Shown here: one piece after another, positions 1 through 64,000 of the stretch
How the letters are laid out: each line of letters starts with the position of its first letter
Position numbering within the stretch: position 1 is the stretch's first letter
IMG/VR virus record: IMGVR_UViG_3300034358_000008
Coordinates: 248,001 to 312,000 of that record
Length of the DNA: 64,000 nucleotides
Direction: 5' to 3' (one strand)
Notes under the pieces: generated by a model
Database searches by the model: none
Seen by the model: only the letters and a program-made list of their open reading frames with translations
What the model was told of the DNA's origin: nothing
Program-made: the position numbers and the translations under genes

Positions 1-1
1 A

Positions 2-622
2 ATGTACTTCGAGAAGCCGCACAACGTGGAGAACCCAGATAAGGGTAATCTGAATAAGGCGCTTAAAGCGGATGACATGAATTGGTCAGCCTTCAACAAA
101 GCAATCGACTTCCTCAACCCACATAAAGCAGTCTTGGATATCAAGCTGTTCTGGCGGGACGGAAGTGAAAGCAACTATCGAATCAATGTTGATCCGACTG
201 ATGATGAAGCCAAACCAACAGTTAATGAATTCAACTGGAAAGACTGTGAACTCTTCAAGGGAACTAAAGATCCATCTTTGCTGATGGGCCACGTGTTCCG
301 TCACATTGTTAATGCAGAGGGCTCTAAGCACCCAGACATCAACGTCTGGTATGAAAAGCTTTTTGATGATTACACGAAGAACCCATCCAACGTGGTTGGG
401 TTAAGTCAGAATGAAATCAACAAGAACGTCCAGCAACTCCGTCGCACTTTGATCGATCCTCGATTGAGTTGGAACGGTTTCCGTCGTGGGTTACATCTGC
501 TCCGCCCAAAAGCAGAAGAGTACACCCTTACCCTTGAATGGGCTGACAACGAACAACTGAAGAAGACTCTCCCGGACACGATCCATCCTGTCTTTGTGGC
601 TGACCCGTACTTTGAGGAATAA
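2..622 (+). CDS. hypothetical protein, may be 5'-truncated by the window edge
   Basis: 206-aa ORF with genome-typical codon usage, followed after 3 nt by the next gene. Confidence 0.8.
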   Translation: MYFEKPHNVENPDKGNLNKALKADDMNWSAFNKAIDFLNPHKAVLDIKLFWRDGSESNYRINVDPTDDEAKPTVNEFNWKDCELFKGTKDPSLLMGHVFRHIVNAEGSKHPDINVWYEKLFDDYTKNPSNVVGLSQNEINKNVQQLRRTLIDPRLSWNGFRRGLHLLRPKAEEYTLTLEWADNEQLKKTLPDTIHPVFVADPYFEE

Positions 623-625
623 CTG

Positions 626-1003
626 ATGTACGTTCTCGATCTTAGCTGTAAACATACCTGCCCACCGCAGTTTCGTTTCGACTTCGAGGACCCTAAGCAG
701 ACTATGACAGGGATAGGCTTCCTGTCATACGAAGGCTTGCGAATGTACCTCATTACCGGGAGCAAATACAAGATGTTCCTCCAAGGCAACTTGGAGTACG
801 CTATACAACAATACAAACCAGACTACGTGTTCATCCCAGATCTTCACGAGCAACTAGAGAATACTCTGAAGTTGGTATTAGCACGTTACCCGTTCCTCAA
901 ATTGAAGTACGGGCGTAACACACAAGTCGTTTGGACTAAGTTCGGTGTCACCCAAGCTGAGCAAGAATGGGTTGAGATCGTACGGAAGGTCCTTGCATCG
1001 TAA
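626..1003 (+). CDS. hypothetical protein
   Basis: 125-aa ORF, operon spacing. Confidence 0.8.
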   Translation: MYVLDLSCKHTCPPQFRFDFEDPKQTMTGIGFLSYEGLRMYLITGSKYKMFLQGNLEYAIQQYKPDYVFIPDLHEQLENTLKLVLARYPFLKLKYGRNTQVVWTKFGVTQAEQEWVEIVRKVLAS

Positions 1004-1050
1004 TAGGTTATCCATTTCGTATAACCTCTTAAACTCAAAAGGTAGTAAAT

Positions 1051-1935
1051 ATGACTAATGTACGTGAACTCGTTAAAACCGAAGTAGCCCTGCAAAAGAA
1101 AGCCATGATCTGGACTAACAAGCAGTTAGTGTTAGAGAAACAGGTTACTATTCAACAACTGGCTTCGGCTCTACGAGTGAGTGTAGCAAAGGCTGAAGAG
1201 GTAATGCACTTTCAGATTTACGGTGTAGGCGACGTTGCTCTGCTCGGGGTTAAATTACAGATCTTTGTGATTGACGGAAAACTCCCAGACTGGCTTCGTA
1301 AATTCCTGAACAAGATTCAGATCGCCTCAGTATTGCGTACCGCCAAGTCGACCACCAGTACATTGATCGAGCGCGATGTGCATCGTAAGGTTCTATCGCA
1401 AGTCTACGGTGATTCATTCAAAGACATTCTGACTGCAAGTTATCGCCGGGCTAGTGACACTCTATTTAATGCCTTAGTGCAGACCAATCTCGTAACTGAA
1501 GCTGCTCCATGTGAACTACATCAGTTTGATCAATTGACTAACCCACGCTGGGCGTTTGATCGCATGACTGGCCGAGCTGGTTTGGCCCACCATGTTCGTA
1601 AAGACGATGGTCTGACAGTACACATCCATTTCGGTAACCAACCTCCTGAAACTCTCGAGGCTATGGATCTTACAGTTAGCCGTCCTATCTCGGTAAACAC
1701 TGAGGCGACAACGTGTTCCCTGACTGCCGAGGAAATAGCTGATAATAAAGCTAAGCTGGAACATATCATCGAAAGCATGCGTCAAGCCGGCTACGCATTA
1801 TTGTCCGTACATAAACTCATCTCGTACCTACCCAAGAAAGGCGAAGCCCATACACGGCTATTGTTTGCTGAGAACACGGATATCGGTCTCACCATTGCAT
1901 TGACTGCACCATGGCAGGGATTGGTGTTTAAGTAA
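1051..1935 (+). CDS. hypothetical protein
   Basis: 294-aa ORF, AAGGT upstream of ATG. Confidence 0.85.
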   Translation: MTNVRELVKTEVALQKKAMIWTNKQLVLEKQVTIQQLASALRVSVAKAEEVMHFQIYGVGDVALLGVKLQIFVIDGKLPDWLRKFLNKIQIASVLRTAKSTTSTLIERDVHRKVLSQVYGDSFKDILTASYRRASDTLFNALVQTNLVTEAAPCELHQFDQLTNPRWAFDRMTGRAGLAHHVRKDDGLTVHIHFGNQPPETLEAMDLTVSRPISVNTEATTCSLTAEEIADNKAKLEHIIESMRQAGYALLSVHKLISYLPKKGEAHTRLLFAENTDIGLTIALTAPWQGLVFK

Positions 1936-1946
1936 CTAAGTAATCT

Positions 1947-1964
1947 GGGGCACTTCGGTGCCCC
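1947..1964 (+). terminator. intrinsic terminator
   Basis: GGGGCAC-TTCG-GTGCCCC followed by T-rich tract. Confidence 0.75.
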
Positions 1965-1996
1965 ATTTTATGTCCTTTCTTTTTTGGGTGAATCCA

Positions 1997-3163
1997 ATGT
2001 TACCATTAACTCTTCCAACCTTTACAGGCTTACCTACTAACCCAGTCGCGATTGTTGATCCCTATACCAGTGCCAACCCTGAGCTTATGACTAAGCTCGC
2101 TTCCAAGGTAACTGCATTCGATTCAGACCTTGGCGGCATTATTGGCAGTGCCACTAAGATGGTCAAGGGTATTGGTGACCAACTCAAAAGTAGTGGTATT
2201 GACTTACCGTCAGCTGTACAGCGTGTTAAAGACGCATTAGGGGGTTCCCGGTCAGCTATCTCAGATCTAGCCGAAGGCGTCGAGCGTAGCATCTTCGGAG
2301 ACCTCACGGGCATTGACGAAGGTACTGGCTACGTTCGTGGTGCTAACACCATGATTGACTCCGTTAAGATGGTGTACGACGGAGCTGTCCGTACATTCAA
2401 AGACGGCAACTTCAAAAACGTTTCCGGTATTGTCGATTTCATCGGTGATCTATCGGGTAACAAACTAATCGGTGTATTCGACCTTGGTGCTCAAGCAGCC
2501 CTCATTAAAGGTATCTTGGGCGAAGTATCTGATTGGGGTATCCCACAACTCGTAGATGAAACCTTTGGGGCTAAATGGAACCAAGAGAAGAACTCTTACG
2601 ATTACACCTATGATGATGAGTTCCGATTCAGTGTAACTAAACGTGCATCGGAGTCGATCTCTCCATCAACCAGCTTAGAAGTAATTGATCGTTTGATGGA
2701 ACATGGCGGTGATGCAGCATTGGTTGCTAATAACCCAAGCTTCCCTCAACAACTGTTGGCAGGTTATGTGTTTCCAGAAGGTTGCATTGCAGGGGGTCCT
2801 TACCCAGTAATGATTCCTAATCCTAGTATCCCAGGCGGTACTATGCCAGACCCTACTGGCGCACAGACTGTACCTAACTACGTAGATGAAGCACGTAAAC
2901 TGGTAATCATTCTCGATCGTTTGATGCCGGGCTGGTTTGAAGTTAACCGTACTGTGTCTACTGGGATTGATAGTAACCCTTGGCGTGTTGATAAGGCTTG
3001 GACCTTTCAATATATCAATACCGCCTCAGACGCCGCCAAGGCCGTTCTAACGACTAATGCGAAATACCGTGACGCTTTCCTTGCTGCACCGTTCTATCGC
3101 ATTGAATCGGGCGTAGCGCTCCTTAAAAACATGTATCCGTACTTCGTTGAGTCCTCCAGATAA
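1997..3163 (+). CDS. putative virion structural protein
   Basis: 388 aa from ATG 1997; TATG (late-promoter motif of phiKZ-like phages) upstream; virion role is inference from context. Confidence 0.55.
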   Translation: MLPLTLPTFTGLPTNPVAIVDPYTSANPELMTKLASKVTAFDSDLGGIIGSATKMVKGIGDQLKSSGIDLPSAVQRVKDALGGSRSAISDLAEGVERSIFGDLTGIDEGTGYVRGANTMIDSVKMVYDGAVRTFKDGNFKNVSGIVDFIGDLSGNKLIGVFDLGAQAALIKGILGEVSDWGIPQLVDETFGAKWNQEKNSYDYTYDDEFRFSVTKRASESISPSTSLEVIDRLMEHGGDAALVANNPSFPQQLLAGYVFPEGCIAGGPYPVMIPNPSIPGGTMPDPTGAQTVPNYVDEARKLVIILDRLMPGWFEVNRTVSTGIDSNPWRVDKAWTFQYINTASDAAKAVLTTNAKYRDAFLAAPFYRIESGVALLKNMYPYFVESSR

Positions 3164-3166
3164 CCT

Positions 3167-3190
3167 AGCCTCCCTTCGGGGAGGCTTTTA
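3167..3190 (+). terminator. intrinsic terminator
   Basis: AGCCTCCC-TTCG-GGGAGGCT + TTT. Confidence 0.85.
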
Positions 3191-3214
3191 TGTTATTAGA
3201 AGCCATTTAAACAC

Positions 3215-3222
3215 TATATTAC
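3215..3222 (+). promoter_or_regulatory. phiKZ-type early (vRNAP) promoter motif TATATTAC
   Basis: Exact TATATTAC directly after a terminator and ahead of a run of small genes; same motif at 45377. Confidence 0.7.
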
Positions 3223-3305
3223 TTCTGTGCATGATGGATAGATTAAGTGTTGTTTACTTAGTCCGAAGTTGTGCTATTGGTACCAATAACCAAGAGGTAA
3301 GTTAG

Positions 3306-3422
3306 ATGAGCACTAAGCAAAAATGGCAAGTTGCTGTAATCATCGCCGCCGGTTGCACTGCTACTGCACTGTCGGTCCTCTACGTAACCCGTGACACCAT
3401 CCTTGGACGGATGGACACGTAA
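3306..3422 (+). CDS. 38-aa membrane microprotein
   Basis: GAGGT 7 nt before ATG; MSTKQKWQVAVIIAAGCTATALSVLYVTRDTILGRMDT has one hydrophobic helix; below ORF-track cutoff. Confidence 0.6.
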   Translation: MSTKQKWQVAVIIAAGCTATALSVLYVTRDTILGRMDT

Positions 3423-3566
3423 CTAGCAGGGAGTTAAGTGGATTTAACTCTGAAGTGCCGTCCTCTGAGTTTGAACCCAGAGACGTTAGGAGATGGCAGG
3501 GGGAAACACAACTAGAGCAGCCACTCCTACATGTTACATACATTCACTAAGAGGAAAAAGATCCAA

Positions 3567-3704
3567 ATGCAGTCTTCAAAAACGGAAGATAAGAAAGACA
3601 ATAGCAAACGCGTACGTCGCATGATGGAAGCGTGTCTAACTGCGGCAGCGTGTACATACTTAGGCATCACAGCCTATAGAAAGCTAACTGAACCAAAAAG
3701 CTGA
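3567..3704 (+). CDS. 45-aa microprotein with C-terminal hydrophobic segment
   Basis: GAGG upstream; MQSSKTEDKKDNSKRVRRMMEACLTAAACTYLGITAYRKLTEPKS. Confidence 0.55.
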   Translation: MQSSKTEDKKDNSKRVRRMMEACLTAAACTYLGITAYRKLTEPKS

Positions 3705-3744
3705 TAGTTGCCTGGCATCTATTGGTTATTGATTTTCGGTTACC

Positions 3745-3767
3745 GGGGGGTGGGGACCCCCCTTTTT
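3745..3767 (+). terminator. intrinsic terminator
   Basis: GGGGGG-TGGGGA-CCCCCC + TTTTT. Confidence 0.65.
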
Positions 3768-3803
3768 CCAACAACTCAATTACGTAAATTCAATAGGTGG
3801 CCC

Positions 3804-4592
3804 ATGGAAAAGATATATGTTGTGCATTACATCATCGATACGTATGGTGAAACAACCAACTACCGAACGGTAAATATGACGGAGGTAATAGACCGTTACG
3901 AGATGTTGACTGACCGCATCAAAAAGGCCATGTTGACCAATGGCATCGAAAACCCAGACGAACTGGTTACCTACTCCTTTCGGATGTTGGGTGATCTGCG
4001 TAATGGTCACTACCAACGGAAAGAACTGGTTGAAGTTAACCTGGAAGCTCTGAAGGAAGACCTCACTGGGTTCCCGTGGGAGAACTGGGATTGGGTAAAA
4101 GCCTTCCAGCCTGTGGTTGATGTCGCTGGCTACTCGATTGTAGAACTTGAAAAAGAACTTCAGTCGTTCGGTCCGTCGATGCATAAGTCTAACGATTACG
4201 TCGCACCGTGCTATCGTATCTACGAAAGCGGGCGGGCGGATTACCGTAAGTCGGAGTTCACTGACAACACCAAGAAGCAACAGCAAACCCCACCTGCCCA
4301 GAAACCGTGGTATGCGCGATTCAAGGATAACTACCTTGTCCCTTTCGGTGATGCACTTACTGAAAATGCGCCAACCATTCTGGCTGTAACTACCACGATC
4401 GCGGCAGTGGCTGTAATGATGCATACTTCTAATGAGTCAGTACATGTGGTCGAGGAGGCCACTCGCAAGAACGAAGAACTGTTGCGACACATCGAAGAAA
4501 CGATCGAGGATGCCGTGGAGTTACCCCAGATCGTTAAGGTTGAACTCGGTGATGACATCGAGGTCATTGCGACAGGTCATCGTACCTGGTAG
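3804..4592 (+). CDS. hypothetical protein with one hydrophobic segment near the C-terminus
   Basis: AGGTGG before ATG 3804; segment APTILAVTTTIAAVAVMM. Confidence 0.8.
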   Translation: MEKIYVVHYIIDTYGETTNYRTVNMTEVIDRYEMLTDRIKKAMLTNGIENPDELVTYSFRMLGDLRNGHYQRKELVEVNLEALKEDLTGFPWENWDWVKAFQPVVDVAGYSIVELEKELQSFGPSMHKSNDYVAPCYRIYESGRADYRKSEFTDNTKKQQQTPPAQKPWYARFKDNYLVPFGDALTENAPTILAVTTTIAAVAVMMHTSNESVHVVEEATRKNEELLRHIEETIEDAVELPQIVKVELGDDIEVIATGHRTW

Positions 4593-4600
4593 CAATACTT

Positions 4601-4627
4601 AGCCCCCTCGTCGGAGGGGGCTTTTTA
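4601..4627 (+). terminator. intrinsic terminator
   Basis: AGCCCCCTC-GTCG-GAGGGGGCT + TTTT. Confidence 0.85.
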
Positions 4628-4651
4628 TAACCTGATGCTGGAGTATTTCAT

Positions 4652-4960
4652 ATGAAGGTTTCCGTAATGGTGGCCAACTACTTTGCTTTAATAAAGGAGT
4701 TGAACCGTCTTGATCGAAAGAAACATGAAATCGTTTTGATGGCTAACCCAGGTGCAGTGCATTCAGTTACATTGCATTTGATTGATGAAGGTGCTCGTGC
4801 TTTCGTCAAGGTAGTAGAAGGTGAGGCCTGTACCGTTACACTCTGGAATGCTCAGGGTGAATACGATACTGGTTTGGAAATCACCGACGGTAACATCAAG
4901 GAGTCAGCTCAGCAGATAGTTGATTATCTACATAACCCAACGAATGCGTTTAAGGAGTAA
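4652..4960 (+). CDS. hypothetical protein, paralog family A
   Basis: GGAG RBS; C-terminal A-x-x-I-x-x-YL-x-NP motif shared with next two genes. Confidence 0.8.
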   Translation: MKVSVMVANYFALIKELNRLDRKKHEIVLMANPGAVHSVTLHLIDEGARAFVKVVEGEACTVTLWNAQGEYDTGLEITDGNIKESAQQIVDYLHNPTNAFKE

Positions 4961-4963
4961 ACG

Positions 4964-5305
4964 ATGCACATTTCCGAAGAACTGAAGAACGGCATTAAAC
5001 TGATGCTGAACTTGCAAGAACTGGATTCCCCTGCCTTTGAGTTGAAGGCTTATATCGAGGAACTCCCGTACCCAGCACTCAAGTGGGTGTATGTGATCAC
5101 ACCTGTGGGTTTGCCACAGATGGCCAAGCTGATCATCGATCCGTTCGATAGCCTCACTGTAGAGCTTTACAGCGAGACCATCATCATGACTGATCGTCTC
5201 ACTGTCCATGACAATGCTGACCTGCACAAGACTGCTGAGATGATTGTATCGTATCTCAAGAACCCATCTGCATTCGACAGGTTTAAAAATGCTGATCGCG
5301 CCTGA
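4964..5305 (+). CDS. hypothetical protein, paralog family A
   Basis: AAGGAG RBS; I-x-x-ELKN start and D-x-ADL...YL end. Confidence 0.85.
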   Translation: MHISEELKNGIKLMLNLQELDSPAFELKAYIEELPYPALKWVYVITPVGLPQMAKLIIDPFDSLTVELYSETIIMTDRLTVHDNADLHKTAEMIVSYLKNPSAFDRFKNADRA

Positions 5306-5609
5306 ACTGAAAAACGCAATGTCATTGATCAATCGTCTGGAGAAGCTTGAAACTAAAAACTTCAAGCTTTTCGTAAGACTGTTGTTCTCTGAGAATGGCT
5401 TCATCATTTCACCCGTTGGGAAGAAACAATGCATTAAGCTGTACGTTGAACAGCACCATCACCTGTTGGCCGTGTACATTAATCACCGTGAGAAATATGA
5501 TACGGAAACGATTATTGCTGACGATGCTGATTTGGATGAACTGGCTAACAAGATCATGCAGTACCTGAAATACATGGAACACGTTGTAGAACACGAACAG
5601 TGTAGTTAA
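5289..5609 (+). CDS. hypothetical protein, paralog family A
   Basis: MLIAPELKN...DDADLDELANKIMQYLK aligns with the previous gene; start moved to ATG 5289. Confidence 0.8.
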   Translation: MLIAPELKNAMSLINRLEKLETKNFKLFVRLLFSENGFIISPVGKKQCIKLYVEQHHHLLAVYINHREKYDTETIIADDADLDELANKIMQYLKYMEHVVEHEQCS

Positions 5610-5639
5610 ACAAACCCTAATCCTTAAAGGAATTTACCC

Positions 5640-5981
5640 GTGCCTAAGACTAAATTGATCCTGCTTGAACAATCCCTCGTCTCCATGCTGGATCATTGCA
5701 TGGGTGAAGCGTGGGTTGAATGTGGTGATAACCTACCCGATGTGGTAGTGCATAACCTCGTCGATGGTCACCTTACCTGGACTGTACATGGTCAGGCAAC
5801 AACTGAACTGCATTATCGCGTTGACTTCATGTTCACCGATGATGACGTCTGCTTCGTTGAATGGGAGCAAGGTGTGGGTATTCAATCCTACGCATTCCCT
5901 AACCCGACCGAAGAACGTTTCTTCATCATGGCTGGAATGGCATTGGCCTTCCAATCTAACGTTCTCCAACAGATCCAGTAA
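5640..5981 (+). CDS. hypothetical protein
   Basis: AAGGA RBS, GTG start. Confidence 0.75.
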   Translation: MPKTKLILLEQSLVSMLDHCMGEAWVECGDNLPDVVVHNLVDGHLTWTVHGQATTELHYRVDFMFTDDDVCFVEWEQGVGIQSYAFPNPTEERFFIMAGMALAFQSNVLQQIQ

Positions 5982-5991
5982 GGAGTTTATC

Positions 5992-6357
5992 ATGGACCTC
6001 GCACACAAGTTGATCCTGTTGCAATTCGATGAAGTCTTCAGGGTCTACAATGAGTGGATCGACCTGGAGGATCACGTTAAGCTTATACCGCGTGACCCTA
6101 ACATCCGTTTCGATGCAGTAGCTGAAAAACGAATGGCTGTACTGAAGTTCGTTGTTAAAGTAAACGAACAAGAAGTCGTCTTCGTATCGAGCTGCATCGG
6201 TGGATCTTTCACCGGTTCACTTATCGACACTGGCGGACGTATTGCTACCTACGGTGAATTGGCAGATATCTTGTCTGATATCACAGCTGAGATCTATTAT
6301 CAGCTGGTTAAGTACGCCGAAGAAAACAACTTCCCCTCTTACAACATCATGCACTAA
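5992..6357 (+). CDS. hypothetical protein
   Basis: AAGGAG RBS before ATG 5992. Confidence 0.8.
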   Translation: MDLAHKLILLQFDEVFRVYNEWIDLEDHVKLIPRDPNIRFDAVAEKRMAVLKFVVKVNEQEVVFVSSCIGGSFTGSLIDTGGRIATYGELADILSDITAEIYYQLVKYAEENNFPSYNIMH

Positions 6358-6377
6358 TCATCCCCAAGGAGTAATAC

Positions 6378-6848
6378 ATGTTCGGTAAACTGACTGACAA
6401 AATCGTCTACAATCAACTTACCCATTACGTTGTTCTGGCCAGTTGTATGGTCCGCGGTATGGAACGCCGCCAAGCCCTGAAAGAACTGATCGATCTGATC
6501 TTTAGTAAACAGGGTGAATCGGTGTTGTTCTTCAACCGTGAAGACTCCCGTTATTTCGTAGCTGAGTTTGATGGCGTTCGCCTGATGACTGTCTACGAAG
6601 ATCGTAACGGCGATATATCGGTTGAAGCCATCGATCGACTGCCTGAATCGGGTGCTTCGATCATCACCGAAATGTTGGCAAAGGCTATACAGATCAAAAC
6701 TCTGGAATGGCACGTCGCCGCGTTGGATCGTATCGCAGGTATGCATCAACGCACTGTTGCTCAATTGGGTAATATCAGTAAACTCCTGACTGTAGGTAAT
6801 AACTTCAGTCAGGCTAACCTGCCTCCTCCAGCTGGTCCGCTTTACTAA
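6378..6848 (+). CDS. hypothetical protein
   Basis: AAGGAG RBS. Confidence 0.8.
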   Translation: MFGKLTDKIVYNQLTHYVVLASCMVRGMERRQALKELIDLIFSKQGESVLFFNREDSRYFVAEFDGVRLMTVYEDRNGDISVEAIDRLPESGASIITEMLAKAIQIKTLEWHVAALDRIAGMHQRTVAQLGNISKLLTVGNNFSQANLPPPAGPLY

Positions 6849-6852
6849 GACG

Positions 6853-6887
6853 ACATAAAGCCAGCTCCTTATGGGAGCTGGCCTATG
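6853..6887. terminator. bidirectional terminator between convergent operons
   Basis: GCCAGCTCC-TTAT-GGGAGCTGGC flanked by CATA/TATG. Confidence 0.8.
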
Positions 6888-6906
6888 CCTTATTTTTTTT
6901 TGTGTC

Positions 6907-7776
6907 TTAACGAAGGTAGTTAGGACGACGAACACCTTTAGCACGATCCCAATCAAGAATCTTGATCAGTTCCGATACATCACGATGCTCAGCAGACTCC
7001 AACCCAAGGCGTGTACGCTTCTGGTTATCATCTTGGATCTTCCACAGTACATCAGGGGTGATCTGACGTTCAGGGATGATCATTGCTTCTTCAGCTGTGA
7101 AGTTTTCCAGAGCAGGAGAAGTATATTTGTTAGCGGTAAAGATACCACCTTCACCTACGAAGTCCCATGTAGAGATTTCACGGGTGTACTTAATGCCACG
7201 GTATTGATCGTCCTGAGTAATAGAACGTACCGAACAGTAAGTGTTAATGCTTGGGTTATCCAGCGAGTCTTTGAAGACTTGAGCAAAAGGACCGTAAGGT
7301 TTAACTTCAGCTACAACCATCTTGACAGGCTTACCCTGCTCATTCGTACCTGGAACAATAGTCAGGTTACGGATGTGTGCACAAACGCGGTTGTCGTCGA
7401 TCTGACGAATCCGCATGAGGTACTCAGCATCAGAGAGTGGCTTACGAACAACCCGACCATCGATCATGAGATCTTGGAATGGTTCAGGGTGTTTGAACTC
7501 CATGAACAAAACGCCTTTCTTAAGACGTCTCATCAAAGAACTCGATGGTTCAAACATCGCTACGCCGGATGCTTCATCATAAAACATACCAGCGGAGTTT
7601 TGTGTACCATAGCTACCAACCACGAGGGTGTAGTAACCGTCAGCATCCGCAGGAAGGATGCCGCGTTTGTTAGTACCAGCCAACATCGCACAACCAACAG
7701 TAACTGCTGATTGCGCCAAGGCAACTTGACCAGATGGGTTAGGGATCGTTCTCCCTCGGATAAGACCTAAGTTCAT
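6907..7776 (-). CDS. prohead (head maturation) serine protease, phiKZ gp175-like / T4 gp21-related
   Basis: EFKHPE (catalytic His) and CSVRS (catalytic Ser) motifs, TWDFVGEGG, and SPALE|NF candidate autocleavage site; position downstream of vRNAP beta. Confidence 0.85.
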   Translation of the reverse strand: MNLGLIRGRTIPNPSGQVALAQSAVTVGCAMLAGTNKRGILPADADGYYTLVVGSYGTQNSAGMFYDEASGVAMFEPSSSLMRRLKKGVLFMEFKHPEPFQDLMIDGRVVRKPLSDAEYLMRIRQIDDNRVCAHIRNLTIVPGTNEQGKPVKMVVAEVKPYGPFAQVFKDSLDNPSINTYCSVRSITQDDQYRGIKYTREISTWDFVGEGGIFTANKYTSPALENFTAEEAMIIPERQITPDVLWKIQDDNQKRTRLGLESAEHRDVSELIKILDWDRAKGVRRPNYLR

Positions 7777-7789
7777 ATACCACTTCCAT

Positions 7790-8509
7790 TTAAGTGCGGA
7801 GCAGTTCTTCGATCATCTCAACCGACTCAGATTGGTTAACCAGAGCAGAGTTGATACCTTCGCTGTAATAAGCACCGTTTAGTTTAGACGTTGTATCGGA
7901 AGTGTTCCAAATAACAGAACGGAAGGGAACCGTAACAGGAGGTTTAGTCCGTAGGTCTTCCGGGCGTGCAAGGATGTGCCGATACAGCCGAGTCATATCA
8001 TTCGGATCTCGAGCAATAGTTGAAATAATCAACTCGATAATCGAACGACCACCAAGGTCAACCCCGGCGTGCTCTTTTGCTGTGTCGAACATATTCGCCA
8101 TGTCGAAGTAATCCATGTACCAAGGAATGTTACCCTTAGCAATGAACTCATCGTACATGTAGTAACTGAGGGTGTCTGTCACAACCAAAGCGGTCGTGTA
8201 GATTAACTTGTCTCCAGCTTCAAACTGGAACTCGATGTAAGGTGTTTCGTTAACTACGATCTTCTGCGTGGAGCTAGGACAGATACGCATCATTGCGATA
8301 GTCTTGTTAACAGCGTATCGGTCTCCCATGATGATCGGGAAGAAACCAAAGACAAAAACCTCACTGCCTAGGACAGCAAGGTTCTTAGCTGTAAAACTTT
8401 CGGGAATCTGTACGGTACACGGAACAGTAGTAACGACACTTCCATCGGATTCTTCTGACAAACGACTGAGTACGTAGTCTGCATCACGAATCAGATTTGG
8501 AGTGTTCAT
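7790..8509 (-). CDS. conserved head-associated protein, phiKZ gp176-like
   Basis: 239 aa, AAGGA RBS, directly upstream of protease; assignment by recalled synteny. Confidence 0.65.
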   Translation of the reverse strand: MNTPNLIRDADYVLSRLSEESDGSVVTTVPCTVQIPESFTAKNLAVLGSEVFVFGFFPIIMGDRYAVNKTIAMMRICPSSTQKIVVNETPYIEFQFEAGDKLIYTTALVVTDTLSYYMYDEFIAKGNIPWYMDYFDMANMFDTAKEHAGVDLGGRSIIELIISTIARDPNDMTRLYRHILARPEDLRTKPPVTVPFRSVIWNTSDTTSKLNGAYYSEGINSALVNQSESVEMIEELLRT

Positions 8510-8519
8510 GGGTTATCCT

Positions 8520-9743
8520 TTAATTTTTAAGCCAAACTTCGTAGGAGCTACCGTCATCTTCACGAATGGTCTTACCACTACGTTTGAATCCAGCCGACTC
8601 GAATAACTTTTGACTCTTAATGTTGTCAGGTTCAATCATAGCTCGACCGGGTTTATCTGCAAAATACTGCGCTACAAATGCCCCAGCTATACCTTGATGT
8701 TGGAATCGTTGAGTAACGAAGATTGCGCCTGTGCGGTATCGACCGTCGCCGTCCTTACGTGGTACAGCAAAACCAACGACCTCGGTCCCCTTAAAGAAAC
8801 CAGTTACGGTCTTAGTTTTACGTCCCCTAACGACATCCCCTAAAAACCTGTCCCCTTCAGACTCATCGATTAACTTAACAATCATTGGGTCATCAACAGA
8901 GATGGATTTAAAAGATACGTCACCGAAAGATTCTTGACCGAGCTTAGTCTTAAGGTCACGATGAAACTTATCAGCAGCTTGACGTTCACTGATTGTTGGT
9001 GGAAGATCCTTAACTACGTTATCAACGTGAGCTTTAAATCGATCACCTTGCGACACAGATGCGTAAGCTGTACGACGTTCACGCTCTTCAAACATCAAAG
9101 GAGAACCTTGATGAATGTCTTGCAGTCTAGCTACACGATCAGGTAAAGGCCAGTTAGGCTCAACACCCATAGCGTCACATTCACTGGTAAGGCGCTTCTC
9201 TTCAGCTTGTAGCACTAATTGAGCAGACTTAGAATTCGCAGCAGCGGCGTAAGCTTCTGCCTTGGTGAAGTAACCTTCTTTGCTGACTGTTTGCTTTGTG
9301 AGTTTACGGATCAACGCATCGTTAACTACGATAGCTAGAATAGTCTGATGACCATCTTGAGCTGCACGTACTACACGGTGATAACCATCTAAGGTAGCAA
9401 AGTTCCCCGGAGAATACTCATGGACTATAACTGGATATTTGAGATCTACTTTAGCAACGCGTTCTGCATCAACTGAAGTAGCGGGTTCAATCATCCATAC
9501 AAGTTTAGAGATAGGGAAGTTAACTGGTGTCATACCCTTAGTGACTTTCAGCAATTCATCTACCAAGTAAACTGAACCTTGGTGGGAGAATAAGCTATCT
9601 GCGCCTTCCTTGTACTCACTACCAACCTTCTGGGATTCCGTCCAAGCGGGATAAGGGAGGCCGTTCCGCCGGGCGTGTAGCCTAGCGAGACGGCGCTCAA
9701 TTTCTCCGGGACCCCAAGCTTCGTTAGAAGGTTGGCTTAGGTC
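8520..9743 (-). CDS. ParB/Srx-like domain + GNAT acetyltransferase; probable -1 frameshift extension of the 9737-11779 protein
   Basis: Frame is open from 9755 to 8520 with no ATG/GTG/TTG until TTG 9566; PVIV...LDGYHR ParB-like motif; TGAIFVTQRFQHQGIA and EPDNIKSQKLFESAGF GNAT motifs. Confidence 0.75.
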   Translation of the reverse strand, partial: DLSQPSNEAWGPGEIERRLARLHARRNGLPYPAWTESQKVGSEYKEGADSLFSHQGSVYLVDELLKVTKGMTPVNFPISKLVWMIEPATSVDAERVAKVDLKYPVIVHEYSPGNFATLDGYHRVVRAAQDGHQTILAIVVNDALIRKLTKQTVSKEGYFTKAEAYAAAANSKSAQLVLQAEEKRLTSECDAMGVEPNWPLPDRVARLQDIHQGSPLMFEERERRTAYASVSQGDRFKAHVDNVVKDLPPTISERQAADKFHRDLKTKLGQESFGDVSFKSISVDDPMIVKLIDESEGDRFLGDVVRGRKTKTVTGFFKGTEVVGFAVPRKDGDGRYRTGAIFVTQRFQHQGIAGAFVAQYFADKPGRAMIEPDNIKSQKLFESAGFKRSGKTIREDDGSSYEVWLKN

Positions 9744-9749
9744 AAAGGG
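9621..9749 (-). promoter_or_regulatory. candidate programmed -1 ribosomal frameshift signal
   Basis: C_CCT_TTG heptamer (9749-9743), 6-nt spacer ACCTAA, then GCCAACCTTCT (9736-9726) pairing with AGAAGGTTGGT (9631-9621). Confidence 0.65.
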
Positions 9750-11779
9750 GTTTCGTCATCTTCTTCAGATTCTTCATCGGTAGTTTCAGTCTCTTCGACT
9801 TCGGCTTCCTCAGATTCTTCTGCGTCAGTTGCTTCAGCGGTAGATTCGGTTTCTTCAGTTGCCTCGGTTTCGGTTTGTTCAACCTCTGTCTCAGCTTCTT
9901 CAGTTTCCTCTACTTCTTCAGCGACTTCCTCTTCGTCACCTTCGTCGGTTTCGAGATCAGCGTACGGATCTGCTTCTTCATCGCTGCCGTCACCTGTAAA
10001 GTCTTCTTCGACGTCTGTTTCCGCTTCACCAGTTTCGGCTACATCGGTTTCACCAGTAGCGTCACCGAGATCGGTATCGTCAGCAGTGCCATCAGTACCC
10101 AGATCACCAGCTGTGTCGTCCAGACCATCCCCAAGATCGGAAGTGTCATCACCCAGACCAACATCAGACAAGCCGTCATCGCCATTAACACCGGCGTCGC
10201 CGACAGTGCCTTCTTCACCGGCAATACCCAGTTCGTCGCCACCCAATCCAGCTTCGCCTTCATCTGTAGCTTCATCATCAGCAATAGCCAATAGACCGGA
10301 ATCATCGATAGGACCAGTAGCAGAACCTTCAGGATCAATCTCAGCTGAGAACATTTCAACCTTGACTTGTTTAGCCTGGAAGATAGCAACCAGAGTAATC
10401 ATCGCTTGCGTAGCCAGTTCACGAACGGTAGCCTTGGTATAAGTCTGACCAAACTGATCGATTGCATCCAGATACTCAAGGTAGGTGGATTCAGGGAAGT
10501 ACACACGGCAAACCAATGCCGAGAACACTTTGTACGGATTGTCGTAATCATCTCGACGAACGTAACGCAGTGCTTCAATCAGACCCTGTTCCATTTCTGG
10601 AGTGTAACGATCTTTCAACAGTTCACTACGACCGATTTCACGGAAAGCAGAGATAACGTTGTTCAGACGTTGACGATCAGAGTAGTCAATTGCAGCCTGT
10701 TGGATCATCGGATAGATTTCGTGCCAACGTTCAATGAACTTGTGAGCAGCAGCATTCAGATACTTAACGTCAGTAACGCCAGTGTTCTCAACAGCAGCAC
10801 CCAAGATAGCTTGAATGTCACCACCACCTACAACCCATGGATCGAATACGTCACCGTTAACAGTAACGATAGCACGACGGGTAGCGATAGGGTTGGTAGC
10901 TTCGTTCTTCAGAATCATTACACCCTGTTCACGCATGTCAGCACGACGCACGTAAGCGCGCATCAGATAGAAGCCGAACATTTCGTGCAACAGTTTCATG
11001 GTGTGTTCCCACTCTTCCAGATCAACGGAGAAGTTAGGGACGACCACTGGGTTGTCGATATAGTGACCGCAGATGAAATAAGCGACCAGCAAATCGTCAA
11101 CGTTGAACGGAGCAGCTTGTGCTGACAGGTAAGGCAAACCAGCAGGCATTACGTGACCAGTAGTGAACAAGGAGTTCCATACCAGTTCCAGTCGTGCACT
11201 ACCAACTTGCAGAGCCCACTCGGTGATCTCTTCTTGCTCAAGGTGTGGGTTGTTGACCGACATCATTTCGATAATCGATTCAGCAGTCTGACCTTCGAGT
11301 TGGAAAGACTTATAAGAGTCTTTAGGACGAACGGTGGTGTAACGAGTGTTGATGTGGTTAACCAACGTGGCACTGTTGTGTGGTGCCAGATAACGCCATG
11401 CCTTAACCGAGTACTCGGGTTGGCAAGAAGCCGATTGCATACCAGCATAAGTCTGGTGCATAGCTTTAATAGCAGGGATAATAACGTTAGTCGTGTTGAA
11501 CTGAACCTTGGCTACAGCTTGACCCAAGTTAGCAACGATCGATTCACGGGAATCATCTTCAGCTGGAGTGGTATCTTGGTTGATCGCATCGAAGTGATCT
11601 TCTACTGCTACCATCTCTTCATCAGGCAATGCAGTGTTGGTTGGTTCGTCGTCAACTTTGTAGGTATCGGCGAATACAGCCAGGGGGAACTCAGGGTTCC
11701 CCACAGTCAGTACTTTACCTTCCCGAGTCAACGTCTGGGCCGCGTCACGGACAGCGTCCATAGTTTCGGATTGGTACAT
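9737..11779 (-). CDS. head protein, phiKZ gp177-like, with ~207-aa acidic C-terminal tail
   Basis: 680 aa, AGGAG RBS; position between vRNAP beta and gp176/protease; assignment by recalled synteny. Confidence 0.7.
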   Translation of the reverse strand: MYQSETMDAVRDAAQTLTREGKVLTVGNPEFPLAVFADTYKVDDEPTNTALPDEEMVAVEDHFDAINQDTTPAEDDSRESIVANLGQAVAKVQFNTTNVIIPAIKAMHQTYAGMQSASCQPEYSVKAWRYLAPHNSATLVNHINTRYTTVRPKDSYKSFQLEGQTAESIIEMMSVNNPHLEQEEITEWALQVGSARLELVWNSLFTTGHVMPAGLPYLSAQAAPFNVDDLLVAYFICGHYIDNPVVVPNFSVDLEEWEHTMKLLHEMFGFYLMRAYVRRADMREQGVMILKNEATNPIATRRAIVTVNGDVFDPWVVGGGDIQAILGAAVENTGVTDVKYLNAAAHKFIERWHEIYPMIQQAAIDYSDRQRLNNVISAFREIGRSELLKDRYTPEMEQGLIEALRYVRRDDYDNPYKVFSALVCRVYFPESTYLEYLDAIDQFGQTYTKATVRELATQAMITLVAIFQAKQVKVEMFSAEIDPEGSATGPIDDSGLLAIADDEATDEGEAGLGGDELGIAGEEGTVGDAGVNGDDGLSDVGLGDDTSDLGDGLDDTAGDLGTDGTADDTDLGDATGETDVAETGEAETDVEEDFTGDGSDEEADPYADLETDEGDEEEVAEEVEETEEAETEVEQTETEATEETESTAEATDAEESEEAEVEETETTDEESEEDDETPLT

Positions 11780-11791
11780 GATAGCTCCTAA

Positions 11792-11989
11792 TTAGCAGTT
11801 CAGATGTTTAAGCATACGACCAACCAATGCGGCTTTAATGTCCGCAGCGGAGAGCGATTCGCCTTCGATGGTGTTGGCAGCCGATTCGGAGCCCAGGGAG
11901 CGCAGAATTGCTTCTGCACCCAGTTCAGCAGCAGCGGTCAGAACGGCAAGGTTCTGTCCGAAGACTACGTTGTTACTTTGCTTTTGCAT
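11792..11989 (-). CDS. small protein in the vRNAP/head operon
   Basis: GAGGA RBS before ATG 11989; 65 aa; overlaps the stop of the vRNAP beta gene. Confidence 0.75.
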   Translation of the reverse strand: MQKQSNNVVFGQNLAVLTAAAELGAEAILRSLGSESAANTIEGESLSAADIKAALVGRMLKHLNC

Positions 11990-14900
11990 GTTTAGTTCCT
12001 CGGTATACACCAGCAATGTGTTTGGAGAGTTGCTTCAAGAGCATGCTAGTGGTTGCGATTAGTTTCGGAGACATTACCATCCGTTCTTCTACAGACGTGT
12101 TGCCGAAGATGATGTCGATTGGAGTGTCGTCTTCAAGCTTGTTGACACCAGTCATCACACGAGAGATTACGGTCTTCATCTGGTTACACAATACAGCCTT
12201 GTCACCAGTACCGAATGGAATATCATGGTCGATGTAAATACGGATAACCATGCTATCCGGTTCCAACACTTGACCTTTAATACGGAAGGAGGAATCTACT
12301 TCACCGGAGTGAGCAGGTCGTCCTCTTTGACGTGCAGATTCAGCACGCCATTCATCAGACTTCTCTGCGAGTTTACGCAGGTTGTCAGACATGTCATCCA
12401 GATCACCGTGATAGAAACATTCGATTCGAGATACCGTACCAACTACCTTAGCGGTAGGTGTGGCAGCCGAGAGTCGCTTGAGCGTCTCAATGGAAGCTTC
12501 ATCAAACAGCGTGTTACCCGCAGTTTCAGGATCTTCAATAATACATAGAATTGAATTCAGGTCGAGGTGCTCGCCCTCTTTGACCAGATCACGGACATGT
12601 TGGTCGAACCTAACAATGACGTTCTTCACGTCAGAAGTCTGTGTGTTCAACTTAATAGCCATGGATTCAGAAACAACAGATCCGTCCTCGAGAGTATCGA
12701 GGTTGTCACTAAATACAACCACGCCAATAACCCCAGGCATCAAAGAAGCTTGAGTTGGGTTGTAGCGATCCTTCTTGAAATACTTCCGGTTGTATGAGAT
12801 TGTGTCACCGCGTTTAAATTTGTCACCTTTCTTAAGATCGGATACCAAAGCGTGCGGATACACTACACCAGCAGCAGAACCATGAATCGTGCCCAAAGGC
12901 ATCGAGTCGAGTTCACCACTTGCATACTTCACAGTTACAGCGTGCTTATCGATGGAGACAACTTCACCATCTTCATCAGCAGAGGTTGCAAAGATACTGG
13001 AAGTACGTTGAGCTACGACTTGTTCATAACCAGTACGGACTGGCGAAAGATCGTAACCATCTGCATACAAACCTTGTTGCTGTTGAATCGACGCAAAGCC
13101 GATACGCTTCATGTCGTCGTGTGCCATACCTACACCCAAGAGTGCAGAGGTAGAGAACAACTTAGACTTGGTATCAATCGATTCATCAAACACACGTGTC
13201 AAACCACGCATCGAGGTGAAGTTAGCATCAGGAGTCATGTAGGCAATGATACCTACGTCACCGGAGTCAACAGTAGACTCAGAGATAATCCCCCGATCGT
13301 TGTCACCATAAACACGAGTACGAGCAACCATCGATACAGCAGCACGACCACCCGACCCACGATAGGTCATTGCTTCTTGTTCACGCAGGTTAGCAATTGG
13401 GTTAGAGTCTTCAATAGTAGCTACAGTCGGATCGTTCAGTTCACGCCATACTTCATGACGATCGAGAACTACCTTCAGTTCAGTACTACCTTCACGACTA
13501 TTATACCGTTTTACAGCCTTAGACAGACTGCTGAAGATCTGGCCTGCAATGCGTTCGTAGCCACGATAGCGCATGTACGCACCGTCTACCTCATTAGGAG
13601 ACCAATCGGTCATGAGGAGTTCTACAGAGCGGTACAGCAACCCTTCGAAGTCAGTTGGCTCACCCATCTCTTCCAACAGACCCTTAGTGATAGGGTCCAA
13701 CCAAGCTTCGAACAGGAAATCGATCTCTTTCAAGAATCGAGCACCCATGTCTTGCTCAGCGAGGATACGGAAGTAAACATCCTTACGGTTAAAGTCATAC
13801 CGGGAATAGTTACGCAGCGACTTGTGATAACGACGTAGACCACCGAGTACCAACATGGCTTTATAGTCAGAGCGTGGGAACACCAAGACTTCATCGTTGA
13901 AAGCCAGTACCCATTCATCTTGCTGAATCACTACGCCTTTGGTACCACGAGGATAAGCCGTGTACTCAACACCGAGTTTCTCCAGCAGGTTATTGAAACC
14001 AAACTGATAACCCAGTACCAAGCCTAGAGGCAAGTCCTTACCACCCACCTTAACATCTACCGATTCCAGTGGAGCTTTGGTCATGTTCAATCCAGCGAGG
14101 TCTACGATAGTCCCCATTGGTTCAAGATCAGTCAAAGACTCTTGGAGATAGAACACACCTTGTTGGTCAACCACAACTGGAGAGTTCTGGTAAGCACCCA
14201 CCAGCACCAACCCATCCCGTTCAACATTAGCTGCTGTGATCCCGTACTTAGACTGGAAATGCTCTTCACGTTGAGGATAGTTGAAGAAGAAGTGAATGTC
14301 TCCGTTATCGAATGCGCTGAACTTAGTAGCCAGAGCAGTGTAGACTCGTGGTAACCCTTGGAATGAGGACAGATCAATTTCAGCGAACTTCGGATTGGAG
14401 ATAATAGCGTTAGACTCATCACGAGCCTTAACATCCAATTGACGAGTCAACCATTTGTCGTAGTTGTTATCAGCACGCTCCGAACGCAATACGAATGTCT
14501 TGTTCGTATAACTGGTCAACGCAACTTTCATTGGGTTAACTTTACGGATTGGAATATCAGCACGCTGAATACGTTGACGGTAAGTAACACCGTTAGACAA
14601 GAACCGACCATCCCGATCAATAACCGGAATAGTGAACTCCAAGTTACTCGATACACCACGAACAGGTTTCACTGTAACTGTGAAGGTTTGAGTGTGGTTC
14701 ATGACATCTTCATTCTCACGAATCTTAATGTCTGTAACCGATACACCTTGACGCTGGATAAACATGATGCCGTTGAGGATATCCTTAGGCAACAGAGTCT
14801 TGATGTATTTACGCATCATCGGTTTGTGAACCGACTTCAACATGGCTTTGTCCATGATAGTAGCTTTATCAGGATACGCATCCACAGGGACCGTGTAATC

Positions 14901-16415
14901 CTCATTAGCATACTGCATGGCTTCCTTAACAGTTAACCCAGAACCGAATGGGTCTGGCATTGTCTCGTAAGACATCGCTTGATCCACAGCTTGTTCAAAG
15001 CTACGTTCAGAAATCATGTTGGTCTTAGCCAAACGATACGCTCGCTTAGCAACACCGTCCAACATGTCATCGCCAGTAGAGAACTCTTCCTGCTTAGGTG
15101 CACCCGGTTTACGCTCTTCTACTTTAAGTGTCTTGGTAGCTGCCTCAGACATCTCATCGGTTTCGATGTGAAGTGTGGTGCTATCCAAATCTAACTCAGG
15201 TGGAGGAGTATAGGTGACTTGCAGAACATCAAGATCGAATGTCTTGTAGACCTTACTGAGAGGTTCAGCAACTTCCGTAACATCAATCTCTTCAACGGGT
15301 TCTTCAACAACAGCCTCTACTTCCGTATCACCGTTATCGTTCTCTTCAAGATCCTCAGTCATATCTGGTTGAGGAGCTTCAATCTCAGCTACGGCTTTCA
15401 ACAGGTTGTTAGCTTGTACGTTAGCATCGTTCTCAACGAGTGCTTGACTACCGTTAGCAAATTCAACCAGTGTGGTTACCAGACTGATGAAACGACGCTG
15501 CAATACTTCAGGTTTGAAATAAGCTTCCAGACCAAAGTCATCGATGTACGATTCAAAGCCCATTGCATAGAGAGATTCTTTGTCGTTATTCTCGAGTGCT
15601 ACCTTCTGAGCAGCCAAAGCCAACACGTCTTCTTCAATTTCTTCCTCGGTCTGTGTACGCCACTCATCGAGCTTACCAAGGTTGATAACAAAGAAGCTAC
15701 CTTGGACACGGATGAAGAAGTTAATCTGCGCTAGCGCTGCCTTAGGCACCTTAGAGATGTAACTAGACTTACGCTCCAAGCCAAGGAACCGATAAACATC
15801 AAACAGATTCAAAAGACTACCCGTATTGAACAGCTCCAAGAGGTGTTGGTTCTGGGAAGTCTCAAGTTGTTTGAACTGAGCGATGGTTGGCATCCGCTCA
15901 GGGATATGCAGTTCCATGAAATGGTTCCAGTGAGGGAACCGGTCTACAGCTTTCGCTACGCCGTCCCAAACTGTTGCAGCATTGTTACTCCAGCGGTAGT
16001 ACGTTGCCTTATAACTGGCAATGTAGCGATACAGCGGGTTGAGCATGTTGTAGTTGAACAACGCGACGTTCTGTTGATTCAAACGTACCGATTCATCACG
16101 ACGCAGTGGTTTGAAGAAACGATGTTGTTTACGGAATTCGTTCATGAGGGTGATAGGTAACACCCCTGTACGCTTAGGACTACCATCAAGGGTTTCCAAC
16201 TGAGTAAAGTGTTCAATGAACACCTTACCTTTCAGCTTAGCGATAATAGGGTCAGCTTGGCTAGGTCCCATTACCGCAGTGTTGTCATCCCAGAAGTGAT
16301 AGACGGTCTCTATCGGGAAATCAAATTTCTTAATGGCGTGCAGACGAGGAGACTGAAGCTCCCCAACCTGACGCAGACCGTAGTCTCTAAGAAACTGTAT
16401 AATTTTTAAGCGCAT
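11973..16415 (-). CDS. virion RNA polymerase beta-like subunit (phiKZ gp178-like)
   Basis: 1480 aa; beta motifs FLSNGVTY, SESTVDSGDVG, GDKAVL-x-NQMK, PIDIIF; long phage-specific N-terminal region. Confidence 0.93.
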   Translation of the reverse strand: MRLKIIQFLRDYGLRQVGELQSPRLHAIKKFDFPIETVYHFWDDNTAVMGPSQADPIIAKLKGKVFIEHFTQLETLDGSPKRTGVLPITLMNEFRKQHRFFKPLRRDESVRLNQQNVALFNYNMLNPLYRYIASYKATYYRWSNNAATVWDGVAKAVDRFPHWNHFMELHIPERMPTIAQFKQLETSQNQHLLELFNTGSLLNLFDVYRFLGLERKSSYISKVPKAALAQINFFIRVQGSFFVINLGKLDEWRTQTEEEIEEDVLALAAQKVALENNDKESLYAMGFESYIDDFGLEAYFKPEVLQRRFISLVTTLVEFANGSQALVENDANVQANNLLKAVAEIEAPQPDMTEDLEENDNGDTEVEAVVEEPVEEIDVTEVAEPLSKVYKTFDLDVLQVTYTPPPELDLDSTTLHIETDEMSEAATKTLKVEERKPGAPKQEEFSTGDDMLDGVAKRAYRLAKTNMISERSFEQAVDQAMSYETMPDPFGSGLTVKEAMQYANEDYTVPVDAYPDKATIMDKAMLKSVHKPMMRKYIKTLLPKDILNGIMFIQRQGVSVTDIKIRENEDVMNHTQTFTVTVKPVRGVSSNLEFTIPVIDRDGRFLSNGVTYRQRIQRADIPIRKVNPMKVALTSYTNKTFVLRSERADNNYDKWLTRQLDVKARDESNAIISNPKFAEIDLSSFQGLPRVYTALATKFSAFDNGDIHFFFNYPQREEHFQSKYGITAANVERDGLVLVGAYQNSPVVVDQQGVFYLQESLTDLEPMGTIVDLAGLNMTKAPLESVDVKVGGKDLPLGLVLGYQFGFNNLLEKLGVEYTAYPRGTKGVVIQQDEWVLAFNDEVLVFPRSDYKAMLVLGGLRRYHKSLRNYSRYDFNRKDVYFRILAEQDMGARFLKEIDFLFEAWLDPITKGLLEEMGEPTDFEGLLYRSVELLMTDWSPNEVDGAYMRYRGYERIAGQIFSSLSKAVKRYNSREGSTELKVVLDRHEVWRELNDPTVATIEDSNPIANLREQEAMTYRGSGGRAAVSMVARTRVYGDNDRGIISESTVDSGDVGIIAYMTPDANFTSMRGLTRVFDESIDTKSKLFSTSALLGVGMAHDDMKRIGFASIQQQQGLYADGYDLSPVRTGYEQVVAQRTSSIFATSADEDGEVVSIDKHAVTVKYASGELDSMPLGTIHGSAAGVVYPHALVSDLKKGDKFKRGDTISYNRKYFKKDRYNPTQASLMPGVIGVVVFSDNLDTLEDGSVVSESMAIKLNTQTSDVKNVIVRFDQHVRDLVKEGEHLDLNSILCIIEDPETAGNTLFDEASIETLKRLSAATPTAKVVGTVSRIECFYHGDLDDMSDNLRKLAEKSDEWRAESARQRGRPAHSGEVDSSFRIKGQVLEPDSMVIRIYIDHDIPFGTGDKAVLCNQMKTVISRVMTGVNKLEDDTPIDIIFGNTSVEERMVMSPKLIATTSMLLKQLSKHIAGVYRGTKHAKAK

Positions 16416-16418
16416 GAA

Positions 16419-18071
16419 TTATTTCCTTGGCTGAGGATCGCCTGTCATGTACCGGAGCGTAAGGTTAAGGGTATGGATGTTCAGAGAGAACGCAATACCA
16501 CCACCGGCTCGGATATAAGCCAAACGGGACTTAAAGAATTTGTTGCATTCAGCAATCGACTCATTCGAATAACATGCAATCCACGAAGTAGTGTCACCAT
16601 CGAAGTCGGCAGTCAGTGGAGCGAGGGTTGCTGGGGGTAGAGAAATAGAGTCGTGCCATTGAGCAGGCTTGTTCAACTCGAACACTGGGAATTCCAGAGC
16701 CAGTGGCAAATCAGGATCACGCTTCCAATCCCAACCAAGTTGGTGACGAAGCTCACCTTTAACGGTGGTCTTGAGATACATACGGCACGGAATAGAACTG
16801 TTATAGTTCTCAATCGGATAACGTGTAACGAATCCAACTGTGGTGTTCCACATAGATAAGCCGCTCAGGTAAACTAGCTCGGCATACGTCAGTGGGAATA
16901 CGAATTCCTTGTTCAAATGCTTAGGCAAAGACGTGATATCACGGAAGATCTTGAAGTTAGAATCTTTGTCTTTGTAGATCAGTGCCAGATAGTGACCTTC
17001 AATCTCAATCGCTCGAGAACGTTGTTCCACTACTTTCAATTCGTTGATCACCTTCTCCAAACCATCTGGAGTAGCCCAACGATCGAGGATGTCTGTACCT
17101 ACGTCAACCCATTCCAGCTTAAGGGTCTTTTTGTTGATGAGTTCTACCCGTTGAGTCAGGGAATCGAATACATCACCGATTACCGAATTACGTAGACCAT
17201 AGATCGTCTTAGGTTTAACCGATACTGCACCTTGATACAACCCGATAGCAACGTCCTTAAACTTAGGACGGTTAGGGAGATCCAAGTCAGCGGCGTTAGT
17301 ATCCAGCGAGGAGATCACGTTTCGTGTACCGTTGAATACTTTACGAGATGCCCAGTTAGACTGAATGAAACCACCCTTACCCGAGAGCAGACGTTCGTAG
17401 TGGTTATAGATCTCCATCACGGTGTTCTGCAAAGCTACTCGTTTACGGTCGTAGATACTCAGATCGTCATTAGGACCGAAGTATTCAGGTACGTCACGAG
17501 ACTGCTGGAGAAGCCGTCTGTAGAGTTCATTCACTTCATCCATAGTGGTGCGGCCATAAGCATCGATCTCGACCTCACGGAACGCAGCAGGAGCTACTAG
17601 GAACTGTTTCAGGATACAATTGTCTTTATACTTCTCAATCAGCTGCAATCGGTTGAGTCGGATACCGGAACCGGTGGATTTGAAGTCGACGTCTTTCCAG
17701 TTGTCGTAGAAGAAGGTGTAGCCAGTCTTTCCATTAAGCTCGTTAGCTGGGACGAAGTCTTTAAGATCTCTGTCAAAGATGGCGAAGGCTTTACCGAGGA
17801 TGATGTCTTCATAGAAACCTTTCAGTTTAAGAATGTTACGGTAGATCACCGGATGGATTACGGGCAAACCTAGTTCTATGTAACCGAAGCGAGATTCACG
17901 TTCATTAGAACTGATTCGACCGAAGATCTCAGTCGAGAACAAACCCTTCTCGTGGAAGTTGCCACCTAAGCCTTCAAAGATCTCATGACTCGTTACTTGA
18001 CCCAAGAAACCAAGCTGTGCTTTGGTTGGAATCAGTAGTGAGATGTTGAAGGGCAACAATGCCTTTTTCAT
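16419..18071 (-). CDS. virion RNA polymerase beta'-like subunit (phiKZ gp180-like)
   Basis: GLFSTEIFG, K-G-IQ motif, catalytic ADFDGD. Confidence 0.93.
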   Translation of the reverse strand: MKKALLPFNISLLIPTKAQLGFLGQVTSHEIFEGLGGNFHEKGLFSTEIFGRISSNERESRFGYIELGLPVIHPVIYRNILKLKGFYEDIILGKAFAIFDRDLKDFVPANELNGKTGYTFFYDNWKDVDFKSTGSGIRLNRLQLIEKYKDNCILKQFLVAPAAFREVEIDAYGRTTMDEVNELYRRLLQQSRDVPEYFGPNDDLSIYDRKRVALQNTVMEIYNHYERLLSGKGGFIQSNWASRKVFNGTRNVISSLDTNAADLDLPNRPKFKDVAIGLYQGAVSVKPKTIYGLRNSVIGDVFDSLTQRVELINKKTLKLEWVDVGTDILDRWATPDGLEKVINELKVVEQRSRAIEIEGHYLALIYKDKDSNFKIFRDITSLPKHLNKEFVFPLTYAELVYLSGLSMWNTTVGFVTRYPIENYNSSIPCRMYLKTTVKGELRHQLGWDWKRDPDLPLALEFPVFELNKPAQWHDSISLPPATLAPLTADFDGDTTSWIACYSNESIAECNKFFKSRLAYIRAGGGIAFSLNIHTLNLTLRYMTGDPQPRK

Positions 18072-18138
18072 TTTATTTCCTCAGTGGGGGATTTACATGG
18101 CAACGATATGATTAATTGATATCGATGGAGTTATCAAC

Positions 18139-21100
18139 ATGGCTAAAAAGACTATTCCTCTCGTCAAACCAAAAGGTACTGACGGCAAGGGGAACATCAA
18201 AGTACCGGGCGGTCCGTTGGTTCTAGACCTGGGCGATTTTGACGATATGTTTGGTCCTCTGGAGAGTGATTCTCCTAAGGGCGGACCTCTCGACGAATTC
18301 TGGTCAGGGATGAAAGAATCATTCAGTGATCGTGTACAGGTTAAAGATGTAGTCAGAAACTTTTTACGCTCGGCTGCTCCTGATGGTATCTCTAACCTGA
18401 TGGGCTTTGCCGATGAGGCATTGAGCGCATCTCGGGATATCAAAGAGTCTCTCGAACGTACTAACGCATCTGACCTACAATACATCGCTAAGCGGGCGCA
18501 AGCTCTCCTACCGAAATTACAAGACTACGCACCTGAAGGTATTTACAACGACATCAGTCAGGGTCTAGAGAATAAGATTGACGAGTACGACTACACGATT
18601 CAATCGGCTCGTGATCAAACTCCTATTCGTCGGGCTGCTCAAGAACGAACTGAAACTAGTGAGATCGAATCGGCACTGGACAACATTGCTCTCTCGAGCA
18701 AGGTTAACCACAACCGCTCAGAACATGGCGCTCAAGTACGACATAACCAAACTCGTGCAGAAGCCAGTGTTCGTGATTTGCTCAAAACTAAACGCTTTGA
18801 CTTCATGGCTAAGTCCATGGGCATGGCGAATGATAGCCTTCAACAAATTAATGGTTACAACCAACAGGTTAACTTTGGCTTCCAGCGTAAAGGCTTGGAA
18901 CTCCAATTCCGTAGCTACATGGGTATCAAGGAACTCATCAAGCTTCAGGAAGCTAACCTTGAATTGAATGCTCGTGCATTTAATGCGATGATTCGTAACA
19001 CCGGCATGACTGACTTCGAGAAGAACGGGAATAAAGACCTGCAATCGATGGGTGGTCAAGGTGGTGGTAAGCGTCAAGGGTTGGTATCGAAAGCTACTAA
19101 CAAAACCCTTTCTCACTTCCTTGGTAATTATGGTGGTGAAGCACAAGGTCGTATCTCAGGCGACATCAGTCAGAAACTCAGCATGGCCGTAATGGCTATG
19201 AAGATGGGTGAAGGTTCTGGCGGTAGCATGTGGAAGAACAAGTACAAGATGGCAGGTAACTTTGCTGGCGATCAAGCTGGCGACTTCATCTTGAATGAAC
19301 TGATTCCAATGTTGGGTCGTGAGGCTCGTCCGGGTCTGACTCGTGCTTCTGACAAACACTTAGGTGGCGCACACAACAAGGTTGGTTATGCGTTGGATAA
19401 CATCCCTGCGTTCTTGCAGGAGTTCGTTAACAACAACCAAAACCAACACGGGATGAAAGGAAAGCTCAGAGGTTTGATCGCTCCATACGTCCCACAGTTC
19501 GGTCTTCAAGATCGCACGAAGAGTTCCAACTATCAAACAATTGATCAACCTGCCCAGTTTAACCAAATGACTCAACGAACTATCGTTGATGCTCTCCCCG
19601 GTTACTTGGCACGTATTCTTCAAACTCTCCGTCAGATTAAGACAGGTAGTGACGATGTTGGTCGTGAGATTTGGGACTTCACCACAGGTAAGTTTACAGT
19701 AGAAGGTTCGGCCCATGATAGCCTCCTAGCTAAGATCGTTCCTAAGAATGCTATCCGTTCTGCATCGACTACTATTAACGACGCACTGAACACGATGGAC
19801 TCCGGGGGCAACCTTAGCCCTAAGGCTCGTCAAGCTTTGTCCGAACGTATGTTGCGTGATGCATCTACTAACCGTCGTTTCGATCCAGAGGCTTATGTCA
19901 AGTCTGGTGGTTATGCTAAAGACATGCCTGCCGATGTTGCTAAAGAGCTGGAAGGCTTCTTTAATAGCAAGTTCGAGATGGATGGTCAAGGCGGGATGGT
20001 CGATAACGCCAAGAACAACAAACTCCGTCAAGAGTTTTCTCAAGCGTTCTTGGATATCCGTAGTATCTCTCGTGATCCAATCAAAGAGATCTCACGGATT
20101 ATCGATTCGGGTCACACTGATGGTCTGCGTGCTATCGGTATCATTATTACTGAGGATGGGATCGATAAGATCAACTACCCTCGTATCTGGGAACTACTGC
20201 GAAGTGGTGTAACGGATGGTAACCCATTCGGTCCAGGTGGTAATGGTGGACATGATCCAAGCCGTGATGATCAATCGGGTAACGCGGGTCATAAAGACTT
20301 CATGGGACCTAAGGCTCCAGGTGATGCCGATTGGGTTAAGGGTAAGCTGAGTCGGTTCCGTACCAAGTATGCTCCTGAAGAACAAGCTGCTCGTGATCAG
20401 ATGGCTAAACACCTGAAGACTATGCGTGGTCGTTTCGGTAGTGCTGCTAACCATGTTCAAGACATGGCTTCCAACTTACCGGGACAGTTCCAAGACCTCC
20501 AAAAACAAGCCGGTGAAGCAGGTGGTTATTCCCAACTGTTGAGCGGTAAGTATAAAGGCCAGATGCAGGGTATGGCCGATACCGGGATGGCTGGTTTCAA
20601 TCAGTTCGTCGGTAAAGCATCTAACGTTGTAAACGACGCCGTCAGCAGTGTTGTTCACCGCTCCGAAGATGTTATCACAGACCTGTATTCCCAGTTCGAT
20701 AAGAACTATCCGGCATTGCGGGCTAAGGATTTCGTTAACGGTAGTCTGATCGATGTTAACACCAAGCAAATTATTACCAAGCTCAGCGACATCACGGGTA
20801 AAGTAATTAACATGGCTGGTGACACCATCCTGACCGCCAACGAAGTAGCTGCTGGGCTGATGAACCCAAATGGCGATATCGTTCTTAAGGTAGATGGGAA
20901 TTCTACCAGTAAGGTTGGCGATGCAATCGATAAGAACCAACCTAAGCTTAACGGTGAAGGTGGGTCGGGTGATCCACAAGATCCTAACTCGGAAGAGAAC
21001 CTCAATTCTCAAGACTGGGCACTTGGTCCCGGAGAGAATATCGTCCTTACTGCCCGTGGATTACTTAACGGTGAGTATCGAGATGAAGCAGGTAAGATCA

Positions 21101-24100
21101 TCAACTCGATTAAGGATATTGCTGGTGACGTCTTTGACAAAACTGGTAACGTAGTCCTGACAGCTAAAGAGTTTGCTGGTGGTCTGTGGGGTCGTCGTTC
21201 TGGTACTCGTTATCGTCCGACTAAGAACTTTGCTCGACTTCTTCGGTTGGGTAAAGCTGCCGGTAGGTTCTCCAGTCAGTCGGCTGGTACTATCGCTTGG
21301 GGCGCTACTAAGTTTATGGCTAAGGCCACACTTGGTATTGCATCTCGTCTGTTCAACATCTTCGTGGATAACCAGAACGCCTATACTGAAGGTGACCCTA
21401 TCCCAGTATTGACTCGTCGCTCTTTGGCTAACGGTGAATACTTTGATGATAAGGGTAAGGTCATTGAGAACTTTGTGGATGTGTATTCCATTATCCACGA
21501 TGCTAAAGGTGAACCGGTAATTCCTGCTGATCAATATAAACTACTCAAGAACTACGATGGTACTCGTCACGTACTGGCGAAGAACAAACGTATCTGGGGT
21601 AAGTTGGTCATGCGTCCTCTTCGGGCCATGCGTAACGCTTACGCTCGTCAAACCAAGAAGTACTACAAATGGCTCGGTAAAACGTCCGTTAAAGTAGGTG
21701 GTTGGGTAGGTAAGAAAACGTTGGGTGGTTTCGCTAAAGCAGGTGGGATGATCTTCAACCGCATGTTTGAGAAGATCCCTGATGAACAGCGTGCTACAGC
21801 GGAAGCGACAGCTGCCGGTGCATCCGTAGCTAACCAGCCTGTTGTCGAGGGCCTTCAAGAAATTCTTCAAGAACTGAAAGATCAGAAGCCTAAAGAAATC
21901 CGTAAGGGTAGCTGGCAAGATAAAGACGGGAAGAAAGAAGAAGGCGAGAAAGAGAAGAAAGGTGACGCGAAAGAAGAGAAGAAAAGTGGCTTCTTAAAAC
22001 GTGGCCTTGCTGGTATTGCCGGTATGTTAGGCCTGGGCGGTAAGAAAAAGAAAGACGATGGTGAGGAAGGGGAAGAAGACGAAGATGGTGGTATCATGGA
22101 CTCCATCAGTGGTGCTGCTGACATCAACTCGCTCTCGGGAGGGAAAGGCGGCAAGATCATGAAGTGGGGTAAGAAACTCATCGGCGGTAAAGCCAGTAAA
22201 ATGCTCGGTAGCATAGCTAGCTCGAAGGTTGGGCAGTTTATCGGTAAAGCTGGCGGCCAAATGCTGATGCGTGGTGCCATGATGGCAGGTACCGCTATTG
22301 CTGGGTTGTTGAGTGGACCTGTACTACTCATCGCTGCGGCAGTTGCCGTAACGGCAGGTGCAGCGTACCTTGGTTGGAACCGATACAAAAATATCTCGGG
22401 TGAATTCCGTGAACTGCGGTTGGCTCAGTACGGTGTTGATAAACCGGTTAGCAAAGGTTTTATCGATTCCATTACATCGATGGATATGTTTAGTCTTGGT
22501 GGCGACAAAATCAAGATTCTCAAGATGGAAGGATTGCTTGATAAATTCACATCCAAAGACGCAGAGAAACCCCAAGTTAACATCAGTGGTGCAGGTGGTC
22601 AAGAACTGCTTGACATCATGGGTATTGACATTGACGACGAAGCTGCTGTAATGGTGTTTGCACGTTGGCTCGAGAAACGTTTTAAACCAGTCTATCTCCA
22701 GTGGATTGGTGGTTTGAACAAGATCGGTCAAGGTACCGTTAATATCAACGACGTCGACGATAAAGTCCCTGAAGAACTGAAAGGTGATTTCCTTGAGACC
22801 ATTCGATTCCCTTACAACAACGAGTCTCCTTACGTTGTAACCGAAAACCCATTCAGCCCAAGCTATCCCCTCCCTAACAACATGGACGTAATCTCTAAGA
22901 TGTTCGATGAACTCAAAGAGAAGTACGGCTTGAAGAAGAAAGAGGCGGAAGAGAAGAAAGCTGCTGAGGCTGGCAAAGACGGTAAACTGGGTACTCCTGC
23001 CGATGTGGCGAAGTCTGCTACTGATGGGATTGCTAAAGATGCTGTTGCTGCAACTGGTGGTGCCGCTGCTGGCGCTGGTGCAATGTCTGCTGCTCAAAAG
23101 CTGGCTAATGAAGCTAGTCAGAAAGATAAGACAGAGCAAGACAAGTTGAAGTCGCCTACTGAAGTTGCCAATGCAGGTGTGTTGTCTGCAAGCCAAGCTG
23201 TGGCTGGTATGAGCGGTGAGATTGCTGACCTTAGCGCGAAGTTGGGTCGTACTCTAACGGCGCTCCAAGCGATCCGTATGCGTGCGTACGGTATGCAGTT
23301 CCTTACCGCCGCTGAAGTTACTGCTGTATTAGCGTTGGAAGCTATCTATGCAAAAGACCTGACTGTATCAGCTACTAGTGTGGACTACGGCGGTGACGCT
23401 GGAGTACTACTTAGTGAAGCTGGACGTCTGTTGGGTAAAGATACTGCTATCGGTGCTGATGATCGATATGCATTGCATGGCTGGCTGACTAACCGTTTCA
23501 CTCCTGTGTTCCGTGCATACTTCGGTGCTGCTCGTAACGTTCAACCTGCGGCTAGTCTGGCTGGTTTGGAATCGAAACTGACCGCCAGTGATAAGGTTAC
23601 AGTGGCTACTGCCATGTTGGGTGCGTTGGATGCATTCAAACGCTCTATTTGGGATGCTCCATCGTTGTTTGAAATTATGGGCGATCCTAAACAGTTGAAG
23701 GCTCTGGCAGATGCTGATCTGGCATCGTTGCAGAAAGACGCTGAGAAAGAAGCCCTTGCGACTCCTACTCAGAAATCATCCGATGCCGTAGCGGGTAAAG
23801 CAGCTGCTGATAAAGGTGGTAGTTTCGCAGATCAAGTCATGTCAGGTATTAAAGATACTTGGGACTCGGCTAAAGAAACTGTTTCGTCTGCATGGAACAA
23901 TGCAACTGATGCCGTTGGTGATACTGTCGCCGGTGCTAAGATTGCATTGGGTATGGGTCCAGAGTTTGGTGGTGGCGGTACAGCCAAAGGTGGTACTGTT
24001 CAGTCCGCTGGTAATACCGGTGCAGTAGTTGCTGGTAACGGTGGTCAGTGGGAAGCTATTCCTATTCCTACGGCTAGTGGGTCTATCAAAGCTGCGCTGC

Positions 24101-25254
24101 CTACACTGAAAGCTGTTTCTGGGATGACCGGTGTTCCACTGGATTGGTTGTTGGCGATCGTTGGTTTGGAATCTGGCTTCCGTTTTGGAGTTAAGGCTTC
24201 GACCTCATCGGCAACTGGGTGGTTCCAGTTCATTAATAGCACTTGGGATATCATGTATGCTAAGTGCGTTAAGAAATATGGGTTGCCGCCAGATCCAGGT
24301 AAGACTCGTGCAGGTCGTACAGATCCACGTATCAACGCCTTGCTGGGTGGTGAGTTCACGAAGGATAACTGGGAAGGTCTGAAGAAAGGTTTAGGTCGTG
24401 ATAACATCACGGATACGGATGTGTACATGGCTCACTTCTTGGGTCTGTATGGTGCATTGAAATTCCTTCGTGCTGATCCGAATGCCTTCGGGTATAAGGT
24501 CTTCAAGGATGCGTACTCTGCGAACATGCCGTTGTTCTTCGTTGATGGGAAACCATCTAAACCTCGAACGATCTCTGAGATGTATCAGATGTTCCAGGCC
24601 AAGATTGCAAAATTCTGGGCCACCACAGGTAAGGGTTATAAGTCGAGTGATGGTGGAGAAGCTTCCACTGTACCTCAAGCACAAACACCGGGTCCAGAGA
24701 AGACCCCTGAGCAAATTGCTGACGAGCAACTTCAGTCTAGTTTAAAAGAAGATGCTAAAGACAAAGATGGACTAGGTAAATCTGGTGATGGCCAAGATCC
24801 TTTGGACGTACCGGGTTCTGATAGTATCCCTACCGTAGCTTCTATAGCGGCGGATACTGCTCCAATGCCGGGTGCTCCTGCAACCGGTGGTGGTTCTAGT
24901 TCACCAAGTTCAAGCGTCAACTCTGAAGGCGCTGATTCGGGTGCTAGCTCAGTAGATACACAACGTCAATCTCAAATGGATACCGCTCAGTCTCAGAACT
25001 CTCGCCGTGAGGCGGAAGTTAGACGTGATCAAGCAACAGCTAGCGAAGTAGGGGACATTCAGACTAAACAACTGAACACACTTTACGAGATTCGTGACCT
25101 GATGAAAGTTGCGTTGGAACAGATCGGTAATAAATTCGGAGGTGGTGCTGGTGGACAACAAGGTTCGAATAGTCAATCGGGTAATAGTATGACCCCGTCT
25201 GGCATACAGAGCCGTCCAGCAGCTCAGCGACCGAGTAGCTTGACGCTGAAGTAA
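18139..25254 (+). CDS. tail-associated lytic transglycosylase / tape-measure-like protein (phiKZ gp181-like)
   Basis: 2371 aa; SLT domain near C-terminus: IVGLESGF (catalytic Glu at 24169), SSATGWFQF, YMAHFLG. Confidence 0.9.
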   Translation: MAKKTIPLVKPKGTDGKGNIKVPGGPLVLDLGDFDDMFGPLESDSPKGGPLDEFWSGMKESFSDRVQVKDVVRNFLRSAAPDGISNLMGFADEALSASRDIKESLERTNASDLQYIAKRAQALLPKLQDYAPEGIYNDISQGLENKIDEYDYTIQSARDQTPIRRAAQERTETSEIESALDNIALSSKVNHNRSEHGAQVRHNQTRAEASVRDLLKTKRFDFMAKSMGMANDSLQQINGYNQQVNFGFQRKGLELQFRSYMGIKELIKLQEANLELNARAFNAMIRNTGMTDFEKNGNKDLQSMGGQGGGKRQGLVSKATNKTLSHFLGNYGGEAQGRISGDISQKLSMAVMAMKMGEGSGGSMWKNKYKMAGNFAGDQAGDFILNELIPMLGREARPGLTRASDKHLGGAHNKVGYALDNIPAFLQEFVNNNQNQHGMKGKLRGLIAPYVPQFGLQDRTKSSNYQTIDQPAQFNQMTQRTIVDALPGYLARILQTLRQIKTGSDDVGREIWDFTTGKFTVEGSAHDSLLAKIVPKNAIRSASTTINDALNTMDSGGNLSPKARQALSERMLRDASTNRRFDPEAYVKSGGYAKDMPADVAKELEGFFNSKFEMDGQGGMVDNAKNNKLRQEFSQAFLDIRSISRDPIKEISRIIDSGHTDGLRAIGIIITEDGIDKINYPRIWELLRSGVTDGNPFGPGGNGGHDPSRDDQSGNAGHKDFMGPKAPGDADWVKGKLSRFRTKYAPEEQAARDQMAKHLKTMRGRFGSAANHVQDMASNLPGQFQDLQKQAGEAGGYSQLLSGKYKGQMQGMADTGMAGFNQFVGKASNVVNDAVSSVVHRSEDVITDLYSQFDKNYPALRAKDFVNGSLIDVNTKQIITKLSDITGKVINMAGDTILTANEVAAGLMNPNGDIVLKVDGNSTSKVGDAIDKNQPKLNGEGGSGDPQDPNSEENLNSQDWALGPGENIVLTARGLLNGEYRDEAGKIINSIKDIAGDVFDKTGNVVLTAKEFAGGLWGRRSGTRYRPTKNFARLLRLGKAAGRFSSQSAGTIAWGATKFMAKATLGIASRLFNIFVDNQNAYTEGDPIPVLTRRSLANGEYFDDKGKVIENFVDVYSIIHDAKGEPVIPADQYKLLKNYDGTRHVLAKNKRIWGKLVMRPLRAMRNAYARQTKKYYKWLGKTSVKVGGWVGKKTLGGFAKAGGMIFNRMFEKIPDEQRATAEATAAGASVANQPVVEGLQEILQELKDQKPKEIRKGSWQDKDGKKEEGEKEKKGDAKEEKKSGFLKRGLAGIAGMLGLGGKKKKDDGEEGEEDEDGGIMDSISGAADINSLSGGKGGKIMKWGKKLIGGKASKMLGSIASSKVGQFIGKAGGQMLMRGAMMAGTAIAGLLSGPVLLIAAAVAVTAGAAYLGWNRYKNISGEFRELRLAQYGVDKPVSKGFIDSITSMDMFSLGGDKIKILKMEGLLDKFTSKDAEKPQVNISGAGGQELLDIMGIDIDDEAAVMVFARWLEKRFKPVYLQWIGGLNKIGQGTVNINDVDDKVPEELKGDFLETIRFPYNNESPYVVTENPFSPSYPLPNNMDVISKMFDELKEKYGLKKKEAEEKKAAEAGKDGKLGTPADVAKSATDGIAKDAVAATGGAAAGAGAMSAAQKLANEASQKDKTEQDKLKSPTEVANAGVLSASQAVAGMSGEIADLSAKLGRTLTALQAIRMRAYGMQFLTAAEVTAVLALEAIYAKDLTVSATSVDYGGDAGVLLSEAGRLLGKDTAIGADDRYALHGWLTNRFTPVFRAYFGAARNVQPAASLAGLESKLTASDKVTVATAMLGALDAFKRSIWDAPSLFEIMGDPKQLKALADADLASLQKDAEKEALATPTQKSSDAVAGKAAADKGGSFADQVMSGIKDTWDSAKETVSSAWNNATDAVGDTVAGAKIALGMGPEFGGGGTAKGGTVQSAGNTGAVVAGNGGQWEAIPIPTASGSIKAALPTLKAVSGMTGVPLDWLLAIVGLESGFRFGVKASTSSATGWFQFINSTWDIMYAKCVKKYGLPPDPGKTRAGRTDPRINALLGGEFTKDNWEGLKKGLGRDNITDTDVYMAHFLGLYGALKFLRADPNAFGYKVFKDAYSANMPLFFVDGKPSKPRTISEMYQMFQAKIAKFWATTGKGYKSSDGGEASTVPQAQTPGPEKTPEQIADEQLQSSLKEDAKDKDGLGKSGDGQDPLDVPGSDSIPTVASIAADTAPMPGAPATGGGSSSPSSSVNSEGADSGASSVDTQRQSQMDTAQSQNSRREAEVRRDQATASEVGDIQTKQLNTLYEIRDLMKVALEQIGNKFGGGAGGQQGSNSQSGNSMTPSGIQSRPAAQRPSSLTLK

Positions 25255-25261
25255 TTCATAG

Positions 25262-25288
25262 GCCGGTCCTTCGGGACTGGCTTTATTT
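25262..25288 (+). terminator. intrinsic terminator
   Basis: GCCGGTCC-TTCG-GGACTGGC + TTTATTT. Confidence 0.8.
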
Positions 25289-25305
25289 CCCTTGAGGTTT
25301 CAATA

Positions 25306-27324
25306 ATGGCCGAAGACTTACAACCCATCTGGCTACGGAAAGCATTTATGCTTCCAGTCAGTTACGAAAAAAGTAGTTATGGTTCTAATACCAAACGCCG
25401 AATGGCTAACTCAGCAGCATTCAAATTTACGAACACCTCTCCGGGTGGCAGCTTCCCCATCAACATGTTACCCCAATACACACGCTACTGTGATATCCGT
25501 CAACCGGGTCGTGGCCGCGCATGGGAAGATCGTTTCCTAGGTATGGGTCGGTATTACTCCGAAGCTCATGACGACACCAAACAAGAACTCCACATGGCCT
25601 TTGGCGTACCACGCTTTAGTAGCTGGGCTGGATTCTTCACAAACTTCTACGACCGTAGTGCAGCATCGATGGCCAACACTGGCTCTGGTACTGGACTGTG
25701 GTATAACTTGGGTAACGCAGCAGGCTTGTTGGTATCTCTTCCAGCACAGCCGTTTATCCTTGGGTTGACTGGTACAATGAACGTACTTAGTTTCTTGACC
25801 AAGTCTCAACCTTCCAAGTGGTTCTACTTTAAACCGACGATGCACACCTACTGGTCTTCGGTAAACACCCTCGCTAACGAATTCGCTATCGGTCTAGGGA
25901 TTACTCCTTGGTTCTGGGCTAACGAATCTCCTGAGGGTACTGACCCAGGGATGAAACGTGTAACTGCTGATACTGATATGCCGGGTGCTCAGGGTACATT
26001 GCAAGACATGAAAGAGCTTCACCGTATTTTCCCATCGTTGTTCCGGGAAGATGGTGGTGTAGACGTAATGGCTCTATGTGGTCGTGCTCAACGTATGGCC
26101 GATACATCGCAACGTGAGTTCAAGGCTATGGCTGAGAAAGCACGTACTGTGGATGAACTACGAGCAGCTACTGAGAAAGCTATGGCTCAAGCTGTAGTCG
26201 ATCCTAACCCAGGTCAAGACGCACGTAAATACTACTTGGACTATCTAAACAAAGATAAGCGAAAGAATAAAGAAGGTAAAGATGAAACGGGGGTAATCGA
26301 CAACGACTTCTTCTCTAGTTGGTCTGACTTGACTCACATGTACAAATACATCGTAGGCGCACAGCACGACGGGCAACAATTCGTTACGTTACGAGCTGAC
26401 TATAACGGTGAGATATCTGAGAGCTTTACTAACTCGACACGAGACGTTGGTGTAATTCAAACGTTGAACACGAAAGTAGGTGAAGGTCGGAACAAGTCGT
26501 TCGAATTCATGGGTGGTAACATCGTAGAAGGTGCAGGTGCTGTTACAGGTATGTTGCTCGACTTTGCGGCTGGCGCATTGGACTCGGTTAACTTGGGCGG
26601 GCTTGCAGTACTTACAGGTTCGGCGTTTGTTGACGTACCTGAATACTGGGATGCGGCAACCGCCAGTCTCCCTACTGCTCAGTACACGATTCCTTTGATC
26701 ACTCCTTACGGTAACGTGATTTCTCGATTCCTTAACATCTATCTACCGCTTGCTATGATCCTCCCAATGGGTCTACCACGCTCTGCTGGTCGATCGGCAT
26801 ACACAGCCCCATTCATCGTACAACTCTTCCATAAAGGTCGCGTACAGCGTCAGCTGGGTATTGTTGACTCTATCCAGATCCGTCGCGGTACAGGTAACGT
26901 TGGTTTCAACTCTAACCACGATATGCTTGGGTGTGAAGTAACGATTGGTATTAAAGACCTTTCGAAGGTCATGCACATTCCTATTAAGGGTGGCTTCGCT
27001 TCTCCTAGTTGGATTGGTACTGGCGCTAAGTGGGCTACAGCAACTGCTTCTGAAGCGGCTACTGGTAGTGCTGCATTGGGTCTGGCACTGACGGATGGCG
27101 CAGTATGGGACGAACAATCGTTGTTTAACGATTACGTAGCTACACTGTGTTCTCAAAGTTGGTCTGACCTTTACTATGCTGGTAAGCGTTTGAACCTTAA
27201 CATCACTCGTTCTGTACAAGCTTTCAAGTCATGGCGTTCTCCATCGAACTTTGCCTCTTGGATCTTGGATGGTGACATTGCTCGTATGTTGTCTGCATTT
27301 GTACAAACCACTGATCGGTTCTAA
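25306..27324 (+). CDS. virion tail/baseplate protein (phiKZ gp182-like)
   Basis: 672 aa, GAGG RBS, directly follows the gp181-like gene; assignment by recalled synteny. Confidence 0.7.
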
Positions 27325-27332
27325 GAAATACT

Positions 27333-27366
27333 GGGGTGTTAGATTCTGTAGAGGATCTAGCATCCC
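27333..27366 (+). terminator. 15-bp hairpin, probable terminator or processing site
   Basis: GGGGTGTTAGATTCT-GTAG-AGGATCTAGCATCCC pairs fully with 3 G-U pairs. Confidence 0.55.
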
Positions 27367-27396
27367 TAACTCTTATTCCCTCTCGTGGAGATTCAC

Positions 27397-27885
27397 ATGA
27401 ATCTGATTCAACGTATCATCGTCTGGTTGGCAACTCGGTTCCTGACCAATGGCTCTGTTGTGGACCTTTTCATTGAAAAGATTCTGGCCAAAGAAGACGC
27501 TACACATACCTTGCGCACGTTGTTCAATCGTCACAACAACACTGTGCCTGGTGATAAGAAGAACCTGAACTTCATCGCCGTGAATCATCTGTACAATATC
27601 TTCGGTACACATGAACTGGCTAAGTTACTGTTCTTCAAATCGATCAAAGAACAACGTGTCCGTTGCGCAGATGCTGCCTGTGATGAAAGTGAGTTGGATG
27701 AACTACTTGTCAAACTGCGTGACAACATTGCAACTAACCCAATGAAACGACTGTCGACCTTTAAGCAGATCCTACGAACTGCTTTGCCCCTGACAGGTGA
27801 AGAGGAGATCGCTATCCTCGCTCAGATCGCCATGTCTACCAGTCACACCCTCGTCGCCAACGCCCAATTCCTGAAAGAGATCTAA
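27397..27885 (+). CDS. hypothetical protein, paralog family B
   Basis: GGAG RBS; LA-x-RFLT and VPG-x-K shared with next gene. Confidence 0.8.
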   Translation: MNLIQRIIVWLATRFLTNGSVVDLFIEKILAKEDATHTLRTLFNRHNNTVPGDKKNLNFIAVNHLYNIFGTHELAKLLFFKSIKEQRVRCADAACDESELDELLVKLRDNIATNPMKRLSTFKQILRTALPLTGEEEIAILAQIAMSTSHTLVANAQFLKEI

Positions 27886-27887
27886 TC

Positions 27888-28415
27888 ATGTCTGCTATTA
27901 AATCCGTTGTAAAGTTCCTCGCTGATCGTTTCCTGACTAAGGACGATCTGCTGCCTGACCTGCTGGCTCAACAAGACATCACTGAACGTGCTAATAGTGC
28001 AATCGGTTTCTTCAAGCGCGAAGCTGCTCTGCTGGTTCCAGGGGGTAAGGTTTACGCTGATGCAGTGAAGGCTGCTGAAGACCTGTTGGTTACTCACTAT
28101 CGTGCTTCCAGCTTCGTACAACTGTGCCGTAGCCAAGTACGTAAGAATGCTAAGCCTGAGTACTACACGATCGCTACTATCGGCCAGATCATCGAAGCTC
28201 ATAAAGCTGATCATCGTGAAGATGACGTTGCTCCAGTGGTTGGTGGTGAAGCTGCTGCTCTGTTGGCTACCATCAATGATGCTCTGGGTGCAGCCAAGTC
28301 TGAGACTAACTTCATCAAGCGTCGTTCGATCGTTCGCAAAGCTATCGTCGCTACTCTGCCTGGCATTAGTAGTGATCGTGCTGCTGCGCTGACCGAGTTG
28401 ACTCTGCTGGTATAA
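27888..28415 (+). CDS. hypothetical protein, paralog family B
   Basis: Highly biased codon usage; aligns with previous gene. Confidence 0.85.
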   Translation: MSAIKSVVKFLADRFLTKDDLLPDLLAQQDITERANSAIGFFKREAALLVPGGKVYADAVKAAEDLLVTHYRASSFVQLCRSQVRKNAKPEYYTIATIGQIIEAHKADHREDDVAPVVGGEAAALLATINDALGAAKSETNFIKRRSIVRKAIVATLPGISSDRAAALTELTLLV

Positions 28416-28422
28416 GAATTCT

Positions 28423-28445
28423 GTCCTCCTTCGGGAGGACTTTAT
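28423..28445 (+). terminator. intrinsic terminator
   Basis: GTCCTCC-TTCG-GGAGGAC + TTT. Confidence 0.8.
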
Positions 28446-28486
28446 TCCCAGTTATGTTATGTAATCCATTAACCAAGGAACTCCCA

Positions 28487-29095
28487 ATGAGTCTTTCTCA
28501 AACTATGGCTTGGGCACATGGCCTCGAGTCTGAATCCGATGGCACTGCTCGTGAAGTAGACGTCAAGACAGTTAAGTCCTCTATCGATATCGACGATGTT
28601 GATTCGACGGACATCAAAGACAGCGATACTGAAACCAAGAATCTCACCGATGGTGGGGATGAAGTTAATGCCGATACCAATCACGACATCGTAGGTTCTA
28701 TCGAAGACCACGAAGCGGGTATTGCATCGGGTGATGCTGGCGGTAAGATCATCGAAGCCTTTGCTATCGATCCTAAATCGAATGCTCCTAAGCGTTTCGT
28801 GATCAGTGGCTTTGATGCCCAGTCTAACGATGCTGCTGAAGCTGGCGACAACCTGAATGCATGTGTGATCTTGCTGCAAAGCGGTCCACTGGGCGAAGTA
28901 GGTGTCAACGGTATCACTGCTGAAGATCTGCTTAAGGTGGTAGAAGAAACTTACGTCTGCTTCCAAGAAGGCCAGTTTGCTTGTGGAGAGAACGAAGAAG
29001 TTCTACAACACATTCGTGCTGCACAAGCTGCTATTGCTAAACGTTTCCAACGGCGTGCTGCTGAAGGTACCGAAGGCACCATGCAAGGTAACTGA
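28487..29095 (+). CDS. tad1: Tad1-family immune-signal sponge domain with acidic N-terminal leader
   Basis: C-terminal LQSGP..E.GVNG.T.EDLL.VV....CFQEGQFACGEN...L.H...A......R...R....EGT matches the Tad1 pattern as recalled; AAGGA RBS before ATG 28487. Confidence 0.8.
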   Translation: MSLSQTMAWAHGLESESDGTAREVDVKTVKSSIDIDDVDSTDIKDSDTETKNLTDGGDEVNADTNHDIVGSIEDHEAGIASGDAGGKIIEAFAIDPKSNAPKRFVISGFDAQSNDAAEAGDNLNACVILLQSGPLGEVGVNGITAEDLLKVVEETYVCFQEGQFACGENEEVLQHIRAAQAAIAKRFQRRAAEGTEGTMQGN

Positions 29096-29100
29096 CATAC

Positions 29101-29123
29101 GGCCTCCCTTCGGGGAGGCTTTA
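29101..29123 (+). terminator. intrinsic terminator
   Basis: GGCCTCCC-TTCG-GGGAGGCT + TT. Confidence 0.8.
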
Positions 29124-29129
29124 TGACGG

Positions 29130-29159
29130 CAATAGAAAAATCTTCAGATTTATATCATA
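29130..29159 (+). promoter_or_regulatory. 30-nt repeated putative early promoter (TATATCAT core)
   Basis: CAATAGAAAAATCTTCAGATTTATATCATA, identical copy at 46594-46623. Confidence 0.7.
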
Positions 29160-29162
29160 GCC

Positions 29163-29522
29163 ATGTATCTGAAACCAATAACAGGTGAAATGATGTCAAG
29201 AGAATTGATTGGTGGATCTGATGGTGCAATGTCGACACTCATCATCGACCCCAGCTATGTAAGTTGTATTGATAAACCTCCTTCATTGGAGTCACATCAA
29301 CGTCGACGTGATGAAGAAGACGAAGCGCATGATGCTCGTCTGAATACACTTCGGGCTGAGATGGCCACGCGTAGTGCTAACGACGCTGTAGAAACATTAC
29401 AGCGCTATGCAGCTGAGTTGGAACCATTCGGTACCCGTACTAAACCTGCGAGCTGGTTCCGTCGTAAGTACATCCGTTGGACTTATAAACTGCACGAGAT
29501 CATCAAGATCATTCGGGAGTAG
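29163..29522 (+). CDS. hypothetical protein
   Basis: ORF up to 119 aa; true start may be a later ATG. Confidence 0.7.
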   Translation: MYLKPITGEMMSRELIGGSDGAMSTLIIDPSYVSCIDKPPSLESHQRRRDEEDEAHDARLNTLRAEMATRSANDAVETLQRYAAELEPFGTRTKPASWFRRKYIRWTYKLHEIIKIIRE

Positions 29523-29524
29523 TA

Positions 29525-29944
29525 ATGGATCAGAATTCGGTAGAATACCAAGAACGTCGAGAAAGTTTCCTCAATGGGCAGGAACGTTTGTTTGATCTGG
29601 TAAATGATCGACAAGGTGGCGTACTCAAGAAAGACCTCGGTGATGAGATCTACAAACTCTATACCACCGAAGGTCTGACAACCGTACAAGTAGCTGAACG
29701 TGTGGACTGTTGGGTTGAAGAAGGTCGTCCGGTAGTTGTACGTACACCAGAAGAGCAAGTAGACGAAGCACTTGACCGCGCGTTCTCTCTATCAGGCTTC
29801 GATGGTTCATGGCATAAAGAATACGCAATCGATCAAATGGTCCGTGCACTCACTGGTCCGAAGTATCGTGAATGGGTTGCCAAGTTCGAAGACGGTGAAG
29901 ACGGCCCACAAACGTACAGCTGGGAAACAGGTACACCGCCATGA
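29525..29944 (+). CDS. hypothetical protein with a recurrent phage C-terminal domain (DG-x-x-HK...IDQMVRAL...GEDGP...W-x-x-G-x-x-P)
   Basis: GGAG RBS; motif recognised from memory as common in phage hypotheticals. Confidence 0.75.
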   Translation: MDQNSVEYQERRESFLNGQERLFDLVNDRQGGVLKKDLGDEIYKLYTTEGLTTVQVAERVDCWVEEGRPVVVRTPEEQVDEALDRAFSLSGFDGSWHKEYAIDQMVRALTGPKYREWVAKFEDGEDGPQTYSWETGTPP

Positions 29945-30126
29945 GTTACTACCATCATCTATTCATAGTTTACGTTGACGCGGTTGTCTCGAGTTGTGAT
30001 ACCTTAGGGTTGTCTAATGACGAATCCCTTAAGCGTTCGCAGTGCTGCTGGGATCTGCAACAACGTATTCGTAAAGGCGGTACTATCGTTCGAATCACGG
30101 TGAATCCAATTGGTCGAATTGTGTAA
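29941..30126 (+). CDS. hypothetical protein
   Basis: ATGA overlap with upstream gene. Confidence 0.5.
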   Translation: MSYYHHLFIVYVDAVVSSCDTLGLSNDESLKRSQCCWDLQQRIRKGGTIVRITVNPIGRIV

Positions 30127-30424
30127 ACGTCCTATCCGTCGTAGTTCAGTGGTTGCCTATAAAGAAGGTGGTCATTTATTCTACGGGCGGGTTATCCGAG
30201 TTTTACCTAACGGTGATATCTTCTGGTTGTGCTGTGGACTTCATTTCCATATCACTCCAGTAGCCGACTTGCATCACTTGTCTTACAAAGGTCGCTACAA
30301 CTGGAAGAAACATTGGATTCCAATGACTAGCCTTAGGAGTCTTAAACTTCAGGCCACGCGGTACCATTATGAGTACGCTCATAACACGCCGCTCGACTAT
30401 CACCACATTCGGAGAAAGCTATGA
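30110..30424 (+). CDS. hypothetical basic protein
   Basis: 104 aa, overlaps both neighbours. Confidence 0.65.
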   Translation: MVELCKRPIRRSSVVAYKEGGHLFYGRVIRVLPNGDIFWLCCGLHFHITPVADLHHLSYKGRYNWKKHWIPMTSLRSLKLQATRYHYEYAHNTPLDYHHIRRKL

Positions 30425-30924
30425 ATATCTGTCCTACTGGTTACTGTGGTTATCCATGCATGTGTGCATCGTCTTACAACCATGTAAATGCCACAGACAC
30501 CAAAGAACTAATTGGTATCTTGAAGAAGCGTCTTACCACAATTGCTGAAGGCGTAGCTAGTAAAGATACCGGCGAAGCGATGGTCGAGTTTGCAACCAAG
30601 ACCGCTGTGATCAAAGTGATCCGTTGTGATAATGCGGTTCATCAAACAAACATCGAGTTGCACAAGTTTACCCCTAACTTGAATCCTGAGGGAATCAATG
30701 CCCTTAGTGGAATGTGTTCGATCCTAAAGGTTGGCGATACATTCAAATCTAAGGAAGGGTACGATCCAGATGCTACAGGTTGGATCAGTTACGAGATCGT
30801 CAACTATAAAGGTGAGATCTCTGTTCAGGTGGTCACTAAGTCTACAGCCTATCCCGATATGACCGCGTACATCGGCTTCGAAGATGGTCTAACCTATTAC
30901 CCAAAGGATGCACTCCCAGCATGA
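30421..30924 (+). CDS. hypothetical protein
   Basis: GGAG RBS, ATGA overlap downstream. Confidence 0.75.
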   Translation: MNICPTGYCGYPCMCASSYNHVNATDTKELIGILKKRLTTIAEGVASKDTGEAMVEFATKTAVIKVIRCDNAVHQTNIELHKFTPNLNPEGINALSGMCSILKVGDTFKSKEGYDPDATGWISYEIVNYKGEISVQVVTKSTAYPDMTAYIGFEDGLTYYPKDALPA

Positions 30925-31586
30925 ACGATATCCAAGAGATTGTAAAAGGCGCCGTTAACAATGCGGTAATGGAAGGTCTGGTTAAGCTGGTACTTAACCC
31001 ATACTTCCTGAAGATCCTCCAAGCCAGTGAGTTCAGCGCGTTGATTGATAACGTGTCGAAAGAATCGCAGGAACGAGAATTGCAATGGTTCCTCGACAAA
31101 GAGAGCGGGCCACGTCAGACAGCCGAAGAACAAGCTGCTGCTTTGCGTAGCCAGTTCGGTGAAGACGGTATGAAAGCTGTAGGTGGTCTACTGACTGGTT
31201 ATCATGAACCAATGATTCCTGAGGCTGTGGTACCGTTTAAGGTCGGCCAGAAAGTTGTGATCGAAGAACCGATTCCTAAGTTCGACCGTTACAACTTCCC
31301 ACTGCGTTCTGCTGGTTATGGTATCTGGGAAATCGGATTGAATAATCCACGGGTACGTGAAGCTGCTAATTTGTCGACTCGTGAGTTCTTCCGGGAGCAG
31401 GGTGCGATCAGTGGCTACGATGTTACTGATACAGTCATGTATTACGTATCGGACTTCGAACCATCGTCTTTTGTACATGTGCACAACGTGAGCCAAGGTA
31501 AGAACTTCCGTCTTGGCACCACCCTCGAGCAGTTCAATCAGTGGTTCAAGGCTACCTCCACTAAACTTGCTATTCTCGCTGACTGA
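30921..31586 (+). CDS. hypothetical protein
   Basis: 221 aa, ATGA overlap. Confidence 0.8.
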   Translation: MNDIQEIVKGAVNNAVMEGLVKLVLNPYFLKILQASEFSALIDNVSKESQERELQWFLDKESGPRQTAEEQAAALRSQFGEDGMKAVGGLLTGYHEPMIPEAVVPFKVGQKVVIEEPIPKFDRYNFPLRSAGYGIWEIGLNNPRVREAANLSTREFFREQGAISGYDVTDTVMYYVSDFEPSSFVHVHNVSQGKNFRLGTTLEQFNQWFKATSTKLAILAD

Positions 31587-31649
31587 TCCGCAATAAGTAA
31601 TACCCACAACTAATTCAAAACATCACTTTACGTAATAGGAAAATGTATC

Positions 31650-32072
31650 ATGGCTAAGACTACCAACACTGAACTGAAATCCCGCTCGTTCGCTACCGAC
31701 AACAACCTGGGTGAACACTACATCCTGAACGAAGCTAACAGTTTCGATGTTGCTGCTGATCTGTACAGCACCGTTGTACTGGAGAAGTGTGGTATCACTC
31801 TGGACCAACTGAAGAAGAAACAAAAGCTGGATGGTGAGTTCGCCAGTGCTTCTGTTCTCCTCGGTGGTGAAGCAGCTGATGCACGCTTCAAAGAAAACGC
31901 TGAGCTGTCTGAGATCTCTCTGAGTATCCCTATGGGTGGTTCGCAAACTCTGTCGGCTGTGTTCACCCGTGGTCAAGCGACTGTGGTTGCAATGAACACC
32001 AAGATCGAAACCGCTGAGATGAAACGCGTACTGGGTCACCTCGATGGTTTGTTCGCTGAAGTAGCGAGCTAA
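31650..32072 (+). CDS. hypothetical protein, probably highly expressed
   Basis: AGGA RBS; strong CTG/GCT/AAC codon bias. Confidence 0.85.
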   Translation: MAKTTNTELKSRSFATDNNLGEHYILNEANSFDVAADLYSTVVLEKCGITLDQLKKKQKLDGEFASASVLLGGEAADARFKENAELSEISLSIPMGGSQTLSAVFTRGQATVVAMNTKIETAEMKRVLGHLDGLFAEVAS

Positions 32073-32377
32073 TGTCTAGCCGCAGCTGTTTTACAAATCG
32101 GGTAAGTGACGCTGTAAAGGATAAGCTTGCTAAAGAAGCTACCCAGATTACAGCTAAACGCATGACCGATTACACAGCTGGCCTTAAGGATGGGGTAGAT
32201 CTCATCCTTAAGCTTACATCCAGTGCCAACTACGAAGACGGGGGCTTTAAGATCTTCCAAGTTGACATGATTCCAGTTGTGCACACCGAACCCGTTCAAA
32301 TGTTTAATCACGACCGTCCGTTAGGTTCACCCTGTGTGACTTTAATGGATGAGTTATGGAATAAGGTGAGTTCATGA
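32072..32377 (+). CDS. hypothetical protein
   Basis: TAATG coupling. Confidence 0.7.
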   Translation: MSSRSCFTNRVSDAVKDKLAKEATQITAKRMTDYTAGLKDGVDLILKLTSSANYEDGGFKIFQVDMIPVVHTEPVQMFNHDRPLGSPCVTLMDELWNKVSS

Positions 32378-32730
32378 TTCCTGCTCCACAAATGTCGGTT
32401 GAAGATCTCCGGCAACGTGTTAAAGAAGCTGCTGACTTGATTAACGAACCAAACTTCAAAGAACAGTTTGATCGTTATATTTTTCTGCGTCGATGGCTTA
32501 TCCGTTTCGCTAAGGATATAAGTCAGGCGGAAGAACATCGTATCGATGCCTTTATGTGTTCCGATGCATTGAAGTTTGCGATGAACGTTACTACCGGTGC
32601 AATGCTGAAGATGGCGAAGATGTTTGAATATAAGGAATCCGCACTATACGGAAAGCCTGTCGCTAATAATCCACCTGTCCGCCATTACTTTGCTCAGAAT
32701 CTCCTGACTTCCGCATGTCGAGTTAATTGA
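32374..32730 (+). CDS. hypothetical protein
   Basis: ATGA coupling. Confidence 0.7.
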   Translation: MIPAPQMSVEDLRQRVKEAADLINEPNFKEQFDRYIFLRRWLIRFAKDISQAEEHRIDAFMCSDALKFAMNVTTGAMLKMAKMFEYKESALYGKPVANNPPVRHYFAQNLLTSACRVN

Positions 32731-32731
32731 C

Positions 32732-33091
32732 ATGGGACTAGACTTAGATTTCTCACGCATTAAAAGAAAGACCGGTGAAGCCCTGTTGGATGAACGTGGT
32801 CAGATTGATTACTACGATGGTTCAGCGGCAGAGGAAGAGTTGCTCTACTACCGTAAGAACTGGTCAGTAATGGAGGCGTTGAATGAGATGTTTGAATATC
32901 CACCTCAGACAACGTATATCCCATTAACCAAATTGCAAGCGCATCATCTGTGGTACATGGTTCAACAGCGACGAGATAAGTCATGTGCTGTGACCAGGAA
33001 GAAGGGAGCTAAGTTCATTCAAGAGTTCGGTAATCTACTGAAAACTTTTGACTGGGATAACTATCTGCTGACTTTCAACTGGATCTCGTGA
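32732..33091 (+). CDS. hypothetical protein
   Basis: MGLDLDF start, L-x-Y-x-RKNW motif typical of a phage hypothetical family. Confidence 0.7.
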   Translation: MGLDLDFSRIKRKTGEALLDERGQIDYYDGSAAEEELLYYRKNWSVMEALNEMFEYPPQTTYIPLTKLQAHHLWYMVQQRRDKSCAVTRKKGAKFIQEFGNLLKTFDWDNYLLTFNWIS

Positions 33092-33179
33092 TTCTTTACT
33101 GATCATTGGTATACTGTAGGAGTTCCACACGGGCTCCTACAGATTACTTTTAATTTTTTGTTATCGATAGGAACTTGCA

Positions 33180-34238
33180 ATGTCGAACAAACGTACTTTC
33201 GTTGTAGTTGATGGTCCAGACTTCTCCGGTAAATCTACCCTCATGAAAGCTTTCCTCGCTCGGATCGAGCAGGAACAAATCCCATTCGTGGCTATCCGTG
33301 AACCGGGTAGTGTTGATGGTGCTCCATCTCTGGCTGAAGAAGTTCGTGCTACCCTGATCGCTAAGCGTGATGAAGTAGTGCATCCTGAAACTGACGTACT
33401 GCTGCATATGGGTTACCGTATCCAGAACGTCAAGAACGTAATCAAGCCTGCTCTGGATGAAGGTAAGTGGGTCGTATCCGATCGCTTCATCTTCTCGACG
33501 TGGTGTCTGAACGTTCAAGCTAACCTGCCAACTCATCCACATCTGGTTGAGATGTTCTACGGTCTGATGCCGTACGTACTGAAAGGTATTCCTGAGCCAC
33601 TGACTTTCATTCTGGATACTCCTCGTGAGATCCGTGATGCTCGTGCAGCCTCTGACGAACGCAAGAAAGACCGTTACGAGTCTCAGGCTAAAGACGTACA
33701 CGATCGCATTGAAGCAGCCTACGATCAACTCCGTAGTGCTCCTAGCTGTGTGTTCCTCGACGGTACCAAGTCTACAGAAGAACTGGTTGAGCAAATGCTC
33801 GTAACCGTTAAGGCTTTCAGTGAAGAACTTCAGGACCAGCTGGAATCTGAACAGGCTCGGACAGAAGTCGTTGAAGAACGTAAGCTGACTGCTGATGAAC
33901 GCATGCAAGAAGTGCGTAATGAACTTGATGCAGACGAATCTTGGGATCTCGATACCAAGTGTCATGAATACGTACGTGATCACATCACAATCGTAGCTGA
34001 CCGTTTGTTCCCAGGTGCTGAAGGTGAAGAACTGGTCAAGTACACCAAGGATGCTGAAGAGTTTTCCTTCAAGGCTGCTAAAGCCGTGTTCTTGAAATCC
34101 GGTGAAGACCGTACCATTTTCCATCCATCCCGGATCGGACAGATTAACCAAAAGGTTCACTCTGTTCTTAACTTCAGCTTCATGAAGGAGCAGTGGAACG
34201 AACTCTTCGATCGCGAAGGGATCAAACCCGCTGAATAA
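33180..34238 (+). CDS. tmk: thymidylate kinase with C-terminal extension
   Basis: VVDGPDFSGKST P-loop, REPG, VVSDRF, FILD. Confidence 0.92.
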   Translation: MSNKRTFVVVDGPDFSGKSTLMKAFLARIEQEQIPFVAIREPGSVDGAPSLAEEVRATLIAKRDEVVHPETDVLLHMGYRIQNVKNVIKPALDEGKWVVSDRFIFSTWCLNVQANLPTHPHLVEMFYGLMPYVLKGIPEPLTFILDTPREIRDARAASDERKKDRYESQAKDVHDRIEAAYDQLRSAPSCVFLDGTKSTEELVEQMLVTVKAFSEELQDQLESEQARTEVVEERKLTADERMQEVRNELDADESWDLDTKCHEYVRDHITIVADRLFPGAEGEELVKYTKDAEEFSFKAAKAVFLKSGEDRTIFHPSRIGQINQKVHSVLNFSFMKEQWNELFDREGIKPAE

Positions 34239-34241
34239 ACA

Positions 34242-34442
34242 ATGCCCGTAGACATTCCAGGACCAGATCTTTGGAAGTACGAGGGTTGTGAATTCCACTC
34301 CGTAGTTGGTGGCATGTTGATGCGTGTAATCTTTAAATGCGCTGATTCGAAGAACGTTACTGTCTGTAACTACTACCACCGAAACAATACTTGCAAGATC
34401 AAACTCAAATCGTTTCTCGAAAGCTTTACTCTAATCAAATAA
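34242..34442 (+). CDS. hypothetical protein
   Basis: 66 aa, operon spacing. Confidence 0.65.
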   Translation: MPVDIPGPDLWKYEGCEFHSVVGGMLMRVIFKCADSKNVTVCNYYHRNNTCKIKLKSFLESFTLIK

Positions 34443-34456
34443 GGAATCTTTGTAGC

Positions 34457-34696
34457 ATGGCCGACATCCTCTCCCTCTCTAGCCCTAAATACATTCGTGC
34501 AAGCGAATTGGCTGACCTCGGGGACTACGTAAACCGTACTTTCATTATTCGTAAGAACGGCGCCGTCAACGCAGTAAAGTTGAATGAAGTAAAGAACAAC
34601 ACTGTGTATTTGGAATACACCACAGAACGTCAGGATAAGTTTAGTGTACCACTGAACAAGTTCCTTAAATTCTACGAACTCCCTCAGAAGGTTTAA
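34457..34696 (+). CDS. hypothetical protein
   Basis: AAGGA RBS, ATG 34457. Confidence 0.7.
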   Translation: MADILSLSSPKYIRASELADLGDYVNRTFIIRKNGAVNAVKLNEVKNNTVYLEYTTERQDKFSVPLNKFLKFYELPQKV

Positions 34697-34699
34697 GCC

Positions 34700-35020
34700 A
34701 TGATTCGTACCGCTGGTAACATCATCGCATTAACGTCGTTGTTGTCTGGTGTACATTGCTACTTCTTGCATCACGAACGTTCTAGCGAAGTTGTAATCAA
34801 AGCTGGTAACATCTTACTGGGCGAAGGCATTCAAATGACTTCGGATCGATGTGCTTACCGCCTGAATGTCTACTTAGAAGTCGATGAACTGGTTGTAAGT
34901 ACATGGCATGACGGTGCAATGATTAATCAACTCCGCATCGTAGGTGACACGGTTGAAGATCGGCGAGACCTGTTGGCTAAGGTTGTCAAGATTCTCATGG
35001 GTGAAACTGTTTTCGAGTAA
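34700..35020 (+). CDS. hypothetical protein
   Basis: 106 aa, followed by terminator. Confidence 0.7.
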   Translation: MIRTAGNIIALTSLLSGVHCYFLHHERSSEVVIKAGNILLGEGIQMTSDRCAYRLNVYLEVDELVVSTWHDGAMINQLRIVGDTVEDRRDLLAKVVKILMGETVFE

Positions 35021-35028
35021 ACATAAAC

Positions 35029-35054
35029 TCCCTACCTTCGGGTAGGGATTTATT
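35029..35054 (+). terminator. intrinsic terminator
   Basis: TCCCTACC-TTCG-GGTAGGGA + TTATTT. Confidence 0.75.
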
Positions 35055-35066
35055 TCGTGAGGTTGT

Positions 35067-35315
35067 ATGATATCTGAAATCAAAGTGTGGATGCCTGAGA
35101 AGGGTTATAAGGATGCAGATCTAGGTGAATGTATCTTTGTGACTGACGACTTCGTCACGTTTGCAACGGACTATCCACCTGCTGCACTCCGATCACAACA
35201 GATGTGGAATAATGGTTGGGAGGTCTACGTTCAACCTGTGCTCTATACTTGGGTATCGGCGAATACGCCAAATAGGGGTTACGTTACCACTTACAAGCGG
35301 AGAACTCTAAAATGA
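35067..35315 (+). CDS. hypothetical protein, paralog family C
   Basis: GAGG RBS; FVT...GWE-x-Y...TTYK shared with next gene. Confidence 0.7.
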   Translation: MISEIKVWMPEKGYKDADLGECIFVTDDFVTFATDYPPAALRSQQMWNNGWEVYVQPVLYTWVSANTPNRGYVTTYKRRTLK

Positions 35316-35530
35316 GTTGGATTTATGAGAATGGCCAGTATCTAGGTAATGATGCTAAAATTGCGAGTATGGCGGATGGATTCGTAACGGTCGATAGTAT
35401 ATTCATTCCCGACGCTATTACGCTAGGCCTGTTCAAGCGTGATGGGTGGGAAATCTATAATGGTACTGTCCATAAAGATGAATCGCACGCAGTATTCAAA
35501 TATCGTACAACTTACAAAAAGGTGATCTGA
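35312..35530 (+). CDS. hypothetical protein, paralog family C
   Basis: ATGA coupling; same motifs. Confidence 0.7.
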   Translation: MSWIYENGQYLGNDAKIASMADGFVTVDSIFIPDAITLGLFKRDGWEIYNGTVHKDESHAVFKYRTTYKKVI

Positions 35531-35531
35531 C

Positions 35532-35930
35532 GTGGCAAGAAGATATGATTGGAAACGTCGCACGGAGTTATTGGTTGAAGCTGCTGGCGAGTATGCTGCT
35601 CACTGGGTGGGTACAGCTGGTACAACACGAGCGAAGATTAGTACCGTTAACCGAGGGGAACGGTTCTATATCGAATGGCGCCGTAATAAGACCAAGCAAT
35701 GGACTGCTGTACGTGTCATGAGTCGACATGGTCGAGATATTTACGTAGAGTTGAAACACGGTATAGTACTAACGGTAGCTGATTGGACGCTTCATAAAGG
35801 TGATTGGAAGAAACTGTACAAGCAACTTGAACGGACTATCTTTAAACATCTAACTACCGAACATGCTTCTCAAATTATGTCTAACGCTGATGACCGCTAC
35901 TACTGGGATTGCACATGTGTAAAGAACTAG
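35532..35930 (+). CDS. hypothetical basic protein
   Basis: GTG start, 132 aa. Confidence 0.7.
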   Translation: MARRYDWKRRTELLVEAAGEYAAHWVGTAGTTRAKISTVNRGERFYIEWRRNKTKQWTAVRVMSRHGRDIYVELKHGIVLTVADWTLHKGDWKKLYKQLERTIFKHLTTEHASQIMSNADDRYYWDCTCVKN

Positions 35931-36139
35931 AACTATACGCCACCGTGGTAAATGCACAATGCATTAGCGTATCGGAAAACTTTGCTACTATGGAAAGTGA
36001 TGTACCGATGACGGCTACTGAATTACAGGAGATGCTAGAACAACAATGGGAATCGATGTACGCCCCTGTTCTAGTGGGTGAAGGTACGACCTCACCCGTT
36101 TTCCATCAAACCTTTAAGAAAATCATTTTCCACGGCTAA
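35909..36139 (+). CDS. hypothetical protein
   Basis: 76 aa, fills operon gap. Confidence 0.55.
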   Translation: MHMCKELELYATVVNAQCISVSENFATMESDVPMTATELQEMLEQQWESMYAPVLVGEGTTSPVFHQTFKKIIFHG

Positions 36140-36150
36140 CAGGATAAGAG

Positions 36151-36843
36151 ATGAAAAAGTTTCATTGGAGTATAGTGTTACTGGTTTTGGTTATAGTGGT
36201 ACTATGCTTGGGACAAGCTAAGGCTGCTCCAATGCAGTACTTCGGTACTCCGATCTGGTACTCGAAGTTCACCCCTAACGAATTCGATTGCGTGTATGCA
36301 AAGGAAGCATCATTCGGATTCTGTGCTGATGCTCGGTACTACGAAGAAGCTACAGTTGGGTACACTCAGAAGAATGATCCTAATAAAGGTGTAGGTGTGC
36401 CCGTTAGGCTGTTTACTGAAGTGGTCTGCTTAGACACGATCTGCGCCACGAACTACGGTGAGCCTTACGGTTCATCAGTTGAACGCGGTGTGACGTACTG
36501 GTACGTTCCTGTGGGCTTCTACATGGACAATAGCACTGGTAAGACCCGTGTATACAAACATGGTACTGGTCCACGTGCAGATTACTTCTTAATGAAGGGT
36601 ATTAAACTGATCCCCGGTTATCAAGATCCACCTGTGGGTAAAGTACAAGTACCAAAAGATACTCTAGACCGTTACGATGTGTACTGCAACCAAGCTGATG
36701 AATGTAGCTATATGGGTCGGATCATGCTGGCCTCTCAACTTAAACAGTACATCCCAAAAGTACTAACTTACAATTGTTCCGGTCGGTTCTGCTATAACCA
36801 AGATAAGACCATTGCCGGACTTAACCCTCGAGACATGAATTAA
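36151..36843 (+). CDS. secreted/periplasmic Cys-rich protein
   Basis: MKK + hydrophobic core + AKA|A signal-peptidase-like site; several Cys in the mature part. Confidence 0.75.
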   Translation: MKKFHWSIVLLVLVIVVLCLGQAKAAPMQYFGTPIWYSKFTPNEFDCVYAKEASFGFCADARYYEEATVGYTQKNDPNKGVGVPVRLFTEVVCLDTICATNYGEPYGSSVERGVTYWYVPVGFYMDNSTGKTRVYKHGTGPRADYFLMKGIKLIPGYQDPPVGKVQVPKDTLDRYDVYCNQADECSYMGRIMLASQLKQYIPKVLTYNCSGRFCYNQDKTIAGLNPRDMN

Positions 36844-37227
36844 ATGGATATTTTAGGCGAACTCCAGAGTTACATTACGATTCAGGCTACATTTGAATTG
36901 TTCTTCCTTCTAATGGTTGGGCATGCACTTGCTGACTACGCACTGCAAAATGATTTTATGGCAGCAGCCAAGAATCATAAGACCGAACTAGGGAAGGTTT
37001 ATTGGAAATGGGTATTGCCCTCACACGGGTTGATCCATGCTGGGTTCGTCTATTTTATTGCTGGGTCATTTGTACTGGCTCTAGCGGAGTTCGTTATCCA
37101 CACGATCACAGACTACCTCAAGTGCGATGGTCGTATTGGATTCCAAACTGACCAATGGATTCATGTGGGTTGTAAGGTACTATGGGTCTTGTTGTTGGCC
37201 TTCGAAATCCCCTTTGTTCTGGAGTAA
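36844..37227 (+). CDS. DUF3307-family membrane protein
   Basis: GH-x-LADY-x-LQ, H-x-x-IH, H-x-x-TD-x-x-K, DQ-x-x-H motifs. Confidence 0.8.
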   Translation: MDILGELQSYITIQATFELFFLLMVGHALADYALQNDFMAAAKNHKTELGKVYWKWVLPSHGLIHAGFVYFIAGSFVLALAEFVIHTITDYLKCDGRIGFQTDQWIHVGCKVLWVLLLAFEIPFVLE

Positions 37228-37230
37228 GTT

Positions 37231-37683
37231 ATGAACCCTATGCAACAGTGTTTCTTTGGTATGACTCGTACAGAGATCGAGTCAGCCTGTAGTGGATGGT
37301 CTATACCTCACGATGTAATGGTAGCCGTTTTTACAGCGGTGTCTCCACAGAAGCATGAAGTCGGTACCGGCACCGGACCAACACTTCAGGACGTAATTGA
37401 TCATTTCATGAATGAGAAGGCATATGGCGAACTACGGTTGTTGCCTGACACGTTGTTGCAACATCAACTCGATAAGGCAATGCAGTACACTGCCTTAGAG
37501 GCTGGCGCATGGAATGATACTACGTGTTTCAAAGTAGCCAGCCTACGTTATCACATGGACCTTTACAACGTCGGTCAGTTTAGCTTCATGAACTCCAGCT
37601 GGTTCCGTAAAGAAGTCCAACCTACTGTTAATTCGGTTAAAGCCAAATTGAAACTTGCACTACCATTTATTAAGGAAATGTAA
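37231..37683 (+). CDS. hypothetical protein, paralog family D
   Basis: GTGPTLQDVIDH motif. Confidence 0.75.
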   Translation: MNPMQQCFFGMTRTEIESACSGWSIPHDVMVAVFTAVSPQKHEVGTGTGPTLQDVIDHFMNEKAYGELRLLPDTLLQHQLDKAMQYTALEAGAWNDTTCFKVASLRYHMDLYNVGQFSFMNSSWFRKEVQPTVNSVKAKLKLALPFIKEM

Positions 37684-37684
37684 C

Positions 37685-38095
37685 ATGGGACTCATGGGTA
37701 CAACTGAAGATCGTTTCTATAACCTTACCAAAGACCAGATGGCAACCCTTGCTCCGTCAGATCTACGTGTCATCATACGTAAAGCTTTTGATAATCCATG
37801 TACAGGTACGGGTCCTGGTCCTACGATGCAGGAGGTCATTGATCATTACTACGATCAACGTAACTATATCCTTTTCCGTAGAATGAACCCTACATCTATA
37901 CCGATGTTGGAAGTGTTGGATCTGTTGTTTACCTTTAACCGAAATGCTACCGCAGGTAGTCTTCCATGGTGTGTACCATCGATCTGTGAAGATAGTGATC
38001 AGGTCCACGGTATTGGCGACTTTGATTTCAAAGCCGCCCGTGAACAACACCCAGAAGTTGACAAGCTTTTGACTGATGCTGGTTGGGTTTCCTAA
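37685..38095 (+). CDS. hypothetical protein, paralog family D
   Basis: GPGPTMQEVIDH motif; AAGGA RBS, ATG 37685. Confidence 0.75.
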   Translation: MGLMGTTEDRFYNLTKDQMATLAPSDLRVIIRKAFDNPCTGTGPGPTMQEVIDHYYDQRNYILFRRMNPTSIPMLEVLDLLFTFNRNATAGSLPWCVPSICEDSDQVHGIGDFDFKAAREQHPEVDKLLTDAGWVS

Positions 38096-38105
38096 CGAAC
38101 ATATC

Positions 38106-38130
38106 GCCAGTCCTTCGGGACTGGCTTTAT
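38106..38130 (+). terminator. intrinsic terminator
   Basis: GCCAGTCC-TTCG-GGACTGGC + TTT; near-identical unit at 53348. Confidence 0.85.
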
Positions 38131-38193
38131 GCCTTTTTCTTTTTTGTGTTCAATGTAATGTATAGATAAGTCCACTCTGACACGGAGGGGGAC

Positions 38194-38676
38194 ATGGTGC
38201 TTACTTACAACACTGTCGACAAAATCGATATACAAGTAACTAATGGCATGTCTATTGGATACTTTGGGACAGAGGATGACCTTGCCGCGATCCCTAAACA
38301 GATTGGGGATTGGCTTCTAAAGACTGTACCGGATGACTATCGCCCAGGCGTTGGTTACATCGTAGCAGTCCCGTCGAATAAACGGACTCGGTTGTTGTAC
38401 AAGCAAGGTCGTCTTCGATGGCTAGAGGTAATTGGGTTTAATCCAAATCAAGCATTTAAATACATGAAGGCTGCTGAACGTGCTTCTCGGCGTTGGGACC
38501 ACCGTGTAGCTAAATTCGTGGTTGATAATTATACCCTTGATCCTTTCGTTATAGATGAGATCCTTAATAGTGCACTCCCACGGAATGTGTGCCTGGCTAA
38601 CGGGATTTACACTACATTAAACCATGGGAAGGTTCTTGCAGCCTGCAATATTCTCAAGAACCTAGCATCATTATAA
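38194..38676 (+). CDS. hypothetical protein
   Basis: GGAGG RBS. Confidence 0.8.
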   Translation: MVLTYNTVDKIDIQVTNGMSIGYFGTEDDLAAIPKQIGDWLLKTVPDDYRPGVGYIVAVPSNKRTRLLYKQGRLRWLEVIGFNPNQAFKYMKAAERASRRWDHRVAKFVVDNYTLDPFVIDEILNSALPRNVCLANGIYTTLNHGKVLAACNILKNLASL

Positions 38677-38744
38677 CTCGGAGGACTACGGTCCTCCATT
38701 TATTTTGCTTATTCATATGAAACTAATAACTTGGAGACGCCATA

Positions 38745-39176
38745 GTGGACTTTTTTGTTGACGCAGAATTTGATGTACCTACTAAGACCCTAATCAGTTT
38801 GGGCATCGTAAGCGCCGACGGTAACCGTGAGTTTTACGAAGTACTCGACTACTCTAATATTCAAGATCCGTGGGTTAAGGCTAACGTCATCCCTATCTTG
38901 GAAAAGGAACCGATCCCGCGCGAAGAATTTCAAGAGCGTCTTAAGCGCTTTGTTGGTCAATTCCCCGGCATGAACATAATCGTTAACCACCCGAACGATG
39001 TGATCTATTTTAGTGAAGCATTGTTATACGGTGACAAAGGCAAGTGGATTAAGATCCAACCTCTTACCTTTGATGTCGATGACGAACTAAGTGGTAAAGG
39101 CTCTAAGTTACTTCATAACGCCCTCCATGACGCAAGAGCTACCAGAGAAGACTGGCTCATGAAGAATGGTTTTTAA
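38745..39176 (+). CDS. DEDDh 3'-5' exonuclease (Rv2179c-like exoribonuclease family)
   Basis: FVDAEF, LISLGIV, HNALHDAR. Confidence 0.8.
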   Translation: MDFFVDAEFDVPTKTLISLGIVSADGNREFYEVLDYSNIQDPWVKANVIPILEKEPIPREEFQERLKRFVGQFPGMNIIVNHPNDVIYFSEALLYGDKGKWIKIQPLTFDVDDELSGKGSKLLHNALHDARATREDWLMKNGF

Positions 39177-39190
39177 ATAAGGAAATAGAA

Positions 39191-39862
39191 ATGTCAGTAT
39201 TTGAACAAATGACCTCTCAACCAAATCGCCGTTGCCGTCCTGAGACGCTCCTGCGGTTGCTGATGTCCACAAGTTATCCTCAGTCTACCTTGAGTGATCT
39301 CACACTTGCAATCGCGGTGCATGGTGGTCAGACTGATTCAGCAGAACTCGAACAAGATGCTTCGGGTATGCGTGAAGTAGAACGATCGTATTCGTTGTTT
39401 GACTTCATTCGTTGCATTGAGATTAAACGTGTAGATGGTGAGATTAAGATCATCACTAAATGTTTGGACATTGATCCAACCATGCGGGCTATTAATGATA
39501 GTGCCGAGACACACGTACAAATGGCTGCTGCTACAGTAAGCCTGATTAACGGTGATTCTCCATTGGCTGAGACAGATGCTTTGGCCATTCGTCTATTAGA
39601 GCTGTTCTACCGCTCTCAGGTTAAGTCTAAGCGTCCTAACGACACGATCGATAAGACTACGTGGCGTTACCGCAATAAGATACAAGACCGCTCCAATCCT
39701 GCTGGGAAGCGTGAGAACGTAGACTCTGATTTGTCCGTTAAAGAAGCTATTGATAAACTGGCTTCGAGTTTGGGTAAGAAGAACTTCCATGTGATCCTTA
39801 CACAGAACGCTATCCTGCTATTGGATCAGAAAGCACGTCTTTACGGTACACGTACGAAATGA
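39191..39862 (+). CDS. hypothetical protein
   Basis: AAGGA RBS, 223 aa. Confidence 0.8.
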   Translation: MSVFEQMTSQPNRRCRPETLLRLLMSTSYPQSTLSDLTLAIAVHGGQTDSAELEQDASGMREVERSYSLFDFIRCIEIKRVDGEIKIITKCLDIDPTMRAINDSAETHVQMAAATVSLINGDSPLAETDALAIRLLELFYRSQVKSKRPNDTIDKTTWRYRNKIQDRSNPAGKRENVDSDLSVKEAIDKLASSLGKKNFHVILTQNAILLLDQKARLYGTRTK

Positions 39863-39897
39863 CATAAAGCCCCTCCCGTTAAAGGAGGGGTCTTATG
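39862..39897. terminator. bidirectional terminator
   Basis: CCCCTCC-CGTTAAA-GGAGGGG flanked by CATA/TATG between convergent genes. Confidence 0.75.
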
Positions 39898-39900
39898 CCG

Positions 39901-41838
39901 TTATGCACCTACAGTCGAGTTGGCACCGATAACCCAATTAGAAGCATTGAGTGTGTTGACGGCCTTACGACCAACGTTGAACAGTACGTCAGCTTTCACT
40001 GGATGGAGTGTCCAGACAATCGGTAAGTCATCCCAGTAATAGACTTGGTTGGTATCTGCAATAATAACTGCATCACCGATAGCGCCTACTGCGGGTTTGT
40101 TCGTATTGAATGATGCGAGGTTTGCATAGATCTGTACACGAACCGGAGTCAGTTCAGAGCTTGCAAATGGTAGACGCATCTTACCCATCACCTTCCACCA
40201 CTGATTGTAAGTGGTAGTACCCAAGCTTTTAGCTGTGGTATAACACTTATCTGCAAATAGCGTTATGTCGCTTTGCACCTCCGCCACAGTTTTACCTGTG
40301 AAGTAAGGGTGTTGAAGGATCTGATTAATAAACGTCGAGATTCCACCACTAGCTTCCCAGTACGGTGTAACGTTAGGGATACTAATAGTAGTTGTCAAGC
40401 TGTATTCAAACGGATCAGTGATCGAGAACTTCAATACCGAACCATTCTTCACTGGCATTGGGTTACCCGAACCGCCGAATGGTAGGTACGCGGTATTACC
40501 TACACCCGCCGTTACGGAAGTCTGGAAGAAGCCAACCAAATTACCATCTACTTGAATCTTACCTCGTAAGGTGCCTTCGAATGCTGGGTCAGGACCGATC
40601 CCATAATCCACGACAGGTTTATAAGTGGTTGACGTAGCCAGTACAGACCGGTTAAAGGAATCACGTACAGTAACAGCAGACGGGTCAATTACAGTAAACA
40701 ACATTGGCTTAGTAATGATAGTACCATCATTCAACTGGACCAATACGTTAACCCGATATTTACCAGCTGTAGTCATGGGGATCACTAGAGCTTGTGTTGG
40801 ATCAACTGCTTCATCGGTATACAACTCAGGCATCACTAGAGATTCAGAAACCCCTGCGTAGATAGATGCTGAATCTGGTAATCCATTTAACAACGGGTGA
40901 GTTTGTGGTGGACCAGGAGCGCCAATTTGACGTTTGATTTCAGATACCAATACAGGACTACGATCAACGTTACCAGAGAAATAACAACCATACTCTTTTG
41001 CCAACAAGATAGCTGCCGCAGCAAATATACTACCACGAGACACAGCATCCTGAAGACTGGTATAGTTGTCACCGCAGTGGTCCGTAATGATAGCAATACC
41101 ATTACCCGCTGATCGATACGCTGCAAGTTCTTTTGCAAACCGATCTGTTACCCGTAAACTTGCCATATCGGCATAGTCTTTCAAACCGAAGAACACTACT
41201 GCTGCGTATTGATCTAAGTAGTTGAAGTCAAAGTCGATCTTAGTGCTCGCGTTAGGTGGCTCGTAATAAGTTGCCGTCCAGTTACCCGCTTGGACGATAC
41301 CAGTTAGAGTATCCTTAAACCCTAATGGGCCATCTGGACTAGATTGGCCAGCAGTAGGATTGTAATGTGAGTCGGTCAGTACAAAGGTTTCACCCTTAAT
41401 ACAGTCACCAATAAACAGTACCTTACGGTTACCTGCCGCAACCTTACGTGGGTTAGCAATAAAGTTCAATCCGTTATACAGGTACTTTTGTGCTGGAGTT
41501 AAAGTGGCAAACGTATTGGGTAGTGTTGCAGGATACGTCCCACCATTATTAGCTGCAAGCTGGTTATTGTAGAACTTAGGGAAACCCCCATCGTAGATAA
41601 CGTTACCACGTCCATCTTGAGTAACGGCTAGGAAAGGGCGATCGATAGTAGGTCCCGGATTAGGACCCGGTGGAACTGGCGTGATAGGACCACGGTCATA
41701 TGCCAAGATCTCAGTCAGGACTGGATTTCGTTCAGTACGTGTAACAATAGCCCGACGAGAGTTCGCCGGGAACGTTACGGTAAGTGTTTGACCCGTTGTG
41801 TAATAACCGGGTTCTAGAGAAGAGATGATCTCAGCCAT
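39901..41838 (-). CDS. putative virion structural (tail-fibre/baseplate-associated) protein
   Basis: 645 aa, Gly/Thr/Pro-rich beta-type composition, GNVIYDGGFPKFYN motif; role inferred. Confidence 0.55.
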   Translation of the reverse strand: MAEIISSLEPGYYTTGQTLTVTFPANSRRAIVTRTERNPVLTEILAYDRGPITPVPPGPNPGPTIDRPFLAVTQDGRGNVIYDGGFPKFYNNQLAANNGGTYPATLPNTFATLTPAQKYLYNGLNFIANPRKVAAGNRKVLFIGDCIKGETFVLTDSHYNPTAGQSSPDGPLGFKDTLTGIVQAGNWTATYYEPPNASTKIDFDFNYLDQYAAVVFFGLKDYADMASLRVTDRFAKELAAYRSAGNGIAIITDHCGDNYTSLQDAVSRGSIFAAAAILLAKEYGCYFSGNVDRSPVLVSEIKRQIGAPGPPQTHPLLNGLPDSASIYAGVSESLVMPELYTDEAVDPTQALVIPMTTAGKYRVNVLVQLNDGTIITKPMLFTVIDPSAVTVRDSFNRSVLATSTTYKPVVDYGIGPDPAFEGTLRGKIQVDGNLVGFFQTSVTAGVGNTAYLPFGGSGNPMPVKNGSVLKFSITDPFEYSLTTTISIPNVTPYWEASGGISTFINQILQHPYFTGKTVAEVQSDITLFADKCYTTAKSLGTTTYNQWWKVMGKMRLPFASSELTPVRVQIYANLASFNTNKPAVGAIGDAVIIADTNQVYYWDDLPIVWTLHPVKADVLFNVGRKAVNTLNASNWVIGANSTVGA

Positions 41839-41847
41839 GGGTCACAC

Positions 41848-42213
41848 CTATTTCTTAACCGGCATGGTAACACGAATGTGGTAAGTTACCACACCATTAT
41901 AGTTGTTCTTGATTACGACCTTACCATCAGCTTGGATTTCATACCGCAATACACTCAATGCATCAACGATTGGCGGAGTGGTTGGAATAGTCGGATCAAC
42001 CATACTCAGTTGGATACCGATAGAACCAGCGTAATACAGAGCGATGTCGAAACCCAGTTCAGTTGGTGCATCGTAGATGGTCTGACCATTGGCTGGAACA
42101 GTACCTGTCTTATAACGGAACGAAGCAGCCCCGCCGCTGGTAATAGCAGCCTTCACTTTAGCGAAGTATGCTTGCATTTGTTGGATCATGTAAGCTTTGC
42201 CTGTAGCGCTCAT
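41848..42213 (-). CDS. putative small virion protein
   Basis: AAGGT before ATG 42213 (MSATGKAY...); the longer ORF-track start overlaps the divergent endonuclease gene. Confidence 0.65.
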   Translation of the reverse strand: MSATGKAYMIQQMQAYFAKVKAAITSGGAASFRYKTGTVPANGQTIYDAPTELGFDIALYYAGSIGIQLSMVDPTIPTTPPIVDALSVLRYEIQADGKVVIKNNYNGVVTYHIRVTMPVKK

Positions 42214-42249
42214 GTCTTTTACCTTTAATGTTAGAACAATTTTAACAAC

Positions 42250-42257
42250 TATATCAT
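42250..42257 (+). promoter_or_regulatory. TATATCAT early-type promoter for the homing endonuclease
   Basis: Motif ~20 nt upstream of ATG 42277, with GGAGG RBS between. Confidence 0.55.
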
Positions 42258-42276
42258 TCACGTGGAGGAAAGCACT

Positions 42277-43050
42277 ATGCGTGAAAATATAACTTTGAAG
42301 TATCCAGATACGCCCGCCTTCTATAAGCTGACACTTAAGAGCGGACATTATTATGTTGGATCAACTAAACGTTTATCGAAACGGTTAAGAGATCACAGAC
42401 ATTATTTAGAAACTGGTACACACCACAACGAGAAGTTCCTCAGTCATTTTACCGAATGGTCTGAAGTCACTGTTGAGTTTAATGAGTATCAATTTCTGGA
42501 ATTAGCGAGGGCGCACGAACAGGCGCATCTCGATGAATATTATCTAGTGCCAGAACTATGTAACGTGGCTACTAACGTAGATAGTCTTTGGGGTGGACAA
42601 CATGGAATGCCTCAGGAGGTAAGGGATAAAATTGCTGCTGGGCATCGTGGTAAAACACATGGTCAAGCATTTAGAGATAAATGCCGAGAACGTATGTTAG
42701 GTTCAGTTATGTCTGATGAACATAAGCTAAAAATATCTGAAACCTTGAAAGGACGTGAAGTTAGTGTTGAACATCGTGCTAATCTCAGTAGGGCTTTGAA
42801 GGGTAAAGGCATCGGACGTAAGGCTTCTCCCAGTGCTATCGAGAATATGCGTAAAGCGCAACAAGGTAAAACAATGCCGGAAGAAGCTAAACGAAAAATT
42901 GCAGAAGCTAACTACAAACGTGTATCGGTGTATGATGTAGAATATGAATCACTCCAAGCCTGCGCGGTAGTTTATGATGTAAGTCACTCAACTGTTACTA
43001 ATAGGGCTAAATCGGATAAACCGAAATGGCATGGTTGGCGACTACTATGA
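42277..43050 (+). mobile_element. free-standing GIY-YIG homing endonuclease with NUMOD3-like repeats
   Basis: FYKL...YYVGST..L..R...H; repeated E-x-R/K-x-KIS/A...KG units; ~38% GC over 42301-42420; opposite strand to neighbours. Confidence 0.85.
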
Positions 43051-43054
43051 AAAT

Positions 43055-43080
43055 AATGAGTGGGCATCAGCCCACTCATT
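43055..43080. terminator. bidirectional terminator
   Basis: AATGAGTGGGC-ATCA-GCCCACTCATT. Confidence 0.8.
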
Positions 43081-43094
43081 TATAGTTTCTTTTT

Positions 43095-45224
43095 TTATCT
43101 CATCCAAGATGGTAGCAATGGCTTAGATTCTTGCTTGTACGTAAATTGATTGAAATCAATTTTGATATCATACATTTCAAAAGCCTTCGTCAATGTTTGA
43201 TACATTATTTTGTTATCATCAAACTGACCTTCCTTTATTGCTTCCATAGCTGCTTGTTCAAATACGTCACCTTCGACAAATGGTGACGATATTCCCATTA
43301 TGAGCGAAACTTGTTCAGTAGACCATGCCAAGATATCGGCAGAGCGAGTGGAAATGTTTGGGATCTCTCCAGTGTCAAGGATACATTGATAAACGTAAGT
43401 CTGAGAGTCTTGCCCTAAACGATAGATACGGGAAATCGCCTGTTCCAGAATGTAAGCACGGAAAGGAGAGTTCAACAGGATCATCGTGTCTGCCATGGTG
43501 AGTCGTACACCAGTAGACAGCGAGGCATATGTAGCCAACAACGGGTTCAGTTTGTCATCTGTTTCGAAACGCTTAACCATAGCTGGGAGATCGTTAGACG
43601 TCTTCCCGTATACAACCAATGGCTTCATACCCAGTCGAGTAGTAAACACGTCAGCGGCGTCTACAGCCTCGATGAAGCTGGTAAACATGATGGTCTTCTT
43701 CTGAGTAGACTCAACAATGCCAACCCAGTCGATATGTGGGATCATAGCCACGTTTGCTTCGATACGCATACCACCTACGATCCGGCCCAATACTTCACCT
43801 TGGATCTTAAGGTTAACGTATTTGATTACAGACTTAACGTCACGGAATCGTGGGATCATCTCACGGGGTAAGAGTTTCTCAAAGACATGCTTCTCAAATG
43901 AGTTAGCCGCCTTCATCTCATCACCCAAGAACCTAGGGTCTGGTGTACGAGAAATCAAGTGTACCTTATACAGATACTCATCGAACTCTACCAGTTCTTG
44001 TTTCTTGATGATCTTAGATCGGGCAAGCTTAACGCATTGATCCCAGAACTTAAGATCATCAGGGCGGCGGTCTTTATAGTAGGTTGCTCGTTCTTTGATG
44101 AAAGCTTCCATGACCTTACGAATAGCAGGTAGGGTAAACCGCTCACCATCTGGAATACGGATTGGGTAACTACGCATGATCGGTGGTAACAGCTCAGCGT
44201 CAATCTCACCCTTCTCTACTTTATACGACACCAAACCCAATCGGTGACGAATAATGTCCAACCCTTTCGAAGCTTCCTTACCGTACATCTTCTTGAAGGC
44301 AAGTTCTACACGTGGAGTGAACAGTGGATCTACTACGCGGAGCAGAGTAATGATCTCAGCACCCAGTGCTTTAACTGGTGTACCGGAGCCTTGGATGTTA
44401 TCACGTGAACCAAACTTCTTAACCAGTTCTTGATACAGCATACTACGTGCGGAAGTAGGATCGTTCATGTTGTGCGATTCATCTAGAATCGTAACGATCT
44501 TCTTACCAGCGAAAGACTTAGGGTTCTCAAAGATCTCGTTGAGTTTATGCATTGCGTCGTAGTGACACAGTACCCAACGTTGCCCAGTGTATTCCATCGG
44601 TGTGCCGGAATGCCAGATCGTCTGAGGTGTCTTAAACATCTCATTAATCGATTCGAGCCATACTGACTCTAGAACGATTTTAGGACAGAAGACTATGACG
44701 AGGTCAGCGTTCAACATTTCGGCTAGTGCAGAGGCCATGTAGGTCTTCCCAGAACCTGCTGCGGCTGCCATCAAGTCACCCAGTAAGTTATACTGGTCCA
44801 GACGGTAGCTATAGTTCTCGAAGTACTCCATTTGATACGGCTTAGCTGTATAAGTGAGGTTACTCAGCTTACGGAAGTCTAGTCGTCCAGGGACAGTGGC
44901 TTTATCTACCGGTTTGGTATTAGCTAGATACGTATTCGTCATCATCGCTTCAATGATACCATTGATAGCTTTAATGCTAGTCCAACGGTTTCGATAGAAC
45001 TTGATGTTCTCCAGAATGTACATGATCTCTGGAGCCCAGAACTTATCAAAGCTAAAGGAACCACTACTTACGGTGTTGAAGATGTTTTGGGAAATGCGAG
45101 TTGTCTTCCAGAACTTATCCATGTCTCGGATAATGTCCTTAGCTCTGATACCAGAGACGACGATCTCAGCATTAGTCTCCTTTACGGTTACATTACCGAA
45201 TAAGGATCTGAATGAGTCGATCAT
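43095..45224 (-). CDS. SF2 (SNF2-like) helicase
   Basis: AAAGSGKT, LDESH, GSGTP, STGVRL, QAISRIYRLGQ. Confidence 0.9.
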   Translation of the reverse strand: MIDSFRSLFGNVTVKETNAEIVVSGIRAKDIIRDMDKFWKTTRISQNIFNTVSSGSFSFDKFWAPEIMYILENIKFYRNRWTSIKAINGIIEAMMTNTYLANTKPVDKATVPGRLDFRKLSNLTYTAKPYQMEYFENYSYRLDQYNLLGDLMAAAAGSGKTYMASALAEMLNADLVIVFCPKIVLESVWLESINEMFKTPQTIWHSGTPMEYTGQRWVLCHYDAMHKLNEIFENPKSFAGKKIVTILDESHNMNDPTSARSMLYQELVKKFGSRDNIQGSGTPVKALGAEIITLLRVVDPLFTPRVELAFKKMYGKEASKGLDIIRHRLGLVSYKVEKGEIDAELLPPIMRSYPIRIPDGERFTLPAIRKVMEAFIKERATYYKDRRPDDLKFWDQCVKLARSKIIKKQELVEFDEYLYKVHLISRTPDPRFLGDEMKAANSFEKHVFEKLLPREMIPRFRDVKSVIKYVNLKIQGEVLGRIVGGMRIEANVAMIPHIDWVGIVESTQKKTIMFTSFIEAVDAADVFTTRLGMKPLVVYGKTSNDLPAMVKRFETDDKLNPLLATYASLSTGVRLTMADTMILLNSPFRAYILEQAISRIYRLGQDSQTYVYQCILDTGEIPNISTRSADILAWSTEQVSLIMGISSPFVEGDVFEQAAMEAIKEGQFDDNKIMYQTLTKAFEMYDIKIDFNQFTYKQESKPLLPSWMR

Positions 45225-45376
45225 TAGATGTTCCCTTGGGTTGGTATGATTAAAGATTCATAAAATGAGTAGACAAGTACTTGGTTGAGGTATGTAATGG
45301 AGAGGGGAGATTTGAATTCAAAAGTATATAAAAGCTATTACGGAGTAATAAGCATTATTGAAAGCTCTTATAGACC

Positions 45377-45384
45377 TATATTAC
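45377..45384 (+). promoter_or_regulatory. early promoter motif TATATTAC
   Basis: Second exact copy, in AT-rich intergenic region at the head of a + strand operon. Confidence 0.7.
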
Positions 45385-45419
45385 TCTTGTGAATCTACTA
45401 CCATTAAAGGAATTTAAAG

Positions 45420-45656
45420 ATGTCTATGAAAACAGATAAGTCGAAATACGAAGCTGAATGGAAAATGCGTGGCTGGGGACCTAAGTTCACTTGCCCTAGT
45501 CATTACGCCAAAGTCTATTTCGATACTCCAGAGGAAATGGAGGATTGGGTTAAGCATAACAACGAGCTACCTACTAATCACAGGTGGGCTAAGTATTTTG
45601 AAGTTAGGGATCTTGAGACGGATAGGATTGTCCATCGTAATCATTACCCTTACTAA
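45420..45656 (+). CDS. hypothetical early protein
   Basis: AAGGA RBS; own promoter and terminator (45662-45681). Confidence 0.8.
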   Translation: MSMKTDKSKYEAEWKMRGWGPKFTCPSHYAKVYFDTPEEMEDWVKHNNELPTNHRWAKYFEVRDLETDRIVHRNHYPY

Positions 45657-45732
45657 TAATAGCCCTACCTCACGGTAGGGCGCTATACCTTTTCTTTTTT
45701 GTTTAAAAGAATACTTCAGCATACATGGTATA

Positions 45733-45855
45733 GTCAAGAAGCAGTCCGTGCAATTACGCACTGCGTTCAAGGGGGTGATCCAGCCATAGGTGACCTGGTA
45801 CGTTAAGAATACTAGCGGGAGCTAGCATCAGTACCTAACTACGTGCTTCTTCGAC
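45733..45855 (+). ncRNA. candidate structured non-coding RNA
   Basis: Ends pair (AAGAAGCA/TGCTTCTT); inner hairpins incl. CTAGC-GGGA-GCTAG; no ORF; lies between two terminators. Confidence 0.5.
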
Positions 45856-45888
45856 TTTCATTAGGCTTATCTAATCTAATGGGTATCT

Positions 45889-45915
45889 AGCCTTCCCTTA
45901 GCGGGAAGGCTTTAT
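45889..45915 (+). terminator. intrinsic terminator
   Basis: AGCCTTCCC-TTAGC-GGGAAGGCT + TT. Confidence 0.8.
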
Positions 45916-45942
45916 GCCGTCACTAACAATTGAGGATTGTTT

Positions 45943-46122
45943 ATGAAGGTCGATTATAACAACGTGGATGGTCGAGAATGTGCTGTGAAACCTAATTACA
46001 AGTTTTTTGTCGAAGAAGCTCTCAAGCGTGTAGGCGAAGGGTTTCGAGCAGCTACTGAGAGAGACCCATGTACCGCTAGAGATAACGGTGAACCTAACGT
46101 TAATGAGAGAAGATACAGATGA
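45943..46122 (+). CDS. small charged hypothetical protein
   Basis: GAGG RBS, ATG 45943. Confidence 0.65.
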   Translation: MKVDYNNVDGRECAVKPNYKFFVEEALKRVGEGFRAATERDPCTARDNGEPNVNERRYR

Positions 46123-46361
46123 GTAGAAATGCAGACAAGACTTCAGCAGCGGGGTCGATAGCAGAATCTAGAGATAAGAAGACTGACTATCGAATGTTTC
46201 AACAACGGGGTAAGAGTGATCAGACCTGGAGTTCCACTGAGGGTGCGCGGATTGAAAATGAACAAGATATGGATAACATCCATGACAGTAAGACTGATCT
46301 ATACAGACTGAGTTGGAAGACCGACGTACAACGTGGTTTGATTGACGATAAGTGGTGGTGA
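46119..46361 (+). CDS. small charged hypothetical protein
   Basis: ATGA coupling. Confidence 0.65.
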   Translation: MSRNADKTSAAGSIAESRDKKTDYRMFQQRGKSDQTWSSTEGARIENEQDMDNIHDSKTDLYRLSWKTDVQRGLIDDKWW

Positions 46362-46362
46362 T

Positions 46363-46599
46363 ATGAGTAGATACGACCAAGACAAGGGAACAATTGTAGA
46401 GTTAGTGGGTTATCCCGGTCGCGGAGAACTTAAACCATCCTTCACCCCTGATCGATTCCACAACACAGATGCTGAATCCGTTGCACATTCAATGGATCGA
46501 ATCATCGAGCGTGCAGATGAGGACGATCGACTCGAGATGACGGAACGACAACAGACATGGGCCTTCTATAGTCGCCAGCCATTTGATACTAGTCAATAG
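46363..46599 (+). CDS. small charged hypothetical protein
   Basis: ATG 46363, 1 nt after the previous stop. Confidence 0.65.
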   Translation: MSRYDQDKGTIVELVGYPGRGELKPSFTPDRFHNTDAESVAHSMDRIIERADEDDRLEMTERQQTWAFYSRQPFDTSQ

Positions 46600-46623
46600 A
46601 AAAATCTTCAGATTTATATCATA
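46594..46623 (+). promoter_or_regulatory. 30-nt repeated putative early promoter
   Basis: Identical to 29130-29159. Confidence 0.7.
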
Positions 46624-46656
46624 CACGGGCAATACTTACCCCAAGAGGATTAAATC

Positions 46657-46854
46657 ATGTCCCGTAAACAAGTGCATTTGATCGTTAATGCCGAACACGC
46701 TCTTCTCCGTACTCCATCGTTAGATAACCGTATCTGGTTTTCAGCACAACGTTTGGTTAATCGTTGTCGTCGTGGTTTGGTAAAACAGATTAGCGTTACT
46801 GATCGTGAACCGAGTATGAAGTTTGATGCTCCGCTCATTGGACGTGTGTTCTAA
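46657..46854 (+). CDS. hypothetical basic protein
   Basis: GAGGA RBS. Confidence 0.7.
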   Translation: MSRKQVHLIVNAEHALLRTPSLDNRIWFSAQRLVNRCRRGLVKQISVTDREPSMKFDAPLIGRVF

Positions 46855-47234
46855 TGGACATGACTACAACCCAACGTGGGTTTGGTCTCCATGAGTTTGA
46901 GGACCGGTACGGTTCGAAGTGTTCGCTACAAGAGTCATCGGCCAGTGGTGATGAAGACACTGGTGCATTCATTTGGTTCGGTGTTGATAAACCTGAAGTA
47001 AAAGTATTCCGTCCAAATGAATCAGGTTGGCAGAATGTACCGTTGCCAGAAGATGTGATGATCACTGGTCGCATGCATCTGTCACAGGTAGAAGTAACTC
47101 GGTTGCTGCCTTCCCTCCAATACTTCGCGCATAGTGGTTATCTCCCTAATACGGAAGAACATGCTAAGTTCGTTGAGCACATTAAACCGGCTAACGATCT
47201 CGTTGCCTCCTATTTTGAAGAAGTGAGTAGCTAA
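46854..47234 (+). CDS. widespread phage hypothetical protein
   Basis: T-x-RGF...F-x-D-x-YG..CSLQ-x-SS...IW-x-G...RMHL pattern recognised from memory. Confidence 0.75.
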   Translation: MDMTTTQRGFGLHEFEDRYGSKCSLQESSASGDEDTGAFIWFGVDKPEVKVFRPNESGWQNVPLPEDVMITGRMHLSQVEVTRLLPSLQYFAHSGYLPNTEEHAKFVEHIKPANDLVASYFEEVSS

Positions 47235-47235
47235 T

Positions 47236-47601
47236 ATGCTGCGTAAGATCGACCCAAAGACCAAACTCGGACGTCGCCTGTTGACTATCGGCACGTACTA
47301 CCAGAATGAATCCAGTAGCAAATCGGGTCGGGTTAGTAAGTTGATCCGTTCTGATAACACCTTCTTCAAGATCGGTGTTACAGCGAATGGTACTTTCAGC
47401 CTGAACTATAGCGGCTTACTCAATGACAAACATACTGTCATCGAATTGCTGTACGGTAACTTAACGGTAGAACAGTACATCGGGGATGTGCTGCGTTATG
47501 TCACTGACGCTGATGCAATCAAGTTGTTGGACCGGTTGTTGAAAGCTGAGTTCAAACATGTACCGTCCAAAGTCACGCGTGCTGACACTATTCACATCTA
47601 A
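47236..47601 (+). CDS. hypothetical protein
   Basis: 121 aa, 1-nt spacing. Confidence 0.75.
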   Translation: MLRKIDPKTKLGRRLLTIGTYYQNESSSKSGRVSKLIRSDNTFFKIGVTANGTFSLNYSGLLNDKHTVIELLYGNLTVEQYIGDVLRYVTDADAIKLLDRLLKAEFKHVPSKVTRADTIHI

Positions 47602-47611
47602 GGGGTTTACA

Positions 47612-48511
47612 ATGGGCTGCGACGTTCATCCGTCTTTTCAACGTAAGACAATCGATGTAGAAACCGGCAAAGAAAGCTGGGAATATATCCTGGATCACAA
47701 ATACGAAGGCAACCGTCACTACTTCCTATTTGGATGGTTGGCTAACGTTCGTAATGGCCTTGGCTTTGCTGGTTGCGATACTGGTGATGCTATCCGACCT
47801 TTGGCTGCTCCTCGTGGACTACCTGAAGATCTGGTAAAGCTTACTTCACCAGAACACGAGTATGAATACGAAGATCCGGCTTGGCGTCAGTTCTACCACA
47901 ATGGTGGTGGTGATTTCGGTGATCACTCGCAAAGCTGGTTGACTAGTACTGAGATCATTGAAGGTGCTAAGAACTTCAACGCTGTGCACCGTCGTGGCGT
48001 AATCAGCATGTCCGAATATCTCGCTTGGGATAAGAAGACTGCACTCGAATCGTGGTCCGGCGGTATCTGGGGTAAAGGACATTCCACGGTTGATCAAGCC
48101 GATGTTACCCCGGAACAAATCAGATCGCAAGCTTACGCTAGTGAACTCAGTCGACTGATCGAGGCTGAACAGGCCAAGAACCGTTGGGTTGTTAAGACTG
48201 TCAAAGCTCTGGTCTTTGAGGATGACAAATATAATAACATCGGTTGGCTGTTCCAGTCGCGCCCATCGTTCCACGAGCCGAAGGTTGAGAAGCTTGTCCG
48301 CAAACGTGTTCTGGTACGTAAGACAGCTAAGCAGAAGCATCTGGCTAAGTTGAATCGCTACGCTCGTCGTATCGGTACTATCAGTGTTCGCGTGCAGTGG
48401 ACGCTTGACAATGAGGCTATCTACAAAGAGTTCGCTTATTTCATCGATGAAGTGAAACGACTGCATGAACTGTACGGTGAAGTCCGTATGGTGTTCGGTT
48501 TCGATTCTTAA
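47612..48511 (+). CDS. widespread phage hypothetical protein (MGCDVH...RMVFGFDS family)
   Basis: MGCD-x-H, R-x-Y-x-LF-x-x-LA-x-VRN, PRGLP, H-S-x-SWL, VFGFD. Confidence 0.8.
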   Translation: MGCDVHPSFQRKTIDVETGKESWEYILDHKYEGNRHYFLFGWLANVRNGLGFAGCDTGDAIRPLAAPRGLPEDLVKLTSPEHEYEYEDPAWRQFYHNGGGDFGDHSQSWLTSTEIIEGAKNFNAVHRRGVISMSEYLAWDKKTALESWSGGIWGKGHSTVDQADVTPEQIRSQAYASELSRLIEAEQAKNRWVVKTVKALVFEDDKYNNIGWLFQSRPSFHEPKVEKLVRKRVLVRKTAKQKHLAKLNRYARRIGTISVRVQWTLDNEAIYKEFAYFIDEVKRLHELYGEVRMVFGFDS

Positions 48512-48520
48512 GAGGTTAGC

Positions 48521-49102
48521 ATGCACACACTGGAACAATATTTCGGTATCATCAGTTTTGACGGTGGTGTCAAATACATCAATAAAAAGGACATCTTGAC
48601 GACTGATGCTTCGGAGGCTAAGCAGTTCTCCTCTATGGCAGAAGCTAAAACCTTCATGGTTGAATGGTTTAACCGTAAATCGGTCTTCCGCGATGAACAA
48701 GACACCTACTCGGTAGTCCCACTAGTTGGCCATGAAGTCAAACCGCATCCAGAGTTGCCATCATTACCACCACCTGACTTTTATGAGGTAGGTACACCGA
48801 CAACCGCTGAGTACATCATCAGCGTTTTATCGAATGACAACTTTGCAGCTAGCTTTATACCGGTAGACAACATTAATGGTTCAAGTCAGATGCAAGCGGG
48901 TGTTAGTACTGACCCGCATGACGATCGTGCTGTAGCTCGTTCGGCTAAGTTCAGTTTCCCTGGCTGGATGGAGCAGGACGAAATTGTTAAGTTGCGTGAA
49001 TCAGCTACACGTCATGGTCAGTGGAAGAACCTACGGATCGTCAATCGCGGTAATGGGTTTGCCAAGTGGTTCATTGTAATCCTTAGTCAGGATCTTCGTT
49101 AA
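48521..49102 (+). CDS. hypothetical protein
   Basis: GAGG RBS. Confidence 0.8.
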   Translation: MHTLEQYFGIISFDGGVKYINKKDILTTDASEAKQFSSMAEAKTFMVEWFNRKSVFRDEQDTYSVVPLVGHEVKPHPELPSLPPPDFYEVGTPTTAEYIISVLSNDNFAASFIPVDNINGSSQMQAGVSTDPHDDRAVARSAKFSFPGWMEQDEIVKLRESATRHGQWKNLRIVNRGNGFAKWFIVILSQDLR

Positions 49103-49335
49103 TGCGTAAGGGTGAACCTTTCAACCATGAACGTAAGAATCTAACTAGACCTGATCGCGATATAACTGTACCGCATAAACAGGCCATGGGTATGCGAACC
49201 GGAGAACGGACTTTAGGCAATTCGGTACGAAAAGGAATCTATGTTCCAGATCGATTCCGCGATACCGAGAGTGAGCCTAACGACGATACAGTGATTGATC
49301 GACCAGATCCAGCTTGTGACGATTTCGCAATGTGA
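49102..49335 (+). CDS. small Arg/Asp-rich hypothetical protein
   Basis: TAATG coupling. Confidence 0.65.
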   Translation: MRKGEPFNHERKNLTRPDRDITVPHKQAMGMRTGERTLGNSVRKGIYVPDRFRDTESEPNDDTVIDRPDPACDDFAM

Positions 49336-49343
49336 GGTGTTAG

Positions 49344-49595
49344 GTGCGCGGAGATGTTTTGCATGACCCCAGTGACGATTACTCTTGGTGTGAGGAAGCG
49401 GTTCACGATGCACGGTACGGCTCCCATAAACCAGAACCGGAATGGGAAAGTTATCCAGACTATCTTCGCGGCCTTACCGATTGTAGTTGGGTATTCCGAC
49501 GTGACAATGAGAATGATGATGAAGATCGTTTTGATCTAGATAAAGACTGTTTAGATCCACGATTAGAAAAGAGAGATGACGAATGCGTTTTTTGA
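49344..49595 (+). CDS. small acidic hypothetical protein
   Basis: GAGG/AGGT RBS, GTG start. Confidence 0.6.
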   Translation: MRGDVLHDPSDDYSWCEEAVHDARYGSHKPEPEWESYPDYLRGLTDCSWVFRRDNENDDEDRFDLDKDCLDPRLEKRDDECVF

Positions 49596-49873
49596 AATCT
49601 GAATTCGGGCAACGTAGTAAAGAAGCTGCTTCCGGTTGTCGTGAAGATGACGTCATGTACCCAGAACAGCTTTGTGATCACGACATTCTAATCTGGCGCC
49701 GAGACGAGCATTCCTATTTTAACTATCGACGCGATGGCGATAAACACAGTTGGGCTGGCGAGGGCATAGACTTAGTTCGTGATAATGATGCACCTGGACT
49801 GTCTCGCGATATCCATACCAAATCCAAAGACATGTTCAACTTATCATCCATGATTCTTCGTACTAGCCTCTAG
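49583..49873 (+). CDS. small Arg/Asp-rich hypothetical protein
   Basis: Overlaps upstream stop; alternative ATG 49655. Confidence 0.6.
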   Translation: MRFLKSEFGQRSKEAASGCREDDVMYPEQLCDHDILIWRRDEHSYFNYRRDGDKHSWAGEGIDLVRDNDAPGLSRDIHTKSKDMFNLSSMILRTSL

Positions 49874-49881
49874 GAGGTTTA

Positions 49882-50121
49882 ATGCGCCGTGATGAACCGG
49901 GTAACTGGGGTAGGAAAGTTCCCGTGCATGGTGATAACAGTAACCCTACACGTGCCGCCGTAGCTATGTTCAGTAGTAGTCGGAATGGTAATGGTGAAGG
50001 TTATCGTGCGAAACAACTAGACCTTAGCAACACAAAATTTGGTCGTAAGGGTCACCCAGATATCCGTACCCGTGAATTAGTGCATATTGACGATGCAATA
50101 TGCGAACGTTTGATTTACTGA
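49882..50121 (+). CDS. small Arg-rich hypothetical protein
   Basis: AGGAGG RBS. Confidence 0.75.
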   Translation: MRRDEPGNWGRKVPVHGDNSNPTRAAVAMFSSSRNGNGEGYRAKQLDLSNTKFGRKGHPDIRTRELVHIDDAICERLIY

Positions 50122-50147
50122 ATCCAATTTAAACAAAGGAAAACGCA

Positions 50148-51281
50148 ATGAACTTTATCGAAAAGCAAGAAGCCGCTAACAAAGCTGAGTTTGATGGTAT
50201 CACTCCAGAACTGCGTACCCGTCTGGAAGAATTCAACTCCAAACTGGAATTGCTTCGTGGTGATAACATCTACGACGTAGTGCGCTTGTACTTCTCCACC
50301 CAAGGTCAACATTCGGAACAACATGAACTGTTGGTTGACATTCCTCATGGCGGCACTAAAGAAGAATCGGCTAACGAAGTTACTCGTGTTGTAAGTGAAG
50401 ACATTCTGGCTAAAGTGGGTCTGCGTATGATCCGTTGTGTAATGGGCCGAGTGATCGTTTCCGATACCCACATCATCGGTGCTTTCGTTAACCCGTCGGT
50501 TACTGCTACCAAGTCGACTTACGATGTACTTGGTCTGCCAGTGTTCTGCGAATGGTTCAAAGCTGAGTTCGCTAAACACCTGCAAGCTAACCCTACACGC
50601 TACCTGACCCGTATCCGTGTGGATGGTCAAGGTAACCTGTGTACCGTTATGGAAACCATTCAAGGTGTCCGTGACGTTAAAGATATTACTAAGTTCTATC
50701 CGTACTTCGATTTCACTCCAACCAAGTTCTACGAGGAGTTCTCCAAATCGAACTCTAACGTATCCCTGATCTACGGTGTACCGGGTACTGGTAAATCGAA
50801 CTGGATGATGGAAGTTATCAACGCACGTGGTTGGGATGATAAGATCTATCTGGCTGACCGTATGGACGTATTGGGCCACCCTGGCTTCCCAGACTTCATT
50901 CGTGAACTGCCAGCTGGTTCGATCGTACTGACTGAAGATGCTGACATTCTGGTTAAGAAGCGTACCGAAGGTAACGTTTCGATGTCGGCACTGCTCAACG
51001 CTACTGCTGGTATTGTATCTCGTGACGTGAAGATTATCATCTGCACTAACTTGCCATCTACCCGTGATATCGATGAAGCTCTGATGCGTCCAGGCCGTTG
51101 CTTCCGTGTATTGAAGTTCCTGAACCTGACTGGCGAACAAGCTAACGATATCCGTGCCATGATGGAAATCGATGCTTTCGACTTCAAAGAAGGTCGTACT
51201 GACATCACTCTCGCTGAGGCTATCAACGCTCACGAGATCAGTGAAGGTCACGCCAAACAAGGTATGGGCTTCGGCGGTTAA
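50148..51281 (+). CDS. AAA+ ATPase (BCS1-like)
   Basis: YGVPGTGKS, VLTEDAD, ICTN, DEALMRPGRCF. Confidence 0.88.
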   Translation: MNFIEKQEAANKAEFDGITPELRTRLEEFNSKLELLRGDNIYDVVRLYFSTQGQHSEQHELLVDIPHGGTKEESANEVTRVVSEDILAKVGLRMIRCVMGRVIVSDTHIIGAFVNPSVTATKSTYDVLGLPVFCEWFKAEFAKHLQANPTRYLTRIRVDGQGNLCTVMETIQGVRDVKDITKFYPYFDFTPTKFYEEFSKSNSNVSLIYGVPGTGKSNWMMEVINARGWDDKIYLADRMDVLGHPGFPDFIRELPAGSIVLTEDADILVKKRTEGNVSMSALLNATAGIVSRDVKIIICTNLPSTRDIDEALMRPGRCFRVLKFLNLTGEQANDIRAMMEIDAFDFKEGRTDITLAEAINAHEISEGHAKQGMGFGG

Positions 51282-51287
51282 TTGACT

Positions 51288-51312
51288 GGGGAGCTTCGGC
51301 TCCCCTTTCATC
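51288..51312 (+). terminator. intrinsic terminator
   Basis: GGGGAGC-TTCG-GCTCCCC + TTT. Confidence 0.85.
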
Positions 51313-51331
51313 TTTTCTTTTTGGAGTAGTT

Positions 51332-52111
51332 ATGTCGGTTCCTTTGGTATTGTTTTCTGGCGGTATGGATTCCACCTACCTCGTTTCTTATATGCTGTCC
51401 GAAGATGGCCCCGTTGATATTCTGTATGTTAATGGTGGACAATCTCGGGAGAAGATGCGCTTAGAGTTAGAGGCACGGGATCGTTTGATTGAATTCATGA
51501 ACCGTGAATACCCTAACAAGATCCAACGCCAGTATGAGATTCTTCAACCAGTCTACATTCATGATGGCTGCAATAAGAAATGGATACAACCGAACGCGTG
51601 GATGCAAGGGGCATTCCGGGTATTGGATGCTAGTCGACATAGCTGTGTCCGAATAGCGTACGTCAATAGTGATGGTGCTTATTTCGGTAGCCATCTCTCG
51701 GATATCAAAGCTCAATGGAAAAGCATGCTCAAGGTGGGTTTCAAAGGCGATCACATTCCACTAGAGTTCGCTATCCTACACATGGACAAACTGGAAGTGT
51801 TGGAAGCAATCGATAAACGTTTGCTCCCGATGGTTTGGGTATGTGAAATGCCGAGCGATGGCAAAGCTTGCCAAAAATGCTCCCCTTGTAAACTAGCTAA
51901 CGCTACACTACATGCGTACAAACAGAGGCATGGTGAAACTGTATGGCGGGCTGTGGCGCGAGCTAAGCGTAAAGACCCTTACGGTACCCCATTGGAAGAA
52001 CAGCGTGAAGAACAACGAGTAGGTGACTTGGCCTATGTGAAGATAAGCTATCCAAGCTACGATCACTATCGTTGTCCCCCGGAGTTTAATAATGAAACGA
52101 TCATGCTGTAA
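51332..52111 (+). CDS. QueC-like PP-loop ATPase
   Basis: LFSGGMDST PP-loop and C-x7-C-x2-C-x2-C Zn cluster (CEMPSDGKACQKCSPC). Confidence 0.85.
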   Translation: MSVPLVLFSGGMDSTYLVSYMLSEDGPVDILYVNGGQSREKMRLELEARDRLIEFMNREYPNKIQRQYEILQPVYIHDGCNKKWIQPNAWMQGAFRVLDASRHSCVRIAYVNSDGAYFGSHLSDIKAQWKSMLKVGFKGDHIPLEFAILHMDKLEVLEAIDKRLLPMVWVCEMPSDGKACQKCSPCKLANATLHAYKQRHGETVWRAVARAKRKDPYGTPLEEQREEQRVGDLAYVKISYPSYDHYRCPPEFNNETIML

Positions 52112-52325
52112 AGGTGAGACATTTGTATCGGGTAAGCGTCGTGAAGCCGACAGTGATGGTTACATCCTTCTAAATGAAGAGGTCGGTATGAAGGAGCATC
52201 TCCGGGATGCCGAACCTATAAAAACCGCACTACGTAGTATTCAGTTCCCATTGGCTAGACTGATGCTGGTCGATGTACGCAATGCTCACGAACAACCGGG
52301 TCGGATAGGTGAGTATGGCCAATGA
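52092..52325 (+). CDS. small hypothetical protein
   Basis: GGAG RBS, overlaps neighbours. Confidence 0.6.
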   Translation: MKRSCCKGETFVSGKRREADSDGYILLNEEVGMKEHLRDAEPIKTALRSIQFPLARLMLVDVRNAHEQPGRIGEYGQ

Positions 52326-52635
52326 CAAAAAACGCGAACGATATTACAAAGCCAAAGCTCATCCCGCCATGGGGCGAGGTATGGACGGGGAAGTTGATAT
52401 CCTAGCGTACATGAATGGGCCACTACATTTAATAGCGCTTGACTGGCAGATTGATCGTGACCGACGCGATCCAGAAGATGAACTCAGTATGGATTGTTGT
52501 TCTTACACTCGTGAATTCTATGAGTTGGATAAGAGCCTTGATGAACTCTGGTCACCAGATATGAATCGTGAGAATCGAGCGTTGTTAGTTTATCCTCACC
52601 ACCTCAATTCTGATCAGAGTAGAGAGAATGGCTAA
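52315..52635 (+). CDS. small Arg/Asp-rich hypothetical protein
   Basis: AGGT RBS, ATG 52315. Confidence 0.7.
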   Translation: MANDKKRERYYKAKAHPAMGRGMDGEVDILAYMNGPLHLIALDWQIDRDRRDPEDELSMDCCSYTREFYELDKSLDELWSPDMNRENRALLVYPHHLNSDQSRENG

Positions 52636-52928
52636 TGGGTAGAAAGTTTGGAGGCAAATGCTTTTTCTACAGTGCTCGAGAAGTACCTGACGCACCTGTG
52701 ACTAATGTTGAACTTGGTGGACTAGATGGTTTTGGCTTAGAAACGAGTAGTACAGTTCTGCGTGATGACGAACCTAACCGTCTAATGCGTAATCGACGTG
52801 AAGGTGGTTGGCGCGACGAATTCAGAGTGGGTGAAACCAATGCTAACCGATCCACAGTTACTTTTAGGCAAGCGGGTAACAGTGAATGGTTACACAGTCG
52901 GCGCCTGAACGATGACCAGCGTACCTGA
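52635..52928 (+). CDS. small Arg/Gly-rich hypothetical protein
   Basis: TAATG coupling. Confidence 0.65.
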   Translation: MGRKFGGKCFFYSAREVPDAPVTNVELGGLDGFGLETSSTVLRDDEPNRLMRNRREGGWRDEFRVGETNANRSTVTFRQAGNSEWLHSRRLNDDQRT

Positions 52929-52964
52929 TTCTATGTGACCCATTAATTATAACAGAGGTGCTAC

Positions 52965-53333
52965 ATGGCAATCCCAACACCCGACAGCTTGATTGCTGTT
53001 GTTAAACCTGTACTCGATACAACAGCTGGTTTCATTTCAAAGCTCAGTGCTTTGATGGCGGATGCTGGTACTGTAAACGACGCTTATCGCGGCGCAGGTC
53101 AGTTCAGCTTCTATGTACCGGGTTACATCAACCCGACGGTGGAAATTGAAGTAAGTAAAGCATTGGTTACAGCAGGTTATGTGGTACATGCCTTCAAGCA
53201 ACAAGTTGGTTATATGCCAGCAGCCCACATGGTCGATATTGAAGCAGCCGATTACACCAACGAAGGTGTAACTGGTAATAGTCAATTCCTCTGGGTACAA
53301 GTTACCATTTCGAAAAAGAAAGTGGTGGAATAA
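52965..53333 (+). CDS. hypothetical protein
   Basis: GAGGT RBS. Confidence 0.8.
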   Translation: MAIPTPDSLIAVVKPVLDTTAGFISKLSALMADAGTVNDAYRGAGQFSFYVPGYINPTVEIEVSKALVTAGYVVHAFKQQVGYMPAAHMVDIEAADYTNEGVTGNSQFLWVQVTISKKKVVE

Positions 53334-53347
53334 AGTAACGACATATC

Positions 53348-53372
53348 GCCAGTCCTCCGGGACTGGCTTTAT
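53348..53372 (+). terminator. intrinsic terminator
   Basis: GCCAGTCC-TCCG-GGACTGGC + TTT. Confidence 0.8.
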
Positions 53373-53406
53373 TACCTTTTTTCTTTTTGCCAATTCAATA
53401 AATTTG

Positions 53407-53419
53407 AGATTTATATCAT
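53407..53419 (+). promoter_or_regulatory. AGATTTATATCAT putative early promoter
   Basis: 13-nt core shared with 29130 and 46594 repeats. Confidence 0.65.
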
Positions 53420-53456
53420 GCATTTGATCCTAAACCAACATGATGGTTAATACAAA

Positions 53457-53921
53457 ATGACTAACACTGTACCTGAACAACTTTACGGCACTGACGATTA
53501 CATCAAGTATGATTTCCACCGTACGGATGTAACTCCAGACATGTGTGAATCAGCTGTAGCATTCGCTGAGAACAATCCCGACACTGACGAACATAGCTAC
53601 AACCAGTTCCGTGACCTACGTACATTGGTTGAAGAGAACTTCAATAACCCGTACGACCTCGAACGTATCACTGATGAAATCGGTGAAGGTTATGAGATCG
53701 CTATCGGTTACCGCACGTCTCCAACTGACGAAGCTTGGGGTCTTCTGGATCGTTACTTCAAACTGAATGGTTGGTTGAAGTTCACATATTCCTCATTTGG
53801 TTGCTATAAATGGCATACCCGTCACAAAGATGTAATCACCGATTCTTCGTCGGGCATTAACTACCGTATTAAAGTCTACCACAAACTACTGGAGCAAACA
53901 GATGCCTTGGCCAGCGCGTGA
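53457..53921 (+). CDS. hypothetical protein
   Basis: 154 aa directly after promoter motif. Confidence 0.8.
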   Translation: MTNTVPEQLYGTDDYIKYDFHRTDVTPDMCESAVAFAENNPDTDEHSYNQFRDLRTLVEENFNNPYDLERITDEIGEGYEIAIGYRTSPTDEAWGLLDRYFKLNGWLKFTYSSFGCYKWHTRHKDVITDSSSGINYRIKVYHKLLEQTDALASA

Positions 53922-54408
53922 TTCAGGTTTCCAAGTAAAAGAAACACCGGGTGTATATAGCTGGAACAAACCAAATCTGGCTAAAAGGATGTGGTATCGT
54001 CTTACGGGTCAAGCAGATATGAAACGGCTTGAATTGATGGCGCGCCAAACTCTTGAACGCTATATGTTTCAATGCTGGATTCAAGATGATGCAGATGGTT
54101 TCACTGGGTGGCGTTGGGACAAGTACAAGGTAGACTTCGTAATCGTTAGTGCAGCTAACCGTTATAAAGATATCGTCGTAATGGGACCACGGCATTACAG
54201 TAACTTGATGATGGCACACATCGAAGCTTATGGTGGCGTTGACCTACTCAGGAAATATGCTGGGGATGATCTCGAACAAGGTTTCGTAGATCAGTACGGT
54301 ACTTTCTATGACCGAGTGACGGCTAAGAAGATTGCAATCAAACGTGGTCAATTACGTTACCCTCAAAACTGCCCCGGTTCAGATCTGTTCTCCGAAGGAA
54401 TCTGCTAA
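53902..54408 (+). CDS. hypothetical protein with recurrent phage domain (G-x-RH...QGF-x-D-x-x-G-x-F-x-x-R...LFSE)
   Basis: Motif recognised from memory; overlap coupling. Confidence 0.75.
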   Translation: MPWPARDSGFQVKETPGVYSWNKPNLAKRMWYRLTGQADMKRLELMARQTLERYMFQCWIQDDADGFTGWRWDKYKVDFVIVSAANRYKDIVVMGPRHYSNLMMAHIEAYGGVDLLRKYAGDDLEQGFVDQYGTFYDRVTAKKIAIKRGQLRYPQNCPGSDLFSEGIC

Positions 54409-54836
54409 TGAAGAAGTCTAAAGCTCGAATCGTAACCTCAATGGAATTCGTGGGCACTACCTTGAAGTTCGAGGATGTCCTCTACAAAGCTATTCCCCAA
54501 GTAGGCGATGCATTACCTTTCCTACGGATAGATAAAGTTGGTGATAAGGTGCGTATCCTGAAAACCGAAGGGTTCTTAGGTGACTTTGGGGACAACCATC
54601 GTTTCGACTTTAAGATCCATCGGGAAGTTAGTGGTGAAGATCCACACGAACTACACACGGGTTCCGGTGATACCCACAAGGTGACTGTATACACGGGTAT
54701 CAAAGACGCTGAGTTCTTATATGCCATCGAAGGTATGGAAGATGGTGATATTCGCATTACCCATTCAGTTGATTTCCTAAAAGAGTGGAGGCATCTGGAT
54801 GTTGCAGGTTACCTGTTCACGAGAGTGGTTAGCTAA
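54408..54836 (+). CDS. hypothetical protein
   Basis: TAATG coupling. Confidence 0.75.
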   Translation: MKKSKARIVTSMEFVGTTLKFEDVLYKAIPQVGDALPFLRIDKVGDKVRILKTEGFLGDFGDNHRFDFKIHREVSGEDPHELHTGSGDTHKVTVYTGIKDAEFLYAIEGMEDGDIRITHSVDFLKEWRHLDVAGYLFTRVVS

Positions 54837-54997
54837 TGACCCCACTGCAATGGGAACTCAATTGGATTGACCAAAACGCGCACCGTTATGATTCCATCGA
54901 TCATACCACGTTGGTTAAGTTCAACATTACTAAGCGTTATCAACGTAACGCTTTACTCAAGCAACTTCAATCACTACGCCCAAGGATACTTAAATGA
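54836..54997 (+). CDS. 53-aa hypothetical protein
   Basis: MTPLQWELNW...RPRILK; TAATG and ATGA coupling on both sides; below ORF-track cutoff. Confidence 0.7.
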   Translation: MTPLQWELNWIDQNAHRYDSIDHTTLVKFNITKRYQRNALLKQLQSLRPRILK

Positions 54998-55467
54998 ATC
55001 ACCTAGATATCATCCGTTCCTTTAGCCGCTCCATGAAACTGGAACTAAGTTATGGTGGGAATAACAACAGTAAGATCAACATGATGGAACGTTGCATTGG
55101 TGGTGATCTTCTGGAAGTCCACCTGTCGCCGGAAGAAGACGAGTTCGCTGATGCACAGGACTTCGGTTGGAAGCTTTTGGTGGATGTCATGGTTAAACGT
55201 GCTCCTTACGACTTCGAAGATCGCTTGTGGCGTTGGGAACCAAAAGAGATAGCCCATGGTAAGATCGCTTTCCATCACTGGGATCATGCGGAGCTGCTTA
55301 AGCGTGGCGCAGAATGGTTGCTTGAACACGAAGACCACAAAACTGGATTAGTTCCAGCTTGGGATGCTAACCGTAAAGATGTTGGTCCCGTAGTACGCAC
55401 TGTTAAATGTGGTGCAATAGGTAGGCTAAAACACTACACCACTGTAAAAGGGTTTGAAGATGCTTGA
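54994..55467 (+). CDS. hypothetical protein
   Basis: AAGGA RBS. Confidence 0.75.
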   Translation: MNHLDIIRSFSRSMKLELSYGGNNNSKINMMERCIGGDLLEVHLSPEEDEFADAQDFGWKLLVDVMVKRAPYDFEDRLWRWEPKEIAHGKIAFHHWDHAELLKRGAEWLLEHEDHKTGLVPAWDANRKDVGPVVRTVKCGAIGRLKHYTTVKGFEDA

Positions 55468-55516
55468 GTATTTACCTCCGTACCAGATGATGTACTACCT
55501 GTGATCGGAGGTAACC

Positions 55517-56167
55517 ATGGAACAAGAATACGTTGCAATTGTAGGCTCACGTGAAGCGAGTCTTGATGATCTCGAACTACTGATTCGTATAGGTCGTACT
55601 TATACGGATCTAGGGATCGCTGTTAGTTCAGGGGATGCTTTCGGAGCGGATCGTGCTGGTTGGTATGGCGCTAAACAATCCCGGAAGTATTCAGAAGTAG
55701 GTGCTCGAATCTATTTGGTGGAATCCAAAGCTTCTCGTAAGCGTGTAACACAGCAACCATTTTTCATGGTCGCTCAAGACTTCGCAGAGAACTGGGACTT
55801 AGCTCGAGCAATCGCTCAGACCGCAAGAGGTTCATTCAGGGGACTGGATGATTACGGTGAAGCTCTGCATACCCGTAACGTGTTCCAGATTCTTGGACAT
55901 GATCTTAAGTCTCATGTAAGAGCTATAATCTATTCGGCACCTACTAAGGGTGATGTTAAACGCGAGGTGATAACCGGTGGAACCGCAACCGCCTTGCATA
56001 TCGCCATTGAAGCAGGTGTACCCATTCGAAAGAATCTGTTTACAGAAGAGGGTACCAAGTGGGCAATTGAGTTCCTTAAGCGTTATGAACAAGATTACCC
56101 ATATGAAGAAATTGATTGGCGTCAAATCCTGAGGCCAACTGATCCACGATTAGAACATCTTTGCTGA
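55517..56167 (+). CDS. DprA/Smf-like (SLOG-fold) nucleotide-binding protein
   Basis: AIVGSR, SSGDAFGAD, RN, GGTATA. Confidence 0.8.
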   Translation: MEQEYVAIVGSREASLDDLELLIRIGRTYTDLGIAVSSGDAFGADRAGWYGAKQSRKYSEVGARIYLVESKASRKRVTQQPFFMVAQDFAENWDLARAIAQTARGSFRGLDDYGEALHTRNVFQILGHDLKSHVRAIIYSAPTKGDVKREVITGGTATALHIAIEAGVPIRKNLFTEEGTKWAIEFLKRYEQDYPYEEIDWRQILRPTDPRLEHLC

Positions 56168-56174
56168 GGCATGT

Positions 56175-56540
56175 ATGACAACTCCTAACCTAGTTCAGAC
56201 TGAAGTCGCTGATCTGATCAAGCGAACATTTGAACTACAGATCCCATTGCTGTGGAAACAATGCTTCATTGCACCAATGGCTTTCCATGGTGATTACACT
56301 AACATCAAGTTACCTTCACGTAGTATGCCTGGGCTTGAGCTGCACATGTGGAAGAACCGTTTAGAATGTCACTACTTAGGGCAGATCTATTCGGTAGACT
56401 GGTCAGTAGGTCGTCCATGGCATGTTAAGGGGGATTTCGTTCTGAGTCCTAATTGGCGCAGTGCCAAAGGTATCTTCGTCCACACACTCAGTACGCTTAC
56501 ACACCATGCACTGAAGATGGCTGAACACATCATCCTCTAA
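56175..56540 (+). CDS. hypothetical protein
   Basis: GAGG RBS. Confidence 0.75.
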   Translation: MTTPNLVQTEVADLIKRTFELQIPLLWKQCFIAPMAFHGDYTNIKLPSRSMPGLELHMWKNRLECHYLGQIYSVDWSVGRPWHVKGDFVLSPNWRSAKGIFVHTLSTLTHHALKMAEHIIL

Positions 56541-56549
56541 GGACTAGTC

Positions 56550-56909
56550 ATGAGTTTTGAAACAACCCATAGAGGTAACCTCTGGACGCATAGTGCATCT
56601 ATTAAAGGTGGACGTAGAGAGCAAGTCAAGAAAGGTGTGTTTGTAATTGACCATCGTAACTCCGGTAGATTCATTATCGGGACTTCTCAAGACGTGTCCA
56701 AGGAAGTTGATAAGCAGATGGCCTTACTCGCTAAGGGTAAGTTCCCAATCAAGCATCTGCAACGGCAATACGATTTCGAACAGCAACGCGAAGATCGTCA
56801 ACCAGCATTCGTTATCATCGAGTATCCATTGAAGTCGGATAAAGACATCAAAAAGACTCTTAAGGAGATTCGTGAAACTAACACGGCTCCTTACTGCTTA
56901 CTTAACTGA
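56550..56909 (+). CDS. degenerate GIY-YIG-fold protein
   Basis: GVFVI...FIIGTS in place of GIY..YIG; catalytic Arg position not evident. Confidence 0.55.
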   Translation: MSFETTHRGNLWTHSASIKGGRREQVKKGVFVIDHRNSGRFIIGTSQDVSKEVDKQMALLAKGKFPIKHLQRQYDFEQQREDRQPAFVIIEYPLKSDKDIKKTLKEIRETNTAPYCLLN

Positions 56910-56917
56910 GGCAACCC

Positions 56918-57553
56918 ATGAAAATGCAACGTAACCATAATGAACAACAGATCGTAATGTCAGTCGAACATTACAATCAACTAATCGGTATGTCTTGTAG
57001 TGGTATGGAATATGACCCACAACGCATCCAACGACATGTCCGCAAGTTCAACCCTTTCCTCCAAGCCCCACATCAAGAACGCGTGAAGACGTTCGAAAGC
57101 AAACGTTCTAAACGTATTCGTGAAGTGCGTGATTTGGTAGAGAAGCATCACGGTGAAGTTCTGTACGGCATTACAGACGTACGTCAATATGCCAATGAAG
57201 AACAAGGACCGGTTTACACTCCTGTGCGTGTACGACGCATCAATAAAGAAAAACGTTGGTTGGTAGATACGTACAAACCAGAAGAAACGAAATTCGGTTA
57301 TTACACTAAGACTTCGGTTACAGCTGATACCTTATTCGTAGATGTACCTGAAGGCTACATCCAACTTTTAGGTCCAGGCGTATACCGTAACTTGTTCGTT
57401 AAAGAATGGTCTGGTATACATTTCTACCACCTGCAAGAACAGGCTGAACGAGAAAACTGGGAACGGGAAGAGTACTTGGAAAAACAACGTATGAAAGCTT
57501 ACCGTGAAAGTAACCCACGAGTTGAACTTGTCAGTGCCATCGGCGAACGATAA
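56918..57553 (+). CDS. hypothetical protein
   Basis: GAGG RBS. Confidence 0.8.
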   Translation: MKMQRNHNEQQIVMSVEHYNQLIGMSCSGMEYDPQRIQRHVRKFNPFLQAPHQERVKTFESKRSKRIREVRDLVEKHHGEVLYGITDVRQYANEEQGPVYTPVRVRRINKEKRWLVDTYKPEETKFGYYTKTSVTADTLFVDVPEGYIQLLGPGVYRNLFVKEWSGIHFYHLQEQAERENWEREEYLEKQRMKAYRESNPRVELVSAIGER

Positions 57554-57723
57554 TGGCTAAACATAACCGTCATTGGTTTAAGACAAAGTTAAAACACCGC
57601 CTTAAACTAAACGATAAGTACAATCCCAATCGCTGGGTACGGGTATCGTTCAGAGAAACCATTAGTAGTCCTTTCGGGGACTTTCTTAAACGTTGGGCAG
57701 AATACGTAATGAAGGATGACTAA
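57553..57723 (+). CDS. 56-aa basic hypothetical protein
   Basis: MAKHNRHWFK...VMKDD; TAATG coupling at both ends; below ORF-track cutoff. Confidence 0.7.
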   Translation: MAKHNRHWFKTKLKHRLKLNDKYNPNRWVRVSFRETISSPFGDFLKRWAEYVMKDD

Positions 57724-58406
57724 TGCGCAATCAACCACCAAGAGAATTCACTGTTGTAGATATGGCTCGGGCCTTCTGTATTGCTGCTCACGCAGGCGTT
57801 GGACAGAAACGTAAGTACACGGGTGAGGATTACCACCACCATCCTGAGGAAGCCTTACAGATCCTCCTGACTTACTGTGATCCATGCCATGCACAACAAG
57901 CAGCAATCCTGCTACACGACGTCGTTGAAGATACCTCGGTAACACGACAACATATCGCCCAAGTATTCGGTCAAACTGTGTCTACTCTGGTTTGGGGTAT
58001 AACTGACGTATCCCGTAAAGAAGATGGTAACCGGGTCGTCCGTAAACGTCTAGACCGTGAACACATCCTGCGTGGGTGCGATAAGGTTCTGGAGATGAAA
58101 CTTGCCGATTTGATCTCCAACACCCGTTCGATTGCTAAACATGATAAGAAGTTTGCACGGGTGTATCTAGCAGAGAAGATTCTGATCCTATCTGACATGG
58201 TAGATCGGATGGGAGGCACACTGATTTACGAAGAAGCCTGTGAAGTTGCAGCTGCGGCAGGTAAAGAAGTATTTGAAACCCCACTGGAACACTTCACTAT
58301 TTGGGACGAACTTTTCAAAGGACGTGCTGACTATAATGATTTCATGAAAGAAGTTTACCCGGAGATTACCAATGAAGTCCAGAGTGATGACAGCGTCCCA
58401 ACTTAG
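57723..58406 (+). CDS. HD-domain hydrolase, RelA/SpoT small alarmone hydrolase (Mesh1-like)
   Basis: AHAG..QKRK.TGE.Y..HP, LLHDVVEDT, K.AD.ISN. Confidence 0.85.
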   Translation: MRNQPPREFTVVDMARAFCIAAHAGVGQKRKYTGEDYHHHPEEALQILLTYCDPCHAQQAAILLHDVVEDTSVTRQHIAQVFGQTVSTLVWGITDVSRKEDGNRVVRKRLDREHILRGCDKVLEMKLADLISNTRSIAKHDKKFARVYLAEKILILSDMVDRMGGTLIYEEACEVAAAAGKEVFETPLEHFTIWDELFKGRADYNDFMKEVYPEITNEVQSDDSVPT

Positions 58407-58782
58407 TGCTATCAACCCGAAGTTTGATAACGGGATTGTGTACCACTACGGGGTAGAAGAAAAAGTCCAAGAGGTCATCAAGATCGTGGACAAATACAAT
58501 CGCGTACTTGATTATGGGATGCCTATCTCCGGTACGGCTTTCATTCGACTCAACACGACTGTTAAGCGTGATAAGAATTCTGCACCATGGTCTATGTCTG
58601 GTGGTGCAATGGTGCGTGAAACGATTGGTGCTGAAGTAGAGCATTCGATCGCAAACGTACTTGAACTTAATCCGGGTTACGTAGTAGCTAAACAGCTGCT
58701 GACTTTAAACATCGTCAACGAGTGGGATCGATATGTGGTAGTATTCGAACTCTACCTTGATCTCGAACAGAAGGATGTATAA
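58372..58782 (+). CDS. hypothetical protein
   Basis: 136 aa, overlap coupling. Confidence 0.7.
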   Translation: MKSRVMTASQLSAINPKFDNGIVYHYGVEEKVQEVIKIVDKYNRVLDYGMPISGTAFIRLNTTVKRDKNSAPWSMSGGAMVRETIGAEVEHSIANVLELNPGYVVAKQLLTLNIVNEWDRYVVVFELYLDLEQKDV

Positions 58783-59220
58783 ATGTCTCTAACATTACCC
58801 AATGAATGGAAAGAAGCTATCGAAGCTGAATGGCCTAATCATAGAGAAGTTCTCGGTGTATGGTTACCGAAGTCAAAGGTATTAATTTATAACGCCCGCG
58901 ACGATTCACAGCTTAATGTTCTTTTGTCGCGTATCCCAAAAGAATGGAGTGAGGCAGCAGTACTACCGTTCAGTGATTGGTTCAAACTAACTGATCATAA
59001 GAAAGAACAATACATCGACAAACATTTGATCCTAACCCGGTACATACCCCGTGAAGGAATATGTCATGTTCCCGGTTACTTGTTTTTCTTACCTTACAGC
59101 GTTATAGCTGAAGAACAAGGTAGGTTCACTGACATACGTGATCAGTCAGGTTGGAAGTGGGGTAGTCATGAACGTCGAATCTTATCCAGAGAAGTTTTGA
59201 ACGGAGAAGTTGTATTGTGA
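58783..59220 (+). CDS. hypothetical protein
   Basis: AAGGA RBS. Confidence 0.75.
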   Translation: MSLTLPNEWKEAIEAEWPNHREVLGVWLPKSKVLIYNARDDSQLNVLLSRIPKEWSEAAVLPFSDWFKLTDHKKEQYIDKHLILTRYIPREGICHVPGYLFFLPYSVIAEEQGRFTDIRDQSGWKWGSHERRILSREVLNGEVVL

Positions 59221-59366
59221 AGGTCGGTAACTCCAAATTGTTTCGTAAGTTACATCTGAACCGTAAATCAACTCGCATTCACGATCTGTTTGCGAACAAA
59301 CCTAAGTGCGAAATACCTCCGGTCGAGAACTGGTGGAAGGCACGTAACGTAAAGGACACCGTATGA
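59217..59366 (+). CDS. 49-aa basic hypothetical protein
   Basis: GTGA and ATGA coupling; below ORF-track cutoff. Confidence 0.65.
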   Translation: MKVGNSKLFRKLHLNRKSTRIHDLFANKPKCEIPPVENWWKARNVKDTV

Positions 59367-59644
59367 GTCAACACACTTTAGAGTCAATGGTTCAAACGAT
59401 CTATAACCTTAACTGGAAAGGACGTAACGCAAAGGATACAGTCGACTGGGTTAAACACCAGATCGATCACCGATCCGTTGTCGTGTTCCCAACGGCTATC
59501 GATTACAGTCCGTTTGAAAGTGAACAGGTATATCAAGTCAAATGGGAAATCCATAATGACCGTGTAGCTAATCTCTGGATCGCACATGACGTTCATCGTC
59601 CAATCGTAGAAGCTGTCCTCAAGGCTTATCTGGGGTACAACTAA
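59363..59644 (+). CDS. hypothetical protein
   Basis: AAGGA RBS. Confidence 0.75.
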   Translation: MSQHTLESMVQTIYNLNWKGRNAKDTVDWVKHQIDHRSVVVFPTAIDYSPFESEQVYQVKWEIHNDRVANLWIAHDVHRPIVEAVLKAYLGYN

Positions 59645-60084
59645 TGATTGATAAATCTAAGCCGTGGTTTCCAAGTGACTTCCCGCTGGATGAAGTGCTT
59701 GCAGCAATTGAAGATCTTCCTTTCGCTAACGATGCTGAGAACCTCGCTCGTCGGCAGCAGATCGCTGACCAATACGAAACCCGTTTGATTGGACCAGCTA
59801 AGATTTTCTTTGATCTTCGTCAAGACCTAATTAAAGAGATGGATGCTGAATTCCGTATTCATCCTGAGAAGGTGACGATGCATGTGGGTACAGCACTCAT
59901 TAAGTTGATGGGTAGCTCTATTCCACAGACCCTGTTCACTGTGAACGAGTATGCGGTCCCGGTGGTCTGCCGAGATGTACCGACTACACTACTGGAAGAA
60001 GTCCGTCCAGTTAAAACGAACGCTGTGCAAGTGTACTGGGATATGGTAGCTGAAGACAGTGCTGTGCAAGAACCTACTGCCTAG
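59644..60084 (+). CDS. hypothetical protein
   Basis: TAATG coupling. Confidence 0.75.
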   Translation: MIDKSKPWFPSDFPLDEVLAAIEDLPFANDAENLARRQQIADQYETRLIGPAKIFFDLRQDLIKEMDAEFRIHPEKVTMHVGTALIKLMGSSIPQTLFTVNEYAVPVVCRDVPTTLLEEVRPVKTNAVQVYWDMVAEDSAVQEPTA

Positions 60085-60125
60085 CATTATACTGTACGAA
60101 GATCAATATCTCTAAGGTAAATTCA

Positions 60126-60713
60126 ATGTCTATTCTCGCTGACTGGCAAATCCGGGACTTGTGCACTGGCGACAAGCCAATGATCAGTCCGTTCTACGCT
60201 GACAAAATGCGTTACATCGAAGAGGACATTCGTGTTCCCTCGTATGGTCTGTCCAGCTATGGTTATGATATCCGTCTCTCGGATGTTGGACTGAAGCTGT
60301 TCACTGACGTACACTGTATCGAAGTTGATCCACGCAACATCGATCCAAAGATCTACATCGAACCCGTAATCAAATACGCTGACGATGGCGCACCTTACGT
60401 ATCGTTGCCACCTAACGGTTTCCTGTTGGGTCATACACCTGAATGGTTCGACATGCCTAACAACGTGTTGGGTAACTGCTTGGGTAAGTCTACCTATGCA
60501 CGTGGAGCAGTGTCGGTAATCGTTACTCCACTGGAACCAGACTGGAAAGGTAATCTCGTAGTGGAAGTAGTGAACAACTGCAACCTGCCTGTACGGGTTT
60601 ATCTGAACTGTGGTATCGCTCAGGTATTGTTCTTGCAGGGCGAACCATGTGAGTCTGGTTATGGTGATGGTAAATACCAGGGTCAGAAAGGTACACAGGA
60701 CGCTTTGGCGTAA
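60126..60713 (+). CDS. dcd: dCTP deaminase
   Basis: SYGLSSYGYDIRL, GKSTYAR, TPLEPDWKG, GIAQ-x-LF, KYQGQ. Confidence 0.95.
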   Translation: MSILADWQIRDLCTGDKPMISPFYADKMRYIEEDIRVPSYGLSSYGYDIRLSDVGLKLFTDVHCIEVDPRNIDPKIYIEPVIKYADDGAPYVSLPPNGFLLGHTPEWFDMPNNVLGNCLGKSTYARGAVSVIVTPLEPDWKGNLVVEVVNNCNLPVRVYLNCGIAQVLFLQGEPCESGYGDGKYQGQKGTQDALA

Positions 60714-60730
60714 CTGTACAGTATAAAACG

Positions 60731-60757
60731 GAGTCCCTTCGGGGACTCTTTTTATTT
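60731..60757 (+). terminator. intrinsic terminator
   Basis: GAGTCCC-TTCG-GGGACTC + TTTTT. Confidence 0.85.
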
Positions 60758-60772
60758 TTGTCTGAGGCTATT

Positions 60773-61384
60773 ATGCATTTTTACGTATTCACCGACGGTA
60801 AGCCGTTAGAAGTCCATAAGTTCCCGAATATCACTCCTGGATCAGAACAGTTTGAAGTCTGGACACCACCCGTACGGGAGAAACCTTACTTGTGGGAAGG
60901 GGAACACTTCTACGGAATCATGTTCCTAGTCGATAAAGCTCAAGGGTCTGATAAACCTTCAGCTCAGCGTAAGATGCTGAAGATGGTATTGGATCTTGCA
61001 TTCAATAAACCTGAAGATAACTACCCAAGAATGGTACGTGATCTGATCCCACTCTTCCCTGACTACTTTATTGTTATTACTGATCGCGGCATTCGAAGTC
61101 GACACTCAGTAATACTGTCAGGCTGTGGACTAAAGAGGGATTCCGTTCTAACTGTACAATCTCAGGCTGTGGCAACTCAATGCTTCATGAACATCGTTCA
61201 CAAGAACCTGACCAAGAAAGATCTGACTACACAAGAGGCGTTCCAAAATGCATTCAACACCGGGATCTTCGACGAAAGCGAATACTACTATGCTCAAGTA
61301 CCTAAGTGGTATACCTTCGCGCAAGAACATTACGGACCGTCAGACGATGCAACAGTTACACGAGCTAGGCTCGAGTTTGACTAA
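60773..61384 (+). CDS. hypothetical protein
   Basis: GAGG RBS before ATG 60773. Confidence 0.75.
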   Translation: MHFYVFTDGKPLEVHKFPNITPGSEQFEVWTPPVREKPYLWEGEHFYGIMFLVDKAQGSDKPSAQRKMLKMVLDLAFNKPEDNYPRMVRDLIPLFPDYFIVITDRGIRSRHSVILSGCGLKRDSVLTVQSQAVATQCFMNIVHKNLTKKDLTTQEAFQNAFNTGIFDESEYYYAQVPKWYTFAQEHYGPSDDATVTRARLEFD

Positions 61385-62303
61385 CTACGATCTGATGTAT
61401 CACATCTTCAAAGAACCTGTTATCGCCGATGTGCTCTATGATTTAATGAAACGTGATTACGAAAGGATGTGCAGAGAATACCCTGGGGTAGCTAACTCCA
61501 TTCCTAGGGCGCGAAGTATTAGAGATCAGATGTTAACTAACGGTAAAAGCACCAAGCATGATTTCCCAATGTTACCACTGCGGGAAGTCCATGATGTATC
61601 TGGTGTGAAACGTTGGTTTGAAATGTTTGATGCAAAAGACATCGTGGTTGAACCCTCACTAGTAGGTGTTGAAGTTGAGTTGGTATATGTAGGTGGCACA
61701 CTGCATAAAGCTGTTAACCGTGGAGACAGTCTAGAAGGTCTAGACATTACCATGAACATGTACCTCGTTAACGGTGTCCCGCAACAGATCCCTGAAACCG
61801 AACGTGTGAATATCCATGGTAAGGTAGTCATCTCACGAATGGACCATATGGAAACTATGGGTTGGGAACATTGTTCTCCTCAGATGGTGGTGGCACACCA
61901 TTTGATGAATCAACCCGCCCATGGCACTACCGCGGTAAGACCCGAGTGTTTAGAGTTCATTCCTCACACCGTCAACATCCCAGGGTGTACGTTTGATCTG
62001 ATGGAATTGAGAATGGTTCTGATGGCATGGGACTTTGCGCTTACTCCAACAATCGTATTAAACGGTAAGTGCCGTGAAGTAGGTTCCATCGAAGAATACA
62101 TAGAAGCCTTTGAAGAGATACACATCAAAGACTACATCTATCCGATTGAGGGTCTAACTTTCCGAGTGAATGAAACACAACGTCGTTTGGAATTAGGTTA
62201 CACATCTCGATACCCCGAGTGGGCATTCAAATACATCAAAGGGAAATCCAATGAAGGATCTAGCACCAGCGGTAGTACAGGCACTGAGAGTGGGTTACGC
62301 TGA
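61347..62303 (+). CDS. NAD-dependent ligase adenylation-domain paralog lacking the catalytic lysine
   Basis: EPSLVG replaces E-x-KLDG; LVY..G.L..AV.RGD, YPIEGLTF.V, PEWA retained; ends at the end of the adenylation domain. Confidence 0.8.
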   Translation: MQQLHELGSSLTNYDLMYHIFKEPVIADVLYDLMKRDYERMCREYPGVANSIPRARSIRDQMLTNGKSTKHDFPMLPLREVHDVSGVKRWFEMFDAKDIVVEPSLVGVEVELVYVGGTLHKAVNRGDSLEGLDITMNMYLVNGVPQQIPETERVNIHGKVVISRMDHMETMGWEHCSPQMVVAHHLMNQPAHGTTAVRPECLEFIPHTVNIPGCTFDLMELRMVLMAWDFALTPTIVLNGKCREVGSIEEYIEAFEEIHIKDYIYPIEGLTFRVNETQRRLELGYTSRYPEWAFKYIKGKSNEGSSTSGSTGTESGLR

Positions 62304-64000
62304 AGCCTGCTCAGAACTGAACGAGTTGAACTACCAGTATCACGTTAACGACGTTTCGGTTATCCCTGATCCAGAATACGATCTGAAGTTCCGTCAGTTA
62401 GTTGATATAGAAAAGCAATACCCATGGTTAATCGTTCCAGCTTCTCCAACTCAAACCGTTGGTCACGCTATTACGTCGGGCCACTTCCAACCATTGAAGC
62501 ATCGGTTGTCGATGTTGAGTCTGGGTAACACGTTCACTGCTTATGAAGCTGTGGATTGGAGTATTGACATTTCTGGTGATCCTGAAACCCAAGGACTAGA
62601 AGTTCGAGGTGAATGGAAATTAGATGGCTTGAGTCTGAGTCTGGTTTACCGTAAAGGTCGACTGCTATATGCCGTTACTCGTGGTGATGGTGAGACAGGT
62701 GAGAACGTAACGATCAATGCCTTGCAAATCCAAGGTATCCCTAAGGTACTCAAACATTGGACCTCGGTGTACACTTCGATCCGTGGTGAAGTCGTTGTTA
62801 ATCTAGCCGACTACAATGCTATTAATGACGCTTTGCTTGAAGCGGGTAAGAAACCATTCGCTAACCCACGTAACTATGCCGCTGGTAGTTTGCGTCAGAA
62901 AGACCCAGCTATTACAGCTGAGCGTAAATTGATATTTGTGGGTTACTCGATAGATCATGAAGATGATGATACTGACCGTGATTGGTATAATGATCAGGAA
63001 ACTCTAATCAAGAATGGTTTTGAGACAGCAGCTATTCCAGATAAGTTGAATCATAGCCTCGAGGGTATTATTCAAGGGTGGCCAGAGTTCATTGAGAAGA
63101 TGCAAACGTTGCGTAGTGCCCAGCCCTATGAAGTCGATGGTATCGTCTTTAAAGTGGTTAAGCATGCTCACCGTAAATTCCTCGGTATGACTTCTCGTGC
63201 ACCTAAGTGGGCAACGGCATTTAAGTTCCCTGCCTCTGAAGGCGTAACGCCCCTTAAAGATGTCGAGTACCAAGTTGGTCGTACTGGTCGACTGACCCCA
63301 GTTGCACGTGTAGAACCCGTTCACGTTCATGGCACCATGATTTCTAACGTGTCATTGCATAACCGCAACGAGGTTGCTCGTCTCCAGCTCTATAAAGGCT
63401 GTAGCGTACAAATCAAACGAGCAGGGGATGTCATCCCTTACGTAATGGGTACGACTGTCGCACACACTGATCAAGAGCTTTATGAACCGTTGACACATTG
63501 TCCAGTCTGTAACACTAAGACTTCTATTGTCCTCAGTAAGGATGGTAAAGAAACTGACAATTGCGATAATCGAGACTGCTATGGTCGCCAGATTGCACAT
63601 CTTGAATATTGCATGGATCGTGATGTCTTCAACATTAAAGGACTGGGGCCAGCTGTTATTAAGCTGCTCCATCAAGTTGGGCATATCACTGCGTATCAAC
63701 CAGTAAAGATCTTTGATGTAACATTCATGCAACTAATCGGCGTTGGGTTGTCTGAGCTGGAAGCAGAGAAACTGTTGCGTGCAATTGCAGTCGCTGCCGG
63801 CGATCTGGATATGACTCGGATGGTAAGGTCTTTTGGTATTGATGGTATTGCTAAGAACTCCTCTGAGAAACTAGCCATCCACTTCATGAACCTTGAGGCA
63901 CTATCTACTGCAACAGTAGATGATCTGATACATGTAGAAGACATCGGTAAGATTGGTGCTGCTTCTATCTTCGAATACTTTGATGAGGATCGTTCTAAAC
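62251..64000 (+). CDS. ligA: NAD-dependent DNA ligase (3'-truncated by window)
   Basis: D.EYD, EWKLDG (Lys at 62617), TRGDG, RGEV, NPRN-x-AAGSLRQ, DGIVFK, VGRTG, RAGDVIP, CPVC zinc finger; missing from ORF track because no stop in window. Confidence 0.95.
   Translation, partial: MKDLAPAVVQALRVGYAEACSELNELNYQYHVNDVSVIPDPEYDLKFRQLVDIEKQYPWLIVPASPTQTVGHAITSGHFQPLKHRLSMLSLGNTFTAYEAVDWSIDISGDPETQGLEVRGEWKLDGLSLSLVYRKGRLLYAVTRGDGETGENVTINALQIQGIPKVLKHWTSVYTSIRGEVVVNLADYNAINDALLEAGKKPFANPRNYAAGSLRQKDPAITAERKLIFVGYSIDHEDDDTDRDWYNDQETLIKNGFETAAIPDKLNHSLEGIIQGWPEFIEKMQTLRSAQPYEVDGIVFKVVKHAHRKFLGMTSRAPKWATAFKFPASEGVTPLKDVEYQVGRTGRLTPVARVEPVHVHGTMISNVSLHNRNEVARLQLYKGCSVQIKRAGDVIPYVMGTTVAHTDQELYEPLTHCPVCNTKTSIVLSKDGKETDNCDNRDCYGRQIAHLEYCMDRDVFNIKGLGPAVIKLLHQVGHITAYQPVKIFDVTFMQLIGVGLSELEAEKLLRAIAVAAGDLDMTRMVRSFGIDGIAKNSSEKLAIHFMNLEALSTATVDDLIHVEDIGKIGAASIFEYFDEDRSK

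Follow-up and report, generated by a model that had tools for sequence, protein, structure and literature searches.

How would an open reading frame with a long startless beginning, wedged between two phage head genes, be expressed, and where would its product act? The question arises in a window of 64,000 nucleotides from a giant phiKZ-like phage (positions 248,001 to 312,000 of virus record IMGVR_UViG_3300034358_000008), in which a single open frame of 411 codons plus stop, at 8520-9755 on the minus strand, ends with a stop codon at 8520-8522. On its upstream side lies the gene of a gp177-like head protein of 680 aa (9737-11779, minus strand; phrog_3841, E 3e-127), which we call the carrier, and on its downstream side that of a gp176-like virion structural protein (7790-8509, minus strand; phrog_2926, E 4.9e-90), which fixes the syntenic slot. 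The original prediction had placed the frame between these two genes, and both profile matches bear this out. The same strand also encodes a head maturation protease, a Peptidase_S80 of the phiKZ gp175 type (6907-7776; PF20034, E 7.7e-90; phrog_3014, E 5.7e-86). The frame between the head genes, here termed the cargo frame, comprises, in order, a leader, a ParB/Srx module, a middle module and a GNAT module.

A startless frame behind a head-protein gene

The 3' end of the carrier gene reads C_CCT_TTG ACC TAA, where the heptamer (9743-9749, minus strand; read from the sequence) fits the X_XXY_YYZ pattern and is our proposed −1 slippery site. It stands in the carrier (0) frame, within the overlap of both frames, one sense codon before the carrier stop TAA (9737-9739, minus strand). 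The cargo frame is −1 relative to the carrier and opens just upstream of the heptamer, from 9755; its first canonical start (ATG, GTG or TTG) is the TTG at 9566, codon 63 counting from 0. In a genome-wide scan no other −1 overlapping ORF had so long a startless run.

Called mechanically, the ORF spans 8520-9566 and starts at a TTG, and in the relatives, too, gene callers have placed an ATG or TTG start inside the frame, as would be expected of an ordinary stand-alone gene read from TTG 9566 (348 aa) or from a later ATG, with a product that is not in the virion. We regard this as very improbable, however. The TTG at 9566 has no proper Shine-Dalgarno sequence, in contrast to the neighbouring genes, and a start there would lose about 17 conserved ParB/Srx residues, namely the YxEGxxSxFxH motif and a β-hairpin; that the hairpin would be removed follows from the stand-alone members of the ParB family, which start 3-10 aa ahead of YxEGxxSTFTH. 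Moreover, the 63 codons upstream of the TTG are conserved as protein, and one related locus (L014) has no canonical start before codon 86. "Independent late expression", which the original prediction offered beside a frameshift, is thus unlikely: the canonical starts available would all truncate the ParB/Srx domain, and none of them has a ribosome-binding site.

Related loci were reached through the gp176-like (fetched L014-L016) and gp177-like neighbours and a representative library; a search for them with the cargo protein as query gave no matches. The 13 loci include the isolates 201phi2-1, PhiPA3, Phabio and Viktualia, plus eight other independent assemblies. At carrier identities down to 52%, the carrier ends in (A/G)CC CCT TT(G/A) NNN TAA in 13/13; the heptamer CCCTTT(G/A) is unchanged, and the codon after it drifts (ACC, GCG, AAC, GTG, GCT, GCC or ACA). 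A startless −1 peptide is present in all of them, in a frame that opens 4-15 codons ahead of the carrier stop. In phiKZ, PS119XW and L023 the heptamer and the ORF are both absent. As the virus record behind the window is metagenome-derived, one might also consider that the gene is a remnant in decay, or that its start codon was lost through an assembly error, but the same arrangement recurs in the four sequenced isolates and the eight independent assemblies, where the cargo frames, 116-507 codons long, are all intact and under purifying selection, and this explanation is in practice refuted.

The leader proper (9615-9743, minus strand; aa 1-43 of the translated product P0001) carries an S-N-E|AW site near the junction (9720-9728), an E(I/L)xRRLxRL motif and a G-S-E|Y site. 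Over the 31 codons past the heptamer pN/pS is 0.42 in the cargo frame, the two remaining frames giving 1.35 and 1.59, and leader differences fall on the three codon positions as 133/86/214. Judging from these comparisons, the −1 peptide of the related loci evolves as coding sequence.

A second case is provided by phages D6, RVTF4 and Psa21, in which the same ParB module lies in the −1 frame behind an internal-head-protein gene. The junctions read G_GGA_AAG TAA in D6, C_CCA_AAG TAA in RVTF4 and A_GCA_AAG TAA, an imperfect heptamer, in Psa21. In this group the conserved motif is found upstream of the annotated ATG, codon differences in that region are 23 synonymous versus 8 non-synonymous, and an S-x-E immediately precedes the ParB module in 3/3.

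These comparisons also bear on the possibility that no frameshift takes place, and that the cargo is a separate protein made from a non-canonical start, or by termination-reinitiation at the carrier stop, with its S-x-E leader serving as a capsid-targeting propeptide of the T4 kind that the protease would take off. The short leader does end in a protease motif, resembling the targeting peptides of T4 internal proteins, the carrier stop falls within the overlap, and some leaders contain near-cognate ATT or ATA codons. Nevertheless, no near-cognate codon occupies a conserved position across the 13 loci, a conserved P-F is encoded across the heptamer, upstream of every candidate start, and X_XXY_YYZ is kept in two unrelated contexts. 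Reinitiation also fails to explain the compensating heptamer change between D6 (G_GGA_AAG) and RVTF4 (C_CCA_AAG), and overall we consider a separate start improbable. Transcriptional slippage on CCCCTTT would yield the same fusion as ribosomal frameshifting, but such runs are short, and we deem it unlikely.

We found no convincing stimulatory RNA structure at the junction: RNAalifold and single folds gave weak hairpins that resembled those of shuffled sequences, PhiPA3 being exceptional in having a distal hairpin. A small conserved hairpin lies 7 nt 3' of the heptamer, with a stability no greater than that of shuffles, and its conservation may merely mirror the encoded S-x-E-A-W. A stop codon close to the heptamer and GAGGA-like runs upstream are present at the junction. 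To our knowledge, C_CCU_UUR is not one of the best-studied bacterial heptamers. Between carrier and cargo, a scan for sigma-70 promoters and terminators gave no useful information; these phages transcribe with RNA polymerases of their own.

Taken together, the startless cargo ORF is most likely made by −1 ribosomal frameshifting at the end of the head-protein gene. The frameshift that the original prediction had named in passing thereby gains support from 13 loci, in which the X_XXY_YYZ heptamer is conserved and the −1 frame is startless, conserved and shows a coding signature. In the papers covered by our literature searches, we found no description of a frameshift at this junction.

The DNA polymerase gene is also followed by a similar heptamer-plus-stop design, and its protein is not known in the virion. 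Frameshifting in these phages is therefore by itself no sign of capsid loading.

The modules of the cargo

The prediction had called a ParB/Srx-like domain from YPVIV and LDGYHR, a C-terminal GNAT from FVTQRFQHQGIA and DNIKSQKLFESAGF, and a linker with VGSE|Y, VSKE|GYF and LGQE|SF at domain edges. All of these strings are found in the translation of 8520-9743 (minus strand).

The ParB/Srx module (9285-9614, minus strand; aa 44-153; phrog_17560, E 4e-20) carries the motifs YxEGxxSxFxH, W, P(V/I)IV and DG-x-HR and has no helix-turn-helix. Its W, P, D, G, H and R are invariant across 61-63 family members, as is the phosphate-binding-loop motif D-G-x-H-R, of the GxxR / GCHR type, which in the window reads LDGYHR. 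Pfam gave no match for the single module and no significant ParB match for the 63 family members; a profile of 61 family sequences, in turn, matches SbnI (E 2e-6) and the ParB structure 4umk (E 0.16). The AlphaFold model (pLDDT 81) has fold matches to ParB/Srx proteins only, namely Noc, sulfiredoxin, ParB-CDP, KorB, SbnI and free serine kinase (Foldseek probability 1.0, Z 5.5-7.2). Membership in the ParB/Srx superfamily, which upholds the first of the predicted domain calls, thus rests on a profile-to-PDB search and on the modelled fold.

The "DNA-binding" part of that call, by contrast, is unsupported: all that is present is the nucleotide-binding ParB/Srx N-domain of about 110 aa, and the fold matches to ParB, Noc and KorB are restricted to their N-domains. 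With this size and coverage, with a leader and a middle module as its flanks in place of helix-turn-helix and dimerisation domains, and with no adjacent ParA gene, the module is not a chromosome or plasmid partition protein, and the name ParB should be avoided for it. It is more probably a nucleotide-dependent enzyme of the NTPase, nuclease or kinase type. An origin from an intron, intein or homing endonuclease was also considered, prompted by tblastn matches under "RNA polymerase" features, and was dropped because the module in phage RP12 is the in-frame C-terminus of an RNA-polymerase subunit.

The stretch between the ParB/Srx and GNAT modules, described in the prediction as a linker, turns out to be an ancestral conserved cargo module of about 115 aa (8931-9275, minus strand; aa 157-271) with S-K-E|GYF and G-Q-E|SF at its edges. 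By tblastn it is homologous to small ORFs in the same slot of 201phi2-1 (gp270), Phabio (PHABIO_260) and Viktualia. No family or function was found for it, and an Atlas search was without result. The GenBank entry of 201phi2-1 gp270 has no mass-spectrometry note; those of gp268, gp269 and gp271 have one.

For the GNAT module (8523-8930, minus strand; aa 272-407) the single sequence matches three Pfam GNAT families just below their cut-offs (E 3e-4 to 2e-3; 21.1 versus 23.6 bits, 21.2 versus 27 and 19.1 versus 20.7). The assignment is carried by a family profile that matches 133 solved GNATs (best E 1e-6) and by a model (pLDDT 92.4) with 193 PDB matches at E ≤ 1e-3, those listed being all GNATs, led by Ard1/Naa, NatC and RimI (E 4e-6, TM 0.6-0.69); the C-terminal GNAT call was therefore correct. 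Motif A, the acetyl-CoA pyrophosphate-binding loop (Q/R-x-x-G-x-G/A), reads Q-H-Q-G-I-A, the family consensus being R-G-K-G-I-A. Since the closest proteins are the protein N-terminal acetyltransferases Ard1, NatC and RimI, the likeliest substrate of the predicted enzyme is a protein.

Cargo composition differs from locus to locus: the middle module may stand alone, or be found with or without ParB, with or without GNAT, or with other C-terminal domains, and in sequence terms the slot behaves as a cassette around the middle module.

Candidate cleavage motifs at the module borders

The carrier is 42% identical to PHIKZ177 and 69% identical to 201phi2-1 gp271, and its C-terminal tail is long, acidic and D/E/T-rich, ending in ...ETPLT*. 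The head protease cuts its phiKZ homolog, gp177 (PMC5694885), and for carrier homologs the cleavage sites AVE-61 and SVE-60 as well as injection are on record (PMC5694885, PMC10449902); in the window, the N-terminal A58-V59-E60 corresponds to the site reported for 201phi2-1 gp271. The Peptidase_S80 at 6907-7776 is the predicted enzyme for S/A/G-x-E sites.

The claim that such motifs mark domain edges stood as regards their placement and their conservation in most relatives, and not as regards their number, which is at chance. The cargo product has eight S/A/G-x-E motifs, as compared to 6.5 ± 2.2 in shuffles (P = 0.32), and one is found at each of the four module edges (SNE|AW, GSE|Y, SKE|GYF and GQE|SF), an arrangement with P of about 4e-4 for windows chosen post hoc. 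The site past the frameshift is kept in 7/7 aligned sequences and, as S-x-E|A(W/F), in 12/13 loci, PhiPA3 having S-T-E|TF. Past the ParB module a motif is likewise kept in 7/7 aligned sequences. Ahead of the ParB module it is found in 4/6 ParB-bearing loci (3/4 in the alignment), being missing in L032 and L033, and ahead of the C-terminal cargo in 5/6, being missing in P0005.

Proposed delivery into the host, or function inside the capsid

The explanation that would best account for the locus, and that we hold to be more probable than not, is that the modules are fused to gp177 by frameshifting, packaged into the head, cleaved at their borders and ejected with the DNA. The cargo ORF would then be a −1 extension of the gp177-like head-protein gene rather than an independent gene. 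A fraction of ribosomes, to go by the comparative evidence, would slip back one base on C_CCU_UUG near the carrier stop, giving gp177 fused to the leader, the ParB/Srx module, the middle module and GNAT. The gp177 part would carry this fusion into the prohead, where Peptidase_S80 may cut after S/A/G-x-E at the SNE|AW, GSE|Y, SKE|GYF and GQE|SF borders, and the freed, low-copy modules would leave the capsid together with the DNA, by analogy with phiKZ gp177. Packaging, cleavage, injection and targets of the cargo are all steps that we infer.

It is also conceivable that the fusion is made, packaged and perhaps cleaved, and that the modules act within the prohead or capsid and not in the host, for example by acetylating head or inner-body proteins, or by binding nucleotides or DNA as the genome is packaged. 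What speaks for the frameshift and the border motifs fits this equally well, nothing that we computed tells where the modules act, and proteins associated with DNA or CTP are among those with the ParB/Srx fold. However, the contexts in which relatives of the modules are found argue for an intracellular role. The same ParB-type family is present in stand-alone form outside head genes, with tRNA genes as neighbours in Erwinia phages and with nucleotide-metabolism genes around it in Xoo-sp14. Relatives of the modules also occur in large proteins with ART-PolyVal, with MuF plus a single-subunit RNA polymerase, or with LigD_N; in RP12 the fusion partner is an RNA-polymerase subunit, and in PA5oct it is a protein annotated as "structural protein" with an ESI-MS/MS note. 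Such company fits the repertoire of injected "polyvalent proteins" (PMC5512222), and the polyvalent-type contexts with ADP-ribosyltransferase or RNA polymerase domains likewise point to the inside of the cell. Since phiKZ gp177 moreover leaves the capsid and is injected into the host (PMC10449902), we consider a function confined to the capsid unlikely.

Whether ejection of frameshift-fused modules extends beyond the window is a question on which we see the evidence as evenly balanced. There may be a general "frameshift-and-cleave" cargo slot for interchangeable enzyme modules in one nucleus-forming jumbo-phage clade (201phi2-1, PhiPA3, Phabio and relatives), with prohead-protease sites on either side of each module. 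The number of copies per capsid would then follow from the frameshift efficiency, and the protease would free the modules for delivery with the DNA. In that case 201phi2-1 gp270 and PHABIO_260, annotated as short hypothetical genes, and an unannotated PhiPA3 ORF would be parts of the system, and the same trick would have been used again on the internal-head-protein genes of the D6 group.

PhiKZ-like phages rely on capsid-delivered proteins in the first minutes of infection, before the nucleus exists. If delivery by frameshift fusion is true, enzymes could join the delivered set without evolving a targeting signal, by being hung on an ejected protein through a frameshift and then cut loose, and the annotation of the model phages 201phi2-1, PhiPA3 and Phabio would need correcting. 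Two candidate early effectors can be named, an Ard1/RimI-like acetyltransferase and a ParB/Srx-type enzyme, and cultured laboratory phages, with proteomic and injection assays that already exist, would allow a direct test of the proposal. A natural way to load foreign proteins into the capsids of jumbo phages is suggested as well.

Comparison with known systems

The use of −1 frameshifting near the 3′ end of a gene is familiar from T7/T3 gene 10A/10B and from Ig-like and other C-terminal extensions of phage structural proteins. As in 10A/10B, where a slippery site near the stop of the capsid gene yields a minor, C-terminally extended form that co-assembles with the major one, the proposed site lies close to the carrier stop. 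In contrast to 10A/10B, the extension here consists of enzyme modules, up to about 500 codons, that differ between close relatives; it is flanked by protease motifs, so that release rather than display would be expected; and, in place of a shell protein, an ejected protein of the head interior serves as carrier. The G/GT tail-chaperone frameshift of phage lambda uses G_GGA_AAG, and phage D6 has the identical heptamer beside a stop codon, reaching a ParB module; the gene class and the purpose are nevertheless different, and the window itself has C_CCT_TTG.

Capsid-targeted, protease-processed internal proteins are represented by T4 IPI-III and Alt. In phiKZ and 201phi2-1, inner-body and head proteins are cut after S/A/G-x-E and injected (PMC5694885, PMC10449902), and the window shares with these phages a protease of the same family two genes away, the same cleavage motif and a carrier whose homolog is cleaved and injected. 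Unlike known cargo proteins, each of which comes from a separate gene with its own start and N-terminal propeptide, the cargo here is startless and would be carried, by way of a frameshift, at the C-terminal end of a different head protein.

In terms of domain content the closest likeness is to the polyvalent proteins (Iyer et al. 2017, PMC5512222), injected multi-domain effectors, encoded by phages and by conjugative elements, which bring together ParB/Srx-superfamily domains, RimI-like GNATs, ADP-ribosyltransferases, MuF and virion RNA polymerases. Here, too, several unrelated effector domains (three modules) are encoded between head genes, and relatives of the ParB and GNAT modules occur in such architectures. 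The cargo protein of the window differs from them in being small, with three modules and neither a metallopeptidase nor a MuF domain, in its predicted joining by frameshift to a phiKZ-type head protein, and in having candidate protease sites between its modules.

Organization of the cargo ORF

The IMG/VR record holding the window is 324,912 bp long and derives from a phiKZ-like jumbo phage. On the minus strand of the window, the cargo ORF (open from 9755 to a stop codon at 8520-8522) lies between a gp177-like head-protein gene, hereafter the carrier (9737-11779, phrog_3841), and a gp176-like structural gene (7790-8509, phrog_2926). The same strand encodes a Peptidase_S80 head maturation protease (6907-7776) and the virion RNA polymerase β subunit (11973-16415), the latter separated from the carrier by a 74-aa ORF. 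All sequence strings quoted in the original prediction are present in P0001, the translation of 8520-9743 (−). This protein consists of three modules, each with its own set of relatives. HMMER, run exhaustively against 1.8 billion representatives, returned 473 matches.

The first module (residues ~44-153, phrog_17560) has homologs in Pseudomonas phages D6, RVTF4 and Psa21, in Erwinia phages, and in Xoo-sp14, PA5oct and RP12. As a single sequence it had no match in Pfam, while a 61-sequence profile detected SbnI, a ParB/Srx-fold kinase (E 2e-6), and ParB (4umk, E 0.16). Its AlphaFold model (pLDDT 81) matches ParB/Srx members only, namely Noc, sulfiredoxin, ParB-CDP, KorB, PadC, SbnI and free serine kinase, and a D-G-x-H-R motif, one Trp and one Pro are invariant in the family. 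The ParB-type fold originally proposed is therefore borne out by profile and model, but the module represents the nucleotide-binding N-domain alone; it lacks a helix-turn-helix and so does not qualify as a partition protein, and the proposed DNA binding is unsupported. The genome encodes a second, stand-alone ParB-type paralog of 113 aa with an ordinary ATG start (G000:C1:35540-35881 (+), L013 1450-1791), which shares 32% identity with the module.

The middle module (residues ~157-271) matches the small ORF found at the equivalent position in Phabio, 201phi2-1 and Viktualia, and a search for a known family recognised none. The third module (residues ~272-407) resembles small GNATs of phages, for instance gp263 of Burkholderia phage FLC9. 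Three Pfam GNAT families fell each marginally below the cut-off, yet the predicted GNAT assignment holds: the family profile matches 133 solved GNATs, the model (pLDDT 92.4) is closest to the protein N-terminal acetyltransferases Ard1, Naa30 and RimI, and motif A is present as Q-H-Q-G-I-A.

A putative −1 frameshift at the end of the carrier

The carrier ends in GAA ACC CCT TTG ACC TAA, and the cargo frame, which is −1 relative to it, opens five codons upstream of the carrier stop; C_CCT_TTG is therefore an in-frame X_XXY_YYZ heptamer inside a short overlap. Using neighbouring genes and exact look-up of metagenomic homologs to obtain relatives, we observed the same arrangement in twelve further loci: the isolates 201phi2-1, PhiPA3, Phabio and Viktualia, the IMG/VR contigs L014 and L016, and L027, L029, L030, L032, L033 and L034. 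In all twelve the carrier ends (A/G)CC CCT TT(G/A) NNN TAA, the −1 frame opens 4-15 codons upstream of the stop, and the −1 peptide reads PFxLSQxSxE-AW…E(I/L)xRRLxRL; no canonical start precedes its conserved part. 201phi2-1 gp270 and PHABIO_260 are annotated from an internal ATG ~37 codons into the frame. The PhiPA3 counterpart of gp270, a conserved 117-codon −1 ORF (L025 4252-4605) between gp208 and gp207, falls in an unannotated RefSeq gap. In phiKZ, PS119XW and the distant L023, heptamer and ORF are both absent.

In the 31 codons that follow the heptamer, the proposed frame has a pN/pS of 0.42, whereas the two alternative frames give 1.35 and 1.59; counted by codon position, the differences are 133/86/214. 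The first ATG, GTG or TTG of the cargo frame is TTG 9566, at codon 63 counting from 0, and a whole-genome scan of −1 overlapping ORFs showed this startless run to be by far the longest. ParB-type homology begins ~17 residues upstream of that TTG. Stand-alone members of the family begin 3-10 residues ahead of a conserved YxEGxxSTFTH, which in the window precedes TTG 9566 and is modelled as a β-hairpin. Neighbouring genes carry AGGA or GGAG 6-9 nt upstream of ATG; before TTG 9566 there is just AAGG, at −14, and ATG 9533 has AAGGG one base away. The frameshift suggested originally is thus backed by the retained heptamer, the startless −1 frame and the coding signature, and by subjective judgement we regard its occurrence at the carrier end as probable. 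Against this reading counts the fact that no convincing stimulatory RNA structure was seen around the site. The last ~190 residues of the carrier (9737 to about 10300, −) make up a low-complexity, extremely acidic D/E/T/G tail that varies freely among relatives, save for a final …(T/A)PLx overlapping the heptamer; speculatively, ribosomes might be slowed by an acidic run followed by Pro that directly precedes the slip site.

Similar junctions elsewhere

An independent second case is found in D6 (L001 4986-5378), RVTF4 (L004 2968-3324) and Psa21 (L005 2977-3318), where the same ParB-type module follows an internal-head-protein gene (phrog_8282/6807) in the −1 frame. The upstream genes end G_GGA_AAG TAA, C_CCA_AAG TAA and A_GCA_AAG TAA, respectively, so that the D6 and RVTF4 heptamers differ in sequence while both keep the slippery pattern. 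Because the annotated ATG comes after a conserved AY(S/T)EGPDSTFTH, these module genes are probably annotated too short. Across the 17 codons from heptamer to ATG there are 23 synonymous vs 8 non-synonymous codon differences, and third positions account for 31/41 base differences.

A further apparent −1 frameshift, also conserved, lies outside the window (G000:C1:146508-148984 (−), L037), at the end of the DNA polymerase gene (phrog_3011). This gene ends GTC CCA AAG TAA, i.e. C_CCA_AAG plus stop, and is followed by a −1 ORF of 127 codons, matched almost end to end by phrog_9995, with its first canonical start at codon 30. In the same comparison, which also includes 201phi2-1 (L039), phiKZ gp82 (L038) ends AAC CCA AAG TAA and its −1 ORF of 126 codons is startless until codon 88, annotated PHIKZ082.1 being merely the last 38 aa. 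By tblastn the phrog_9995 ORF was found in 83 phage records; among the matches listed, most coincide with two annotated features, DNA polymerase being one of these where named. A 2026 preprint on the split DNA polymerase of phiKZ does not mention this frameshift. Since a heptamer plus stop also follows a DNA polymerase gene, frameshifting alone is not evidence for capsid loading. Within the window, 30421-31586 (+) holds a 167-aa ORF that likewise has an in-frame C_CCA_AAG, inside a 27-codon overlap with a 246-codon −1 ORF; here a canonical start is found just where the overlap ends, and ordinary overlapping genes therefore suffice as explanation.

Head-protease motifs and the proposed fate of the putative fusion

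The homologs of the carrier in phiKZ (gp177) and 201phi2-1 (gp271) are head proteins processed by the protease at SVE-60 and AVE-61, respectively (PMC5694885), and gp177 injection into translation-blocked cells has been demonstrated (PMC10449902). The carrier in the window retains A58-V59-E60.

The protease motifs originally noted at domain edges are unremarkable in total number (8 S/A/G-x-E in P0001 vs 6.5 ± 2.2 by chance), but their placement stands: each of the four module edges carries one (P about 4e-4, the windows having been picked post hoc), and these positions are kept in most relatives. S-x-E|A(W/F) follows the putative frameshift site in 7/7 aligned sequences (S-T-E|TF in PhiPA3), and T(L/V)(S/G)xE|G(Y/F), consistent with the LSxE refinement reported for phiKZ, follows the ParB module in 7/7. 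G-x-E|Y precedes that module in 4/6 ParB-bearing loci, and GQE|SF or (A/S)ME|KF precedes the C-terminal cargo in 5/6; that two of the four border sites are not universal weakens the reading. The D6 group has S-x-E immediately before the ParB module (3/3), where cleavage would leave an N-terminus like that of stand-alone family members.

The best-supported reading is that a −1 frameshift would yield gp177 followed by a leader and the ParB/Srx, middle and GNAT modules, that the gp177 part would carry the fusion into the prohead, and that the S80 protease would cut it at the module borders, freeing modules to leave with the DNA. Judging subjectively rather than by computation, we find packaging and cleavage of the fusion reasonably plausible, whereas delivery of the modules and action on host targets is a more tentative proposition. 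The 201phi2-1 record has no mass-spectrometry note for gp270, which counts against the reading.

Cargo variation and comparison with known systems

Cargo make-up varies among close relatives. 201phi2-1, Viktualia, Phabio, PhiPA3 and L016 have the middle module only, L027 and L033 ParB plus middle, L029 and L034 middle plus GNAT, and L014, L030 and L032 ParB plus middle with other C-terminal domains; ParB, middle and GNAT together occur in the window only. Among metagenomic representatives, P0020 (254 aa) has GNAT before ParB, the reverse of the window, and P0007 and P0012 are tandem GNAT-GNAT proteins. In RP12, an RNA-polymerase subunit (ORF042, phrog_2986, L010 1330-3324) whose gene adjoins a gp178-like gene ends in frame with the phrog_17560 module. 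PA5oct gp140 (249 aa, L009 2602-3351), annotated as 'structural protein' with an ESI-MS/MS note, carries the module as an in-frame C-terminus.

None of the papers searched describes the frameshift proposed here. Each part is already known: capsid proteins extended by a −1 frameshift, ejected head proteins released by a protease, and effector modules of the ParB and GNAT types; to our knowledge, a slot on an injected head protein that combines them and accepts exchangeable cargo has not been described.

Large proteins, too, contain the enzyme modules, together with ART-PolyVal, with MuF plus single-subunit RNA polymerase, or with LigD_N; P0020, P0007, P0012, P0132 and P0146 include a MuF, ParB and single-subunit RNA polymerase protein of 1518 aa and an ART-PolyVal plus ParB protein of 903 aa. 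These domain associations are those described for polyvalent proteins that are injected, a set in which ParB/Srx domains and RimI-like GNATs both appear (PMC5512222).

Follow-up and report, generated by a model that had tools for sequence, protein, structure and literature searches.

The window analysed here (the whole stretch of 64,000 nt) carries on its minus strand a gene for a gp177-like head protein of 680 aa (9737..11779; phrog_3841), hereafter called the carrier, which shares 69% identity with 201phi2-1 gp271 and with the homologue in Viktualia. Near its N-terminus the carrier has A-V-E (residues 58-60), at the same place as the known protease site of 201phi2-1 gp271, and its C-terminus forms a long acidic tail, of which E-T-P-L-T are the last residues. 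Both 201phi2-1 gp271 and phiKZ gp177 are protease substrates, the former being cleaved at AVE-61 and the latter at SVE-60 (PMC5694885), and phiKZ gp177 enters the host by injection (PMC10449902). The carrier is followed, also on the minus strand, by an open reading frame in the -1 frame (8520..9755; 411 open codons, 407 of which would be added to the carrier), by a gene for a gp176-like virion structural protein (7790..8509; phrog_2926, E = 4.9e-90) and, two genes downstream of the open frame, by the gene for the prohead (head maturation) protease (6907..7776; Peptidase_S80, PF20034, E = 7.7e-90), which is syntenic with 201phi2-1 gp268 and phiKZ gp175. The carrier and the -1 frame are located in the head module, flanked by the virion RNA polymerase beta-subunit gene on one side and by the gp176 and prohead-protease genes on the other.

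The 3' end of the carrier reads GAA ACC CCT TTG ACC TAA, with the 0-frame stop (TAA) at 9739-9737. As had been claimed in a preliminary description of this DNA (all coordinates of which agree with the minus strand), the -1 frame, directly after a TGA at 9758-9756, runs open from 9755 until its own stop at 8522-8520. Since the stops of both frames bound the 16 nt at 9740..9755 (minus strand), any change of frame must occur there, and this shift window does not contain a start codon. What it does contain is C_CCT_TTG (9743..9749, minus strand), a Pro-Leu codon pair that fits the slippery X_XXY_YYZ pattern in the 0-frame register, as described earlier. A -1 frameshift signal generally consists of such a heptamer (or a Z_ZZN tetramer) and a structure 5-9 nt downstream. 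In-frame slippery heptamers occur in the long open reading frames of the window at 0.0016 per codon (35 in 21,832 codons), and a given gene has a ~2% chance of carrying one among its final dozen codons. When no stimulator is present, C_CCU_UUG shifts only modestly in E. coli, which counts against a frameshift. The decisive support is not single-sequence statistics, but the comparison across relatives.

A shift motif or its equivalent is present in 20/20 gp177 homologues that have the -1 open reading frame and in none of the 6-7 relatives that lack it, which bears out the conservation expected from the preliminary description. By genome, the shift sites are C_CCU_UUR (nine), C_CCA_AAG (four) and A_AAG (three), at the same alignment columns, and upstream of it two of the A_AAG genomes still have a P-L codon pair that is decayed and no longer slippery. 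G_GGA_AAG is found in four Psa21-like gp177 genes and also at the D6 junctions, and the L040 junction has A_AAA_AAG. The heptamer of the window, C_CC.U_UU.G, is among those that shift in E. coli, where the C_CCU_UUR, C_CCA_AAG, A_AAG and G_GGA_AAG motifs have all been found experimentally to be shifty (PMC4066793). Judging from the alignment, the sequence of the site turns over while its shift function is kept. In all nine C_CCU_UUR genomes the -1 stop lies 13-34 nt ahead of the 0-frame stop without a start codon in between, and in four genomes (L014, Viktualia, L027 and L028) the shift window is only 13 nt long. More widely, 51 of 72 homologue clusters end in P-L-x.

Directly after the stop codon of the carrier, 6-7 nt past the heptamer, begins the 5' strand of a predicted helix (helix 1; GCCAACCTTCT, 9726..9736, minus strand), which is complementary throughout, counting one G-U pair, to AGAAGGTTGGT (9621..9631, minus strand), just as had been proposed. 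The latter strand codes for Q-K-V-G in the window and carries the codons for M-x-K-A-G in 14 relatives. In all 16 related genomes that were examined, the first strand lies 6-7 nt past the shift motif (the shift site ending at alignment column 12 and helix 1 starting at column 19/20), despite a stop codon that moves. Helix 1 is paired in 90.4% of cells, compared to 37-52% in slid controls, and its covariation score of 0.242 (versus ≤0.088) was reached by 0/500 shuffles, although these scores come from 16 related coding-region sequences and part of the covariation may reflect protein constraints. Columns 23/130 of A8, for example, form an A-U pair in the window and G-C in 14 others, and the outermost pair varies between CG, AU, GC and GU. 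Both the fixed spacer and the covarying stem, which the earlier account had put forward as checks, are found. The 120-nt element at 9738-9619 has a predicted folding energy of -52.6 kcal/mol (z = -3.35; 1/200 shuffles as good). This long-range helix, which encloses ~95 nt of coding sequence, is probably the stimulator of the shift; a conserved upstream Shine-Dalgarno-like stimulator that is separable from the codons of the acidic tail was not found.

The second pairing of the preliminary description, GGGGTCCCG (9715-9707) with CGGAATCCC (9640-9632), indeed has a single mismatch, but it is unused in the predicted minimum-energy fold, and the corresponding helix 3 of the nine-genome consensus is paired in only 72% of cells. 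The GC content of 65.0% over 9641-9720, versus 44-49% in the flanking coding sequence, is as stated before, and the same stretch codes for a conserved leader peptide (..S-x-E..RRLxRLxxRR..). Within the codons for R-R-L-A-R-L-H-A-R-R lies an inner GC-rich hairpin (approximately 9662..9692, minus strand; helix 4 of A2, helix 2 of A8) that covaries as well (e.g. pair 74/83, being CG in 8, UA in 6 and GC in 2). A homologous hairpin also stands behind gp177 in phiKZ-like genomes that lack the cassette (PA7 and PA1C), and by this comparison the hairpin is older than the frameshift cassette and not specific to frameshifting.

Reading on in the -1 frame, the leader contains S-N-E (9720..9728, minus strand) 7-9 residues after the shifted codon. 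The prohead-protease motif is S/A/G/T-x-E, with the cut after E (PMC5694885, PMC10449902), and S-N-E is therefore a candidate site, from which we infer cleavage by the prohead protease, even though L-S-x-E, the refined form of the motif that is reported for phiKZ, is not matched by the leader. S-x-E is present at the exact position in 16/16 gp177-type leaders (x being N, K, S, T or Q) and also in 10/10 separate ParB-type junctions. Altogether it has a fixed position in 26/30 junctions on three different carrier genes. The four Psa21-like extensions of gp177 lack it, and so do 8/8 free-standing homologues upstream of the domain.

The leader is followed by three modules. The first (9261..9614, minus strand; phrog_17560) has an invariant D-G-x-H-R, the nucleotide-binding motif of the Srx-type fold, of which D84, G85, H87 and R88 do not vary across 20 sequences, and a conserved N-terminus (Y-x-E-G..S..F.H.G). 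It had been called ParB-like, which holds at the level of the fold: its profile matches the SbnI ParB/Srx domain (E = 5e-4), and the top Foldseek matches of its AlphaFold2 model (pLDDT 72.5) are all sulfiredoxin, ParB, Noc, KorB or SbnI, with query TM-scores of 0.40-0.48. It does not hold at the level of the Pfam family, as ParBc gave no match, and the assignment is thus one of membership of the ParB/sulfiredoxin (Srx) fold. The second, here called 'mid' (8865..9197, minus strand; ..R-L-x-D-I-x-Q-G-S-P-L-M-x-E-E-R..), is common to nearly all cassettes, including 201phi2-1 gp270. The C-terminal module (8523..8864, minus strand) resembles GNAT acetyltransferases; the match of the isolated piece is marginal (PF13673 24.7 bits with a cut-off of 23.6, PF00583 21.5 bits with a cut-off of 20.7), and the module is 89% identical in L117 and 54% in L120. 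Extensions range from 105 to 409 residues across cassettes, and one leader is followed by freely exchanged enzyme-like modules, which suggests cargo rather than a structural role.

The part of the extension that precedes any start codon is constrained as protein. The first ATG, GTG or TTG in the -1 frame is TTG 9566, at codon 64, so that the 63 start-less codons counted earlier are correct. The stretch that the annotations of 201phi2-1, Viktualia and Phabio leave as intergenic has 10/6/20 variable columns by codon position, and synonymous to non-synonymous codon differences of 64:77 in the -1 frame versus 9:133 and 14:132 in the remaining frames. A comparison of the window with L013 gives a dN/dS of 0.38 over the leader and of 0.08 over the N-terminus of the ParB/Srx module upstream of TTG 9566. 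Going by these substitution patterns, purifying selection acts on the start-less stretch as protein, in the -1 frame and in no other.

Motif conservation, spacing, covariation and selection in the -1 frame all support the programmed -1 frameshift that was inferred at the outset, and those of the proposed checks that can be run by computation all had a favourable outcome. We consider a frameshift at the end of the gp177-like gene to be very likely, in this giant phiKZ-like phage as in at least 15 relatives. A minority of the ribosomes on the gp177-like mRNA would slip back 1 nt at C_CCU_UUG, two codons before the stop, probably assisted by the structured RNA domain of ~115 nt with its closing helix 6-7 nt downstream. 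The slipped ribosomes would then read 407 more codons in the -1 frame, resulting in a fusion of 1086 aa (679 + 407, as calculated before) in which the S-x-E leader precedes the exchangeable ParB/Srx-fold, 'mid' and GNAT modules. Being fused to gp177 at a low and fixed ratio, the cargo would be carried into the prohead, where the S80 prohead protease would free it at S-x-E, leaving the enzymes ready for ejection with the DNA. For this packaging and release the balance of the evidence is only slightly favourable; the explanation as a whole, i.e. a frameshift with Gag-Pol-like loading of cargo into the head, is in our opinion likely.

Without any frameshift, the downstream frame could instead be initiated on its own (at TTG 9566 or ATG 9533 in the window, at the conserved ATG of M-x-K-A-G in relatives). 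The GC-rich stretch would then be a structured 5' leader by which initiation is coupled or throttled, and a ribosome ending at the TAA would melt helix 1 and thereby free the start. It fits this explanation that the ATG abuts the 3' strand of helix 1 in 14/16 relatives, that the 5' strand begins at the upstream stop, and that gene callers and GenBank annotate these leader ATGs as starts. However, it is only in the -1 frame that the leader upstream of the ATG evolves as protein, and the window and L013 have CAG instead of ATG. The only candidate internal starts of the window (TTG 9566-9564, TTG 9554-9552 and ATG 9533-9531; minus strand) all lie within the ParB/Srx module and 0/3 are conserved in L013, which has 82 codons without a canonical start and a first start (codon 83) within the domain core. 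In both the window and its closest relative a conserved ParB/Srx-like N-terminus lies upstream of any start codon, and starting at the first canonical starts (window, L013) would cost 16-35 conserved residues of the module, whereas free-standing homologues of the ParB-type domain start just ahead of Y-x-E-G. None of the candidate starts, leader ATG or internal, has a good Shine-Dalgarno sequence at the right distance, and independent initiation leaves the conserved yet turning-over motifs and the fixed spacing of helix 1 unexplained. Taken together, this makes it improbable as the sole explanation, but internal initiation may coexist with frameshifting in the genomes that keep the ATG, in which the cargo could also, or even mainly, be made alone. 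An artefact or gene decay is scarcely credible. The window stems from a metagenome-derived contig (an IMG/VR UViG) and single-base assembly errors do occur, so that an indel could have split one gene, or the start-less frame could be a dead remnant. The same -1 relation nevertheless recurs in four cultured, independently sequenced phages and in more than ten independent assemblies, which excludes an assembly indel; none of the 72 homologue clusters has an in-frame fusion (the longest being 776 aa), and dN/dS values of 0.08-0.38 over the start-less part indicate selection rather than decay. Equally far-fetched is a change of frame by transcriptional slippage. The phiKZ-like phages do use their own non-canonical multisubunit RNA polymerases, but known transcriptional slippage needs about 7 or more identical bases, compared to runs of only 3-4 (CCCC, TTT, AAA) in the motifs, and the conserved codon register and the helix spacing of 6-7 nt are ribosomal signatures.

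Alternatively, the frameshift could be real and serve something other than packaging, for example by keeping a cytoplasmic enzyme at a fixed low ratio to gp177, or by altering the C-terminus of gp177 for a structural or scaffolding role, in which case S-x-E would be incidental. In GenBank, 201phi2-1 gp271 has a mass-spectrometry note and gp270 has none, which can mean that the extension is rare in virions, is cleared from them, or is not packaged. The Psa21-like gp177 extensions without S-x-E point in the same direction, and lambda G/GT frameshift products need not reach virions either (PMC5009743). On the other hand, the fixed S-x-E on three carriers and its absence ahead of free-standing domains would be left without a reason, the carriers are head or inner-body proteins (with phiKZ gp177 being injected), and free swapping of modules behind one leader suits cargo better than structure. 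A role outside packaging is therefore unlikely, albeit less so than independent initiation, and a frameshift that loads cargo into the head remains the preferred explanation.

The preliminary description considered such a frameshift to be undescribed, and in keeping with this no description for phiKZ-like phages was found in the searchable literature or in seven GenBank annotations (the primary 201phi2-1 and phiKZ proteome papers fall outside this scope). If true, it would be the third conserved class of programmed frameshift in virion genes of tailed phages, next to those of the tail chaperone and of the T7 capsid, and the first in the intensively studied phiKZ-like jumbo phages. The annotations of 201phi2-1, Phabio, Viktualia, D6, RVTF4 and Psa21 (intergenic stretches or N-terminally truncated open reading frames) would need correction; in PhiPA3 the downstream frame has no annotation at all. 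It would also name candidate injected effectors (the ParB/Srx-like, GNAT and 'mid' modules), which bears on the proteins that come in along with the DNA before the phage nucleus forms, and suggest a natural way to load jumbo-phage capsids with foreign proteins. The turnover of shift sites at a fixed distance from the helix would be a clean natural experiment on the requirements of a bacterial -1 signal.

Of the known systems, the frameshift of lambda G/GT, reportedly conserved among tail assembly chaperones (as attributed to Levin in 1993 and to Xu, Hendrix and Duda in 2004), resembles the present case in being a -1 heptamer shift near the end of a virion-module gene that is conserved across diverged phages, shows turnover of its site and sets a ratio; its heptamer, G_GGA_AAG, is the one at the Psa21-like and D6 junctions. 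A tail assembly chaperone frameshift of this type was nevertheless rejected, because the gene pair lies in the head module beside the prohead protease and not between the major tail (tail tube) and tape-measure genes. Moreover, the lambda products do not occur in virions, in contrast to gp177, a virion protein, and the extension here is a string of enzyme-like modules. The -1 frameshift of T7/T3 gene 10A/10B likewise lengthens the C-terminus of a head protein in a minority of the copies, but there it concerns the major capsid protein and a short extension that is not cleaved, compared to a non-shell protein here, whose modular cargo of 105-409 residues comes after a protease motif. As in dnaX and IS3/IS911, motifs of the A_AAA_AAG or A_AAG type are combined with downstream stem-loops or multi-helix structures (a three-way junction in IS911), although the stimulator here would be a long-range helix around coding sequence, without a separable Shine-Dalgarno-like element.

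The proposed outcome is the same as that of the T4 capsid targeting sequence, through which IPI-III and Alt are taken up by the prohead, cut by the protease after Glu and injected with the DNA (PMC5694885). In T4, however, targeting is achieved by an in-frame N-terminal peptide of 10-20 residues on each cargo gene, while here the targeting part would be the entire 680-aa carrier, attached through recoding, with the cut site C-terminal to it. A parallel is also found in the Gag-Pol of retroviruses, Ty and totivirus L-A, where a heptamer that is followed by a structure, close to the end of a structural gene, likewise yields a structural-enzyme fusion in a low and fixed fraction; entry of the fusion into the particle and its release by a protease are the parts of this likeness that are inferred here. 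The two are not related by evolution, and the present host of the signal is a dsDNA tailed phage, its carrier is an injected inner-head protein rather than a shell protein, and its cargo is variable and not a polymerase. The odds are about even for a broader reading, in which the nucleus-forming, phiKZ-like jumbo phages (chimalliviruses) carry a portable recoding cassette of motif, structured leader and protease site, present three or more times and on different carrier genes. The cassette would tether exchangeable enzymes (ParB/Srx-like, GNAT and others) to gp177 and other injected head proteins or to inner-body proteins, and would thereby load the capsid with a small and fixed number of early-acting effectors that travel with the DNA, as a phage counterpart of Gag-Pol.

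The minus strand of the window, which is part of a 324,912-bp IMG/VR contig, carries a phiKZ-type head-gene block. It begins with the virion RNA polymerase beta subunit (16415..11973) and a small ORF, followed by the gp177-like gene of 680 aa (11779..9737), the -1 ORF at issue here (9755..8520), the gene of a gp176-like structural protein (8509..7790) and the S80 prohead protease (7776..6907). According to the preliminary description, a programmed -1 frameshift fuses the gp177-like protein (the carrier) to the start-less ORF behind it, and the features named there were confirmed in the sequence: the slippery heptamer C_CCT_TTG (9749-9743) in register with the upstream frame, the 0-frame stop TAA (9739-9737), a -1 frame of 411 codons that opens after the TGA at 9758-9756 and has no ATG, GTG or TTG before codon 64 (TTG 9566), complementary 11-mers at 9736-9726 and 9631-9621 (helix 1), and a GC content of 65.0% over 9641-9720. 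The long ORFs of the window contain 0.0016 in-frame heptamers per codon, and the 120-nt element folds at -52.6 kcal/mol (z = -3.35). By itself, such single-sequence evidence (heptamer, open frame, stem and GC content) is suggestive, not compelling; it is the comparison with relatives (motifs, coding in the -1 frame and the helix) that supports the proposed frameshift.

Megablast found nothing matching the region among 50,697 phage records, and relatives were reached by tblastn only. When IMG/VR was scanned for the exact junction pattern, it returned six known loci plus two chance matches without ORFs, and the metagenome scan gained only three loci. No sigma-70-like promoter or terminator-like site was found in 9566-9737, nor any tRNA gene in the window. 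Rfam gave only sub-threshold chance matches (miRNA and snoRNA models) over 8000-11000, and the frameshift RNA element is not a described RNA family. The gp177-like protein and its homologues carry an acidic, low-complexity tail of ~180 residues rich in D/E/T/G (window 9740-10300, minus), the length of which is very variable between relatives (totals of 519-776 aa). On the plus strand, ORF 30421-30924 has an in-frame C_CCA_AAG (30900-30906) five codons ahead of its stop, with the -1 frame open for 228 codons; it was rejected as a second frameshift near a gene end, since the next gene starts from an ATG of its own, within an ordinary ATGA start/stop overlap (30921), and the two look like a normally coupled gene pair.

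An identical 92-nt 'intergenic' gap is present in the GenBank records of 201phi2-1 (gp271/gp270), Viktualia and Phabio. In these phages and in PhiPA3, the gp177 homologue has C_CCT_TT(G/A) two codons ahead of its stop, the downstream ORF lies in the -1 frame, and that frame is open across the gap, where it encodes a conserved leader (i.e. the N-terminal part of the -1 product) with the consensus P-F-x-(L/V)-S-Q-x-S-x-E-A-W-G-P-x-E-L-x-R-R-L-x-R-L-x-E-R-R-G. With the 201phi2-1 -1 ORF as tblastn query, the alignment starts from residue 1 (i.e. at the heptamer) in all four isolates. This conserved leader in 201phi2-1-type genomes led to rejection of the idea that the GC-rich 93 nt are an insertion relative to D6 and RVTF4. 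A slippage join is annotated in none of seven GenBank records, and in PhiPA3 a conserved 109-codon ORF after gene 208 (L010 4789-5101; NC_028999 188237-188549) is without annotation.

The -1 ORF could in principle be read from TTG 9566, but initiation there would cost ~16 conserved residues. Homology to small ParB-like phage proteins starts at residues 24-54 of the -1 ORF (tblastn), upstream of this TTG, and homologues that stand alone, each with a Shine-Dalgarno sequence and ATG of its own, start only a few residues ahead of a conserved Y-x-E-G..S-T-F-x-H-x-G, an N-terminus that corresponds to codons 48-60 of the window's -1 ORF. The closest relative (L013, gp177 identity 83%) has neither the TTG nor the ATG of the window, its first canonical start being codon 83, inside the domain core. 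Compared with this relative, the window gives dN/dS values of 0.38 in the leader, 0.08 in the ParB N-terminus ahead of the TTG and 0.23-0.28 in the remaining ORF; therefore, the start-less part is under protein-level constraint at least equal to that on the rest of the ORF. Over leader codons 6-35 in five genomes, variable columns at codon positions 1/2/3 number 10/6/20, and 64/141 codon differences are synonymous in the -1 frame, compared to 9/142 and 14/146 in the other frames. Judged by these counts, the leader shows a protein-coding signature in exactly one frame (-1), and the comparison shows that the -1 product is under purifying selection. In all nine C_CCU_UUR genomes a -1-frame stop lies 13-34 nt ahead of the 0-frame stop, and in four of them N-A-C-C-C-C-T-T-T-R-N-N-N is the only sequence between both stops, which means that translation of the leader must start by a frame change within this 13-nt interval. 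An in-frame fusion does not exist, since none of the 72 clusters of gp177 homologues (from a search of 5.8 billion proteins) exceeds 776 aa.

As for the structure, the long-range stem put forward in the preliminary description was recovered independently by RNAalifold (nine genomes), together with a GC-rich inner hairpin within it, while a secondary pairing of 9715-9707 with 9640-9632, also suggested there, is not conserved and is unused in the minimum-energy fold. When the 16 genomes are aligned, all shift motifs end in one column, helix 1 begins 6-7 nt past it, and the 0-frame stop follows directly or one codon on. For helix 1 plus the inner hairpin, 90.4% of the cells are paired (versus 37-52% with the partners displaced by 1-3 columns), the score for covariation is 0.242 (versus at most 0.088 in controls), and 0 of 500 column shuffles reached the observed pairing or covariation, although these numbers are not probabilities, the sequences being related and coding. 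One compensatory change in helix 1 is in the window itself, which has A-U versus G-C in 14 others: one strand differs by a synonymous CAG-to-CAA change, the other by an Ala-to-Val substitution. Taken together, the alignments show that ribosomes would enter the -1 frame within a 13-16-nt interval that contains a known shifty motif and is followed, 6-7 nt further on, by a conserved, covarying helix.

The inner hairpin, with compensatory changes in its stem, is also found behind gp177 in the cassette-free PA7 and PA1C, and it is therefore older than the frameshift or has survived it. The two readings are that the cassette was lost from phiKZ and that the hairpin is a more ancient element, for instance a terminator or stabiliser; it may have another role. 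The homologous hairpins are located at ~9662-9692 in the window, ~4615-4650 in L012 (PA7, phiKZ-like) and ~4720-4750 in L011 (PA1C), the latter two without the heptamer or a -1 ORF. Between stops, the -1 frame of PA7 keeps a vestigial ..D-D-K-L-R-Y-L-E-G-Y-R-S...

The shift site itself turns over while the product behind it is kept. P-L-x is the C-terminus in 51/72 of the gp177 clusters (others end in ..P-K, ..P-K-R, ..P-K-D or ..V-K), and among these clusters the phiKZ-like homologues have acidic C-terminal residues. Four relatives (L119-L122) have C_CCA_AAG at the stop or one codon ahead, and three (L117, L118 and L124) a bare A_AAG at or adjoining the stop, with the same -1 leader and cargo in all 7. 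A few codons upstream, L118 and L124 retain a decayed, non-slippery P-L codon pair (CCA CTT and CCG TTG, respectively). In both (L118 ~4490-4528, L124 ~3905-3938) the shift site has moved: the 0 frame now reaches, a few codons further on, a new A_AAG adjoining the stop, and helix 1 is still 6 nt away. Four Psa21-like gp177 genes have G_GGA_AAG and a different extension; they (L020-L023, ~5600-5900) end in TCG_GGA_AAG CGT (or TTC) TAA, and the -1 frame carries on for ~91 codons, with a different leader that has no S-x-E. All motifs seen belong to the experimentally shifty set in E. coli, in which A_AAG is the best shifty tetramer (PMC4066793). A motif is present in 20/20 homologues with a -1 ORF versus 0 of the 6-7 without one (phiKZ-like PA7, PA1C, L024-26, L123 with CCT CTA, and L125), in which the gene runs directly into the hairpin or the gp176 start. 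The chance of such a clean split is estimated at ~1 in 10^5 to 10^6 by a hypergeometric count, uncorrected for phylogeny.

Similar junctions occur behind other carriers. In Psa21-, D6- and RVTF4-like genomes (L001 4030-4100 in D6, L002 2970-3040 in RVTF4, and L034-L040 2470-2540), an 'internal head protein' gene ends in N_NNA_AAG (G_GGA_AAG in D6, C_CCA_AAG in RVTF4 and A_AAA_AAG in L040), directly followed by TAA or TAG. Past the heptamer, the -1 frame runs into a small ParB/Srx ORF whose N-terminus is start-less, and S-x-E stands 5-7 residues behind the shift; the ATG assigned in GenBank removes this conserved N-terminus, and L040 (A_AAA_AAG TAG) has no ATG at all. A third carrier, an ORF of 367-408 codons ending in GTA_AAG ATG TAG (L032 and L033, 2453-2827), precedes a start-less ParB/Srx ORF in the -1 frame, in which A-K-E comes before the domain. 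Where the domain is free-standing, it is equipped with a Shine-Dalgarno sequence and an ATG, lacks a shift motif and is not preceded by S/A-x-E. By their sequences, the D6/RVTF4/Psa21-type junctions and those of L032 and L033 are independent second and third cases. The consensus structure downstream of the D6-type junctions is weak (-8.35 kcal/mol), local hairpins being found only in Psa21 and L040, and no shared stimulator is claimed there.

The extension is modular and ranges from 105 to 409 codons. The leader comes first, then in some genomes a ParB/Srx-fold module, next one or two 'mid' modules (the part that makes up 201phi2-1 gp270) and, again in some only, a C-terminal module. The ParB/Srx module (window, L013, L027 and L028) corresponds to phrog_17560 with an invariant D-G-x-H-R; its profile matches SbnI (E = 5e-4), and the top Foldseek matches of its AlphaFold2 model (pLDDT 72.5) are all sulfiredoxin, ParB, Noc, KorB or SbnI. 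Pfam ParBc gave no match to this module even at E = 1. The C-terminal module is of the GNAT type in the window, in L117 (with 89% identity) and in L120; in L013 it is of another type, homologous to the Psa21-like gp177 extension (blastp E = 1e-11).

All 16 gp177-type leaders have S-x-E at residues 7-9 past the shifted codon (x being N, K, S, T or Q), without the Leu that opens the refined motif (L-S-x-E). In these phages, prohead protease cleavage falls after the Glu of S/A/G(/T)-x-E, as in 201phi2-1 gp271 at AVE-61 and phiKZ gp177 at SVE-60 (PMC5694885), and the window's gp177-like protein has A-V-E at residues 58-60. PhiKZ gp177 interacts with inner-body proteins and, as a FLAG-tag assay showed, enters the host by injection (PMC10449902). 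The shift is probably a minority event yielding a 1086-aa fusion in the window, which would enter the prohead via its gp177 part. There, the S80 protease would cut at S-N-E (9728-9720), freeing a ParB/Srx-mid-GNAT polypeptide inside the head that could be ejected together with gp177 and DNA. An internal ATG, kept in 14/16 relatives, could also yield free cargo. The GenBank record of 201phi2-1 has a mass-spectrometry note for gp271 and none for gp270.

By every sequence-level criterion, the junction is that of a -1 programmed frameshift. Full-text literature searches, which took in the 2016 recoding review, gave no description of frameshifting in phiKZ-like phages or jumbo-phage heads; the primary 201phi2-1 and phiKZ proteome papers lie outside this scope, so an earlier remark is possible. 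The gp177 junction is not the tail-chaperone G/GT frameshift, because it is located in the head module, and neither is it a case of T7 10A/10B, because there the carrier is the shell protein, which the gp177-like carrier is not. The closest functional likeness of the proposed fusion would be Gag-Pol, while in its presumed outcome it would most resemble the capsid-targeting sequence of T4.

What the first reader, a model, noticed from the sequence alone, without database searches (positions are those of the whole stretch)
28451..29095. Tad1-family anti-defence sponge with a capsid-targeting-like leader
Seen: the C-terminal ~115 aa read ILLQSGPLGEVGVNGITAEDLLKVVEETYVCFQEGQFACGENEEVLQHIRAAQAAIAKRFQRRAAEGTEGT. 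Against the CbTad1 sequence as I recall it, the four ligand-contact residues F82, N92, R109 and R113 are present at identical spacing, as are DLL, FQ-x-G-x-F and the His. The N-terminal ~85 aa are acidic and begin MSLSQTMAWAHGLE|SE, a typical S/A/G-x-E propeptide; TATG motifs at 28453 and 28458 suggest late expression; the gene follows the tail genes. Established: Tad1 sequesters gcADPR (Thoeris) and CBASS cyclic nucleotides; stand-alone Tad1 is ~125 aa. Inference: a sponge pre-loaded in the head and injected with the genome, protecting the early infection before a phage nucleus exists. Tad1-like genes may already be known in related jumbo phages; the leader and virion delivery are the points to test.
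Basis: partly seen in the sequence, partly recalled or inferred. Interest (0 to 1): 0.85.

Follow-up and report, generated by a model that had tools for sequence, protein, structure and literature searches.

The report
Virion-packaged Tad1 sponge of a jumbo phage
This gene encodes the counterpart, in a new relative of jumbo phage 201phi2-1, of PhiKZ gp184: a Tad1 immune-signal sponge with an acidic leader for packaging into the phage head, which published work on PhiKZ reports as processed and injected, so the reading is sound but not new.

Summary
An intact ORF (likely start 28487, stop 29095; 202 aa) has an acidic 73-residue leader and a C-terminal domain that matches solved Tad1 structures by sequence (E 2.9e-8) and by predicted fold. 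The top 20 Foldseek hits are all Tad1, with nothing else below E about 0.8. The four gcADPR/cyclic-dinucleotide contact residues of CbTad1 are present, as F159, N169, R186 and R190.

The best PDB match is PhiKZ gp184 (E 6.7e-33). The gene sits in the gp184 / 201phi2-1 gp280 position, after the gp181-like and gp182-like tail genes. A gp175-type prohead protease is encoded in the same window.

Papers held here describe gp184 as a protease-cleaved minor capsid protein, an experimentally validated injected protein, and "Tad1".

Three refinements:
- There are two conserved S/A/G-x-E motifs, not one: G12-L13-E14, and S71-I72-E73 at the Tad1 domain boundary.
- The piece of gp184 resolved in the PhiKZ capsid appears to be a PhiKZ-type insertion that this protein lacks.
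- The cyclic-trinucleotide pocket residues (CbTad1 R90/T97) are not conserved (G167/Q174).

The TATG motifs exist but say little about timing.

The parts
28423..28440 (+). Terminator-like hairpin (7-bp stem, TTCG loop, then TTTATT) ending the preceding gene
   Evidence: scan and the sequence. The same hairpin type recurs after other genes in the window.
28453..28461 (+). Two TATG tetramers (28453-28456 and 28458-28461) between the hairpin and the ribosome-binding site. Possible late-promoter element, unproven.
   Evidence: TATG occurs 3.25 times per kb on this strand. In the 90 nt upstream of the start it is absent in 201phi2-1, Viktualia, Phabio, PhiPA3 and PS119XW; in PhiKZ it appears only overlapping the start codon, and Noxifer has one. 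Only 8 of 35 intergenic upstream regions in the window carry one.
28476..28480 (+). AAGGA ribosome-binding site, 6 nt before the ATG at 28487
   Evidence: Sequence. Homologues start at the equivalent Met.
28487..29095 (+). Coding sequence, 202 aa plus stop: orthologue of PhiKZ gp184 and 201phi2-1 gp280
   Evidence: phrog_23843, E 7e-85, full length; synteny.
28487..28705 (+). Acidic leader, residues 1-73. AF2 predicts a helix at residues 3-15 and gives low confidence to the rest.
   Evidence: charge; AF2; leader 54-65% identical across 46 clade members.
28520..28528 (+). G12-L13-E14: first conserved S/G-x-E candidate protease site
   Evidence: In register in 48 of 48 clade sequences, including SLE in PhiKZ gp184.
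28697..28705 (+). S71-I72-E73: second conserved S/A/G-x-E candidate site, just before the Tad1 fold begins
   Evidence: A motif is present in 45 of 46 sequences in the equivalent stretch, against 0.32 expected from shuffled leaders. The AF2 fold starts at about residue 77.
28706..29092 (+). Tad1 domain, residues 74-202: beta-sheet plus two-helix hairpin
   Evidence: mean pLDDT above 90 for residues 91-190. (top 20 Foldseek hits are all CmTad1/CbTad1; E 1.7e-8 to 6.8e-6, target TM-score 0.68-0.80)..
28961..28963 (+). F159, equivalent to CbTad1 F82 (gcADPR/cyclic-dinucleotide pocket)
28991..28993 (+). N169, equivalent to CbTad1 N92
   Evidence: invariant in A1
29042..29044 (+). R186, equivalent to CbTad1 R109
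   Evidence: invariant in A1 and in A2 (131 sequences)
29054..29056 (+). R190, equivalent to CbTad1 R113
   Evidence: invariant in A1
29102..29119 (+). Downstream hairpin (GCCTCCC, TTCG loop, GGGAGGC, then TTTATG); likely terminator of the gene
   Evidence: Sequence. Window 29095-29158 is 86% identical to 201phi2-1 183844-183907, which contains a terminator (end at 183,876) validated in vivo as strong.
6907..7776 (-). Prohead (head maturation) protease, the gp175-type enzyme expected to process the leader
   Evidence: phrog_3014, E 5.7e-86. (82% identical to the 201phi2-1 protein, 55% to PhiKZ-like 'head maturation protease').
18139..27324 (+). Upstream syntenic virion genes: gp181/gp276-like tail protein with a transglycosylase region (18139-25254) and a gp182/gp277-like protein (25306-27324)

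Best explanation
The gene encodes the orthologue of PhiKZ gp184 and 201phi2-1 gp280: a Tad1-family sponge made as a precursor with a 73-residue acidic leader.

Proposed mechanism:
1. The leader directs the precursor into the assembling prohead.
2. The phage's gp175-type prohead protease (encoded at 6907-7776) cuts after conserved S/A/G-x-E motifs. The candidates are Glu14 and Glu73, and cutting at the second frees a roughly 129-residue Tad1 domain.
3. The mature domain travels in the head and is ejected into the next host cell with the DNA.
4. There it can bind Thoeris gcADPR, and probably cGAMP-type cyclic dinucleotides, through the F159/N169/R186/R190 pocket before any phage protein is made.

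Shown here: family membership, fold, conservation of the pocket residues, conserved motifs, synteny, and the presence of the protease. Inferred from orthologues: packaging, cleavage and injection. Inferred from residue conservation only: ligand binding.
For: - Homology: PDB phmmer gives PhiKZ gp184 at E 6.7e-33, CmTad1 at 2.9e-8 and CbTad1 at about 7e-3.
- Fold: the AF2 model has mean pLDDT above 90 for residues 91-190, and the top 20 Foldseek PDB hits are all Tad1.
- Annotated relatives: tblastn hits include phage genes annotated 'Tad1' and 'anti-thoeris viral protein'.
- Pocket: the gcADPR residues are conserved.
- Synteny with PhiKZ gp181-gp184 and 201phi2-1 gp276-gp280.
- 201phi2-1 gp280 was identified by mass spectrometry.
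- PhiKZ gp184 lies on the inner capsid surface and is cleaved by gp175 (PMC11297242).
- PhiKZ gp184 was validated as injected (PMC10449902).
- It is called Tad1, is non-essential, and its C-terminus is described as liberated and injected (bioRxiv 10.1101/2025.11.23.690004, PMC13282480).
- [SG]-x-E at residues 12-14 is present in 48 of 48 sequences. A second motif near residue 73 is present in 45 of 46, against 0.32 expected by shuffling.
- The protease gene is in the window.
Against: - There is no direct evidence on this phage's virion, processing or ligand binding.
- The papers with the actual cleavage sites of gp184 and gp280 (Thomas 2010, 2012) and the primary Tad1/PhiKZ paper (Li 2024) were not held. 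The PhiKZ Tad1 activity is therefore known to me only from secondary citations.
- The 34-residue piece of gp184 resolved in the PhiKZ capsid seems to be an insertion absent here, so the mode of capsid association may differ.
- The cyclic-trinucleotide pocket and most hexamer-interface residues of CmTad1 are not conserved.
- The local Pfam copy (PF24729.2) does not score this protein.
Confidence: 0.8

Rival explanations
1. [quoted passage not shown]
For: In the PhiKZ cryo-EM structure gp184 fills a gap between gp86 and a capsomer on the inner capsid surface.
Against: - Only 34 residues of gp184 are modelled in the capsid. By the single-mismatch argument they lie in the PhiKZ-type insertion, which this protein lacks and which is found nowhere else in the window.
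- The ligand-contact residues are invariant or nearly so.
- gp184 is dispensable in PhiKZ.
- Goslar's capsid shows no gp184 homologue.
Confidence: 0.07
2. It is a Tad1 sponge made de novo in the infected cell and not packaged. The acidic leader would serve another purpose, such as localisation, solubility or regulation.
For: Most Tad1 proteins are stand-alone and lie among replication genes. The syntenic Noxifer homologue has no acidic leader (134 aa). N-terminal extensions in the wider family are heterogeneous.
Against: The closest characterised orthologue with the same architecture, 201phi2-1 gp280, was found by mass spectrometry, and PhiKZ gp184 is injected. The protease-type motifs are conserved in register. 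The gene sits among virion genes.
Confidence: 0.08
3. It is a packaged sponge with a shifted ligand range: it binds some other immune signal, or only cyclic dinucleotides, rather than gcADPR.
For: Tad1 homologues differ in ligand spectrum. The cyclic-trinucleotide pocket residues R90/T97 are replaced by G167/Q174, and the loop residue R57 by L135.
Against: All four residues whose paired mutation (F82A/N92A or R109A/R113A) severely reduces gcADPR binding in CbTad1 are conserved.
Confidence: 0.05

Closest known systems
PhiKZ gp184 (PhiKZ Tad1; PDB 8Y6V chain I)
   Same: The C-terminal domain is 52% identical (E 6.7e-33). It has the same genome position after gp181-gp183. The N-terminal motif is the same (L-x-W-x-x-S/G-L-E-S) and there is an acidic leader. 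A gp175-type protease is present.
   Different: PhiKZ has an extra insertion of about 45-50 residues between the leader and the Tad1 domain, flanked by A-I-E and G-H-E. This appears to be the 34-residue beta-rich piece seen docked in the capsid. The window protein has a single S-I-E motif there and no such module.
201phi2-1 gp280
   Same: 63-66% identical over the full length, with the same leader-plus-Tad1 architecture and the same synteny. Identified by mass spectrometry per the GenBank note.
   Different: No DNA-level similarity is detectable by megablast, so the window comes from a distinct phage. The intergenic region before gp280 is only 21 nt and has no hairpin or TATG.
Stand-alone Tad1 (CbTad1 7UAV/7UAW/8SMD; CmTad1 8KBB-8KBD; Bacillus phage Tad1)
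   Same: Same fold (target TM-score 0.68-0.80). The gcADPR/cyclic-dinucleotide pocket residues and the C-terminal G-x-E-G-T lid motif are shared.
   Different: Stand-alone Tad1 has no leader (about 122-142 aa). Its cyclic-trinucleotide pocket Arg/Thr and the hexamer-interface residues M102/W103 of CmTad1 are not conserved in the window protein. The Bacillus phage copies lie among replication genes, between SSB and recombinase.
T4 internal proteins with a capsid targeting sequence
   Same: From general knowledge, not tested here: a short N-terminal amphipathic peptide ending in Glu, removed by the prohead protease, delivers an anti-defence cargo (IPI*) with the DNA.
   Different: No sequence relationship. 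The cargo acts differently (IPI* inhibits a restriction enzyme, whereas this is a small-molecule sponge), and the leader here is much longer and acidic.

Membership tests
Tad1 (Thoeris anti-defence 1) sponge family | Significant sequence similarity to experimentally characterised Tad1 proteins | tested here: met
   phmmer against PDB gives CmTad1 at E 2.9e-8 and CbTad1 at about 7e-3. tblastn hits genes annotated Tad1 or anti-Thoeris. Close homologues carry the precomputed Pfam domain PF24729.3, Acb2_Tad1_hairpin, although the local PF24729.2 model misses this protein.
Tad1 (Thoeris anti-defence 1) sponge family | Fold: N-terminal antiparallel beta-sheet followed by two long helices | tested here: met
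   AF2 predicts strands 77-81, 87-94, 101-107 and 125-130 and helices 145-161 and 167-193, with mean pLDDT above 90 for residues 91-190. The top 20 Foldseek hits are all Tad1; the next hit has E 0.84.
Tad1 (Thoeris anti-defence 1) sponge family | gcADPR/cyclic-dinucleotide pocket residues (CbTad1 F82, N92, R109, R113) | tested here: met
   They align to F159, N169, R186 and R190. Three are invariant and one is F/Y in A1. Their role is taken from the paper read.
Tad1 (Thoeris anti-defence 1) sponge family | Cyclic-trinucleotide pocket (CbTad1 R90/T97, CmTad1 R88/T95) and hexamer interface | tested here: not met
   The aligned residues are G167 and Q174, and CmTad1 M102/W103 align to A181/A182. 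This pocket is a property of some Tad1 proteins rather than a family-defining one; the Atlee 'anti-thoeris' protein also lacks the Arg and Thr.
Tad1 (Thoeris anti-defence 1) sponge family | Binds gcADPR and rescues phage from Thoeris | not testable with these tools
   Needs binding assays and plaque assays.
Virion-packaged, injected Tad1 of Chimalliviridae (PhiKZ gp184 / 201phi2-1 gp280 type) | Orthology by sequence and by gene order | tested here: met
Virion-packaged, injected Tad1 of Chimalliviridae (PhiKZ gp184 / 201phi2-1 gp280 type) | N-terminal leader with conserved S/A/G-x-E protease motifs, and a gp175-type protease in the genome | tested here: met
   Motif at residues 12-14 in 48 of 48 sequences, and near residue 73 in 45 of 46. 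Protease gene at 6907-7776.
Virion-packaged, injected Tad1 of Chimalliviridae (PhiKZ gp184 / 201phi2-1 gp280 type) | Capsid-docking beta module as resolved in the PhiKZ capsid (8Y6V chain I, 34 residues) | tested here: not met
   The module maps to the PhiKZ-type insertion. It is absent from the window protein and from the 201phi2-1-like orthologues, and it has no match elsewhere in the window. This is a feature of the PhiKZ subtype only.
Virion-packaged, injected Tad1 of Chimalliviridae (PhiKZ gp184 / 201phi2-1 gp280 type) | Presence in virions, proteolytic processing, and ejection into the host | not testable with these tools
   Known for the orthologues only.

The most novel reading that the evidence does not exclude
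In the 201phi2-1-like clade the sponge has no capsid-wall docking module. The 73-residue acidic leader, with its two conserved protease sites, may therefore be a self-sufficient and portable packaging and ejection signal.

The position between the two sites would then act as a cassette slot where extra modules are inserted and released by cleavage. Two examples support this: the beta module in PhiKZ, and an insert of about 100 residues flanked by S-A-E and S-V-E in metagenomic protein P0041. On this reading the locus is a small polyprotein platform for delivering anti-defence cargo ahead of gene expression.
Probability: 0.3. Interest if true: 0.55.

Novelty: new member of a known kind. Interest (0 to 1): 0.3.

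Why it matters
The finding shows that the packaged-Tad1 arrangement described for PhiKZ extends to an unsequenced relative of 201phi2-1, and to at least 39 metagenomic relatives with the same 194-207-aa architecture.

It also gives testable detail:
- two conserved candidate cleavage sites;
- a simpler form that lacks the capsid-docking insert;
- a predicted ligand range limited to the gcADPR/cyclic-dinucleotide pocket.

It does not open a new question. The central idea, an immune-signal sponge carried in the head and injected before the phage nucleus forms, is already stated in the literature for PhiKZ.

Tried and rejected
- **Pfam and NCBIfam:** The local Pfam-A scan of the whole protein and of the C-terminal domain found nothing significant. 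PF24729.2 scores a Bacillus phage Tad1 but not this protein or PhiKZ gp184. NCBIfam has no model.
- **Primary papers:** I tried to read the papers with the measured cleavage sites (Thomas 2010, 2012) and the published Tad1/PhiKZ paper (Li 2024). None is held. The 2023 preprint version does not mention PhiKZ. Supplementary tables for the capsid and transcriptome papers are not held.
- **TATG as a late-promoter signal:** The motif is real but common, and only 8 of 35 upstream regions in the window carry one. Upstream of the orthologues it is not conserved: it is absent in five, overlaps the start codon in PhiKZ, and occurs once in Noxifer. TTTATG also forms the tail of the recurring terminator hairpins. 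I rejected it as evidence of timing.
- **Another copy of the PhiKZ-type module:** A search of the window found nothing below E 1.7.
- **Shared N-terminal motif:** A search for a W-x-x-S/G-L-E motif in other window ORFs gave one loose match at 58783, which was not pursued.
- **Context of the insert-bearing homologue P0041:** It sits on a 1.4-kb contig only, and the insert matches no PHROG family.
- **The longer ORF from ATG 28454:** Rejected, because homologues lack those 11 residues.

Full report
**What is there.** One search lists an intact + strand ORF at 28454..29095. The likely start is the ATG at 28487: AAGGA lies 6 nt upstream, and every close homologue begins at the equivalent Met. The product has 202 aa. 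The gene is bracketed by two hairpins of the same type (7-bp G+C stem, TTCG loop, then TTTAT), at 28423-28440 and 29102-29119.

**Family.**
- PHROGs places the whole protein in phrog_23843 (E 7e-85) and its C-terminal part in two further families, all of unknown function.
- Against PDB sequences the best hit is PhiKZ gp184 (8Y6V chain I; E 6.7e-33; query 82-202 against 110-230). Next come CmTad1 (E 2.9e-8) and CbTad1 (about 7e-3).
- tblastn of the C-terminal domain against phage genomes finds 181 records. They include genes annotated 'Tad1' (SPG24), 'anti-thoeris viral protein' (Atlee) and 'ABC transporter ATPase', the label under which PDB lists the CbTad1 chain 7UAV.
- An exhaustive HMMER search finds 1,694 cluster representatives at E <= 1e-3.
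- An AF2 model built on 131 sequences has mean pLDDT above 90 for residues 91-190. Its top 20 Foldseek PDB hits are all Tad1 structures (E 1.7e-8 to 6.8e-6, target TM-score 0.68-0.80), and the next hit has E 0.84.

**Ligand sites.** The Li et al. preprint read names the relevant residues. CbTad1 F82, N92, R109 and R113 form the gcADPR and 2',3'-cGAMP pocket. CbTad1 R90/T97 (CmTad1 R88/T95) form the cyclic-trinucleotide pocket, which exists only in the hexamer. In the HMMER alignments an offset of +1 from chain 8kbh_I puts all named residues on the right residue types. The first four then align to F159, N169, R186 and R190. These are invariant (F159 is F or Y) in the ten-sequence alignment A1, and R186 is invariant across 131 sequences. 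The trinucleotide-pocket pair aligns to G167 and Q174, and the hexamer-interface residues M102/W103 of CmTad1 align to A181/A182. I therefore predict that the gcADPR/cyclic-dinucleotide pocket is retained. Cyclic trinucleotide binding is not predicted, and the oligomeric state is uncertain. These are inferences from residues only.

**Orthology and context.**
- The window has no close DNA relative among 50,697 phage records, apart from a 64-nt match.
- At protein level the nearest relatives are 201phi2-1 gp280 (63% by tblastn, 66% in A1), Viktualia, Phabio, PhiPA3 and PS119XW, all about 190-203 aa. PhiKZ gp184 follows, at 52% over the C-terminal domain.
- Gene order is conserved. A 2,371-aa gp181/gp276-like tail protein with a transglycosylase region lies at 18139-25254, a gp182/gp277-like protein at 25306-27324, then two small unknown ORFs, then this gene.
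- The window also carries RNA polymerase beta-type subunit genes (by position probably the virion RNA polymerase genes) and a prohead protease at 6907-7776. The protease is 82% identical to the 201phi2-1 protein and 55% to PhiKZ-like 'head maturation protease'.

**What is already known about the orthologues.**
- The 201phi2-1 record annotates gp280 as 'identified using mass spectrometry; similar to phiKZ gp184'.
[quoted passage not shown] It states that gp184 is cleaved by the protease gp175 at previously verified sites, and that much of the protein is unresolved.
- Fossati et al. (PMC10449902) identified gp184 as an inner-body interactor and validated its injection by western blot in translation-blocked cells.
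- Chan et al. (bioRxiv 10.1101/2025.11.23.690004) call gp184 'Tad1', find it non-essential, and describe it as a protein whose N-terminus is wedged in the capsid and whose C-terminus, liberated by the head protease, is injected.

Both of the last two cite Li et al., Nature 2024, which I could not read; the 2023 preprint does not mention PhiKZ.

**The leader.** I aligned 48 clade members: the window protein, six phage orthologues and 41 metagenomic proteins.
- The motif [S/G]-x-E at residues 12-14 is in register in all 48, within a conserved L-x-W-A-x-G/S-L-E-S stretch that AF2 models as a helix at residues 3-15.
- A second [S/A/G]-x-E lies at residues 71-73 (S-I-E). It is in exact register in 33 of 48, and a motif is present within the equivalent of residues 63-80 in 45 of 46 sequences, against 0.32 expected from shuffled leaders. 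The Tad1 fold begins about four residues later.
- Two further motifs, A-A-E at 116 and G-T-E at 194, lie inside the folded domain. The latter belongs to the G-x-E-G-T C-terminal segment shared with stand-alone Tad1, so I do not regard either as a cleavage site.
- The leader is 54-65% identical across the clade, against 70-75% for the Tad1 domain, so it is under constraint.

The S/A/G-x-E specificity of gp175 comes from my own knowledge of Thomas et al. 2012. The related A-x-E rule for SPN3US gp245, and the occurrence of several cuts within one propeptide, are in PMC10052503.

**Which part of gp184 sits in the PhiKZ capsid?**
- The window model, whose Tad1 domain is 52% identical to that of gp184, does not hit 8Y6V chain I at all.
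- A model of P0190, a 96%-identical representative of gp184, hits it at E 3.9e-4. The chain has only 34 modelled residues, with 97% identity and rmsd 1.4 Å.
- P0190 and gp184 differ at nine positions. Among 34-residue windows with exactly one mismatch, only those starting at residues 55-75 are beta-rich in the model. The paper describes the modelled part as mainly beta-strands.
- That region is an insertion of about 45-50 residues flanked by A-I-E (57-59) and G-H-E (106-108).
- The insertion is present in PhiKZ-type proteins (P0043, P0045-P0047) and absent from the window protein and all 201phi2-1-like orthologues. Nothing like it is found elsewhere in the window.

The capsid-wall docking seen in PhiKZ therefore probably does not apply here. 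Since the GenBank record reports 201phi2-1 gp280, which also lacks the module, as identified by mass spectrometry, packaging apparently does not require it. This mapping is an inference and should be checked against the residue numbering of the PDB entry.

**Expression signals.** TATG occurs 3.25 times per kb on this strand. In the 90 nt upstream of the orthologues it is absent in five, overlaps the start codon in PhiKZ, and occurs once in Noxifer. Only 8 of 35 upstream intergenic regions in the window contain it, and TTTATG also forms the tail of the recurring terminator hairpins. I treat late expression as expected for a virion protein but not shown by this motif. Window 29095-29158 matches 201phi2-1 183844-183907, which contains a terminator validated in vivo as strong.

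**Wider family.** Of the 149 best representatives, 83 are compact, 50 have N-terminal extensions of at least 50 residues, and 16 have C-terminal extensions. The extensions are heterogeneous. The acidic leader homologous to this one is confined to the jumbo-phage clade. One metagenomic protein, P0041, carries an extra module of about 100 residues at the second motif, flanked by S-A-E and S-V-E. Another, P0149, fuses a PhiKZ major-capsid-protein-like region to a Tad1 domain.

**Verdict.** This is a new member of a known kind.

Noticed in passing
window 6907-7776 (-): Prohead (head maturation) protease of the PhiKZ gp175 type. It is 82% identical to the 201phi2-1 protein and is followed by a virion structural protein gene at 7790-8509 (-).
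   Followed up: partly
window 11973-16415 (-) and 16419-18071 (-): Two large genes matching phage multisubunit RNA polymerase beta-type subunits (phrog_3148, phrog_2986). By position they are probably the virion RNA polymerase genes, next to the gp181-like tail gene.
   Followed up: no
window 29095-29158: The only megablast match of this region to any phage record: 86% identity to 201phi2-1 183844-183907, an unannotated stretch. That stretch contains a transcription terminator (end at 183,876) shown in vivo to be stronger than lambda T0. Hairpins of the same kind (TTCG loop, TTTAT tail) recur after several genes in the window, for example upstream of 4652, 25306 and 38745.
   Followed up: partly
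window 25255-25305: The 5' untranslated region of the gp182/gp277-like gene contains a hairpin. In 201phi2-1, PhiKZ, EL and PhiPA3 a conserved small RNA (sRNA005) has been reported at this position. I did not test whether the window has it.
   Followed up: no
P0041 (locus L010:449-1351): A 300-aa metagenomic homologue has the same leader and Tad1 domain, plus an extra module of about 100 residues inserted at the second protease motif and flanked by S-A-E and S-V-E. The insert matches no PHROG family, and the contig is only 1.4 kb.
   Followed up: partly
P0149 (locus L011:465-1832): A 455-aa metagenomic protein joins a region resembling the PhiKZ major capsid protein (Pfam PF25620; phrog_3231, E 6e-8) to a C-terminal Tad1 domain. 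This could be another route to placing a sponge in a capsid.
   Followed up: partly
L005:1420-1824 (Pseudomonas phage Noxifer gp200): A jumbo-phage Tad1 homologue lies a little upstream of a thymidylate kinase gene, as gp184 and gp280 do, but has only 134 aa. It keeps an N-terminal K-W-L-E stretch but has no acidic leader and no S/A/G-x-E motif.
   Followed up: no
phage records behind hits H71, H78, H83, H87: Several short Tad1 homologues in Bacillus and Lactococcus phages are annotated 'structural protein'. If that rests on virion proteomics, leaderless Tad1 may also be carried in virions.
   Followed up: no
window 27385-27885 and 27888-28415 (+): Two ORFs of 166 and 175 aa lie between the gp182-like gene and the Tad1 gene. 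They match no PHROG family and sit where 201phi2-1 has gp278 and gp279.
   Followed up: no
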